From: Paragordius varius
Lineage: Eukaryota > Animalia > Nematomorpha
DNA: 64,000 nt
NCBI GenBank assembly: GCA_964247055.1
Contig: OZ176059.1
Coordinates: forward strand, 2,666,001-2,730,000
Reading direction: 5' to 3'
Shown here piece after piece: positions 1 through 64,000 of this stretch (its first letter is position 1; every line of letters begins with the position of its first letter). The translations under genes and the position numbers were made by a program. Below the pieces are notes generated by a model. It was not told the origin of the DNA and ran no database searches. It saw only the letters and a list, made by a program, of their open reading frames with translations.

Positions 1-2237
1 ACCTTGACAGTGCCAATAAGCAATGATGATATAAATGGAAATTTGACGGTCACCCCTAACTTGATGGAACAATTTAATGGGGCCGCAGATGTCGTTGTTA
101 ACGCCATAGCTAATATGGTGAAAGACGATTTGCACGAAACGCACAATATTGATTCAGGTTGTGAGTCTGATGATACCTCAAAATCTACTGTTGAAACTAT
201 TTGTAATGGCCCTCACACGATATTTGAAACACATAATTTACAGGTTTCATCACTCAAACCCAGTGATAATTTCTGCTTCCAGGGTGAAAAAATTATGGAA
301 ACTTTATCAGAATCAACAAACGTCCCTTCAACACTGTATACTACAACCGAGCTGTTACAGGGTACAGTGCCTCTCCTAGGTTTGATTGCAACTAGTCTTT
401 TAGTTTGTGGTAATAAAAACGAAAAAGTTTTATACACAGACCTTGAGAATAATTTCAAAATTTGTGTAGCAAATGCAGATGATATCCCAATCATTTGTGA
501 TAAACGTTACAGCTCGTTGGGCATTAAAAGTCATAGAGATTACCTGTTGGACATTTATAAACATTATCCCGACGGCTTTCTCCTCGTTAAAGATTTATCA
601 ACAAACGAAATCATAGGTAATATTTAATCTTAACGCCCTAATCATGTTTTTCAAAAAAATATAGTTTTAGCGATTTATCATGCATCTATTCTATGTCTAG
701 GTTCAATTTTAGCCATAAACTTTAAAAATATTGCTTGTGGTGGCATGTTTTTTATGGAGCCCGAGTACCGAAACCGCGGAATAGGAAGTAAGTTATGGGA
801 AGTTCGTAAATCATACATTCAAGATCGAATTCTAGTCGTAAATTCTGTGATGAATCGCCTAAATGCTAACCGTAAACTTGGAATGACAGATCATGAAAAA
901 GGTTATATATATCATAAAAATATTAAATAACATGTTTTTGAACCATTAACATTTATTGGGTGCAATATGGCTGTTAGTTTACCTTGAGGCATAGAGATTT
1001 TAGGCCAGGTGTTTCTAATACGCGGCCCCCCGAGAAAATAATTTGGATGTCCCTAATATTTACTTAAAAAATCTTATTAAATAAGAGATTTCTTGAAATA
1101 ATATCTGGAATCATTTATCCAAATGGCAACGATCTGGAAAAAACCTCTTATTATGTTTACAGTTTAATCGAAACTTAGCAAAATATATATGAATGCCTAT
1201 ATATAATATGAAACGAGGCTCGCCATTTAATAAAATAAAAATTCGGACCGCGAAGCCTTGTGTGTTGCTTACCCTCATCCCCTGTTTTAGGCACTTATTA
1301 CCTCAATATTTTTATATAATATTTAAATATACTCCTTTTAGTTTCCCTGTATCAGGCATATAATGTTACACCCCAGCAGTTATTACACGTATGTGATGAC
1401 CTTCTACCCACCTTGCATATCAATGAATGTGCCAACCCGTTACAAACTCCTTTACTCCCTAGTGTGGCTGAAAGAGAGGCAGTAAAGTTTTTTTCCATAA
1501 ATGATCAGTTCAATGCAGCCCCAACCATGGTGAATATAGAGGATAAAAAATCGTTTCTTACATCTATTCGGATTGAAGCGTCGACTGATTGGTCATGTCC
1601 ACCCAAGTTTTGGTCAAAATTGATGGAATTTGATACCTCAATTCATTGTGAGGATAGGGGTGATTTTCTTCGTACCCTATTAACGACTCATTCACACACT
1701 TATACAGTGGCCGTTTTTAAATTGTCATGCCCACTCACGCAGACAGATACAGATTATACGAATCTTTCCGAATGGGATGTAGTTGAATGCGTAGGGTATG
1801 GTGTTTTAAGGCCCAAATATATAGGCTACACCATAGCTCCCATGTATGCTACTCACAGTGATTACGCCTGCATCATTTTCAAAGATTTGTGCACAACCCT
1901 TGCCAATCTAGTCATTACCCAATGGGATAACGCAAACTTTGACCATCCCCTTGTGGTTTCTAAATCGAACAAAGTACCACCCAGTAAAGAGCTTGAGCTG
2001 ATAAAAGATGTCGAAACACCATCGGTCTTTTTTGACCTTACCTGTTTCAATGAAGTTGAGGAGGACGATGAGACAATGTTGAATACTAAACCTCGTAAAT
2101 CTTTTTTGCGACACGTTATTAAACAATTTGATGTTAACTTGGAAAAAAAATTTGTCCGTATGTTTTTAGGGGATTACGTGCCATTACCACGTGACAAAAT
2201 ATATTTCATCACGACAACTGAATCATTTATTACTTAA
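1..2237 (+). CDS. Tandem GNAT-family N-acetyltransferase (YitH/HolE-like C-terminal GNAT domain), 5'-partial; exons <1..616, 701..901, 1342..2237
   Basis: Frame is open from base 1. Phase-1 GT donors at 617 and 902 and AG acceptors ending at 700 and 1341 join the three ORF-track pieces in frame. Exon 2 carries the acetyl-CoA-binding motif A (GGMFFMEPEYRNRGIGSKLW). Exon 3 carries FDTSIHCEDRGDFL...GYGVLRP...IAPMYA, resembling the second GNAT domain of YitH-like proteins. Confidence 0.8.
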
Positions 2238-2701
2238 CTCACATTTCCACTTTTGATCAAATAATATATATGTCCTTCCATGTATATAGTCGTCAATTTT
2301 TAATTTATTTATTTGTCTAGTAAATTTTTAAAAACATAAAAATTTTATATATATATATATATATTAAATTTATATAAATGTAAGAAATCACTTATGTTTA
2401 ATAAATATATCTATTTTTATTTAGATTATAATGTCCAATAGTTTGACAGACATAGTTAACTATCTGTTTTTATATATGTTATCATAAATATACTAAAAAT
2501 TTTAATTAGTATCTAAATCAGGCATCTCCAACACGTTTTCGATATTCAAAAGTCTAAAAAATTAAAAAATTAAAAATTGGATTTTATCCAAAGTTTTGAG
2601 CTCAAATAAATTTAAAAAAACAAAAATTACACTAGAAAACAAATTTTGACTTTTTTAAGTGCTATTCTTGTAAATTTGAAATTTATATTAAAGTACATAA
2701 A

Positions 2702-4120
2702 TCATCATCATCATCATTTGTACGAGAATTCGCCATTAAATGGTGATACACTCGTTTTTTTAAATCTTTTCTTGATCTGGCTAATTTTAGATTTAAATTA
2801 AGCGTTTCGAAGTCTTTTGTTATTGTGTTAAGCCATGTGGTGTGGGGTCGACCGGATTTTGTAAATGGTTCAATTGAGTAATTTTTCATAGTTTTAAGAA
2901 TATGGGTATCTTTCCGTCTTTTAACATGTCCAGCTCATTGTATCCGGATTTTTCTGATGACGTTGTTGATGGGGTTGAGAATGGCGTATATGGTACGGGT
3001 TTATGGATTCGGTATAATTGAATTTAGATGGATGGTGTGCAAATAATATTGTTTTCAGTAATTTGGATTTAATGAGTAGGATTTTGTTTTTAACATCGAC
3101 CAGGATTCGGATTCATATGTAAGGACGGGACGAATGGCTGTCGTGAAAATGGCACATGTAGTTTGTAGTTCGACGAATTTATTATTATTATTATTATTTT
3201 TAACGAATGGTATTTTTTTCACATTTCTGATATGCGATGTTAATTGCATGTTCTATTCCATTACCGGTTGATATCATATCGCCCAAGTAGCAAAAAGTGC
3301 TTACTGTTTCTATATTGAAGGGTTGGAAATCGAGTTGATTGTTAAATTCATATTATTATTATTTAAACATTCCGAGCATTTGTAATTTTTATCGTAATCA
3401 TTTAGAGTTTTGAGAGTACTGCATTTTTTGTGTACCTATAAAGAACTATTATAGCGTACAGAGTTTAATTTAACTTATTTTTTACATATGCTGCACGATT
3501 AGAAATGTAATTATCGGACATTAATTTAGTTTTGGAGATACTGTCTTTAAGTCCGTAATTTTGTAGGGTGCCATTCCACAAACGAATTTTCGCTATGAGG
3601 TCGCTTTCGGTTGTCTATGTTATTACGAGGTCATCGGCATAAAGTATTTGATGTGGCATGCCGATTGCGATGTCTTTAGTTATTTCTTACATAATGATAT
3701 TAGTAAAGGGACGGGCTTAATATGGATACTTGATGGAGTCAATTTTTTATTAAATATTTTTACTTATTCCAAACGGAGTTATTGAGGTTAACAGTTATTC
3801 GTCACTTGACGCCTAAGAGCCCATGGTATAAGATCTCTTGGAATGGCATCAAAGTCTCGTTCCATGTCAAGAAAAGCATAGTATAAAGGAGCTTTTTAAA
3901 TATATGCGTTTTGTCGTTGTCTTAATGTGAATACGGCATCTATTGTACTTTTGTTTGGCCGGAACCCGCATTGCATTTCGTTTAAATGCTCTATATATAG
4001 AGTTAATATAGGATTGTTTTTAAGAAAATTAAAATCTTTTACTGCATATTAAAAAGTTAATTTGCCGACAAAGGGCGATTTTGATAATATTCTTGATCTT
4101 TCTGGGACCCTTTAATACAA
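2702..4120 (-). mobile_element. Degraded 5'-truncated RTE-type non-LTR retrotransposon
   Basis: Minus-strand RT motifs with stops and frameshifts: MQCGFRPNKSTIDAVF (~3930-3975), AFLDMERDFDAIP (~3845-3880), YADDLV (~3622-3641), FTTAIRPVLTYESESW, and GRPHTTWLNTI. It ends in a (GAT)n tail at ~2702-2716. Confidence 0.85.
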
Positions 4121-5807
4121 TGTAAAATCTTTGTTAATATTTTTCGTTTAAAATTATCCTTATGCAATATTAAAACAAATAAAATTTAGTTGACACGCTT
4201 TGATCTATTGTATTTAATTTTATTTATCTTGCGAAAGACTAATAAAGGAAAAATTAAAATAATTATTTTATATCATTTTAATATTCATTATCCTGAAGCT
4301 TTTAGCTATCGAATGATATATAATTAATTAACCTTTATTAGACCCCATTTTTGTCGCATAGTGTAACACTGTGGGCAAAAAGAGGGTTTATTTTATAAAA
4401 AAATTTTTATGAGACAGCTTATGACCGCGCATTCATTTGCCGCAAAAAATATTTGTTGACGACCTAGGCGAAGAAAATTGAAATTGGGCTATATTGAAGA
4501 ATAATTAAAAAAATCATAAAATTGAAAATCCCGTTTTTTTAAACATACATAAAAGGCAAAAAATTTATGAAACTATATCGAATTAACTTTTTTAATTAAC
4601 TAGCAAAACTCACTTTTATTATCTTAACATCCATGTTTTATTCAGTAACAAAAACTTATTCAAAATAAAACAAATGTTTTGTATTTTTTCATATTTGTCA
4701 GCTGGTTTATGAGTGTATATAAAATTTATTGTTTTATTTTGAATTCTTACATGAGCGGGAATTGTAGTATATATTTATGCAAAATAGGATTAAAAAATAG
4801 TAGAATACTAACAATCTACACAAATCCCTCTAACAAGTTTGTTATAATAAATTAATATTTTTAATGGGGTTCGCACGGATTTTTGGTTGATATTCCCTTA
4901 TTTGTAAATCATGTTTTGTATAATTTATATACTTTACCCAATCATGTAAGATTATAATAAAACAAATTTTTTATAGACTCATAACCTAGATGACAAAAAA
5001 TGAAAAAATAAAAACAATTTTTTTAGTTTTATTTTTATGTATAAGTTTTTTAACTGAATAAAGTATTGTTGTTAAAAAAGGTAGGCGCCGGATAACGGAG
5101 AGATTTAATAAATAAGGATATGACTGTAATATTAAAGGAGATCAAGAATTAAGGTCATGAATACTCCTAAACAAGCGATTTTTAATTATTATTTAAAACA
5201 ACTTTTACTTACCTATTTTTTAAAAATAAAATTAAAAATTTTTAAAAACCGACCGCGCACCTTCAACTATGGCACCCGGTGCATCAGCACCCCTTTCCAC
5301 TTTAGTTACGTTAATGCATATTGCGATTTAATATCCCAGAGCTCAATATGTAAATAAACAACTGTTTTGAAAGTTATTGTTAAAATTTAATTAGTATCAT
5401 CTCCTGTATGATAAATGGCTTATATATTTTAGTTTTGTGACTTCCAGATTTCAAAATGGATATCGCTCCAAAACAAGATTAAAAATAGCTGATTTAGAAA
5501 TCAATAATCAAGTTTTGCTGGTAAAATGAAACATTAAAGCTTTTAATTATTTACCTTTTCTAACCATAATATACATTTATTTGCTTATTGTATTAGCGAT
5601 TTAAAAAATGGTACCGAAATTCGAGATGAGTATTACATTTGAAAAAATATTATAGAACACACACCAAGTCTAAAGAAAACTTATTTTAAAATTCGGTTTT
5701 CCTAACTTTAAAAACTTTTTATGTCAAATTTCAAATCGCTATAGGATATAAAACTATACCAAAAGAATGAAGTGTTAATTATAAGTTGAAAGCTTTCCAT
5801 AGGTAAT

Positions 5808-8688
5808 TATAAATTTTTAAAAATGGAGTTTCCGTAAAACCGGTAGACCCATTCAAATCTAATTGTCGAAATATATAATAATTGAAGCCCAGACAATAGC
5901 TTCACTTTTTTTATTTAGACCCCCAGTTCAAGCCCACCCCGAGTAAAAAACGGGGTTTTTGTGAAAACACAAGTTAAAATTCGTGTCTTTGAGACAATTT
6001 TCCAGAAAACTTTGACCATTCGTTTTCAAATATGTTGCGAACATCGGCTCGCATTTTTAATTTAGGCCCTCTTTTTACCCGCTCCCCCCGTAAAATGCCA
6101 TTTTTTTCAAAAAAATTAAGTCTACAAAAATAATTTCTTGGATCTATTTTTCGCCAAGGTAGGAGACCGTAAAAATTCAATGAGGATTCCAGGTATTCCC
6201 TGTTAAAAGGAAAAAAATTTTAGTCGTGCGTTATATTGGCTGCTGCGTAAGAAGATACCCGCTAAAAACTGCGTCATCATATCAAAATTGCGTTGTTTAG
6301 GAGTTAATTTTCAGAAAACGTATCAAGCCATATATGCTTAATAAGGGACTTAAATAATACACGTAAAAAATCAAAAATTTAGTCGAGCGGTTTTTTTTAA
6401 ATTAACCGTTAATTAAGCCCTTTACGCCCTAAAAATGCGCTATCATTGAACTATTATTTAGTTTCACCATTCTCCCAAAAACTGTTGAGAACATATGGAA
6501 TGAATGATGATTCCAGGTATTCCCATAAAGGCAAAATTTTTATCTAACTTCTTTTTTATATTGGCCTTTGGATAGGGGGCTACCCTCTGCGCCACCATAT
6601 CGATACAGCACTTTGAGGATTTTAGAAAACTTATCTGGCAATATGAGTTTAATAAGGGCTTGAAATGTATGCGTAAAAAGGCAAAAAATTTAAGTAGAGC
6701 GGTTTTATGAAATTACCCCTTAATTAGGCCCTTGCCCTGAAAAATGCGCCACCATAGAATAACTCTTTGGTTTTGCCGCAATTTTTCGAAAATCCCACGT
6801 GAGCATATGGACCAAGCATGAATCCAGGTATTACCCAAATTAAGGCAAATATAATCGAGCGTTTTTTGTTTCGCTCCTGGTTGGGGGCTACCCGCGTAAA
6901 ACTGCGTCAACATATCGATAGAGCTTGCCTTTGGAGCCAAATTTCAGAAAACATATGACACTATGTGAGTTTAATAAGGCCTTAAAATATTTATTACCCC
7001 TTAAAAAACAAATATTATAGTATAGGGGATTATTCTAATGAGTCGCTAAGTAAAATTTTAAGCCCTGAAAAATGCACAGCCATAGAACAATTTTTTAGTT
7101 TTGAAGCAATATTTCCAAGAACTTATAGGAACATATGGAATCCATGATAATTCCAGATATTCCCCATAAAAAGGCAAAAATGTTGCCCAACGCTTTTTTT
7201 ATACCTGCCCCTGAATAGGGAGCTACCCGCCAAAAACTGCACCACTATATAGAAATCGCGTTGTTTTGGAGCTAATTTACAGAAAATTTATGAAGCCATA
7301 TGAGCTCAGCTTGAAATATTACCCGTAACTAGGTAAAAATTAAGGTCAAGCGTTATTTTTATTAGCAGTTAATTTGGGGCCTTTATGCCCTAAAAATACA
7401 CCATCATATAACGATTATTTAGTGTTGAGGTATTTTTTTCGAATAACCCATGAGACGATGGTAAGAAAGCTGACTCCTATTTGCCCTGTAAAGGCAAAGA
7501 TTTTAACTCAGCGCTTTTACTATATAGGTCTATGGGTAGGGATCTACCGGCTTAAAATTGAGACGCCATACAAAAATGGCTGATTTTGGAGCCAATTTTC
7601 AAAACACTCAAGAAGCCATACGAGTTCAATAAAGGCTTTAAATAATACCCATAAAAAGGTAAAAATTATAGTATAGCGTTTTTTTCCGTAGCCGTCAATT
7701 TGTGGCCTTACACCAGTAAACAATATATTAGTATGAATGTGTTTTGAAAATTCTGTGAATCACCGTTTTAAAAATCCTATGAGCTCACAACTATTAAATA
7801 ATGCTTCGAAACAATGCACATATATGGATTACAATTTTATTGATCCTTTTTTTAAAGCGGCTTCACAGGCTCCAACTTACACCATCATGTTTAACGCGGT
7901 AAATTAATTTAATAGAGAAGAATTTATTTAGCAATTTTTAATTAATAAAATCAACTGCGAAAATGAGTTTATGGGTATAAAACTACTCTAAAATGTATTC
8001 TTCTAGAAAAATAAAAAATTAATCATAATATATGTTTTAATTTCTTTTGTTTATAGTTATCTATCATATGACAAATTAGATCAGTATAATTTTGCCATAG
8101 CCTTCCTGCTTTGAACTTTATAGAAATAGACCTAGGGCGAGATTATTAATGATTTGAGCTCCAAATGATGTTATTTGAGGCTAGGAATCTAAACACTATT
8201 TGGAAGGGTTAGGACTTAGCAAATGATTTAATGATCAGGCTTAATGAGGAATTGGTGAAATAAGCACTTGACATATGACAACGTATGGTTTTTTTCATAA
8301 TCGTACTGCATTACAAAATGGACAAATTACACTTAAAGCGATCAACTGCATCACAAGTTATGTATTATTATATATATATGGGAATTTTACAAATGTGTGT
8401 AAGTCAAACCTCTTTGTTTCATAAGGATATAACATGTCTTTTTTATTTATATACACGATGTCAAAAATAAGCTTTTGCACGTTTCACCCAATAATTGCTT
8501 ATGATTTCATTGCTGAATAAATATTTTTTGTTAACATAAATTTTGGTGTGCTTGGGGACTTTATACCCTTAAAACCACTCAACAATATGTTTTTGAGTCG
8601 ATTTTTTGCCAAAATTATGAATAGTATTGCAGAATAAGAAGTCCGAAAGATTTCCTAGGGGTGAGTAGCAGCCCTAGATTTACGCAAG
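5808..8688 (+). mobile_element. Non-autonomous Helitron-like element, copy 1, with internal tandem array
   Basis: 5837-6230 is the reverse complement of the 36.3-38.0 kb repeat unit. The 3' end CCTAGGGGTGAGTAGCAGCCCTAGATTTACGCAAG|T (8654-8689) matches the hairpin+CTAG|T end of copy 2, with CTAG changed to CAAG. The 5' end is degenerate and approximate. Confidence 0.65.
6170..7720 (+). repeat. About 5 degenerate tandem copies of a ~320-bp unit
   Basis: The anchor GATTCCAGGTATTCCC and its variants recur at ~6185, 6510, 6822, 7150 and 7477 (spacing ~312-328 bp). Confidence 0.8.
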
Positions 8689-11600
8689 TTATAAATATTT
8701 TTCAATCATATATTTATTACCCTGAATTGTTTACGATTTAAAAAATAAACGAAAAATTGAAGTGAACAAGCTTATGAGTTTATTTTATATGTAGTTTCAA
8801 AAAAAAATTCGTATCATACGCGTAAATGGCTAAAGAAATCATATTTTTAATTATGCATTGGTAAAAATATTTTTTAAGATATTTTAAATGGCTTAATATA
8901 AAACTTCAAGGTTAGGAAGTGTTAATATATATTAACAAGAAATTTATAAAAATACAGGTGACATTTGAAAATAATTTTGTTCGCAGCTCAAAAGCAATAT
9001 CAGATTAAAAGTAGAAAGTTATTTTACAGATACGCATAAAATTACAAGCTATTTTTTAATAATATTTATTAACAAAACGTTTTAGTATATTGGTAGTTAA
9101 AAATTTAAATATTCGTAATTTATTAACTACATTACTGTCATCTCTAAGGCGAGTGATATATTTAATGGGTAAATACAATATAAGTACTTATCGTTTAATA
9201 AAAAAATTAAGAGATTCTAAACTGTGTTTTATTTAATTTACTGATAAAACTTATGTCAAATCATTTGCCTTCACTATATCAGTTGGGCCTGACGGTCTTT
9301 AAATAAGTTTTAAAATACAACCCCTTGTTTGAATAACAGGCCATTTAGAACGCTTACATTATGACAAGTGGTTACTCTACCCCTATTTGTTTCAATTACG
9401 CACCAAAGGCTAACTAAGACAGAGTTTTAAATTATATCTGTAATAGGTCGAGCTATGTATCCTAATTATTTTCTATTAACGGTTTTAACAGAACCTTTAA
9501 TGTTGAACACTGTGTGCTTTTTTTAGACTTGATATAAGGAAATCAGGTTGGGGATTATCTAACAAACAGCCGATTCTAGTATTTTGCCCATTTATAACGA
9601 GTAAAACGCTAAATTTTAAACATGTATTTATGATATTTGTTTGTTGAAACACCTAGACGAATCAATTTGGAGATTTTACCAAGAAAATGTTTTTCACATT
9701 TCGCCCAAAAACGCCTATTTTTTAAGTATCATAAAATTGTTATAAAATACTCATCTCAAAGTTTCTCACCGCTATTTATTTAGTATAAATTGCTAATACA
9801 ATATTGATTAAAAAATATAAATAACTAAATTTAGACAGCTTTCAAATTATTTTCGAGCAAATTTTTATTGATTTTAATAACAGCTGTCTTCAATGGTTTT
9901 GAGCTATCCTTCGGGAAAATTAAAAAATGTAATAAGTTTTAGCTAAACAGGGGAATAAAGTTCATAACCAAACTTCATTCAAAACAAACATTAAACATTA
10001 GTTTATCACTATTCTTAAGCTTTGGGGTAAAAAACTACCCTAAAATGTCATCGCGTACACAAAAAATGAAATGAATGCTAAAAGTTTTGAATTTTTGGGT
10101 AAAATCCCATTTAAATAAAAGATTAAGATATAAACCGTGCGTGCACAACGGGAACCGTATGCACCGTATAAAAAATTTATTAAACATCAATTCTAATATA
10201 ATGCTTAAAATAACAGATTTAAAACTTTGCAAATTACCGCGTTGCCTTTTTATGTATCACGAGGTACGAAGGTGAATTAACAAGATTATTGCTAATATTA
10301 GCTAAAACAAACAAATTTGATTTTCTGGAAAAGTTTTTTTTTGTATTTATTTGTCCTATATACCGTTATAAATTGCAAATTATTTTTTAATCTTAAATAT
10401 CATATCATTTACTCTATCAAAAATATACCATTTACACCTCATATTGATTTAAAATCAAGGGTGAATTGGATATCAATTGAGATGTTTATAGTATGTTATA
10501 ATTAGTTTAAAAAGAGCACGAGCTCTAAAATTAAAAACTATGTTAATATCGGATTTTTTTATGCCCCGATTTTATGTACAGTGCCAAATGTTATCAATCG
10601 ATCTTTTTTAATATAAAACTAACCAAAATTAAGATAAAATTTATTTTGTAATTATATATATGGATATATAAATGAGTTTATAATATAAAAATAATAACAT
10701 AACTGACATTGAAAAATGAAACATATGAAATACAATCTTTGTAAAGTAAAAAATATATTTATTTATAATTAAAAAATATCAACACATTTTCCAGGTGATT
10801 GAATGAAAAAATAAGACAAAAAAGAAAATTCATGCGATGGGAATTAAAGTGATCTTTTAATTATTTTACAATATATAATTTAGGTGTTTTAAACAATTGG
10901 TTTTACAAAAGGTAAACGATTATATTTTTGATTATTACCATACCCCATAGAGAAATAAACTTAATAATTCAATTTATTTCAATTAAATAAAATAATGATT
11001 GTTTAAGGTAGAAATAAAAATATTTTCCACACGTGTTTAGTAAAAATATAAATTTTTGGCAGAGCTTAATTAAATTTATTTTAGCTGTACATTTTATTCA
11101 AAAGCAATGTGGCGTTTTATATAATTCACTTTTATAACTTGTGTTCGACAAAAAGTATTAAGGGACAAATAGTTGTTATAATTTACAAATTCCACAATAT
11201 AGATAAATATCAAAAAGGTAAAAACAATTAAACAACAATATATGTTTTTGAAAATAGATTTGTGGTATATAAGTTGCTGTCTGTATCAGTAAAAATATTA
11301 GTAATAAACCAAAAAAAATTGTTATGGCCGCTAATTAACACATTATAAAGAAAAATGTTTGTACAAGACAAAATAATGTTTTATGTCAATTTATTGTTAC
11401 TTTTGTTATCATATAAAAAGCTTAAAGAGACCACTATCAGTGTAATAAAATTATAATCAACGAAATTCATCGTTAGTCAAAAAGTTATTATCCGAAAATA
11501 ATCGAAAAAATATTTAAACACGGTGTACATTTATGTAATAAATAAAGCTGGGCAGGGGCGGGAAACAGAGACAAACAAAATTTATGGGTAAAATAAATAT

Positions 11601-12331
11601 ATATATTATCTTTAGTAAAAATTGGTGCTTATTTACATAAATATACATTCCACTAAGGGATAACATGTTTTCACAACAAAATTGTATATATATATATAAA
11701 AAAACGACATTTCAATAATTAAGATAATAATATTTATAAGAAAGTTAGTAAGTTTAGTTATTATGTAAAATATTTATCTATATGTATGAAGAATCCAGTT
11801 TTGTGGTTTTAGAGCTATCATATGTTAATAGATCTATCTGTTTACATACCATAATCTATTTTCTCGTTTTCTTTGAAAACTTATTTCAAGGGGTATGATG
11901 ATAAATACAATGGCAAAAAAGCAGAATAATTTTACGTGTGTAAAAATATTATTTTACACAATTTTTGTTTGTTTTGGGTATGAAATATGATTTAAAGACA
12001 TAAGCCGATAAGCATAACATTAGTCGTAATATATTGAAAGTATCCACACATATATGCAAAACTAATTAACAAAAAACTCTATTAATAAAACGCCAATTTC
12101 CATGTGAAAAAATGGATAGAAAACGACAAGATGGACGCATTATTCCCATGTTATCTAATGATATGGTATGATATCAGTGGAAAAATAATCAATATAAAAA
12201 ATTGTTAGGAGGTATTTTCATGTGTGTGAAACATTCATTCTGTTTTGGAGACTATCCTCTTGTCACACCCCAGCTTCAATTATATCGTAACGTTCACAGC
12301 ACAAACCAAAAAAGAAACGTAAAAATAGCCA

Positions 12332-12397
12332 TTATAGCATTTTTTCAAAGGATGACATTATGTCGCTTTGTCGGTTAATATCAATGATTCCAGAGTT
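12332..12397 (-). other. Terminal exon encoding the P-TEFb-interacting C-terminal motif
   Basis: [21 protein letters not shown] follows [18 protein letters not shown] and resembles the BRD4-L C-terminus (IDMNFQSDLLSIFEENLF). Confidence 0.88.
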
Positions 12398-15300
12398 CTA
12401 TTATATATGTGTGGTAAAAAAATATTACTTTTTATTTTTATACATATGATGATGGCAATTATTATTAAATTTAAAACCCAAATATGAAACATAATAAATC
12501 CTATTTTATTCCAAACACCGGTTGAATTGCAAAAAAGGTAGCATACTTTGTTATTGTTTGTAAATATTTTATAGTTTAAACAATATTAAGGCTGGCTTAC
12601 CTACCAAAAAAACAATTGCCAGTTAATATTTAGGCTATAATTGAAGAGGATGGATTCGAAAATATATTAACCATAAATGAAAAAAACCTTAAAAATTGGT
12701 ATAAAATTCTTTGCAAATAAAAAACCATTGAGGACACCGTTTTTGTATACAAAATCCAAAACAAAACCTTACACGTAGTCTTTTTCAAAAAAAGGAATGT
12801 TGTGGGTAATGGGAATAATAATTAAATAAGCCTTAAAAAAATTGGCTAAAAAGCAAGAATTTTATATATTTCATAATATACAAAGTATATACGATTAATA
12901 TAGCAATATTTTTTTTGTATCCACTACTTTTTATTTCACAATTTCACTGAAAACTAAGGTTATTAATTCCTAATAGGGTTTTGAAACACTAATTTTTTTA
13001 ACCAATCCACTCAATATTAGTATATCTGTCAAAAATAGAGTTAGCATTGCAAAAATAAACCATTTCTCTTTTCCGTTTCTCCATCTCTTTGAGGCGTTGA
13101 CGTTCACGGGCCAAATCATCATGATGTTGGCTTTGAGCAGGTGATGGGGCGTGCTTAGTTACAGCAGTTATAGCGGTAACATTAGTCTGGTTAGATTTTA
13201 TTATCAGGTTTGTTGACGAAGAAGAAGAAAGTTTATTAAAAGACGACGACGACACTGTTGATAAATTTGTATTATTATTGATATTGGTATTTATATTACA
13301 AGTTGGTGGTATTGTCGCATTTACAATATTGCTAATATTATTATTATTATTATTGTTATTGTGGGATATTGTGGTACGTTTACTGATAGATGATGATGAT
13401 AAATTGACATTTGAAGCGAAACAAGTGGAAATGGTTGATGTGGGTGTTGTCCGGCTAACAATCAAGGTGGTTGTTAATGGTGAATACCTGTGATATAAAG
13501 ATATTGATATATACCATTTACAGTTCACATTAACCCTTGAACAATTTAAATTCACCCTTGAACAATTCAAATTCACCCTCGAACAATTTAAATTCACCCT
13601 AAAAATAAATTATGTGTTTTCGGGCAGCTAATATAACTCATTATTAATATGAAATATATCTTTATGGCCATAGTTTATTATTTTTTCGGTATTATTTTAA
13701 TTTTTATTTTCTAAAAATATATAAAAAATATTGGTAAATTTTAATCCTAAAAAACATATATTTTATTTGAGGGTGAATTTGAATTGTAAATGGTATTTAT
13801 ACAAACACTTGTTTAATTAGTCTTAAAAAAGGATATATATACCCTAGCTATAAACTATTTTTTATCATTTCAAGTTCACCCATAAACATCATTACAATTC
13901 ACCCCTGAATATTTCAAATTTCTAAAAATTAATTAGGTATTTTGGGTTAATATAATTATCAATGATATGTAATTCTTACTGGACATAGTTTATTTAACGA
14001 TTTCGAAAAAAATATTTTTTTAAAAAAAATTAAAATGTTTGAGGAATGAGTGATTTTAAGAAAGCAGCGCATGATATAAAATAAAATGCTTAAAATTAAA
14101 ATTAATATGTATATGTTTAACTTTTAAAATAACCTTTTTATTACCATACACTATATACATATACATATATATATATTAGAATATGTCTCAATCATAACAA
14201 TAAAATACTACCCAAATTTTAAATCACAAAAACAATTGGCAAAAAGTAGTTTAAAAAATTAAAAGTCACCGTATATGCATCTGTAAACCACCGAAAACAT
14301 TAATTTTATTATCTTAAATTTAACTTGGAAAACAAATGTATTTAAACAAAAATGTTTTTAAAAAAGATATATACCTTTTGTGAATATTTGAATCAATATG
14401 TGCTTTTTCTACCAGAGAGGTGGTCATGGTACTCTGATTATCAAATGTATTATGTTTAGGGGCTAAAACTTTGGATTTATAGGTTGAGTGTAAATTTTCA
14501 TTGGGGGAATTGAGATCACTAACATAAGGGGAAAAAACAATTATAAATTCTGTTTTTTTTAAAAAAATATATTCTTTTTTGTTATTCAATTTTAATGTTT
14601 TATAATTCTTTTTTTAATATATATTGTTAAAATTTTATAATTAATACAGTCACAAAAACAAAATTATATTGTAATAATCCTCCCCTATGTGTAAAAACGG
14701 TTATATAGAGCTATCAATCCTTTTTTATAGTAATTTTTAAGCCATTATGTTAATGTTTTATTATATAATGTACCGATGATATTCATTTTTGTGTTGCGCG
14801 GTCATTAAATTAGATGGTGTGCCAGTTAATTTTTCTGACGCTTTCGTACGTTCCTCTTGTTCTTTAAGTTGTTTTTGCTATAAATAAATAGATTTTAGTA
14901 ATGCAATTCAAATTTTAGCTGATTATAAAACAATAAATAATTGATATATTAGTTTAAAAATATATATATCTATATATTTATATATATATATATATATATA
15001 TTTACTACGAATCAAATAAGGAATCTGGCATTAACATCTTGATATATAGATTTGAATTTAAAATATATTTATTTATCCTAAGAAATTCATTCTTTTAAGC
15101 ACACAAAAATAAATATAATGTAAGTAACCATACCCTTTCTTCTTTTTCCAAAGCTTGTCGTCTATACAGCTCAAAACTATTATGAACTTCCTAAATATAA
15201 TAATAGTATGCGTTAAATTTATATATTATTGATTTTTAAAGCAAATCAAAAATGTTTACTTTTGGGCCCGTATGAGTTTCAACAGCCAACTTAGTTTTAG

Positions 15301-18300
15301 CAGATATTTGGGAATCATTATTAGCAGTAGTGATAGCAATATCAGGGTTTGTAATTTTTTTATCACATGTTCTGTAATAATTTAAAGTCGTTATATATTT
15401 TTGAGCCAACCTTATACTTATAATGTAATTATATATTTTAATCCCTTTAGTAAAAAAAGGCATATAAAATATATATGTGAAATATTTCAATTATCTGATA
15501 TTCATACATTGTCAGAGATGTGGCTGATAAATCATTATCAGTTTTCCCATTTTTCATGACATCCTCTTTATCATCTAAATAAAAGTTTTGGTAAAAAAAC
15601 AATATCCCTTTCAAAATTTTAAACAATATAAAAACAATGATTTTTGTAATTAGATTCAAATAATATATGACCAACTTTTAATATATTTATATTATATCGA
15701 TTAATTATACACTGTTTTATTAATTGAAAGTTAAGGTTAGAAAAATTCGTATAAAATGAAAACATTTTTTTGGGTATATGGGTTTTTAATCCGTTAAGAG
15801 AGAAAAAATTGTATGCATACAAATATGATTTTTTTGCTTTTAACCATATTGAAAGACCCATATAAATAACTATTAATATGACTGTTTACGACGAAATATT
15901 AAAACAGTCATGTAAAAACAACCACTGTTTTATAATGATTTATAATAAACTTAGCTTAACATAACTCAAAGTATGTGCATAAAACCACATGTTTCAATCA
16001 AATCATCATCATACATAAAATAGATCAAAAAAGAGAGAGTTACTTACCTAGTATTGTGCTACTATTACTACTACTGCTAGTATTTATGTTAATAGAGGTA
16101 TTGGAAACCAATGATAAACCATCGTCATCAGCTGTTTTTCCGCCATCACCACCACCATCACCATGTCCTTCTTCTCCAGTCACTATGGCCAACGCAGTAG
16201 GGGAAGGAGGGGGAGATTTACTATTTGCAGGACCGAGACCGGGGTCAGGACCAATGGTGGGTGGTCTCTTAGCAACAGCTGAGATCGGGCTGGTAGCCAA
16301 TGATGATGATGATGACGAGGAGGAGGAGGATGAAGATAAATTTGATTTATTAGTGCTTGATGAGGAGGAGGAAGTGGATGAACTATCATTACTGCTGTTT
16401 GATGAAAGGGATGATGAGGATAATCGTGTTCCGCCAACATCACCGCCGATATCATTAGTCTTTTTTTTCTCGTCTGTGAAAACAGCTGATGTTGTTTCGT
16501 TAGTTAAAATGACATGTGTTGTTGTGGTAGTGAAATTATTTTTTAAAGCTGTTGTTGTTGATGATGATGATGATGTTGATGTAAAAACTGAACAGGATGT
16601 AGAGGAGGAATGGGAAAGTGCCAATGTTATGTTATCACTATTAGCAAGGGCAGTTGTATGCGATAGATTAGACAAATCTTTCTTTCCATCAGAATTTATT
16701 ATGGTTGTATTAATAGAATTTATGGTTCTAGTAGCATTTGATAATGATGAGGATATGTATGATAATGATGTCGCCTGTTGTAAAGAAGAAACTGTAGGGG
16801 TGACTGGCAGAGTAGTACTTATAAGAGCATTATTGTTTAATAAATGATTTATATCATTGTTACTGTTGTTATTTTTATTATTGGGATGATGATGAGATTT
16901 GGTGGTGTATGTGGAGGAAGTAAGATTCATTCTAGTAGGACTTGAAGGAGTTGTGATTGCTGAAAAAACAAAATATGGTAATACAAAACTTCAAATTTAA
17001 TGAAATATTATTAATTGTATTGTATATAAAAACGCCTCATATCTATCTACTAAGATAAGTAACCATTACTAATTAATTTATTGTTGGTTACTTATTTCTT
17101 ATTATTTGCTAATTTTCAAAATAATCTGCACAATCTGACAAAAAAAACCTTAAATCAAATCTTCAAGAACAACTGAAAATGCTTAAAATAAGTTTTGTTT
17201 ATTTAGGTAAGACCTCAAATTCCTTTTCAAATTCTGAAAGCTAAAGTAAACTTATTAGAAAATACATTTTACTCTTCTCTAAGGTGCATTATGTATATAA
17301 ATAAATATCATTTACCATCAAGCATTGACAATGATGATGGCGGTGGTGTTGTCGTTTTAGACTCAACATTATTATTATTACTCTCTGTCACAGCTGTTGT
17401 TGTTGGTGCTGTTGATGAGGACATCAAAACAGCTGATCGAAAAGACGATGATGACAATGTCGTTGTGGCGGATGCAACATTTTTTGCCGACTGGATTACG
17501 GCGGGTCGTTCAGTGGACAACAGCTGTTGTTGTTGTTGCTGCTGTACTATAGGTGCTTGGTGATGAGGATGATACACATGAGTGGTGGGGAGTGAAGAAA
17601 CCCCACCAGGATTGCTCCCTCCCAAAGCGCCAGACACATCAAGGAGTCTGCGTTCAAGCTCCTGCCTCCGTTCCTTAACCAATTCATCTTTGCTTTTTTG
17701 GGCGGCTAATTTTTTGGCTATATATATACAGTAAAAATTTAATTTGTACAAAAGAAAAAAATGTAATAAACTAAAAGACAGATATCGGTTACGGTATAAA
17801 GACAATTACTTTTTCCTACATTATCTATCTAATCGCAATTGATTGATGTAATTAATTCAGTGTTTTATAAAACTACATATCTATTACTATTACATATTGC
17901 CTAAAAAAATTTAAGGATTGCTTTCTTAAAAAATATTTGTCTTTTAGTTATTACGTTTTGTTTGTATAAAGTGTACAAAAATTGTTTTACTTTAAATTTT
18001 ATATACATTATATAACATTTATATACAAATAAATTAAAGCATATGAGTTTAAAATTTATTTTATTGATTAAATGGTTACCAAAATAATAAACAAGCTAAT
18101 CTTCTACATTCTGGATGATAAGAGGGGAAGAGGAATATTCAATATATAAAAAAGATGGTTTACCGTAAAAATTAAGTTTTTTTATCATATTAAGCGAATC
18201 GTGTATAATTTGTAATCCAGAAACATTTTTTATAACATAACAAAATTAAATAAATATGTTTACAATATTGCTTCCTGGGTCGTTTACGGAGACAAGAAGC

Positions 18301-21300
18301 GACATAAGCCTCCAATTCCCGTAACGTGGAAGGTTTAAGCGTTTCAAAATCAATTTCAATCTCATCGGGATTGGAATCACGAAGTGATGGTTCTCTCGTT
18401 TGAATAATATGTACGACTTGACCAAGTTTATCACCTATAATACCATAAAAATATATGAATCAAATAAATAATAGTAATCGATGGAAAAATTAAGGGATTA
18501 AATATAAATTTGTTTTTTTTGGTGTACTCAAATTAAAAAACATAATATAACGTGTAAAAGTAACACTATGGATGTGGCTTATGAGACAATAAAATTAAAA
18601 TCTTTCATCATTAATAACCTAATAATTAATTATCATTTAAATGATAAACGGCTTATTCTATAAGCTTCTGCAAAAAACGCATGTTTCCTAATCTACAACG
18701 CTCTATAGAATTCGTATCCCCCCCCCCCAAAAAAAAACGTACAAATATTTCTCAATTTACTGTTGTTGTTAGTTAAAAGTCTTAAGGCGCGTTTCAATAA
18801 TTATAAATATTATTACCAGGCAACTTATTAATGTCCAAACTTAGTTGACGTTTTTCATCGTAGGACATAGGTTTGGTATTATCATCCTCCTCTTCGTTGC
18901 TATCATCAAACAGGTGGCCGGGCATAAAACTGGTCGAAGCAGTATTTGCCAATCTAGAGCTTTGATGGTGTTGCCCTAAACCTAAAAAAAGAAATTATTA
19001 AATTTATTAATGATTGTAATATTTTTTTTCTTTAAGAGTTTTTTTCTCCCAACAAGGGAGTAACCCTTCGGATAGATTCACGCCATAAGCATCGGTCCTG
19101 CGCATCTTCAATTTTGAGGTTTAAAATAGCCAGATGATTGCAATAACAAAACATTAAATGTTTAAATGTATTTATATGTATATTTATTTAATAACTTAGA
19201 TCGAATAATGGGAATATGTTACACTGTACACATCTATTGCGTTGTTTCGCAACCCAAAAGAATACGTTATGTTTAAATCTAGATTTCTTTAAAAATATAA
19301 ATATACTTTTCTGTCTTTAAATTTTATTATCTAAACAACGCAAATAGACTATTAAAATTTTGGTACATAGGATAAGCCAGGATAATGTAAAATTTTTATA
19401 CATTTATAGATGATTAAAACACACTAAAAAATACAATGTTTAGCGTAATGCATAAACATAAAAACCTATTCAATTATTAATTTTAAATGAATGGTTGGGA
19501 AAATCTATAATCTGCTCACATTTAATCTAACCTAACACCCTATTGCGTGTATATATGGAAATGATGTCGAAAAATTAAAAAATAAATAACGCAAAATAAT
19601 AGTTTTGTATGCAATAATAACCCATTTTTATTTACCGCAATTATGATAATAATAATAATAATAAAACTAACCTGATGTAGATATGGAGGAACGGTTTTGA
19701 CTACCTCGTGACAATTTATTACCAGCTGATTTGGGAGGATTTGGAGTTAAACTGTTGTTATTTATATTGAAATTAGTATGTTGAAAAAATTCGAAGAAAA
19801 AAATTGAATAAATAAAATATCAAAAAACATTCCGTATTTTATAAATTAAAGACCAAACAATATATAACAGCCTCTGTATGTGTTATATAAAAAAACTACG
19901 GTTAAGAAAAAACAACACCAAAGAGTTTTAAATAAATTTAGCGTTAAAAAGGTTTTGCCTAGAGAGTGTATAAGTAAAAAGTTTTAAAATAACTTATTAA
20001 ATATTATAATCAAAAATACTGACCTACTATCAACCATATGAGCGTCGGACAAACCGATACCAGTCGTCACATGATAGGACTGGTGTCCTTCAGCCAAGGA
20101 GGGCGCATTATTTCCCTCCTGTTGCGTTAACAGGAGATTATTAGTATTGTGTTGTTCATCGGTATGTAAAGTTGTATTATGGGTAGTGGTATTTATATCA
20201 ACATTAGACATGGTCGAATTAACTGAATGTGATAGGGTGAGTCCACCACCAGCACCGTTATAACTGCCAATAGTTTGGACCGGTCCAGCGGCGGTATTGC
20301 GTTTGGAAGAGGCGGCCTTTTTCCGCGTACTGCTGGGATTAGCGGTCGCTAATGTTTTATTTTTTCCCATCGTTATAACGCCAGAAGCATTATTATTTGT
20401 TGTGGCCGTTATTGTGGTATTGATAGTAGAGTGTCGTGATTTACGGTTCCCGCCGAGTAGGGTTGAAACTGTCCCCAAGGACGTGGAAGTTATCAAAGGA
20501 GGATTAATATTAACATTATGTTTAGCTCCTAAAAAAAGAGTATAAAATAATAGAAAAAGTGATACATATTTATTGAATTTGTTGGGATACAAAATACAAT
20601 ACACATTAAGTATACAGTATGCATATTAATGTTGATTCACATTGTTTTTGGGTAATCGTGAATACAGTAGCGTATGGGTAAAAAACAACAATGGATGAAA
20701 TCACAATTTTTTCCTCTCTTACAACCCTTAAGTCTATATTTAATTATGGAAAAAAATTATTTTATTTCATACGCTATTAAATGGCCAATTGGCTAACAAT
20801 AATGTTAATTCAACATAAAATTAATCTGTGTACTATATCTAATGCCACTTTCTAGTGGTGTTAGAGGGGAAGTATTAAATGTTCTGCAAAAAATGTCTTC
20901 TTCGCAATAAATTTTTTTTCAAAAAAGTGTGATAAGTAAAAAGTTAGCCTATCTGAAATTTTAAACCATGTATTGGAGTTATTTATACTAATAAGTTTAA
21001 TCCCTCCTCATTCTTTATACAAACAGCGCAGTGCAAATAAACAAATTTATTCATCCAATTCTAATTGGCTTTTTCGATCATTAAATTGGCCCGATTATTC
21101 GAGAAAAAATCGCTAAAGGTTAAGTGATAAACAATTTAGTTTGTAGTTTAAAAATCACCAATTAAAAAAAATAAAATAAAAAAATGGAAAAAGGGTAATG
21201 TTACGGATAAACTCCTTATCACTATAGGCTTGATTTAGTAAATGTTCTTTTATGGTAAATTTATAATTTTTATTTTTCATTTTCTGGTCCAACAAATTAT

Positions 21301-24300
21301 TATTTTTTTATAAACATATAAATGCGGTTACATTTTAATTGTATTGTAATTTGTAAGTATTACATCAAATGGCTATTACAAAACATAACTAATATGCAAA
21401 TATTTTGGAATGGTAGCAATTAAATATGGAAATAAAAAACTATAGTATACATTTTAATGCTGGCTTATTCCTATTATATTCAAATATTATTTAGTTGAGT
21501 TAGAAACTCTTTAAGGCCATAATAAGCCAGGCATTTTAGTAATAAACCGGCTCAAAAAATTAGTGGCAACACAGTAGTGTATGGTAAAAAAGTATAAAAT
21601 GTGAAATAAACAATATTTTCCCATCAAACATTATTTTGTTTATTTTATACAACATTTTATTGTTGTTTATTTCATATACTAGTGTGTTGCTAATTAACCA
21701 ACTATATAATGAGAATAAGCCAGCAATGCATAGTGTAAATGAATGATATATACCCCTCAGTAAAGTGTTTAATACTAATCAAACACATTAAAAAATCAAT
21801 TAAAGTCATGTATATGTAGAATTGATAGAAATCGTTTTTAAATGATTATAATTTGTTTTATCTTGTTTTAATGTTTGAATTGTCAACTTTTAACATGCGC
21901 ATTTTTAAGCATTAAAATAATAATAGCTTATTTATTGTAAACAATTAAAAACAAAGTAAAATCAATTAAAAACGTATATCTGACAATTCTAAACATACAT
22001 GACTGTATTTATATATATATATATAGTCATGTATTCTTTATTTTAACAAATTTTTTTTTTCGTTAAATGGGTTTAAATATTTGGTAAAGAATGGAAAAAA
22101 CAAGAGCTCTATAGTAAATTCTTAAACTTTTTTAATGATTATGATATTGTTAATACCATAGAGCTCATTTTTTACCAAATATTTTACCCATTTAACGAAA
22201 TAAAAAAATTTTGATAAAATAAAGGATCCCTGACTGTATATATATATATATATATATATTACCTTTGCTTCTCTTTTTCCCACTGATTGTTTGATAAGGA
22301 GTAGATGGTATGGAAGCTGTGTTAAGCATTTGTAACATTGGATCATCCATATCTATATATGTGTACAAGCACAATGATTATGTGATTTAATATGTAATCA
22401 GGAAATTATAAAGTGAAAAAAGACAGTAAGTCGATATATTTTTTATATTTAAAAATGACAAAAAAGGTAATTTAAATTACATATAAAATTATCTCAACCA
22501 AAAAAATATCATATAAATCAAACAAACTCTTTATGTGGGGAATTAATGACCGCATAAGTCATAATTATAGATTTGGCAAAAATTTAAAAATAAATTATAA
22601 ATCTATTAATGGTAATAATATATACCATTTACAATTCAAATTCATCCTTTAACAATGCAAATTTACTCTCGAAAATTCAAATTTTCTCTTGAACAATGCA
22701 AATTCTTCCCAAAAAATATTATGTTTTTGGGCTAATATAACTCATCATTAATATGATATATATAGTTTATTATTTTAGCATTATATTAATTTGGAACAGA
22801 ATTTCATATTTTAAAAATATTGAAAAATGAAGGTAAGTTTTTATAAAAAACATATATTTTATTTTAGGGTGAATTTAAATTGTTTAAGGGTATTTGGTAA
22901 ATAGTATATTGTCACAAAAAAAAGTCATAATGATATATTTTGCCAAAAAAAGCAAAAATGTCAACTCCCAAATGTAAACTAATACGTGTTTGACAATATG
23001 GGCCGGCCTCTCAAAGAAAAAATGAACGTGTCCAATATAAATTATAAAATACCAAAGCCGGCAAATATTATATCATATTTTATTATATTATGGTAAAATC
23101 ACCGCCATAAATGATGTTATTGGCCTTATTATTTGTCCCCAACAGAAAATATATAACAATTAAGATAATAATGAAACTAAAAGATCCATTATTCATTTGT
23201 GTCATATTTAAGGGGTACCTATTTATGTTTTGGAAAACTACGCATTTGTGTTAAAGTTGATGATAAACTTTAATAGAATATAGGGATAATACCATATACG
23301 AGAAATAAATGCAATCAATATAAGATTAGCTGACTATCGATATATTTGCACATTAACTTTTTTAACTCGAACTAAACTTTTGTATCATACATTTTTTATG
23401 AAAAATTCATATAATTTTTGATAAATTATAATTGCAATATAATAATACAATAAATTCATATAATTTTTGAAAAATTATAATTGCAATATAAAAATACTTA
23501 ATATATTAATATACCACACCTTCTCTTCCTAACATGGCATTTGTGCTACTCGTTATATCAGTCGCTAACATGCCACCTGAATCATCACCCGTTTTTGTTG
23601 TGGATGAACGTTTCAATTTTTTCTTTCGCCTTTTACTGCTTGTTGTGTTATTGGAGCTAGTTGTGTTAATATCATTAATATTGCTTAGTAGAGTTGGGTT
23701 TGTCGTAGCTTTGGCCGTAAGTGTTGCCAATTGTTCATGGATACTACGTAACTAATATATGTATATATATAAAAATGGACAATTTTTGTTAATCCATATG
23801 GGAGCACAATTAAAAAATAAATAAATGCATAACGCATAATTTGTGATATCAAAATATTGATGATACAGACTTCAAACTGTCAACTTTATATATAATCCAT
23901 TTCGGGAAAGGACAAACTCATAGCATTAACGGTTTATACAAATAATTAGGTAGTTAAAAATTAAGCACAAAGTGCCATTTTAGGTTAGAAATCAATAGGT
24001 ATTAAGGGTAACTGGTTTCCTAGTGCATATATATATTATTTTATATGTCCTATTTAAGATTGAAAAAACCATGTAAATCACAAATTTTAGTGTTCAGATA
24101 AAACCAATCAGAAAAAAAGAATAACCTGAGCCTGCAGTAGGGCTAGGTGTCGTTGTTTCTCCACCGTGTTCAAGGCAGAGACAGCTGCAACAGCGGAAGG
24201 GACCGAACCCGAAGAGTGCGCTGCCAACGAATCATCTCCCGAGGTATAACCATCGCCTGTGCCACTACTGCTACTGCCGCTATCACTATTACTATCACTG

Positions 24301-27300
24301 TTTTCATCGCTATCCTCATCATTTTCACCGGTCCCATCAACAACAGCTGATTTAGCGCCCATATGATCTAGCGCACCGCCACCTCCGGCGGCCCGTCCAC
24401 CCCTTAATCTAGCGGCGGCGGTGGCACCACCCGTGGCCACAAGAGTTGAGGAAGCGGATGAACTGCGTGACCTTCGGCCACCTGCTAATAGGGGAACAGC
24501 TGTTTGCTGCATAAAAGAGTGATGGAGATGTTGAAGCTGTTGGTGTGGCAGTAGCTGTATTGGTTCATCCGGCATTTTGGCAAAACGCATTTCAAACACA
24601 TCCTACATGTTAAAATAGCAAATATATAGAGATAATATGTTAAACAACCTGATATAAAATGAAATGTGTTTAATATCGAATTTTTAAACCTATTAACTGA
24701 ATGCCAATAATTATATACAGATATTTTTTTGTGTATAATTTTAAAACAAGCGAGTCCTATAGCCACCTCTCCGCGATGTAGGACAGATCACGCTAATGGC
24801 AACAGTTTATAATGTTTTGTAAAATATTAGTTGTACATAAGAGCAGGTGTTGCGTAAAAATTGCCTTAGATAACCATGAAGCATAAATCTAAATATATAT
24901 TACTTCGCAGTTAAAAATTTCAATCCTGAACTTTACCTACCTACACAATTAAATAAGAATGCTACTCATCTTAATATGAAACGTTTTAAAAAGAAAAATA
25001 TGGCTATTACTACTTTGGGTATCAATGTGTTATAAATAGAAAATTGTCGACATAATATTACAGTAAGATTATTAAATATTTATCAAAAAAAACAAATGAT
25101 TATCCAAATGAAAAAAATGATTAGCACAGGGTTAACAAAATATGTTAAATGTGAAAGTAGATACAACAGAAAGAATTTATCAAGTATCGTATATTGTGTA
25201 GTATATATTACATATTTTTTATACATGTGCTAATCATTTTTATCTTTTGAATATTCATTTTTTCCGTGATAATCATTTATAATTAATTTTACAGTAATTA
25301 GCATTTATAGAAAGAATAATTTTTTTAACCTGTAAACGCCGGGCCATAGCAACTACATCATGATCAGGGGGATTGTACTTGTAACAATTGGTAAAGATTA
25401 ACCGTACATCCAAAGAAAATTCTGTGGGATTTCTATATTCACGGGCTTCTAATTTTTTCTGTAAAATAATAGTAATAAAAACATTAAAAGGGTTGGGTTT
25501 TAATTGGACTGACGGCCTTATAAATGCAATCAGTCATGGTCAAACTAGTCATCATTAACACAAATGTAAAATATGTGTTAAACAAAATAATATAGTACCC
25601 ATTTTTCAATACTATTTACACTTTAAATCCACCCTTGAACAATTCAAATTTACCTACGAACAATTCAAATTAACTCTAAAATAAATTATGTATTTTTTAA
25701 GATTGAAAATTACTTATATTTTTTTACATTTTTAAAAAACGAATGTTTAAAATTAAAATAATACTGAAAAAATTATATATACCAAGCCATTAAAATATAT
25801 AGCTCAAAAATTCATAATTTAGTTTTAGGGTAAATTTGAATTGTTTGAGGGTGAATTTAAATAAAGTTTGAATTGTTAATGATATATTAATGAGTAATTA
25901 TATATTAAATTTAACAATTTTTAATATCAAATCTTGGTTTATATTAAGTTAAATCATCAAAAAAATAATATTAAACATTTTTGACTGGTAAATTATAAAG
26001 TTAGCCGGGTCCAACCCTGAACATAATTTGGACGTGTTATAATAACGCAATTACAATTAACAAAGTTTTAAGAAGATAAAAAAGGTAAAAGTTATACATA
26101 TATATATATATATATATATAATGTAAAATTTAGATCCCAAATATACCTTAACAGTTCCCAAGTCCATGGGTTTTTTGATAATATCATAATAGTCGGGGAG
26201 ATTGAGTTCAAGAACATCGACAGGATTGTAAAATGGCCATGCATATGACTTCACAAAAAAAGACATAATAATATTATAACTAAAATTAAATAAATTTTAA
26301 CCTTAATAATGAAATGATAAATATACAAGTTTCTTACTATATGTAATGATAACATTAAACGACGTTTATCATAAACCGTATTATACCATTTACAATTCAA
26401 TTTCACCCTTAAATTCAAATTCACCCTTAAACAATTCAAATTCACCCTCGATCAATTCGAATTCACCCTCAATTAAAATATATTTTTTTTAAGTTTAAAA
26501 ACTACCAATATTTTTATATATTTCTAAAAAATAAAATTATTTATTTTAGATTTAAATCAAACAAAATAATAAACTATAACATAAACATATATTTCATATT
26601 AATGAGTTATATTAGTTCGAAAATACATAATTTATTTTTAGGGTGAATTTGAATTGTTCAAAGGTGAATATGAATAGTTGAAGGGTGAATTTGAATTGTT
26701 CGAGGGTGTGAATTGTTCAAGGGTGAATATAAACTGTAAATGGTATATTTACAACATATCTATTTAAAAAAATATTATATATAGCTAATTCTTTTAATAT
26801 AATTTTGTAAAAAAATAAAAAAGTTTACATGATGCTTTTTGGAAAACATTTCTTTGATTAGGTCAGCACAATATTTCATTTGAACGGGCAAGCCACCCTT
26901 TTTCAGATGCTACAATGATAAAATAACGCATTATCATATAAATGGACGAATATAGAGGAAATATAATAATTTTAAGAGTTGTGTAATGACAAAAAAACGC
27001 CTGAATCAAATAATTACATAATGTGAAAATATAGTCAATCCTATTTCGCAAAAAATTATGTCTTATGTGATATTGTTTATGAAAAATAAATAATCAGATA
27101 TATTTTAACTATAAAACGCCTATATGTCTGAAATTCGTTGTTTCTCCTCGAGTATTATAGCAATGCTTAGTAATTAAAACCATAATTCCGAGTCACGTAA
27201 ACTTATAAAAAAATATACTTTATTTAGCTTGAGTGTGTAAAATGATTTGTTAGTAATGGTAATAGTAAAAAATTGATTACCCCTTAATATTAACGTTTAC

Positions 27301-29859
27301 ATTGAGCATAAACACTAAATTACTTTACTCAGATATTGAAAAAAAAGGTAGGTATAAAACAAAGTAAAAAATGGTAAACTTGTTGCGTTTCAGGCAAATC
27401 TTTGGATGGTTTTCGTATGGCCCGGGACGAAGTTTCTCGCCTACCACTCGCGTCCACGGCTCCAGTCAAAAAATTTGAACCCGCCATCGTCCCATAATAA
27501 TCATAATGATGGTAATCAGATGGATATACGTTATCCGCCCCCACCACGGGTACAAACGTATTGGGTGTTGTGGTGTCGGCTTGCCGTTTAACACCACGTT
27601 TCTAATATTGTAGCGTAATATAATAAATAGCATTTGGTGTACATTTTTTGGGGGAGGGTTTACAAAAAGATGTAATGGTAACGAGCGTATGCAAAAGGGT
27701 AAATCAATTGTTTTTTACCATGGTTAAAATTAGATTAGGCAAAATAAATTAATAATAAAAAAAATTGCAAAAATAAAGTAAAAATGAGTAAATCTATCAA
27801 CATAAGCGCTAAGTTACAATAAACGAAAACTTACTTTAGCGTTCAAGTTACATTTTATTTTTTTGCAAGACAAATCAACTATGTTTCTTTAGTGCCGCTT
27901 TAAAAAGGCAATAAAGGTTTATAATAGTTAAAATTTTATATTTATTAATAAATATAAAATTAAAATGAAATGAAGACATAGAAATATTATCGCAAAATTA
28001 CAGGTTTTTTATATTTTTTAACAATGTTAAGAGCAGAAAAAAGTTGGTAATAGCTACATTTTAATATCATAAAGATTTCAAATTCATTCAAAATTATGTC
28101 AGAAACCTAATATTGACATTTTTCATTTAGACATGAAAAATGAATTAACAATTTGGACAAAGCTTTGAAAACTTCTATAAGTAAACAAAAAACTATCAAT
28201 AAAATTATTTAAAATATTTTCGCTAATCGCCAAAAAATTTAATGCCAAATTGTAAATTAAAATTTTTTAATGCTTTTATGAAGTCTAAAATTTAAAATTG
28301 ATCAATAATAAAATAATTACCACAAATCAGATAATGCACCAAAAGAGGCAAGCTACTTGCATGTTAATTTTAATACACAATTTGACTATTATTTAAATAA
28401 TAAAAAAAACTCAAAAGGCGAAAAGCCCGTATCACTCAACAGGCGTTTTATATAACTACTCAGAAAGCGATTGCTTATATAATTTTAAAAAATGTCGCAA
28501 AATGTAATTTTTTAAAAACCGGGATGTAATGAAATAAAATATACCGTATAATGTAGAAATATTTTTAGGGATAAAACACATTTTTAAAATTAGTTGTATA
28601 TATTTAAAACCTAATGAAAACGGGTTTTGGCGCACACAAATGTTACAAAATATATATATATTATACCTGTTGTTTTTTCATGTTAAGTTTAGAATTTAGA
28701 TTAGAATGTGGAATAGTGTTGGATAAATGTTCAGATTTTACCATAGATGACGGGAATAGAGTATTCTCATTCGATGATAAAGGCAAATTCGAATTAGTAC
28801 TATCAACAACCATTTCACTTGCGTTTAAGTTTTTTTGATGAATTTGGTGCCTAGAATCGGGAAAACCAGGTGTATCAGCAGAATCAAAACCAAGATTAGT
28901 ATTAATTTGTTGTTGGGAAGTGGTCGATGTTGAGTCATCATTACTATCGTCTGCGCCATGGGAAATCGTCTGCCCGATCAAATCGGTAGCAACTAAGTTA
29001 TTACTTCCTGGAATAATGGAATGATTAAGATTTGATGAAGATGGTATGTATGATGGATCCTTATCTAGTTTATTAATATATGCAAGGTATATAAAATATT
29101 TATGTATTATATTTAGAATAAAAGGCACTCTTAAAAAATAAAAAAACTAACTTTTTGGAACAGTTTTGACTTTTTTTGCTTTATTCTTGGATTTGCTCGA
29201 TGAAAGAATTTCAACTTCATCAGTCGGCATCGCTGCAAGTTTGGCTTGATAAGTTTTTTCGACTGCTTGAGCCATGAGGACAACATCCTCACCCGGTTTG
29301 TTATAGATATAACAATTTGTAAAAACGGTATTAATGTCATTCAAACATTCCTGTGAAGTATAATAATAATGATTTTCCAAACGTTTTTTGATTGTACCAA
29401 AATCCATGGGATTTTTTATAATTTTATGATAATCCTATAAGATATATACAAAAAATTATACAGGTAAATTTAATGCAACAGCGTCGACTGGTTTTTGAAA
29501 AGGCCAAGAAAAATGATGTTTCCAAATAGCAGGAATAACTTGCTTAAGAATATAATTTAATTGGTTGGTAGATCTTCCTTTATTGGGAATATCTGGTTTA
29601 ACAGGAGGTTGGACTACTCCAGGCCGTATCATATAGGGCTATAAATATAATTTAAACCATACATTTTTGACCGAAACAATATCCTCATCAATTTTTAGCA
29701 CATCCATGTCCTCATTATCTCTATATAACACAAATTAAAGTTTTAACCCGAAAATAAGAAAAATCAATTTTATATCAAATTATTCACTTACGCATTAGTT
29801 TCAACATCTTTTGACGTTTGCTCAAAATTCTCTATATTATGATTCACCGTGTTTTCCAT
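12332..29859 (-). CDS. BRD4: BET family bromodomain protein, long isoform (BRD4/fs(1)h-L-like), 25 exons, 5529 nt, ~1842 aa
   Basis: Exons in transcript order: 29792-29859, 29663-29720, 29462-29638, 29152-29434, 28667-29064, 27380-27601, 26829-26909, 26147-26248, 25330-25458, 24126-24602, 23520-23751, 22263-22352, 20024-20528, 19672-19751, 18817-18981, 18264-18434, 17316-17717, 16048-16959, 15508-15574, 15260-15371, 15134-15190, 14774-14877, 14375-14518, 13061-13487, 12332-12397. All are GT-AG with consistent phase. Contains BD1, motif A ([13 protein letters not shown]), BD2, ET and the C-terminal motif. Exons 1-2 and the small low-complexity exons are less certain than the domain exons. Confidence 0.93.
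13514..13793. mobile_element. MITE family A (TA|CCATTTACA...TGTAAATGG|TA; 21-bp TTGAACAATTCAAATTCACCC repeats)
   Basis: Terminal inverted repeats with flanking TA and about 4 tandem 21-mers at the left end; lies in BET intron 23. Confidence 0.85.
18264..18981 (-). other. Extra-terminal (ET) domain of the BET gene (exons 15-16)
   Basis: [20 protein letters not shown]|[54 protein letters not shown]. Confidence 0.97.
22024..22236. mobile_element. ~215-bp Tc1-like MITE (CAGTCA termini) inserted in (TA)n
   Basis: Arms of ~100 bp in inverted orientation (TAGTCATGTATTCTTTATTTT / AAAATAAAGGATCCCTGACTG|TA). Homologous to the element split at 42985-45687. Confidence 0.8.
22625..22904. mobile_element. 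MITE family A copy
   Basis: TA|CCATTTACAATTCAAATTCATCC start, 21-bp repeats, the shared internal segment CTAATATAACTCAT, and a degenerate right TIR. Confidence 0.75.
25090..25290. mobile_element. Small inverted-repeat element (MITE-like), also present at ~61640-61840
   Basis: AAATGAAAAAAATGATTAGCAC pairs with GTGCTAATCATTTTTATC. The string TTTTCCGTGATAATCATTTA is shared with the 61.8 kb copy. Boundaries are approximate. Confidence 0.45.
25612..25880. mobile_element. MITE family A copy (degenerate)
   Basis: CCCTTGAACAATTCAAATTTACC repeats on the left and inverted GGGTAAATTTGAATTGTTTGAGGGTGAATTT on the right. Confidence 0.65.
26386..26743. mobile_element. MITE family A copy (both 21-bp arrays preserved)
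   Basis: TA|CCATTTACAATTCAA at 26384 and AACTGTAAATGG|TA ending at 26745, with inverted 21-bp arrays at both ends. Confidence 0.88.
29152..29638 (-). other. Bromodomain 1 of the BET gene (exons 3-4)
   Basis: [39 protein letters not shown]|[21 protein letters not shown]...[17 protein letters not shown], with the WPF shelf and the conserved acetyl-lysine-binding Asn. Confidence 0.97.
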
Positions 29860-29962
29860 TTTAAATTCCTTGATATCTTATTTATTTCTCAAAAAGGCTA
29901 ATTAAAGCACGGCACAAAAAAGTTCAGATGCAAATTAGCCATCGTATCATATCATTTGAAAA

Positions 29963-29993
29963 AATGGCGGAAGGTAAAAAATACATGGCGGCC
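29963..29993. promoter_or_regulatory. Twin YY1/Pho-type motifs (AAAATGGCGG, ACATGGCGGCC) upstream of the BET start codon
   Basis: Two ATGGCGG cores within ~25 bp in very AT-rich DNA, 105-130 bp upstream of the ATG at 29859. The match is to the known YY1 consensus; binding is not shown. Confidence 0.5.
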
Positions 29994-30682
29994 TTAGCGT
30001 CCTATAAATTTTAATTTTACCTTTAGCCGCCCAAATAAATTTTAGCTGCCAACTATTAATACATTTTAAAAGAATGTTAAATAATTATTATATTTCTTAC
30101 ATTTGGTTGCATTATATTTTTAGTTAAAATTGCATTGTAAAATATAAAAAAAGTAGTTGTTTATATATTGAAATATTTACACAAGGTATGCTGAACCTTA
30201 ACGCGTAAATTAATGTTGTATAAATTTATCAAAAATTATGGCAAGCTAAAATCTTAATTTCTATGTGAAATGTTAATTTTTAAAAAAATAAAAATTCACC
30301 GCAGTGATAATGAATATTAATCTTAGCATTAAAATTTTTTTTTATTTTTTTAGCTTTTATATTTTATTATATCTGTGGAATATTATTGTAGAAATTTTAA
30401 TAAATATATATTTTATTTTTTCATTTTTTGTCCTATACATTTGGTGTAGATATATCCTAGGGTTAAATTTGTAAATATTTTGAGGGTTATATTAGCTAAA
30501 ATTTAATTATCAAACATTGTGGTGTATAAAAAAACTTATATCTTTACAGTTTTGTGCCTTCCAGAGTCTAAAATTAGAACAGACTAAAAACAGGCTTGAC
30601 CAACAGAGATATTTAAATTATAATATATTAAGTAGGGAAATGAAGGGTGAAAGCGTTTTCAAATTAATTATTTACATTTTAA

Positions 30683-31264
30683 CACTTGGATACAACACAT
30701 TCATTTTAGTCCTTCGATTCAAATTGGGGCAGTTAAATACCCCAGGCCTGTTTAAAATTAAATTCTTTAAAAAATATGGAAGGAATCGAAACCATTGCAA
30801 AATTTTGCACTTATATAACATTAATAAACCGAAATATATCAAAAGTTTTATTCAAAAATACTTGACATTACTTATTTTAAGCTAAAAGCGAGAGGTAAAA
30901 ATTTAGTCAAAGTGACATCTGGGCAATGGTAAAATTAAAAAATAATACAAAATAAACGGCTTTTTCTATTTCTATCAATGATATATGTAATTTAAATAAA
31001 ATATTAGCTATAATTTTACCCTTAAATCTAAATGATGATATTTTGCAAAAATATTTTATAATAAAAATGGCGTCGAGGTAGTTAGTTTGAGATGGAACTT
31101 TTTTTTTCAATAAAATTTTATATAGATATTTTGGCATATTTATGTAATTTTTATTAGAAGAGAAGCATAAATTTAAATTGGGACCGTTTCATTCAGTAGT
31201 TTTTTAAAAATATTAATTTAAATTTAGTCTGGGGTATTTAGATACCCCAATTTGAATCGAAGTG
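30683..31264. mobile_element. TTAA-flanked piggyBac-like MITE, copy 1 of 3
   Basis: TTAA|CACTT...AAGTG|TTAA, with a subterminal TTCGATTCAAATTGGGG inverted repeat at asymmetric spacing. Confidence 0.7.
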
Positions 31265-31306
31265 TTAACCATGATATACATTTACCGGTTGCTTATAGGA
31301 TATTAA

Positions 31307-31853
31307 CACTTGGATACAACACAATTTTTAGGCCTTCGATTTAAATTGGGGTAGTTGGACCCCAGGCCTGTTTAAAATTAAATAATTTTTAAATTTATGC
31401 AAGGAATAGATACATGGCAAAATTTAGCAATTATATAACATTAATAAACCGGAATATATTAAAAACTTTTTTCAAAAAAACTCTTATTTTAAAAAACCCA
31501 AAGGTAAAAATTTAGTCAACGTGACATATGTTCATTGGCTAAATTGAAAATTAATACAAAATAAGCCATTTTTTTATTAATATCAGTGTTAGACGTGATT
31601 TAAATTTAGCTTTAACTTTAACTTGAAAAATAAATGAACACGATATTTGTAAAAATTATCAAAATAAAAATGGCGTCGAAGTAGTTTGACATGGAACTTT
31701 TCTTTTAAAACAAATTAAGATATCTTCGCTTATTTATATAATTTTTATTGGGATAGAAGCATAAATTTTAATTAGGAGTTCTTTAGTAGTTTTTTAAAAT
31801 TTTAAATTTAATTTGATCTGGGGTATTTAGATACCTCAAATTGAATCGAAGTG
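31307..31853. mobile_element. TTAA-flanked piggyBac-like MITE, copy 2 of 3
   Basis: Same termini and internal sequence as copy 1. Confidence 0.7.
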
Positions 31854-31948
31854 TTAAAAAAGAAAATATGGGAAATAAGTATTTTACGAATCAAAATTTC
31901 TTGAAAAGAAATTGTATAATACGCCTAAAAGAATTATATTTAATTTAA

Positions 31949-32462
31949 CACTTGGTTACATCGCATCATTTCAGTCCTTCGATTCGAAATGGGGTTAGAT
32001 AACCCAGGCTTGTTTAAAATTAAAAATTTTAAATATGGAATCAATTGAAACAATTACAAAAGTTTGCACTTATTTAACATTACTTAACCTAATATAACAT
32101 AAAATTTCAAAAATATTTGATGAAACTTATTCAAGGCAAAACCCAAAAGTTATTTGCCAACATGACAGTATATGTTAAATGTAAAAACATGCAAAATATA
32201 CGACTTTTTCTGTTTATATCAATGTTAAATGTGATATAAAAAAAGTAACTTAATTTTAAGTTTAGAACCAAAAACACGATATTTGCAAAATTTAAAATAG
32301 AAATGACCTCCAAGTAGTTTGATCCGGAACTTTTTTTCTAAAACTAAATTTTTGATATTTTGGTTTATTTATATAATTATTAGGATAGAAGCATAAATTT
32401 AAATAGGAACCGTTTCTTTCAGTAGTTTTTGAATAATTCAACCCCCAATTCGAATCGAAGTG
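31949..32462. mobile_element. TTAA-flanked piggyBac-like MITE, copy 3 of 3
   Basis: Same termini; more diverged, with an internal deletion near the right end. Confidence 0.65.
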
Positions 32463-33925
32463 TTAATACATTTAATACTTTAAGATATTCAAATTTAAAT
32501 GGCTTATATAAAACTACCACAAATGGTAATGAAGTACATCCAAAATTTAAAAAATTTTATTTTTTAAAATTTAATACAACCGTTCATACTATTTTACATA
32601 ATGGGCACGGTTTAAAAACGCTATAAAATTAAAAAATAACCTTCGGTTGCTTAAAATTTTGGCTTTATGGATAAAACAGGTTCTTTGCGTTCAAAATTGG
32701 GCGATATAAACAAAACTGATTAAATATATGTATGATAAAATATATCCTATCATGGTGCTTTGGTTTTGGAGCTGATGAGTGAGATAATAAAGTTATTTAC
32801 ACGTCTGTGATAGGTGCTCAATATCAGTGGCAAAATTGAGGCACATTTTTTTAAATATGGTGAAAAAAAACCTCATTTCAAAAATTATCACTATAATATA
32901 TTATAAACTACATATAAAAAGCAAAACATAGATGTGGGCTCCGAAAACACATTTTTCACTCTAATATGGGCTGGTTTCTTTTGAATAAACAGGAATGTCG
33001 AGATTGCGTGATTAAATTTTGTAGCAACCAAAAATATTTTTAAAAAATGCATATTTTTTTAAATTTAATTTTTAGAAAAATTTGGTGAAACTAACTTTAT
33101 ACTATTTTTAGCATGATAACGGTTATAAAGGCTTCTCGAGATTATAAAAACACTTTTTCAATACAATTTATTAATGCTGAACATTATCACCCTAGAAATA
33201 TAATATTAAGGTTCATTGCTTTAATTTTAATAAATTTGTGTGAAAACTCAATTTATATTTCACATTTATTCGAAAACGAACCTATATTTTAATCATTTTT
33301 GAGGTGATCAAAATTTTCAGCAGTATTGAATTATATAAAATTGTATTATAATATATTAATGCATATTTATACCGTTTCCATCATGCCTCAAAAAATTATA
33401 AGTACGTTTCAAAATATTTTGTTAAATTAATTATAGAAAAATATACATTTTTATAAAAATATTGTTTTGCTATATTTTTAGGAATAATGTCTTTAGATTT
33501 CACCAAAAAAAATTATTAAAAAAATGTGCGCAAATTTTACCATTCGTCTGTGTATAATTGGACCTAATGTAAACGGAGAAATTTATTGTATAGCAAAAAT
33601 ACACGTTTGTTTGACCATATATCAAAAAATATATATATCAATATAGTATAGGTATAAATGTATTTAAATTTATAAATGTAAGGTGTTTGCAACTCTACAA
33701 ACAATATATTATAGTTGGTTGCGACGGTATTCTCAATATAATAATGCATAAAACGTTCATGCAAAAGAGGTAATCTCTTTAGGAACGATGTGGTAATAAA
33801 TGTTAGTTAGTACTATAACAGTCTGATATGACGAACTTACCACTAAAGTGTAAATAACTTTATTAAATCTCGTAAAAGCCACAACCAAACGCACCATGAT
33901 AATCTTGTTATATTTTTCTATCAAA

Positions 33926-33929
<4 letters not shown>

Positions 33930-33986
<57 letters not shown>
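33930..33986. repeat. (TA)n microsatellite, ~28 units
   Basis: Directly visible. Shorter (TA)n tracts occur at ~14980, 22237, 26100, 46633, 49187, 61845, 62142 and 62438. Confidence 0.95.
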
Positions 33987-33988
<2 letters not shown>

Positions 33989-35339
33989 TATATTCCTAGT
34001 TATTTTTGTCGACACTGTATAAAATAATTTGGAGACGACCAAATAATTAAATTACATTTTGTGATTGTAACGTTCAGCATCATCGAGTTATAGAAAAGTT
34101 TTTTAATATCTTAAAACGTTTTTATACCGTTTCCTTATGCCTCAAAATGGTTAGAAGAACGCTTTAACTAAATTTTTCACAAATAAAAAGTATGAATTTT
34201 AAAAATATTTTTAGTTAATTACAATTAGAATATTAAAATTTTTATCGCTCAATCTTGGTATTTTTGGGTTTATTTTAAGAGAACTAGCCTATATTAGAAG
34301 AGTGAAAAAAATTGGGGCTTTTGGAGTCCACCTATAAAAATTAAAATTTTTTATAAATATTGATTTCTTTTTATACGTAGTTTATGATATTATATCGATA
34401 TTTTTTAAAATAAAGCCTTTAGCTTTCACAAAAAAAATATTAAACAAAATGTGTGCAAAGTTGCCATTTTCGTGGAGCATTTACCACAAAAGAAATTTTT
34501 CATTTGTTTATTTAATTTAGTAACCCAAAGGATTTTGACACATTCTATCAGAATATATATTCATCAGTTTGCTGACATTGTGTTATTATGCGATAAAATA
34601 TTTTCTAAAAATGTAAAAAAATATCCCCCCATTTTGTGTAATTAAGTCAACTACCGATAAGATGAATGAATTCTATGCAATAAATTATGTTGTGACCGCA
34701 TTATATATTTTTAATGGTGCATGCTTAATTGAATTTAATAACTTTTTCTTTTAGGGCAGTTCAGTATCCCATAGCGATATTATTTGAATTTAAAAAAGTA
34801 TTTAAAATATTGGGCCATATGCAAGCATTATTAAACCTTTAAGCATGATGATAAACTAAATTAAAAAATTTAAAATTGTATAAAAACATCTTCTCTTGTT
34901 TTTGCCCCTATTTTTTCTTTTACCTTTGTATAATCGTTAGTACCACAAGCTAAATGTCTATAATTTACTTCAGCAAAATTTAAGTATTATAATAGGTTAC
35001 ACTCGTTTTGATTAATTAAAATTTAAAGGTTTGAAAATTGTAATAAATAAATTTATTATAAAAAGATATAGATTATATACGCTGCGCATAAAATCGGCCT
35101 ACAAAAAACATCCGGATGAAATATATAGGGCATAAAAATATCATGTTTTAAAAATGTTTGCGACAGCTCTTCATTCCAAAAGATATAACTATAATATCAT
35201 AAACTACATAGAAAAAGCAATACAATAAATTTATGAAAAATTTAATTTTGGATGGCTCCGAAAGTTTCAAATATTTGAACGCGTCTAAAATGGGCAAGTT
35301 CTTTTATAATAAAGGCGAAATGGCTGATTGGGCGAAAAT

Positions 35340-38300
35340 TTTGATGATGATGGATATTCCTTAGTTTGGTACAACTGTGGCAGTTGAGACATTAGACCAT
35401 AGCATTCTGTAGTGATATATATGTGCAAGTTCATGGATTGAATGTGCTGTAATTTTTTTAATCTGACATAAGCATCGTTGCTTAGGCCTACGTTTCCAAG
35501 CCTCTTCACCTGGGCCCATGGTCGCTTTTTCTAAGATATCGGCTCCCATCAAATGTCCAAAAAATCTGAGTTGGAAGATATAAATTTTCTGAAGTAGAGT
35601 TTGTTTGGGTTAACATGTTGTAAAATTTTATCATTTGTTATCTTTTGTTCCCGTTGTATACCGACCGGAATAGGTCCATAACTCGAATGATTTTATTTTT
35701 GCAATCGGTTTTCGTATTCTAGGACTCACTATCGTGCATTACTGGAAAAAATATTAATTCTATTACATGCTTTTTGGCGGATTAAGAAATTTTTTGTTTA
35801 AAAATGGATTTAAGTTTTCTCATTTTTTTCCGTTGCAACTCTCCTGGTAATGTTGGTTGTAGAGGTGTCATTTATATAAATAATTATTACGAAATAAGTT
35901 ATGTTGTTCCTCAGTTGTAGTGTTAAATTGGCTGTATTTTTCATACATAGCGTTTTATTTGGCTTAATTTTTAGCCCGCACTTAATGCTTTCATGTTCGA
36001 TTGTTTTTGAGACTTTTTTTGTGTCGGTAAGATATGTTGTGTTGTATCGCCGGAGAATGCAAGTTTTAGATGGTCTAACCTTTAATTTTAATCCCTGCTG
36101 AGTCATCTTCTATTAAGTTAAATAACAAAGGTGATCGTGTACAGCGTTGTCTGATACCCATTTCATTGTTTGGCTGGTACCTGCTGAATTCCGTCTCCTA
36201 TAACTGCTTTTTAATTTATGTAAAGATTGTTAAGTAGTTATGATGTGTGGTGAAAATCCTCCCTTTATTAATAACTAGCGTGAATCTCGTGCTGCTACGC
36301 AACCCGAGGATGTCCTTCGGACTTCTGGGGGGGGGGGGGGAGGGGGGGTTCGAAGTTTGGATTTGAATGGGTCTACCGGTTTTCCTGTACCAGATAGCAA
36401 AGCCAGCATTTTCCATTTTTATAAATATATAGATTACCATAAATAATGTATTAATATCCATATATCTTTTAACATGCTATACATATGATAGATACTCCTT
36501 ACTCAGCAGCTATCATCAAAGAAACGCCTGACTAAAATTTTTGCCTTTTAACAGGCATTACGAAAAATCCTTCTCGAATTTTTACAGTCTCATACCTTGC
36601 GCAAAAAAATACAATCAAAAAAATATTTTTATGGACTTTGTTTTTTTTTGAAAAAAAATGGCATTTTACGGGGGGAGCGGGTAAAAAGAGGGCCTAAATC
36701 AAAAAAGTGACTCGACTATGTTCGGCGCAATCGAAAATAAGTAAACAAAAATCATATTTGAAATTGAATGGTCCAACACGTTCTCCAAAAAATTGACTTA
36801 ACCCATTTTTCACACGGGGTGGGCCCAAACTGGGGACCTAATTCCAAAAAAGGGCGAAGCTATTGTCGGGGCATTCATTAATTTGGGTCTACTGGCTTTC
36901 CTGTACCAGATCACAAAGCCAGCATTTTCCATTTTTATAAATATATAGATAACCATAAATAATGTATTAATATCCATATATCTTTTAACATGCTATACAT
37001 ATGATAGATACTCCTTACTCCAGCATCTATCATCAAAGAAACGCTTGACTAAAATTTTTGCCTTTTAACAGGCAATACGAAAAATCTTTCTCGAATTTTT
37101 ACAGTCTCATACCGTGGGCAAAAAAATACAATCAAAAAAATATTTTTGTGGACTCTGTTTTTTTTGAAAAAAATGGCATTTTACGGGGGGAGCGGGTAAA
37201 AAGAGGGCCTAAATCAAAAAAGTGAGTCGACTATGTTCGGCGCAATCGAAAATAAGTAAACAAAAATCATATTTGAAATTGAATGGTCCAAAACGTTCTC
37301 CAAAAAATTGAGTTAACCCATTTTTCATACGGGGTGGGCCCAAACTGGGGACCTAATTCCAAAAAAGGGCGAAGCTATTGTCGGGGCATTCATTAATGAT
37401 TAAATTTTTTCGATGTTTGGATTTGATTGGGTTCACCGGTTTTCCGGAAACAGATCACAAAGTTATATGAAAAATCAGTTTTTAGCGGGTAGCTCCTTAC
37501 CCAGCAGCTATCATCAAATAAACGGTAGACTAAAATTTTTGCCTTTTAACAGGGAATACGTGGAATCTTTATTGAATTTTTACGGTCTCATACCTAGGGC
37601 GAAAAATCGATTTAAAAAATTATTTTTGTGGACTTTGTTTTTTGAAAAAGGTGGCATTTTACGGGGGGAGCGGGTAAAAAGAGGGCCTAAATCAAAAAAG
37701 TGGCTCGGCTATGTTCAGCGCAATCGAAAATAAGTAAACAAAAATCATATTTAAAATTGAATGGTCCAACACGTTCTCCGGAAAATTGTCTCAAAGACAC
37801 GATTTTTGTGGACTTCTGTTTTCAAAAAAAACCCGTTTTTCATACGGGGTGGGCTTGAACTGGGGGCCTATTTCAAAAAAAGGGCGAAGCTATTGTCGGG
37901 ACATTTATTAATGATTATATTTTTTCGATATTTGGATTTGATTGGGTCTACCGGTTTTCCTGTACCAGATCACAAAGCCAGCATTTTCCATTTTTATAAA
38001 TATATAGATTCCCATAGTTCCATGGTCCACTGTATCAAATGCCTGGAGGTAGTCCAGGAAACAGATTAAAATGTTCTTGTTGCATTATTTGCGTGTTCTA
38101 TTTTGCGTCTTATTTTAGAGATGTTATTTCGATAACTTCTGTTGCATCGGAATGCTTGTTGAATAAAGTTGTGGTACCAATTCTTCATCCTCCTTTGGAT
38201 TATTTTGAGAATTATATTGTTTATGTGACAATACGGTAATATCGCAATTTAACCTTTTTTATATATTGGTATAAAGATTAAATTTAACCCAGTTTTTTGG

Positions 38301-38600
38301 CAATTTATCCAAATGGTTTGGCGTAACTTGGTTATGGTGTCAATTGCTACAAGTTTTAGGACTTCTTCCGGGATGCCGTCTATCCCTGGGTTTTTGTTGT
38401 TAGGAAGATTAGCAGGCGCGTATTTAATTTTTGCTTGAGTTATGCTAGTTACTGTTAAGTGTGGAATGATTTTTGTCGTATTTGCTTTAAATTTTGCTTC
38501 AATGTTTCCTCTATCTTGTTACAATGTTGTTTTTTGGCAGAGGCGCAGCTAGGGAATGATGCATCGGGCACCATAGTTAAAGGGGCACTGGTTTTTAAAA
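35340..38600 (-). mobile_element. Degraded RTE-type LINE interrupted by the Helitron-like element
   Basis: 38600-38010: PGIDGIPEEVLK...FLDYLQAFDTVDHG. 36200-35340: GIRQRCTRSPLLFNL, GLKIKPNKTLCM, KIKSFELWTY and a short (CAT)n tail. RT motif order is collinear across the insertion. Confidence 0.75.
36275..38008 (-). mobile_element. Non-autonomous Helitron-like element, copy 2, with ~3 tandem units of ~515-545 bp
   Basis: Minus strand 5' A|TCTATATATTTATAAAAATGG at 38008; 3' hairpin CTCGGGTTGCGTAGCAGCACGAG followed by ATTCACGCTAG|T at 36275; no TSD. The unit anchor GGGTCTAC recurs at ~36372, 36885, 37429 and 37944. Confidence 0.8.
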
Positions 38601-40413
38601 TTCGATTTTATTTCAAAAATATAGGTATTAAAAGTTATTATTTTAAATAATACATAAAAAACTCACCCATTTATGAGTGGTTAAGTACACGGTTTGATTT
38701 TGATTCTTTTAAAAATGCAAGAAGCGCCATCACGGATTCATCCACCGGGCGCCAAAAATGCAAGCTAAGCCTCTGTTTTTGGGGTGCTTGTTAAATGTTA
38801 ATAATGTCAAAAAGCCTCTGTCAAATATCGCTATAAATAGGTTTAAACAGTGCAAACACAAAATTAATGCAATAAATTATTATTATTCTGATAGGGAAAT
38901 GTATCAGGATTCTTATGGTGTTTTTGTTTTAGGATTCTTTAATTTATATTAACACTTCATTACCAATTTTGTGCAAATGAGTGCATGGGGTTTTCCTTAG
39001 TTTGGTTATAATATAATTATCAAACCCAGCTCTCCTGTATTAGATAAAATAGCTCTTATATTTTTTAAAGTTTTTTAAGGTGCGTCCGTAACTTTGATAT
39101 CCCCAAAACACGATTGAAAGAAACAGCTCATATTAAGATCAATAAATATCAAAAATATGTTGGTAGAGTTTGAAAGCTTCTAAAATTAAATATTTAGAAA
39201 TAATACACATTTATTTGCCTGTTGATTGCAATTTAAAATAATCCAAAGAAATGTAAATCCCGGTGATTTTTTTTAAGGCATACCTTTCAATATATGTTAA
39301 AGAAAGCACATGTTTAAATTTTACTCAATACTTAGATAATAAATGTTAAATGACCCTTATGGTATAAAACTACCCTAGAATGTATTGAGGTGAAATATAA
39401 CATTATTATCATAGTGATTATGGTTTTGCTTATCAGTTTTAATTCTAAAATTTTATACTCATAGAGATTTAGTAGGGAAATGCTCCACACCAAATATTTT
39501 GTTAACAGTTCATTTGTGAATTTTCTAGCAATTCAAAGTTATACATAATATTTACAAAAATATAAAGTGTGGCATTTGAAAGACATTTAAGCAAAACGTG
39601 TTAATCAATTTGAATTTCAAAGTGATTTATCAACATGACGCCGACACAAGCCCTTTTAAGCCCCCCTGAGTTAGGCTTCACCACATGTAATAAATTTTAA
39701 GTTTAAAAGACATTTTCCAAAAACTTATTGGCCCTGAATCAACATGTATCTGTGATATTATAAATTAAATAATACATTTAAACGTCAGTAATATTAGCCT
39801 TACAAAGAAATGCGTACGCAGGCATCATTAACAAGACTTGACAAATTTGCTTTTTTATATATCTTTTAATAAAACAAGCATTGAAAAGCGCCCACCGTTA
39901 AAATGTATCGTTTATTTTAATCTCTCTCCTCATATTGCATAAAAAAAATTTTATTTTACATTTAACCTTTATTTCAAAAGCAGCCCTATGCTAATATTTG
40001 ATTTTATTCAAAGGTTTATGTTCAAGGTCACGGCCGCTATTGAAAAATATATTTCATTTTTTATTTACATAAAAAGCAACATTAGGAGTGTTTTTCTGTG
40101 TTTAATATAACCGAAAATATTTATTTGATCAAACTACAACCCTAATAACACTTGAAACATGATACATTATATTTTGATTATACATTACAACATCTAAAAA
40201 TAAAATTTCATCATATATCGTTAGGGGTGTTTTCGAAATAAATGGCTTTAAATGTCGCTAATGCAATAATTACTAAGGGGGTATGTCAATAAAGAAAGCA
40301 CTCTAAACTCAATGTTCATGCTATCAAATCAAATATTAAAAAATCGTATAAAAAAGGAGGTCTCAATAATATTTTACAATATATTTTTATTTTTCATTCC
40401 ATTAAAATACAAA

Positions 40414-43400
40414 ATGATGTATCAACTAATGCTAAATACTTTATTACCCGTTTTCTATATAATATATTGTGGTATTACAGGTAAAACCTTTTTTATTATT
40501 GCGATATATAGAGAAGGATAGATATAGTTTCTTTTTATGATATTACTAAACAATTTCAATTATATATGCATACTTAATAATTTTATCTATGGATATTGAC
40601 TCAACTCACAGCTAGATTATTGTTGGGAAAAACTATTTTTTATAAAGTTAAAAGGTCCCTTAATTACTAAAACAATTAAAACTGTCTGTACAATTTTTTA
40701 GAACAATCCTATATAATATTCGATTGTAACAACTTATATCAAAAAAAATGTTTCATTTGCTTGGTATAATTAGATGTGTATTCTGAATGTGGGCTCCAAT
40801 ATGCCAGAATTAGTACGCCAAATTGCAGTTTATTATCACAAAACATTATCAATGGATATCCTGCCAATATCCAGGCTTGGCCTTGGCAGGTACTTTTGAA
40901 AAATATAATATTTTTTAGCTTTTCCTCAAAATGGAACGCAGATATGATTGTGGAGCTGTGCTCATTCATCCAAAATTCGCTTTAACCGCTGCACACTGTG
41001 TGTGGGGAAAGTTTGTGCACTTAATTAATATTTTACTTATTATAATATATATTCTATAATATCTCTTTAGATATTACATATTATTTATAATCATGTATCA
41101 TTAGCTCGAATATTTTATATGAATGAATATATCAAAATCATTTAAACTTCGGTGTTGTCTTTCTTAAATCGTTTGTATGACTGCCTGATTTACCAATCTT
41201 AATAAACGCTATCTATTAAAAACTATGGGCAAAATTGGATTACCTCTTTAAAAGAAAATATTTATTTGGGTTGGGATTTTAAATAGTTTAAAACCGGTCT
41301 GACCATGCTTGTGAATGCAATCATTCACGTAACCAACCAATTAAAACTTTGCTAAATAAAAACATAAATTGACACTAATCAAAATGATTAATTAGTATTT
41401 TTACTATGAAAACTGTAATCATACATGGGAAAACGTTTTGATTGATTGGGAAAATGTTTCGATTGACTGAAAAACGAGAAATCCAAAATTTTTGATCACA
41501 GTGTTTAAATGCTTTTTAAGATTCGGTAAAGGAAAATATTGGATAAAAATCCTGAGGCAAAGGATATTTCGTCCAACTTTATGTATACCATAGAATTATT
41601 TCATTTTAATTCATTTTAGGCATGTGAAAATGATACAAGTTTATGGGCGCGTTACCAACCTATTTAATGCCGTGTACATGGATGATCCCAATGCTTGGAG
41701 ATCTTTAGTGAGCAACGTTCATTACAGCAAAGATTTTATGTAATATTCTATACTATTTTATTTATATAAAATATTTATAATCTGTCTTTAATTGTAAAAT
41801 ATTTTTTTTTCGTTCAAAGTTATAACTTAAAACAACTAATAATAAGATGTACTAACGGTTCATAAAATATTATAAACTGCTTAAGTTTGCCCATTCATCA
41901 AATAATAAACAGGCTTTCTAAAAAAGGGATTTAGTAAAGTAACATAAAGATTGCATAGAAGGGAATTGGTTAAAAATTGACTTTAAACAAAGTTTCTTAT
42001 AGCTTTAGTTTAGTTTTCCCTAAATTTATGAAGGATATTATTTACTAAAAAATCCATGAAAGTTAAAAAATATCAAAACGACACATATCTTAAAAATTGA
42101 ATTTATACTGGCAAAAGGTAAAAATATAAAGACAATTTTTTTTTCAAAAGACCGTTGTACTTTTTAAACTTGATTTTAATAATAGCAATGTATGTATTAG
42201 ATATGTAAATTTGTAATACAATCATCTATATATTTTTTAAATTTTAAATTAATATAAGTGAAAAATCAAGGTTTGAAAAAAGTATGGTTGTTTTTTAAAA
42301 AAAAATATTGGTCATTTTAACGTTATGTCTGTATAATTTCAATTTTTACCCTAATTGGGAGAAAATAAATTAGTTTTAGTAAATGATATGCCACGCGTCT
42401 TGCACACGCCTGGCTAAGAGTTACCATAAATTCATTAAGGATATTTTATAATTATACTTAAAAACCCATGAAAGTTTAAGAAAAAAACAAATTTTTACCA
42501 TATATATTTTGTGTGTGTGGTAACTAAAACAGGCCAGCCCATCCCCCGGTCGGTGATATAGCTATTCTTGAATTGACTGAGACGGCTCCGTTAGATAGTT
42601 TTGTCAATTTGGTCTGTCTACCCGATAAGGACAGTACTCCAAATGCCGCCACGGGCCAGGATTGTTATGCTACGGGATGGGGTTTAACCCGATTTGAACC
42701 AAGTTTACTATGAATTAATTGATTGATAGCTTTTTACTAACTATAAATTGTGCGCAAAAATTGGATAATTTACACAAAATATATCAGTTTTAACAAAAAT
42801 ACTTTAGAAAACTTATTTATTTCAAGTTTTTTTAGACATTTACAGTATGAGTAAATATATATTGCTATAGTTTTTCATTAAATATTTCTAGATAGCATAT
42901 CGCAGTAAAAAATAAAAAATATAAATATAAACCAATTATATTGATATGCTATCAGGCAACAAAAAATGGAAAATTAGCTATGTACAGTCATGTATCCTTT
43001 ATTTTATCCAAAATTTATTTTCTTTCGTTAAATGGGTTTAAAGAGTTGTTAAAGAATGAAAAACAAGGGTTCTATGATATTAATTATATATACCATTTCC
43101 CAGTCTAAATAAACGTTTTCCCAGTCAATCGAAACATTTTCCCAGTCAATCGAAACGTTTTCCCAGTCAATCGAAACATTTTCCCAGTCAATCGAAACGT
43201 TTTCCCAGTCAACAAAAACGTTTTCCCAGTCAATCGAAACGTTTTCCCAATCAATAAAAACATTTTCCCAGTCAATCGAAACATTTTCCCAGTCAATAAA
43301 AACGTTTTCCCAGTCAATAAAAACGGTTTTATTTTTGATGATAAATATCAAAACAAGACATAAAATTAACTTTTAACCATTATCAGCGTAATATTAGGAT

Positions 43401-46400
43401 ATTATTTTGCAAAAAAAACACAATTATTGAATGACAATTTTTCCCATATACTCCACTACATAATCTTTAATGACTTAAAAGTTGGACTATTACTGTACAA
43501 AAATACCTGAATAAATCCATCATTGTTTGATTTTATTAGAGAGACAAATTGAGATAATATATTAAAAAATGATTTTTATTTATTGTATATGTTATCAAAA
43601 GATCACATATAAGGTAAACCGGCTCCCGCCTTTACCATATTTGTCATTATCTTTTCAAAATAATTTCTGCTATCCTCCGATGTTATGGAGCCCGCTGCCA
43701 ATTTTATCAGATTCAATAATCACATTCGCATTCATATTATTTAATATAATATTTTGTCGGACAAAATTTTTCATATTTGAAAATGCCATTTCGATTGGGT
43801 TCAACATATAACTGTACGGGGACAAAAAATCAAGTTTGTATTTGTATAAATCGGCTCTACATTTTAATTCATTTTTTTTATGAATCCGTGCATTGTCCAT
43901 GATAAAATGATATTGAATATCGTCCCGCTTTAAATGTTCACAAAAAAAACTTGTAAAGCGTTGGGAATTGACTGTTCTTTGGCTTTCTATTTCGTAATAA
44001 ACCATACCTCTTAATGACAGAGCTCCAATAAAAGTGATGTTTCTGCCTTTTACGCTAGACACCACAATATTGGCTCTCGTGCCACTTTTGGATCGACCTT
44101 GGCTTCTTCTAATATGGTTATTATAACCGCATTCATCCAAATAAATAATATTTGTTAAGTCATCGGAGAAAGATTGTGAAAACCATATTGCGTATTTTTT
44201 CCTTAAATCTATTTGAGCATCATTGACTTTTTCATTAAGATGATGGGCTAACTTCAAAGTTATTTTTAAAGATTTGATTATTCGGTCTATAGAGGATTTA
44301 GATAATTTTATTTTTTTTTCATCTTCCAAAAATTTTTTTAACTGGTTAATTGTTAATGACGGCTGATAAGTTAGTTTATTATCTATGAAACGCATAATAT
44401 CTTCCGTAATTTTTTTGTTTTTAGTGCCTCCACGAGTTAGAATTTCTAAACTATTGTTTTTTATATATTTATACATAATTTGACGAGCAGTATTACAGTT
44501 TATATCTAAATCCTTTGATACATCCACAGTCCATTCTCTATCAAAAAAAACTCGTTTTACTAATCGCTTTCTATCTTGTTGAGATATAACTAATTTTTTC
44601 TTGATTTCTGTTTCTGACATTACTAAAATATTACTAAATAAAAACCTTATATAGACAACTTGTTGTATGCAAAATAATCAACGTAAGGTTTTTATCTAAT
44701 AAATTAAAAGCAGACGAGAAAATAATGGTATAATATTTTTAATTATTGCACACCAGATAGTCACAGAAAAGGTTAACAACTCGTTATAATCGCTGCATTG
44801 TATATAGGTAATCAGATTATATACTATTTGTGTTTCAGTTAGCCCTTAAACATTAAAATTTCATACTTAAACATCTCAAATTAACATAAACTTGCGTACC
44901 ATAATATTATGTATTTGTATTCTATCCAATATATTTTTTCATTAAAATCAACTTTTTCATCGTAAAATTATTTTTTAAAACAGTATTTTGATCAAGGACA
45001 AAGTTGAAAGGTTTCCTTTTTGATTGTAAAGAGTTGAAAATACATTTAAATTTTATGATTCAATCCGAAACTTTGGATATTTTAGGTTAGCCCCGAATAT
45101 TAATGCGAACGATTGATAAAATAAATAAATTATTAAATCAAATACTCATCCAGCTAATAAAATATAGCTTTCAAAGATAAGTTAAAGATTGTGTGGTGGA
45201 GTTTATGGGAAAAATTGTCATTCAATAATTGTGTTTTTTTTGCAAAATATTATCCTAAAATTACGCTGATAATGGTTAAAAGTTATTTTTGTATCTTGTT
45301 TTGATATTTATTATCAAAAATAAAACCGTTTTTATCGACTGGGAAAACGTTTTTATTGACTGGGAAAACGTTTCGATTGATTGGGAAAACGTTTCGATTG
45401 ACTGGGAAAACGTTTTTATTGACTGGGAAAACGTTTCGATTGACTGGGAAAACGTTTCGATTGATTGGGAAAATGTTTCGATTGATTGGGAAAACGTTTC
45501 GATTGACTGGGAAAATGTTTCGATTGACTGGGAAAACGTTTATTTAGACTGGGAAATGGTATATCATATTCATCAAAAAAGTATAAGAATTACCATAGAG
45601 TTCTTGTTTTTTCCATTCTTTACCAAATATTTATACGCCCATTTAATGAAAAATAAATTTTTGATAAAATAAAGGATACAGTGACTATATTACTCTTATT
45701 TGTATATAATTCTGCCACCGAGTTATTATATGTTAGGTGGTCGTCCTAACAAGCTTTGTATCAATATACATATAAAATGTACTTATTTTGTTCTTTTATT
45801 ATTTTTTCTTATGAAAAATATAACGTGGTAATAAAAAAAATTTCCATATTTTTGCCCCAAATTTAATTTTTATATATTAAATTAGACAATTTTTTATTTC
45901 TTCTAAAAATAGTAAATATATTTACTAACTAACTAACTATAGTGTCATCTCATAGGCTAATTTATAATTTAAAAAATTCAAAAGTTACTCCTTGTTCATT
46001 TTATTGATGAAAATCGTATTATCGGACCCATTTATAAAAAAAATATCGCACCTAAAATACAGTAAGAAAAGATATTATTGGCTATTCCATTATTCTAATT
46101 GGGGAAAGGAGTATTTAATTAACATGTCTATTGGCATGTATGATTTTTCATTTTTTATTTGTTCCATATTAAATATTTTAGAGAAAAAATGCATTGAAAA
46201 ATCATGTTAGCAATGAATTTAATGTGGTAATTCAAAAAAAGGAAAATCCCATACCAGACATGTAAATTAAATCTCCCCTTTTAGCCAATAAATATACCAA
46301 AATACCCAATAATAACTCTCGTTACTGAATAATAATCGAATCACATAAATAATTTACAGTAAAAAATGAAAAATATAAAACATAATGAAACAATTTTTTT

Positions 46401-46630
46401 CCAAAAGACGGCTGAAATTTTAAACATGAAACTTTAATATATAAATCATGTTTTAGGTTGCAAAGTAATAGGAATGTAAATTGGTAGCTAAATTAAAATA
46501 CTGTAAAATTAAATAATTTATGTAGGAAAAGAAGCTTAGGTTTAAAAAAGTATGGGGTAATCTAGTAAAGAATTTGGTCATGTTTTTTGGCCTTCCGATA
46601 ATTTCAAGTTTTAATGTATTTCCAATTTTC

Positions 46631-46674
<44 letters not shown>

Positions 46675-48746
46675 TGTCATAGCCGGACGAGCCCCAGATA
46701 ATTTACAAGAGGTGTGCCTACCATACGTTTCAAACCAAGACTGCAGAGACAAATATGCAAACATAGGCATTCAAGTGACGAACCAAATCTGCGCTGGCGT
46801 CGAAGATAGCATGCGAAATATTTGTCATGTATGTCCCTCATAATATATATAAATTTTTAATTTTTTTACCTTGGAGGTTAGATTATACTGGTTTAAAAAT
46901 ATATTCAATTTAATCTTTAGAATCTAGATAGATCAGTGGTGTCCAACACAAATCACTTTGCGGGCCGCATTTAAATTATATAAAAATATGTAGGCATTAA
47001 TAAATATTTTTGTAGTTTTAAACGTAAGACTGTAAAATGCAAACATAACATATTTACCAATTTTTTCTATTTTGTTGGCAATTGGATGGACTTTTTCTAA
47101 AAAAATATGTTTAATAATTTTGAGCATAAATATGCAAATTCTGGATTTCCAAAATTTTTGCGGGCCGCGAATATCTTGGTGGACCACGTAGTAGAAAACC
47201 CTGTTCTACTTTTGAGACACGACTGATAAATATTGAATCGCTTTAATGGCATTAATACAAGAATTTGACAACTGCCAAAATAAAAAATGTGTGTTCATTA
47301 CACATGTTTCATAAAATATTATTTTATTAGTATGCAAATATTTTTGCAAATTCATAACTACTAAATAAATCCTCATCAATATTTTTTGGCTACGATTAGA
47401 AACGCGAAGCAATAGCGTTTATTTCATAACTTAAATCTAAATCGATATCAAATTTAATAGTAAAATTAATGGTTTATGTAAAAATCCGATTCGATTGAAA
47501 GCCGTAACGCTATAGTTTTAACAAATTTGAAATTACACAACAATTAAAATTATACAGACAACTAGGGTTGTGCTGACCAAGTCAGTGACTATTTATGTTT
47601 GACCATGGTCATTAAAAAACAGCTGGTTTTTGAAAAATTTTGTTCTTTTGGAAGAGAGGTAGAAAGATTTTATTGTTTTTTAATATGTTTTTTTATAAAT
47701 TAAATATTTAAATATGTTTAACAATATAAAAAAATTGTTAAACATGCATCTTTAAAACATTAGTTTTTAAGCATATTTAGTTATTTCGAATAAAATAACA
47801 ATCAAGCATTGTTCAAAATATGCAATTATGCCATATATGTAAACCAATGAAAAAAAAACATTTCATAATTGGATATTAATTCATTGATGAAAGAAAGTGT
47901 AAAACAAACAAGGTAAAATTTTATTTGAAATATCCAGTATTAGTTATGTATTTGAAGATTCAGAAACAAACATGTGGCAAAATTCTTGATTAATATTGAT
48001 TGAATATATTTGTAAATAAAAATAATACAAACTTTCAAGAAAAAACATGACATTATTAGCCGCAAGTGTCGTGCGAATATTTTCACAATCCAATATCGCA
48101 TGATACTTACTTAAGTAAAAAGTAGTCATGACCATAATCTGACTGGGTCTTAAGGGACTTTTTTAAAAAAACAGTCAAATGCACAACCCCACAGACAACA
48201 CATAAAAACTAAAAATTAGACCACCAAATTTTTCAATACTTACCCAAATAAACTATCTACAATTGTAATAGATTTATTGTGTTACTAATATACATCTCTG
48301 TTTCATACTTTAAACAATGATTTATATAAAAATATCAAGGTTACAGAAGTTTGGGGTTGTATTTTGAAAAAAAAAATGGTTGTCTTTTAGTTTTTAAGTT
48401 TTGTCTTCTGTATAAATATACTTCAGACTTATAAAATCAAGATCAATCCAATTCGATTGGAAGCGGGAACGCATCAGTGTTCATTGAACAAATTTAAATA
48501 AATTACAAAATTATATTTTAAAATCATATTTTGAAATATTTTAAATTAAAATTTTTTCCAAATTACGTTTTGTAGGGAGACTCTGGAGGTCCCCTAGTTT
48601 GCCAAGATCATGTGAGTGGCAGATGGAACGTGTATGGAATTGCAAGTTACAATCAAGCTCAAAACTGTTACAGTCCAGGTTATCCACCAGTTTTTACTCC
48701 AGTCCAGGAATACAGCTCATGGATTTCATCCGTTATTAACAACTGA
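40414..48746 (+). CDS. Secreted S1A (trypsin/chymotrypsin-fold) serine protease, 7 exons, 293 aa
   Basis: Exons 40414-40480 (hydrophobic signal-like MMYQLMLNTLLPVFYIIYCGIT), 40774-40889 (ECG...IING...WPWQ), 40919-41010 (CGAVLIHPKFALTAAHC), 41620-41739, 42533-42702 (GDIAILEL...VCLP...TGWG), 46683-46828 and 48576-48746 (GDSGGPLVC...WI). The His/Asp/Ser triad is intact and the phases are consistent. Exon 1 is the least certain. Confidence 0.9.
41426..41475. repeat. Remnant of the family C 21-bp repeat (TGGGAAAACGTTTTGATTGATTGGGAAAATGTTTCGATTGACTG)
   Basis: About two copies of the repeat found in the 43093-45559 element, lying in protease intron 3. Confidence 0.7.
43093..45559 (-). mobile_element. 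IS630/Tc1-mariner element with ~380-bp TIRs, each carrying eleven 21-bp tandem repeats; TA TSD
   Basis: TA|CCATTTCCCAGTC at 43091-43105 and GACTGGGAAATGG|TA ending at 45561. Inverted identity continues past the arrays to ~43472/45183. A central transposase ORF is present. Confidence 0.9.
43670..44620 (-). CDS. DD34E transposase (IS630/Tc1-mariner, DDE_3-like), 316 aa
   Basis: Two N-terminal HTH-like segments, then IYLDECG, IMDNARIH and LSPYSYMLNPIE; 34 residues lie between the second D and the E. The C-terminal tail may be frameshifted. Confidence 0.9.
   Translation of the reverse strand: MSETEIKKKLVISQQDRKRLVKRVFFDREWTVDVSKDLDINCNTARQIMYKYIKNNSLEILTRGGTKNKKITEDIMRFIDNKLTYQPSLTINQLKKFLEDEKKIKLSKSSIDRIIKSLKITLKLAHHLNEKVNDAQIDLRKKYAIWFSQSFSDDLTNIIYLDECGYNNHIRRSQGRSKSGTRANIVVSSVKGRNITFIGALSLRGMVYYEIESQRTVNSQRFTSFFCEHLKRDDIQYHFIMDNARIHKKNELKCRADLYKYKLDFLSPYSYMLNPIEMAFSNMKNFVRQNIILNNMNANVIIESDKIGSGLHNIGG
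46934..47190. mobile_element. Possible hAT-derived MITE
   Basis: Starts CAGTGGTGTCCAAC, has GCGGGCCGC subterminal motifs near both ends and a degenerate right end. No clear TSD. Confidence 0.4.
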
Positions 48747-48853
48747 AAAATTAACAAATGAATTATTTAATACTTACACAAATCCACTATAACTTAAAAA
48801 TAATTAATATTTGCCCAAACACTTTTATGTACCTCTTATAAATAACATCATAA

Positions 48854-49140
48854 CCATTTACACCTCACATTTACCCTTGAACATTTCAAATTTACCCTTG
48901 TATATTTCGAATCCCCATTGAAAACTAATCAAATTCACCCAAAAATAACTTATGATTTTTTGAGCTAATTTAACTCATTATTATTGATAGGAAATATTTT
49001 TTTATGGCATCATGGGATTATTTTTCCTGTATTATGTAAAACAAAGTTTTATTTTTTAAAATATCAACAAATATAGGTAAATTATTATATTAAAAACACA
49101 TATAAATTGTCCAGGGGAGACTTTAAAGTGTATTAATATA
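48854..49140. mobile_element. MITE family A copy (degenerate)
   Basis: CCATTTACACC...CCCTTGAACATTTCAAATTTACCC plus the shared internal segment GAGCTAATTTAACTCATT. The right end is eroded. Confidence 0.6.
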
Positions 49141-50244
49141 TATTTTATGAATTTTTTTATCATCTCGTTATAATAGCAAAACAATATATATATATATATA
49201 TATATATATTGAAAAGCATGCCAAACACAATCAACTTTTTATACAGAAAAGCGAAATTATATTATACAGACAAAACGTAAAAAATAAAAGACAAATATTT
49301 TATATAAGACTTTTATTTTTGACATCTTGATTTTTTAAATAAGACACTGTTGGAGTAAAAAGAGATGTAAATTGTTACCTCACTCACTCAATTATAATAT
49401 AAAACTTTAATTAAATATAGATTATGTAGGAAAAATCAAGTTTGAATAAATAAACTTTTGTATTTAATAAAAAATATATGTGTTATTTTTACGCACTTGT
49501 CCGTATAATATTTTCATGCATATATATTTATTGTGAGATACTGACAAACAACTTCATAAAAAATAATTTTGTCTTTAATAATATAAATAAATGTTTTTCA
49601 GGCGGGTATTTAATTTTGGATTAACACTTTGTTTTCTATAAAATTTAGGCTGATATATTATTCTAAAATAATTCCCAATTTTAAAAACGACAAAATGGGT
49701 AACATTGCAGCAGGTCGAGACTTTCCAAAAATAATCTAAAATCGTATAATATATTAGCTATTTATAGCTATAATATTTCAAAAGTTGGCATTCAAAAAGA
49801 AAAAGTCAAATTTTACGAATAAATAATAAAATTAGTATGTTGAGATATATTATTTGTTAAAACGGGTTTCGAATAATATAGTAACAAATAAAATTTATTT
49901 CACACACTGGAATCGTAATTATTTAAAGGAAATCATAGATAAAACTTAATTGGTGTTTTGACGGATGAAAATATAAAAAACATTTTTACATTTATTATGA
50001 CGCATACCTAAGGTGACCAGATTTTTTGAAGGAAAAAGCGGGACAAATCTGAGAAGGGGGGGAGGTCATTGGGGGAAAAATTTTTATACAAAAAATTTAT
50101 TGTAATATTTATTTATTTTTAACACAAATACATTATAAATATATAAATGTACCTTACTGGTTGTTTGTACCTTATTCAATAAATTTAGTGCACGAACAAA
50201 GGGTGAAGTGATTGTAATATTCTAGAAGACGAGATCATCACAAG

Positions 50245-51000
50245 CGCTGGGTGATGCAAGAAGCGCCACAAAAAATATTTTTAACAATTTAGCGAATATC
50301 TTAATCAAAACATTATTGGTAGATACTCAACGCTATTCAAACAGCTACTGATTTGTTACGCCTGGATGTGGAAAATATGATGTTAAAATGCTTGGATATT
50401 GCAGAACTGTTGGTTAGCTCTTTTCCCAGCGATTGAAATATTTATAAAAATGTAATCTCCTAGAATCGTATTATTTATCACAGGACAAAGGTCAAAATTC
50501 CAAGTCAAAAAAGGTTAGAAAATAATTTTATACCATTACCTAATCGCAATATTATAAGCATCCAGAAAACAAGGCTCAATGAATAGGCAGAATATAAAAA
50601 TTCATACAAACAGAAACGATTATTTGGAAGATAAGACGGTGCACAATGACACTTTTTTATGAAGTCTCATTATTAAATAAGTATATTGAATGAAAACTTA
50701 TATTATGGACAATAGAAAAAATACGTAGGATAGAAATGGTTAAAATAATCATTTTTAAACAAATTATGTTCCATACAATAATATTTTAATTGAGAATTTG
50801 CATTATCTTTACCTGAACCACTGCTATTGAACGCGTTTTTCCACAGTAAATTAAGTAAGGAAAATCAAATTTTAATGTTGAATAAGTGCCGTTTTATGTG
50901 TTCAAATATAATTTGACAAATTATGAAGACTTATACAATATTTCAAGTAATTTTGTTTATTTTTTAACATAAAAACTTTATAAATATAAGAAATATATTT
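50245..51000 (+). pseudogene. Inverted, diverged copy of the 3' half of the hAT transposase
   Basis: Plus-strand matches to the minus-strand gene include CAAACAGCTACTGATTTGTTAC (~51975-51998), AAAATGCTTGGATATTG (~51860), TTATCACAGGACAAA (~51770), GGTTAGAAAATAATTTTATACCATT (~51571-51596) and CGCGTTTTTCCACAGTAAAT (~51170). Confidence 0.8.
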
Positions 51001-51009
51001 TATTCTTTG

Positions 51010-52773
51010 GTATATTTTTTTGTTTGAGTGAATGCGTTTTAGCAGATTGTCATCATTTTTTAAAATATTGTAGAAGTATTCTCAAGAATTTGTCAAATTA
51101 TATTTGACAGATAAAACGGCCTTTAAAGGTTCAACATTTAATTTTGATTTTTCCGATGTCCACACCTGATTTACTGTGGAAAAAACGCGCTCAGTAGCAG
51201 CGTTGTTTCCAGGTAAAGATAGTGAAAATTCAACAATTTTTTAAATATATTGTATGTAATATAGTTAATTTCAAAATAATATATTTCCAACCATTTCTTT
51301 TCTACTGTATATTTTTTTGTCCATAACATAAGTTTTATATTATTAATATATCTCTAAGAATTTTTGGGAACAGATATAATCAAATGATTTTTGAACATAG
51401 CACCAAATTAATTATGGTTTTAATGTTATCCAATGAAAATAATCATTTTCATTGAATTGCGTCGTCCAGTCTTCCAAATAATCTTTACAGTTTATGTATT
51501 TTTATATGGTACAGGATATCTTGGCGATTTATTAAGCCTTGTTTTTCTAAATTATTTATAATGCGGATGGTTAATGGTATAAAATTATTTTCTAACCTTT
51601 CTTGACATTGGAATTAGTTCTAACTTAATTGACTAATTCAATTGCCGAAATTTTGTCACCTTCTATCAATATAATAACATTTTGAAAGAGAGAAGTTTAA
51701 TTATGTAGGGACTCTAACCATATTTTTAAAGAATCACTTTCAAAAAACTTTTCCAAAGTTGTAGAACATTTGTCCTGTGATAAAAAATAGGATATTAAAG
51801 GATCATACATTTTTAAAATTCTTTCGATAGCTGGCAGAAAACCAACGAGTTTTACAATATCCAAGCATTTTTTGATATTGAACTTCTGCATTTTCACAGA
51901 AATTCTTAAGCGTTTCAACGCGTACAGTTTATATATAAAAAAGATTTATATTTTAATAACAAAATTTTCCACATCTAGGGGTAACAAATCAGTAGCTGTT
52001 TTAGCCCTGTGTATTATATGCGCTGCACACCAACGCCAATAATGTTTTGATTTAGACTATCTGTAATTTATGAAAAATATTTTTTGGTCCCCTCCTTGTT
52101 TTTCCACCGAAGTTCGTAATGGTATCAGCGCAATATGCGATGATTTTGCCTTTTAAATTATTATTTTCTAAAATATTCATTATTGAAGTAAAACTTATGT
52201 CGGAATTTACACCGGGTAGCGAAATAAAATCTAAAATTTTAATTACTCCAGTTTCTGGGTCAAAATATCTTATTAAAGTGGGAAACAATTTTGTTTCCTT
52301 GTAAGATGCATCAAAGTATAGCGATATAAAATTAATTTTCAGTAAATCTTTTTGTATTTCAGAAAATGCATGTGGCGAAAGGACATTGCATTCAATGGCT
52401 TCAGCCCTTGTACGGGTACATGTAAATTTTTTATTGTATAAGGTGCGAATAACCTGTGAGGTACAGTCCATAGATCTAAAGGAATGATTGTGATTAACGG
52501 CGTGAAAAGATAACACGCTGTCAAATTCTTTTCTTCCTCTCCAAAAGTAATTTTTCGAAAAAAATAGCTCATTTTGCAAGATGATGCCCCCATATTTAAA
52601 CATTTTTTATGTTTCTGTGTTTCCATATGCTTTGTAATATCATGCTTGCCGCCATGTGCTAGGGTAAATTCCCCCTCGCATATAAGACATTTAACAAATA
52701 TTCTTCGTTTTTTTGATAAAGGAAAAATCTTTATTAATTTATCGTTGAATTTACAACCTCTTTTTGTGCTCAT
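51010..52773 (-). pseudogene. Frameshifted hAT transposase
   Basis: BED-like zinc finger (CLICEGEFTLAHGGKHDITKHMETQKH), FHAVNHNHSFRSMDC, first catalytic Asp region (ISLYFDAS), GCAAHIIH, and the dimerisation motif LPGNNAATERVFS (~51170-51220). Multiple stops and frameshifts. Confidence 0.88.
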
Positions 52774-55329
52774 ATTTATAAACTAATATTAGTATAATAA
52801 ATATTATATTACCTTAATTTTCTGGAATAAACGTGTAAGGTACCGATTTATGGTATCAATTGGTCTTTTAATCTAGAGATTTGTGGTATTAACTTGGCTT
52901 TTTGATAATGATGACAGTATAAGTAGGAAGCAAAGTGTATAATCATATGATATAAATTCGAAAAAAATAAATATTTTAATTTAAAAATAAAAAAACTTTA
53001 ATTTAAAATTGAATAGATTTTAAAGATATTTAATGATATAAACGGATAAAAAAATTTATTTGTATTAAAAATTTTTTTTATATAATCGTGAAAAAGCGGG
53101 ACATTTTAACGTAGCGGGACGCGGGACAAAGTGTGAAAAAGCGGGACTGTCCCGCCAAAAGCGGGACGTCTGGTCACCTTACGCATACCTATAATAATAT
53201 CAATAAATTATGGTCTGGCTAAATTTTTATCTTCCAGTCATTAAATAAGTAATATCAATTTTTTAAAAAAAAATTTTCTATGCACATATGTTATATAAAA
53301 ACAAACTTTTACGTGGTTAATTCATATTTTTTAAAATATTTATTTTAAATAGGCTTAAGGTGGCCAACAACCCCAATTTTAATCGAAAGACTGAAATGAA
53401 TGTGTTGTTGTATTTAAGTGTTTATGTATCGAAATGTAGCTTGGTAAAATCTCATAATGCTGAAATTTGGGGGGTATAAATTATTTAAATGGATGTTAAT
53501 GGTGTAAATAAATATTTAGAAAGCTTTTGAAAAATATTTTAGCAGCAAATCCTTTAAAATTACCTCGTTTCAATCGGGTTTCGGAGCTATCCCAATTGTA
53601 ATTCAGAATTTAGAAAACTGTAAAAATAATTTTCTTGATTTAATAAAAAAAGAATTGAGATTAAATTTTAACCAAAACAAATTTTAAAAAAGTAGTTTAT
53701 TTTAAGATGAGCTCTGGGCGACAAACCAACTTTAAAAGATAATGATTGTTTGAATTTTGGATATTAGCCACAAAGTTTTTGGATTCCTTTAAAAAGAATA
53801 TTTTTAAACTACACCCAAAATATTGGAGATTACGCGATAACAATTTTTATATAATTATTTAAAATAAAAATAAGTAATTTTAAAAAAGCACACTGTGCTT
53901 AAAAATTTAATTTTTAGTAAATTTTGTTAATTTCATGATAGCCGGGCCCTCGAAACGGTATATTACTTTAGGATATTAATTCTTTGATATATAAAATAAT
54001 GAGATAGAATTATTCACTTCAGAATTTCAAAAGTACTATAAAATTTGATATATTATTTTAATAAAACCATTTATGCTAACTATATTGGCGAACAAATGTT
54101 TTTATTAAAATTCTTAAAAATGTTCATTATCCTTGAATTATGGTAAAAGTGTTTTTATATTATCCTAGAGCGTTTTTAGACCCGTTCCACTATGCTTTAG
54201 AATATGAATACGGTTTAATAGTTCTAAAATAAAATTATAAAATCATTTTTAAAATAATATTTGTCATAATTAGCTACAAAATAAAATTGATATGCCACGA
54301 TCTCAGCATGTTAACTTTTATTTTAAAAATACTAGCTCATTTTAGGGTTAAATATTTATTTTTTCGGAGCCTTCATTCAAAAATCATTATTTAATATATT
54401 TAGTTTTTCCTTAAGACTCTAAGATGTTTGGGTTGGTTTAATCCATGGTCATTTATAATTCAATATCTAAATATTTTTAATGGGGCAAATTTAAAAATCT
54501 GCTTTCTTTAGCCTTATAGCCCATAATACAAGAAAAGATTTTATAAAAAAAATTGTAAAAATATTCTTATCCTAAACATCTTTGGCCCCTTTTTTAAATA
54601 TTTTATAACCCGCTAAAATAAAAGGCAAATAAAAATATATTTTGGTTTTATAAAAATAATTTAAGGTAATTTGAACCAAAACATTACTACTTTAGCCTCT
54701 TGGGAGGAAAATTAGCCAAATCATCGCGACAAAAGAAAAACATAAATTGACATAGTATATCAAAACTTTTAATGCTTTGGTGGAATAAAGCATCTAGAGT
54801 TTACTATTATTATTAATGTAGGCTAATTTTCTAGATATGGAATGCAAGGTTTAAATAGCTTCTCATATCAGTCATTTACCAAAATCATTACGATGCAAAT
54901 ATGTGTTTTTTTCGAATCCGTCGTGTATATAGGCCGTTTTTACGACTTAAAATCCAAATTGACTACTTTAAGTTTAAATGATTTGCACTTTGAAATTTTT
55001 TAGAAAAAATGAGTGTAACGTTAATTTTGACCAAATTTGAACTATAAAACGGGAGTTTAAATTTATATATCGCAGGTAAAAATATTAATCGCTTTATTTT
55101 CCCATTATTAAGATAGTATTAAAAAACGTAAAAATAAAACTTGAAAATATATTTTCTCATACTTCTCCTAAAAATATATAAATTTGTGTATATAACAACA
55201 TGAATATGCCACCGGTTAATAATTCTTTATTATATGATCGACTCTAAGAAAATTGGGAAAAAATTGAAATGAATCGTAAAATAATTTTATATTTTGAATC
55301 ATCTGTTAAGTTTAGTTGATTCGCCACAC

Positions 55330-58300
55330 ATGTATTTTGAAACTAGGGTTTTATCCCATCGCCAAAGAGTTTGCAGACTTTACAAAAATGCCTTAAAAAT
55401 GCTGCGGGATTATAACGAATATTAGTAAATAGTATCTTATACATATCTCATATTTTTTAATATAATCTATTAATCAAAATTTGTGTATTCCTGAGTTGTT
55501 TTATTTTTTTTGAGATTTAGCCGCAAATTATTTAATTTTTTACAGATAATTTTTTCATAGAAATCTAAATCATATAAGATGCATTTTATAGATATAATGA
55601 ACGTATCATATCGTCAAATAAATTAAGTTTATATTAATAAAGATAATCCATTTTGAATAAACGTATTATTTATAAACTTTTAATTAACTAATAATATTTA
55701 TTATTTATTTAGTGATAAATGGCGTTATGACGCAGTTTTGTTGCGTCATTCTTTCGAAAAATACCGCAACCTTAAGGACATGATAAAAGCCAAACAAATT
55801 TTGGCGGAATGCGAGCAATTTTACGAAAGGTATAAGCATGACCAGCCCATTATTTGTAAGTATTTAATCAAAGTACATCTTTTTTACACCTCAAAAAAAA
55901 TATGTTAAAGGCAATATCGTTAATTTGTAAAAAAAATAAGTTAAATAACTGGTTTTTACCAACTTGATTAATAATATTGATAATGTTATGGGTTTTTATT
56001 TGGAAATAAATGTCCGTATTAAACGTAAACGGTCTAAAAACAATAATTAGTTGCGTACTCAATTGATATTCCACCGGAAAAACTTGAGATGTTTTGACCA
56101 AATTAAGTCATAGATAAACGGTACTGCCCCCAACAGAATCAATTTTATATATTTGTTTTTAATAATGAAATAGAAATCGAATATTAGTTATTGCTTTGAG
56201 AAGGGAGATGACCAAAATTGCCGTTAAAAACAGTTTTTTCATTTTATTGGAAAAAGATTTATATTATAATTTTAGCTTTTTTGTATGTGTTGTTTCCTCA
56301 AAAAATTATCCAAACGTAATAAGGACATTAAATTTGTTTGATTATCTCCCAATCTGTTGGGTTCTAAAGTCCGACTTTCACCTCCGTGTAGTGCACCCTG
56401 GATATCCAACCAACGAGAGCGGCACATGGAAAGACATATGTATGGTCTAATGTGGTGAGCATGAGAAAGGGCTTCTTATGCTCTACAAAAAATACCACAA
56501 TGCCTGAGATGTCACACAAAATCGATAAAGCGGGAATTGGCGCTATAACCAGAGAGAGCCCTTACAACAAAACAAAAATGATGGACACACATGGTATGGT
56601 ATACAATCTTGATATCTGAATGTGGGGAGAAAATTTCGTTAGCTCTGTAACGCAATTTCCTAGGTTTGAAAGCCAAATAAGTTCCCTTAATTAAATGCTA
56701 GGATTGTATTTACTCCTCCTCGGAGTTAAGAGGTTTATGAAGGCATAAAATTGTAATACCTTGCCTTATTTTTATGAAATAATGACAAATACAACTAAAA
56801 TGAGTTTAAAACGACAATTTTTGAATTATGCTACGTGGAACGTCGGATCTTTAAAAAACAGAACTATAGATGTTGGAGGAAAAACTTAAATTTTTTCAAG
56901 TTGATGTATGTTGCTTATAAGAAACAAGGTATGCTAGAAGCGGCAATTTTAGTCCTGGGGATTACAAATGGTTTGATCGTGAAGAAATAAGGCGACAGGG
57001 GGTATCGGAATTCTTTTATATTAAAAGCATTGTGACAACATTCTTGATGTTTTAAGACACAATGACCGTATAAACCAAATTAGATTAGTACATAGAACTC
57101 CATAATTATTATAATATACCATTTGCACTTTAATAGTGTCCTTGAACACTTCAAGTTGGTCTTTGAACATTTCAAGTTGGTCTTTGAACAGTTCAAGTTG
57201 GTCCTTTGATTTTTTTGTTTTGTTTTTAACTTTTATCAATCAAATCGTAAATAATTCATCCTTTATTGTTTTTAATTTTCTATTTATCATAAATTTTAAA
57301 TCGATATCATTTTTTAATCTTTGAGAAACAGTATATCTTTATTAATTTCTTAAGATTTTGGATATTTAAAAGATTTTAACACGAAATGAAAAAATATATA
57401 AGTTTTTTGGGTTATTAATTAAAATTTTTCCTTAAAAACATATAAATGTCAATAATTTTGTTCAATTGAAAAAAAATAGTTTGAAACAAAAAAGTGGTTT
57501 TTCAATAAAAAATTTTATTTTAAAATGAATAAATATATAATAAATAATGATAATTAGGTTGATAAATAATATAATAAAAAAATAAATGCGAAAATTATGG
57601 TAAAATCAAAATTGATAAATTTTAAGGACCAACTTGAAATGTTCAAGGACCAACTTGAAATGTTCAAGGACCAACTTGAACTGTTCAAGGACCAACTTGA
57701 AATGTTCAAGGACACTCTTGAAGTGCAAATGGTATATGTGTAAATGCCCCACAACCCTGGACTCACAGACAGTCTAAAACAAAAATACTGGGTTCAACTT
57801 TTTTAATAATGCGTGAAGTTCATGATAAAGAGGCCTCATAATGATACCCGGCGACATGAATGGACACGTGGGCAAACAAGGAATTGGATATGATGGCATC
57901 CATGGTGGTTTTGAATTGGGACTTCTAAACAAGGAAGAGAAATCCGTCCCTCCTTGATTTCAGTGCAAATTTTAACCTATGCATACTAAATACAAACTTA
58001 ACCAAACCTGATCATAAGCCATATACATAATACTCAGGAAATGCCAAATCTCAAATTGATTATATTCTGATTCTAAAGGAGAGAAAGAAAAATATGCAAT
58101 GTTACAAAATGTTACAATGCTGTATCTACCTTACTATTAGGACCAAATTCCAATTCCATACCAATAAGACACCACAAACCCAAAAACCAAACATCAAGAT
58201 ACTTCAAAAACCCATTTATGCTGATAAGTTTATGGAAGCTGTCTAATATAGATTTAAAAGAAAGTTGCTTAGTTAAAAAAAACCTGGGTTAAACCTGGGA

Positions 58301-61300
58301 AATTTATTAATCAGAACACACCAAGGCATTATGTGGCATAACAATGGGCACTAGGAAAAGGAAATTAAATTGGTGGTGGAGTGGTGAGATTAAACCCTAA
58401 ATTAAATTACGAAACCGAGCATTCCGATTGTAGAAAAAAACCCATAAGTAGCGAAGTTGCAAAATCAATCACTAAACTCAAACATGAAAACAGCATAAAA
58501 ATTGCAGAGTCGCTAGAAAAGGATGCAAAATTTTATAATCTTTAATCGAATAAAATTATTAAATGAAAATAAAAAAGATATATCCAAAACGAAATAAAAA
58601 TGGTAATATTCAAACAAATCATTCCGAAGTTATGAAAATATGGGAAGATTATACAACAAATCTATATCATAATTTCTTCCAAGAATATCAACAATAAACA
58701 ATTAATTTTAGAATTTTCGTTTGCTGACGAGGTAAATGCTCTAAAAAAATGAAAATAATAAATCAAGTGGACCTACTCAACTCTCTTCTGATATAATAAG
58801 AAAATCAAGAAAAACCGGATTACAATACCACATTAGAAATCATCACAATCCCTCTTTATAAATAAAGGCAGTCAGAATGCTCTTCCTATAGATTGATTAA
58901 ACTTTTAGAACACGCTTTAATAATATTTATAATTGTATTAAAAAATAAATTAAGAAACCAGGTAACATTATTATCTACACAATTTGCCTTCCGTCCAAGC
59001 CACTCAATTACAGACGCCATCTTTATCCTAAAACGGATACAAGATAACACCTATCTTTTAAAAAATAAAAAACTATATCATCCTTTTCTTCATTTGATGA
59101 AGGCTTCTGACACAATACCTCAAGCATTAAATCCATGGACCTTAAAAATCAATAACGTTCATGAACAATTAATATAAGCTATTATGCTTTTCTATCAAAC
59201 TTTGAAATTAAAGTAGGACTCCATCAGGGATCAGCCTTAAGCCCCTTGCTGTTTATTACAATATCACGCGATATTCGGTTAAATCTGCTACATGAAATTT
59301 TATATGCAGATGATATAGTGCTTACCGCAACCTCGATTTCAAACCTAGAAATAATGTTTATACAATGGGCAACAACAGCTAACCAAATTTATATTCAAAA
59401 TTGTGAAAATAAAAGCTAAATTAATAACAAGCGAACCCTACAATGAAATTAAATAGCCATGAGGAGTTTGTGCGGATTAAAAGTTGGAATTGATTCTATT
59501 CTCTGCTCTGCATGTAGAAATAGGTGTTCAAAAAGTCCAACATTACCGCAAACTATCCGAACAGATAAATTTTAAGTGCGACTCATGCGTGCAGCATTCA
59601 ACGCTCCTACCAATTAAGCACATCGCCCTTAATAACTCAAACTTTGAAGTTGTAAACAAGTTTACATATCTTGATGACAAAATAACTTAATTGATAAAAT
59701 GGGTTTAAGACCAGTTTTGACATATGCCACAGAAATCATGGCATCACACAAACACAAGAGAAACGTTTTATTAGCGCGGAAAATCACATACTACAACTGA
59801 TGTCAACGCAACTAAATCCCCAAGATATCCACAATCACATACAAATAGAGCCAATCGACAAATTCATATAATTCAAAAGAATAAGTTATTACGATTATTT
59901 TCACCGTATGAATCCTGATAATCCGATTACCTCATTCGACATCATCCCACCCGGTAACAAGAAGCCCGGTCGTCCACGTTTAACTTGGGCTAAAAAGATT
60001 GATCTGGATTTACAAATACTCAAACTACTACATATTGTATTGATTAAGAACTATATCATAAAAAGCTGGATAGTTTACGATGGCGGACCATCAAAATTGA
60101 TTGTTAAACAACAACAATATTGCAATCTTTTGTAAAATAAAACAATTTCTTAATAAAACAATAAGACTGGAACTATTAATGTGAATTTTCAAAAAACATA
60201 TTGAACCGAAATCCACACAAAAAATACAGGTTTGACTCGGTGTTGATATACTTAAAATATCTGTTTTTTTGGATTTTTGTCTTTATTTTCTCTTCTTGTG
60301 TGGCCCATAACCACCAAGTTAGCCCATCATCTATTCTATTTAAAAATTGTGTCTCATACAAAAGCTGCCCTATTTGACACATTATATATATATATATAGT
60401 ATACCATTTGTCCTTTAAGAATGACTTTAAACACTAAAAGTTGGGCCTTAAAAGTTTGTGTATAATCCTAGTTTTTGCATGTAGTAGTTTATTTTTTTTA
60501 TTATTTTGCCTAATGTATTTATTAATTATATGTTTTAATTCAAAAATTAACATTAGTTTTAACAAAACATTTTTTGATTCTAAGCAGTTTTTTATAATTC
60601 AAAAATATTTTAACTTATAAATATTATTAATGGGAAATGCAGTTTATAACCCAAACTTATATATTATTTAGTTATGCGTTAAAAAACTTTATTATATTAA
60701 AAAAATTAGTGAATGAAATTATAGGGTTTCTGAATGAAAAATTGATATTGATTTAATATTTAGGATAAAAATGATAGTAGAACTGAAAAATTGGTTTGAT
60801 CGATAAAAGTTAGATACCTAAAAAAATGTCGAAAAACAGTCTTGAAATAGTTTTGATGACCAACTTGAAGTGTTCAAGGTCCAACCTTAAAGTGCTTAAG
60901 GGCACCTTGAAATGTTTGAACATTGATTCGAGGGGTACAAGAACCTTCTTGAAGTTTACTTAATATACCATTTACAGTTCAAATTCACCCTTAAATAATT
61001 TAAATTCACCCTTGAATAATTTAAATTCACCCTTGAACTATTCAAATTAACCCTAATTTATGTGTTTTCGAACTAATATAACTGATTATTAATAGGAAAT
61101 ATATCTTTATGGCGCATAGTTTATTATTTTTTCAGTATATATTTAATTTAAAACAAAATTTTATTTTTTAACATTATATATAAAAATATAGGTAATTTTT
61201 GCTTTTAAATAAACTCATAATTTATTTGTGGGTAAATTTAAATTTGGTTCAAACGGTGAATTTGAATTTTGTACAAGGACACTCTTGAAATCAAATTTAA

Positions 61301-61526
61301 ATGATATTTATTTATACATTTTTTTGTATTAGTTCCCAAGGACCCTGGTGGTGTAGCTGAAGGACGATATGCCCCTATCCCTGACATTGTATTGGATATG
61401 TGGCACCCGCTTGAGAAAATGCAATACCCACACTATTTCGCATTGCGTGAAAAACGTAAGGAGGATTACATCAAAATGTACAGTGAAAAGTATGGCAATG
61501 ATATAGATATCCCTACACATCATTAG
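55330..61526 (+). CDS. NDUFB9: NADH:ubiquinone oxidoreductase subunit B9 (B22, LYR family), 3 exons, 143 aa
   Basis: Exons 55330-55424 (MYFETRVLSHRQRVCRLYKNALKML), 55713-55855 (DKWRYDAVLLRHSFEKYRNLKDMIKAKQIL...HDQPIIF) and 61333-61526 (PKDPGG...VLDMWHPLEKMQYPHYFALREKRK). GT-AG junctions with consistent phase. Confidence 0.93.
56790..60060 (+). mobile_element. Near full-length degraded RTE-type LINE (APE + RT) in NDUFB9 intron 2
   Basis: APE motifs ATWNVGSL, VDVCCL*ETR, GDMNGHVG and SQIDYIL. RT motifs FAFRPSHSITDAIFIL, KVGLHQGSALSPLLF, LYADDIV, EVVNKFTYL and KKPGRPRLTW. Many stops. Confidence 0.88.
57119..57732. mobile_element. MITE family B (TA|CCATTTGCAC...GTGCAAATGG|TA; 21-bp TTGAACATTTCAAGTTGGTCC repeats)
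   Basis: Clear TIRs with TA flanks and 3-5 inverted 21-mers per end; inserted in the LINE endonuclease region. Confidence 0.88.
60404..61300. mobile_element. Degenerate family B element with a family A MITE (60968-~61273) nested inside
   Basis: TA|CCATTTGTCC at ~60402; GACCAACTTGAAGTGTTCAAGG repeats at ~60858; TA|CCATTTACAGTTC at 60966 with 21-mers; residual CAAGGACACTCTTGAA at ~61275. Confidence 0.6.
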
Positions 61527-61841
61527 GTGGGGATGGTCAATAGCTTATATTCTAACCACTATATCTAATATACTACACATTTCACAGTGGCTTGAAATGA
61601 TGATTTTTTGTTGATTACAATGAGATTAATATATGATTATCATGAAAAAAAATGCATATATAAATGAAATAATTATTAGCATATGGTTAAAAATATGATT
61701 AAAGTACACCATATACCACCCTCGATCAATACTAACTATCGTATATACTTGGACCTTTAACATGTTTTTTTAACCATGTACTAATCATTTTTTTCATTTG
61801 ATATTTTATTTGTTTTTTTCGTGATAATCATTTATTAATTT

Positions 61842-61883
<42 letters not shown>

Positions 61884-62138
61884 AAAATTTAATTTATTCA
61901 GTCAAAATATATAAAGACAAATTTTTTGAAAAGTCAACAAAATTTTAATCAATTTATCTCATACCATATAATTACAATTTTGTAATAGATAAAATTGATT
62001 GTGTGCACAATTTACATCTCTATTCTTTATATTTAACCTAAAACGATGAGTTAAATTTAATAAAGATCAAGATTTTAAATATTATGGTTGTCTTTATAAA
62101 AAAATATTTGTTCGTTTTATCTAAGTAAATTTAATTTC

Positions 62139-62174
<36 letters not shown>

Positions 62175-62434
62175 AATGTATATGGCGTGTTACCGTATTT
62201 AATTGTTACATTTGCATTTTAGTATCATGATCATTATAAATAAATCTTCTATAATTCAATAAAAAAATTACATTTTTTGGTTTCTAAATTCTTATTTTTA
62301 CAATTTCGGATACCTCATCTATAATATTTTTAGAATTATAATTGATTAAAATATCCAAAATATATGATCTATCAAGACTTTAAAATCCTTTATTTATTAT
62401 GAGCATTATAATTATTTTAGAAAGCCATTCTATT

Positions 62435-62478
<44 letters not shown>

Positions 62479-64000
62479 AACCCTATATATGGACAGTTTT
62501 GATGCAAAACAAAAAATTGTTATAACTTGGCGTATAAAACGATAGAAAATTTCTCGATGTTTAAAATATTTATAAACTCACAATTGATTGTATGGAAAGT
62601 GTTTTACGATTTTTAGCATTTCATTTGATATATTTCTGGTAAAAAAAACTTTTTAAAATTAAAATCAATAAAAGTTTTTTTGTAGAATGTACATTTTAGT
62701 AAATTTTTCCCAAAAACATGTAACCCCATTCAAGTTGATAAAAATAAATGCGGAACACAATCCCACGACATTTTTAAATTAACTTCTTAGTTAAGCCCTA
62801 GTGTCAGAAAATAAAGTTTTTTAAAAAATATAGGTGCGCCCACGAGTTTGAGAGATCTGCAAAATGTGTAAGCTCAGAAATTAATAATGGATTTATGCGC
62901 CGAAATAGTATAGAAAATTTTTTATAATCCCTATCCCTTCTTCCCCCTCCCCTTCCATTTAAAATAATTGTTTTGCAGCAATTCCCACAAATTGAATAAA
63001 TTAAGAACGATTCTCAGCATAAAGCAAAAATTACTTTTGAGTGCTATTTTTAATCGGCTAAATAAAACATGTCACCGTACAAAAGTAACTTAAGGATACG
63101 AAATCATGTCTGTATACACCATTATGTTAAAATAACCCGTGGTTTTTAGGCAATTTTAGTTCAGCGCTTCTTGATTAGCTTCTAAGTAAGGTTTTAACTC
63201 TTTGTACAATACATTATAACGTGGCTCTTAAGCTTATTTATGAGAAACGAGACTATATGGATTTTTTGGTAACCCACATAAAAGTAAAAAATTTTACGAT
63301 CATAGATTAAATCTTGGGTAGGGCGATATTCTATTTGTAAAAAAACCGCCACCTAATAAAAACGTGGCGAAGCAACTTCAGAACGGGACACACAATAATC
63401 GTTTTAGGTGCATGAAATAGCAAATTGCATAGTTGCATTTTTTATGTTCGGAGGGTAAGGCTCTACACTTTGTAAATACGCCACCATATAAAATAACGTG
63501 GCTCTCAAACACAATATAACTATAACGTAGTCGGAAAGGCCATGTGACTAAATAGACATTTAATCATCCCTTTAGGTGCCTATAAAGGCATAATGCTTTT
63601 TATGTCGTTAATGGGTCTTTATTAAATAAACTTTAAAGTAATGTGGCTTTGCATTTGGAATATATGCTGTATAATAATGGTTCTAGGTATTTTTATTATA
63701 TGATCTCAGCCAGTTTTTTGCCTATATGTTTAAATTAAAAAAGAGATATTTATTTTATAATATAATAAAGAATCTTCTTTTGTTTACTCCAAAGCCGTTT
63801 CAAATTATTATCTTATATATTGGTTAAGATAGAAACATGCCTTAAATAAGGGCATCAACGCATAACTCAAAAAAAATTTTCTAACTAATAAATTATAATC
63901 CTTATCTCAACTTTTAGCTGCCATGAAATAAAGGTTGAGTTATTTTTGATTATATTTTGGCAGCAAATTTTTAATAAATGGGTTTAATTGGATATCAGCT

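What the first reader, a model, noticed from the sequence alone, without database searches (positions are those of the whole stretch)
29435..29461. Obligatory 27-nt spliceosomal intron inside bromodomain 1
Seen: GTATAATTTTTTGTATATATCTTATAG (27 nt, minus strand) separates ...AVALNLP from [11 protein letters not shown], two halves of a highly conserved motif that join in phase 0. If retained it reads GTA TAA, an immediate stop, so an intact BD1 requires splicing. Knowledge: typical animal minimal introns are longer (modes about 45-50 nt in C. elegans and about 60 nt in Drosophila); 20-33 nt introns are characteristic of Paramecium. 3n-length tiny introns tend to carry in-frame stops, making them visible to NMD, as here. 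Inference: this animal splices near-ciliate-sized introns while the same gene has introns over 1.5 kb, which would imply an unusual spliceosome or intron-definition mode.
Basis: partly seen in the sequence, partly recalled or inferred. Interest (0 to 1): 0.78.

Follow-up and report, generated by a model that had tools for sequence, protein, structure and literature searches.

The report
27-base intron in hairworm BET gene
A 27-base stretch that splits the first bromodomain of a BRD4-like gene in a horsehair-worm-type genome is very probably a real, miniaturised version of an ancient animal intron, a size so far published for only two other animal groups, but its removal from RNA could not be checked here.

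Summary
On the minus strand, 29461-29435 is a unique 27-nt GT...AG segment. It sits exactly between ...[10 protein letters not shown] and [11 protein letters not shown], which correspond to human BRD4 residues 95 and 96. It is in phase 0 and has two in-frame stops.

It is very probably a genuine spliceosomal intron:
- The closest relative is a BRD4-like gene of the hairworm Gordionus sp. m RMFG-2023. It has a 47-nt intron at the identical codon boundary, after an exon of identical length (177 nt).
- A sea spider (11,954 nt), a sea cucumber (3,000 nt) and two unnamed animals (78 and 85 nt) have introns at the same site.
- Both flanking exons are under strong purifying selection (dN/dS 0.05-0.07).
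- The donor GTATAA is also used by a 1,065-nt intron of the same gene.

The same gene has a 24-nt intron, orthologous to a 44-nt Gordionus intron. A protease gene in the window has a 29-nt intron.

The "unusual spliceosome" inference is untested.

Published animal introns under 30 nt are limited to myxobolid Myxozoa and Dicyema. I found no paper on them in Nematomorpha. This scan has already noted the same tiny-intron class more than 100 times elsewhere in this genome.

The parts
29435..29461 (-). The 27-nt intron (intron 3), GTATAA...TTATAG, phase 0, between LNLP and DYHK of bromodomain 1
   Evidence: It is orthologous to the 47-nt intron L006:2438-2484 of Gordionus.
29462..29638 (-). Exon 3 (177 nt): [12 protein letters not shown]...[10 protein letters not shown], the first half of BD1
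   Evidence: It is 81% identical to Gordionus P0272 residues 37-95. The Gordionus exon L006:2261-2437 has the same length. dN/dS is 0.052.
29152..29434 (-). Exon 4 (283 nt): [11 protein letters not shown]...TVPK, the second half of BD1
   Evidence: Pfam Bromodomain positions 28-83 of 84. Aligns to BRD4 from residue 96. 74% identical to Gordionus residues 96-187. dN/dS is 0.070.
29639..29662 (-). Intron 2, 24 nt, GTATGG...TTATAG, phase 0, directly before PYMIRPG
   Evidence: It is at the same position and phase as the 44-nt Gordionus intron L006:2217-2260.
29663..29720 (-). Exon 2 (58 nt)
   Evidence: Read. Its frame is consistent with exons 1 and 3.
29721..29791 (-). Intron 1, 71 nt, GTAAGT...TATAG, phase 2
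   Evidence: Gordionus has a 108-nt phase-2 intron within two codons of this place.
29792..29859 (-). Exon 1 with the ATG ([22 protein letters not shown]...)
   Evidence: The motif EQxSKxV is shared with the Gordionus N-terminus.
29065..29151 (-). Intron 4, 87 nt, GTTAGT...CTAG, phase 1. This is the least certain boundary of the set.
   Evidence: Gordionus has a 46-nt phase-1 intron at the corresponding place.
28667..29064 (-). Exon 5, Ser/Asn-rich linker
27602..28666 (-). Intron 5, 1,065 nt, with the same donor hexamer GTATAA as the 27-nt intron
12338..29859 (-). The whole BET (BRD4/fs(1)h-like) gene: BD1, BD2 (exons at 26248-26147 and 25458-25330), the ET region (18435-18253) and the C-terminal motif (13117-12338). 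Further introns measure 470, 580, 688, 727 and 374 nt, and one is about 3 kb.
   Evidence: tblastn of Gordionus P0272 against the window. Boundaries. Pfam result.
40890..40918 (+). An independent 29-nt GT-AG intron (GTACTT...TTTTAG) in a trypsin-like protease gene, between ...AWPWQ and LFLKMERRYDCGAVLIHPKFALTAAHC
   Evidence: The downstream exon matches Pfam Trypsin positions 18-44. The length is not a multiple of 3, so the frame is kept only if the segment is removed.

Best explanation
The 27 bases are a genuine U2-type GT-AG spliceosomal intron: intron 3 of an intact, selected BET-family gene (BRD4/fs(1)h-like) of a nematomorph (horsehair worm) other than Gordionus montsenyensis. It is a shrunken form of an ancient phase-0 bilaterian intron, which measures 47 nt in Gordionus and up to about 12 kb in other animals. 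I infer that the ordinary spliceosome removes it by intron definition, using the same weak AT-rich signals (GTA... at the 5' end, TAG at the 3' end) as the long introns of the gene. The branch adenosine is probably one of the As 8-12 nt upstream of the AG, followed only by a very short T-rich run. If the intron is retained, TAA at the second codon ends the protein inside BD1, and the transcript would be a target for nonsense-mediated decay.

Shown here: the sequence, the exact junction, the orthologous intron position and phase, purifying selection on both exons, the donor shared with a long intron, and two further introns of 24 and 29 nt in the window.

Inferred: actual removal in RNA, the branch point, intron definition and NMD.
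For: The junction matches BRD4 residues 95/96 exactly. GT and AG ends, two in-frame stops, and a sequence unique in the window. The closest relative is Gordionus sp. m RMFG-2023 XP_065312793/4. Its locus L006 has exons and introns of 62|108|46|44|177|47|280|46 nt, against 68|71|58|24|177|27|283|87 nt here. The LNLP|DYHK site, its phase and the preceding exon length are identical. The same phase-0 site carries an intron in Nymphon striatum (11,954 nt), Holothuria leucospilota (3,000 nt) and two unnamed animals (78 and 85 nt). NG86 dN/dS is 0.052 for exon 3 and 0.070 for exon 4, with synonymous sites near saturation (pS about 0.7), so both halves of BD1 have stayed functional. The donor GTATAA is identical to that of the 1,065-nt intron 5. 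BD2 of the same gene reads LNLPDYY without interruption. Introns under 30 nt are documented in other animals with long-read transcript support (PMC13644364).
Against: No transcript-derived or annotated protein of this species turned up in three word searches and one exhaustive search. An assembly error that shortened a longer intron cannot be formally excluded without reads. The branch point and any short pyrimidine tract are only guessed, from three introns.
Confidence: 0.85

Rival explanations
1. Assembly artefact: the real intron is longer (for example about 45-50 nt, as in Gordionus), and roughly 20 nt of AT-rich sequence were lost in assembly or polishing.
For: The segment is low-complexity AT-rich DNA. 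No reads could be inspected. The first 23 or so bases resemble the start of the Gordionus intron, but only marginally (93 of 2000 shuffles score as well).
Against: The GT and AG ends and both exon boundaries are intact to the base. Exon 3 has exactly the Gordionus length. No direct repeats flank the site that could have driven a collapse. Two other introns of 24 and 29 nt lie in the same window. Earlier notes of this scan list the same size class at many other places in the genome (these are leads, not tested here).
Confidence: 0.07
2. The 27 nt are not removed. The locus would then produce a protein truncated inside BD1, or be a decaying copy, and an intact BET protein would come from a paralog or from other splice sites.
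For: Gordionus has two BET paralogs, so a second copy in this genome is conceivable. No RNA evidence was obtained.
Against: dN/dS is 0.05-0.07 on both sides of the segment, and all downstream exons checked are open over 17 kb. The insert sits exactly at the ancestral intron site with GT-AG ends. No alternative GT/AG pair preserves the conserved PVDA...[15 protein letters not shown] core.
Confidence: 0.04
3. The segment is removed by something other than the spliceosome: somatic DNA elimination of a ciliate-IES-like short segment, or another RNA processing route.
For: The size and AT-richness resemble Paramecium IESs. The segment ends in TATAG.
Against: Excision at TA boundaries would leave CCTG-TA-TAGGAT, which has an in-frame TAG, and would not restore LNLP|DY. 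Only the GT...AG boundaries do. The site is a spliceosomal intron in five other animals. The local RNA fold is unremarkable (z = -0.9).
Confidence: 0.02

Closest known systems
Ultra-short (<30 bp) spliceosomal introns of myxobolid Myxozoa (Henneguya salminicola median 27 bp; Thelohanellus kitauei and Myxobolus rasmusseni median 22 bp), Hadjez et al. 2026, PMC13644364
   Same: Animal GT-AG introns of 20-30 nt at conserved positions between conserved exons. The 5' signal is reduced to GTa, with a few A residues a short distance upstream of the AG and little or no pyrimidine tract. The validation logic is also the same: positional conservation.
   Different: Those genomes are compact (tens of Mb) and most of their introns are tiny. 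Here the tiny introns sit at the 5' end of a 17.5-kb gene whose other introns are 374-1,065 nt and about 3 kb, in an AT-rich stretch that carries a transposase-like ORF with short tandem repeats. The lineage is an ecdysozoan. RNA support exists there (Iso-Seq) but is lacking here.
Dicyema japonicum short introns (mean intron 38 bp, genome 67.5 Mb), Lu et al. 2019, PMC6736024
   Same: A parasitic bilaterian with introns under 30 nt and a reduced GTa 5' signal.
   Different: It is a spiralian with genome-wide short introns. The contrast between 5'-tiny and 3'-long introns within one gene has not been reported there.
The orthologous 47-nt intron of the Gordionus sp. m RMFG-2023 BRD4A-like gene (XP_065312793, locus L006:2438-2484)
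   Same: Same gene, same codon boundary, same phase, same preceding exon length, and a GTATA... start. In both species the first four introns are the short ones, followed by long introns.
   Different: It is 20 nt longer and ends in ACAG. The three short Gordionus introns measure 44-47 nt, which is within the usual animal range. Here the corresponding ones measure 24, 27 and 87 nt.
Tiny introns of ciliates (Paramecium 20-33 nt; Stentor 15-16 nt)
   Same: The size class, the AT-richness, and the GTA...TAG ends. Retention is exposed by in-frame stops. (The Paramecium part is from my own knowledge; Stentor is cited in PMC13644364.)
   Different: In ciliates essentially all introns are tiny, and the spliceosome has co-evolved with them. 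Here tiny and kilobase introns coexist in one transcript. These are unrelated lineages.

Membership tests
U2-type GT-AG spliceosomal intron | GT at the 5' end and AG at the 3' end | tested here: met
   GTATAA...TTATAG. No other AG lies inside the segment.
U2-type GT-AG spliceosomal intron | Removal restores an uninterrupted, homologous reading frame at an exact junction | tested here: met
   The exons align to BRD4 residues ...95 and 96.... tblastn with the Gordionus protein shows a clean 9-codon insert containing two stops.
U2-type GT-AG spliceosomal intron | Intron position and phase shared with orthologs | tested here: met
   Gordionus 47 nt, Nymphon 11,954 nt, Holothuria 3,000 nt, and two unnamed animals with 78 and 85 nt. 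All are phase 0 between the same residues.
U2-type GT-AG spliceosomal intron | Branch-point adenosine and pyrimidine tract upstream of the AG | tested here: inconclusive
   Candidate As lie at intron positions 15, 17 and 19 (8-12 nt before the AG), followed by CTT. There is no consensus branch site, and three introns are too few for a logo.
U2-type GT-AG spliceosomal intron | Absence of the segment from mature RNA | not testable with these tools
No transcript-derived protein of this species was found.
Animal ultra-short intron class (<30 nt; Myxobolidae and Dicyema type) | Length below 30 nt at a conserved intron position | tested here: met
   27 nt here; 24 nt (29639-29662) and 29 nt (40890-40918) in the same window.
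Animal ultra-short intron class (<30 nt; Myxobolidae and Dicyema type) | 5' splice signal reduced to GTa | tested here: met
   The three tiny introns start GTATAA, GTATGG and GTACTT. The long introns of the gene have equally weak donors: GTATAA, GTTTAC, GTAAAC, GTATAT, GTTAAA and GTTATT.
BET family (BRD2/3/4, fs(1)h) | Two bromodomains followed by an ET domain and a C-terminal motif | tested here: met
   Pfam Bromodomain matches on BD1 and BD2 exons. tblastn with Gordionus P0272 (which carries PF00439, PF17035 and PF17105) matches the ET region at 88% and the C-terminal motif at 90-95%.
Ciliate-type IES (DNA elimination) | TA-bounded segment whose excision restores the reading frame | tested here: not met
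   Excision between the TA dinucleotides leaves an in-frame TAG. Only the GT...AG boundaries restore LNLP|DY.

The most novel reading that the evidence does not exclude
One nematomorph lineage has lowered its minimal intron length by about 20 nt relative to Gordionus (24-29 nt against 44-47 nt at orthologous sites). This would create a discrete class of introns under 30 nt at the 5' ends of genes, in a genome that also keeps kilobase introns. It would be a third, independent origin of sub-30-nt introns in animals and the first outside compact genomes. It would also offer a sister-species contrast for finding which spliceosome component (for example SF1, U2AF or SF3b spacing) sets the lower limit.
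Probability: 0.5. Interest if true: 0.75.

Novelty: new member of a known kind. Interest (0 to 1): 0.6.

Why it matters
Introns under 30 nt were long thought absent from animals. They were reported in 2026 as confined to two parasitic lineages with compact genomes (PMC13644364). A hairworm-type ecdysozoan appears to splice 24-29-nt introns in the same transcripts as kilobase introns, while its relative Gordionus has 44-47 nt at the same sites. That would show the lower size limit is not tied to genome compaction. It would also give a tractable comparison for what sets the minimal distance between the 5' splice site, the branch point and the 3' splice site. In practice, default aligner and gene-finder settings (minimum intron 20-40 nt or more) would break such genes, which bears on the low BUSCO scores and the 'gene loss' reported for hairworm genomes.

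Tried and rejected

2. Looking for a transcript-derived or annotated protein of the same species that spans the junction. I ran a word search with exon 4, the exhaustive representative search with exon 4, and word searches with the Gordionus BD1 region at two length ranges. None found a protein of this species. The best hit was Gordionus, at 74-81% identity.

Exons were searched one by one, by reference.

4. The second Gordionus paralog. Its gene range exceeds 100 kb, so no DNA was returned, and its shorter products are not on record. The Priapulus locus is not on record either.

5. A blind scan of the window for GT...AG segments of 18-40 nt between open frames gave 462 candidates. Most are frame-jumps inside long ORFs, so the scan is not usable as a census. 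One candidate at 1349-1376 was inspected and rejected, because the frame is open without splicing.

6. Sequence homology between the 27-nt intron and the 47-nt Gordionus intron is marginal (93 of 2000 shuffles). There is none for the 24-nt against the 44-nt intron.

7. A hairpin between the 5' part of the intron and exon 4 is no more stable than shuffled sequence (z = -0.9).

8. An Rfam scan of the window for snRNA or other RNA genes gave no match.

9. Papers. No paper in the searchable library mentions short introns in Nematomorpha. The Cunha et al. 2023 hairworm genome paper is not held in the library and could not be checked.
Full report
**The observation.**
- On the minus strand, 29461-29435 reads GTATAATTTTTTGTATATATCTTATAG.
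- The open frame upstream (29638-29462) ends ...[15 protein letters not shown]. The frame downstream (from 29434) starts [25 protein letters not shown]....
- Against solved structures, the upstream piece aligns to human BRD4 up to residue 95 (LNLP), and the downstream piece aligns from residue 96 (DYYK). The junction is therefore exact.
- The downstream piece covers Pfam Bromodomain positions 28-83 of 84.
- Read through, the 27 nt give V*FFVYIL*, with two in-frame stops.
- The 27-mer is unique in the window at up to 3 mismatches. It has no flanking direct repeats.
- No other GT/AG combination nearby keeps the conserved core.
- BD2 of the same gene reads ...[17 protein letters not shown] without interruption.

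**The gene.**
All exons were handled one by one, by reference.
- Reading the minus strand gives this structure:

| Element | Coordinates | Length | Notes |
|---|---|---|---|
| Exon 1 | 29859-29792 | 68 nt | contains the ATG |
| Intron 1 | 29791-29721 | 71 nt | |
| Exon 2 | 29720-29663 | 58 nt | |
| Intron 2 | 29662-29639 | 24 nt | |
| Exon 3 | 29638-29462 | 177 nt | first half of BD1 |
| Intron 3 | 29461-29435 | 27 nt | the finding |
| Exon 4 | 29434-29152 | 283 nt | second half of BD1 |
| Intron 4 | 29151-29065 | 87 nt | least certain boundary |
| Exon 5 | 29064-28667 | 398 nt | |

- The following introns measure 1,065, 470, 580, 688, 727 and 374 nt. There is also a gap of about 3 kb between consecutive homology-supported exons.
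- The gene runs to about 12338 and carries BD2, the ET region and the C-terminal BET motif.
- The donor of the 1,065-nt intron 5 is GTATAA, the same hexamer as in the 27-nt intron. All donors of the gene are weak and AT-rich (GTA or GTT followed by A/T), and most acceptors are TAG, CAG or AAG. The tiny intron therefore carries no special signal.

**The organism.**
- A word search with exon 4 found only BET fragments of 55-74% identity.
- Re-scoring the hits of the exhaustive search exon by exon singled out one protein: P0124/P0272. It is 81% identical over the whole of exon 3, including its poorly conserved start, and 74% identical over exon 4.
- Its sources name it 'bromodomain-containing protein 4A-like' of Gordionus sp. 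m RMFG-2023, XP_065312793/4.
- The next best matches reach no more than 66% on exon 3.
- The window has 23-37% G+C. The Gordionus montsenyensis genome paper gives 26.93% G+C and 63.8% repeats (10.1101/2023.06.26.546503).
- Synonymous sites between the two genes are near saturation (pS about 0.7).
- The window therefore comes from a nematomorph-like animal that is clearly a different species from that Gordionus. This agrees with earlier notes of the scan, but I reached it independently.

**Orthology of the intron.**
- The Gordionus locus (L006, GCA_954871325.2) was aligned to its own annotated protein under GT-AG rules. The result is: exon 62 nt, intron 108, exon 46, intron 44, exon 177, intron 47, exon 280, intron 46, exon 470, then a 19.6-kb intron.
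- The 47-nt intron lies between LNLP and DYHK in phase 0, after an exon of exactly the same length as in the window.
- The 44-nt intron lies directly before PYM(L/I)(K/R)PG, as the 24-nt intron does here.
- Phases 2, 0, 0, 1 are the same in both species.
- The same site is also split in more distant animals:

| Animal | Locus | Intron at the site |
|---|---|---|
| Unnamed animal (Logan contigs) | L001/L002 | 78 nt, GTGAGT...CAG |
| Unnamed animal | L003-L005 | 85 nt, GTACGT...CAG |
| Nymphon striatum (sea spider) | L007 | 11,954 nt, LNLV\|DYHK |
| Holothuria leucospilota (sea cucumber) | L008 | 3,000 nt, LALP\|DYYQ |

- Several database fragments start with (L/M)QDY..., which is a read-through of a CAG acceptor at this very place.
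- The 27 nt therefore occupy an ancient bilaterian intron position.

**Is the gene alive?**
- NG86 estimates between the window and Gordionus give dN/dS of 0.052 for exon 3 and 0.070 for the first 82 codons of exon 4. Differences are concentrated at third codon positions.
- Both halves of BD1 have been kept by selection. This requires that they are joined in the product.

**Other tiny introns in the window.**
- The 24-nt intron of the same gene is described above.
- On the plus strand, 40890-40918 (29 nt, GTACTT...TTTTAG) separates ...IINGYPANIQAWPWQ from LFLKMERRYDCGAVLIHPKFALTAAHC in a trypsin-like protease gene. The downstream exon matches Pfam Trypsin positions 18-44, and the length is not a multiple of three.
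- All three tiny introns start GTA and end (T/A)TAG, with A-rich sequence 8-14 nt before the AG.

**How it most likely works.**
- This is conventional GT-AG splicing of a miniaturised intron, with recognition across the intron.
- A branch A lies some 8-12 nt from the AG, and there is almost no pyrimidine tract.
- Retention is exposed by TAA at the second codon.
- These steps are inferred.
- For the published animal cases (myxobolid Myxozoa, median 22-27 bp, and Dicyema), the authors describe the same reduced GTa signal and weakly conserved As upstream of the AG. For the myxozoans they also report a conserved branch-point-interacting region of U2 snRNA and U2AF1/U2AF2 orthologs (PMC13644364; Dicyema mean intron 38 bp, PMC6736024). 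An 'unusual spliceosome' is therefore not required by the data, though it is not excluded.

**What could not be done.**
- No protein of this species, annotated or transcript-derived, was found in any length range searched.
- Without reads, an assembly collapse of a longer intron cannot be formally excluded. It is unlikely, given base-exact exon boundaries, an exon of identical length in Gordionus, the absence of flanking repeats, and two further introns of the same size class in the window.

**Novelty.**
- In the searchable library, introns under 30 nt in animals are reported only for Myxobolidae and Dicyema (PMC13644364).
- The two hairworm genome papers held do not contain the word 'intron'. 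No paper links horsehair worms with short introns.
- The Cunha et al. 2023 paper is not in the library.
- This scan has already noted the same class many times on other DNA of this genome: 106 notes hold the words searched. One follow-up says RNA of the species shows such introns being removed from a neighbouring gene. Those notes are leads that I did not test.
- What this locus adds is a clean case: one of the most conserved motifs of any chromatin reader, an exact ortholog 20 nt longer in a named hairworm, the same site in a chelicerate and an echinoderm, and the same donor hexamer on a 1-kb intron of the same transcript.

**Verdict.**
- It is very probably a real 27-nt intron (0.85): a new lineage for a known kind of feature.
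- The mechanistic speculation about an altered spliceosome is untested.

Noticed in passing
window 29639-29662 (minus strand): A 24-nt GT-AG intron (GTATGG...TTATAG, phase 0) lies directly before PYMIRPG in the same gene. It is at the same place as a 44-nt intron of Gordionus (L006:2217-2260).
   Followed up: yes
window 40890-40918 (plus strand): A 29-nt GT-AG intron in a trypsin-like serine protease gene, between ...AWPWQ and LFLKMERRYDCG...TAAHC. The frame is kept only if it is removed. Its ortholog in Gordionus was not looked up.
   Followed up: partly
window 29859-28667 compared with L006:2001-3280: In both hairworm genes the first four introns are the short ones: 71/24/27/87 nt here and 108/44/47/46 nt in Gordionus. 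Much longer introns follow: 1,065 nt here and 19.6 kb in Gordionus. The short introns therefore cluster at the 5' end in both species, and only their minimum differs.
   Followed up: partly
L008:21832-21978 and L008:22034-22180 (Holothuria leucospilota): There are two tandem copies of the exon that encodes the second quarter of BD1 (DYYQIIK...SPGE and DYLDVIK...NPGE). Both are included in the annotated protein P0281. They look like mutually exclusive duplicated exons that have been mis-annotated as consecutive.
   Followed up: no
Gordionus sp. m RMFG-2023, proteins P0272 and P0279/P0397 (same 93.7-Mb chromosome): Gordionus has two BET paralogs that are 83% identical in BD1 and equally similar to the window gene. 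One is named 'serine-rich adhesin for platelets-like' by its source, and its gene range exceeds 100 kb. Whether the window species also has two copies is unknown.
   Followed up: partly
window 29417-29428 and 29449-29460: The 5' part of the 27-nt intron is 92% complementary over 12 nt to codons 3-6 of exon 4. The predicted hairpin (-7.6 kcal/mol) is no better than shuffled sequence (z = -0.9).
   Followed up: yes
window 1377-2237 (plus strand): A long open exon matches Pfam Acetyltransf_18 (GNAT domain, E = 2.9e-07). A candidate 28-nt intron at 1349-1376 from my blind scan is a false positive, because the frame is open without it.
   Followed up: partly
window 43670-44620 (minus strand) and 45289-45672: A 316-aa open frame is followed by an array of short tandem repeats, which translates as repeated 'IDWENVS'. 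I did not examine it.
   Followed up: no
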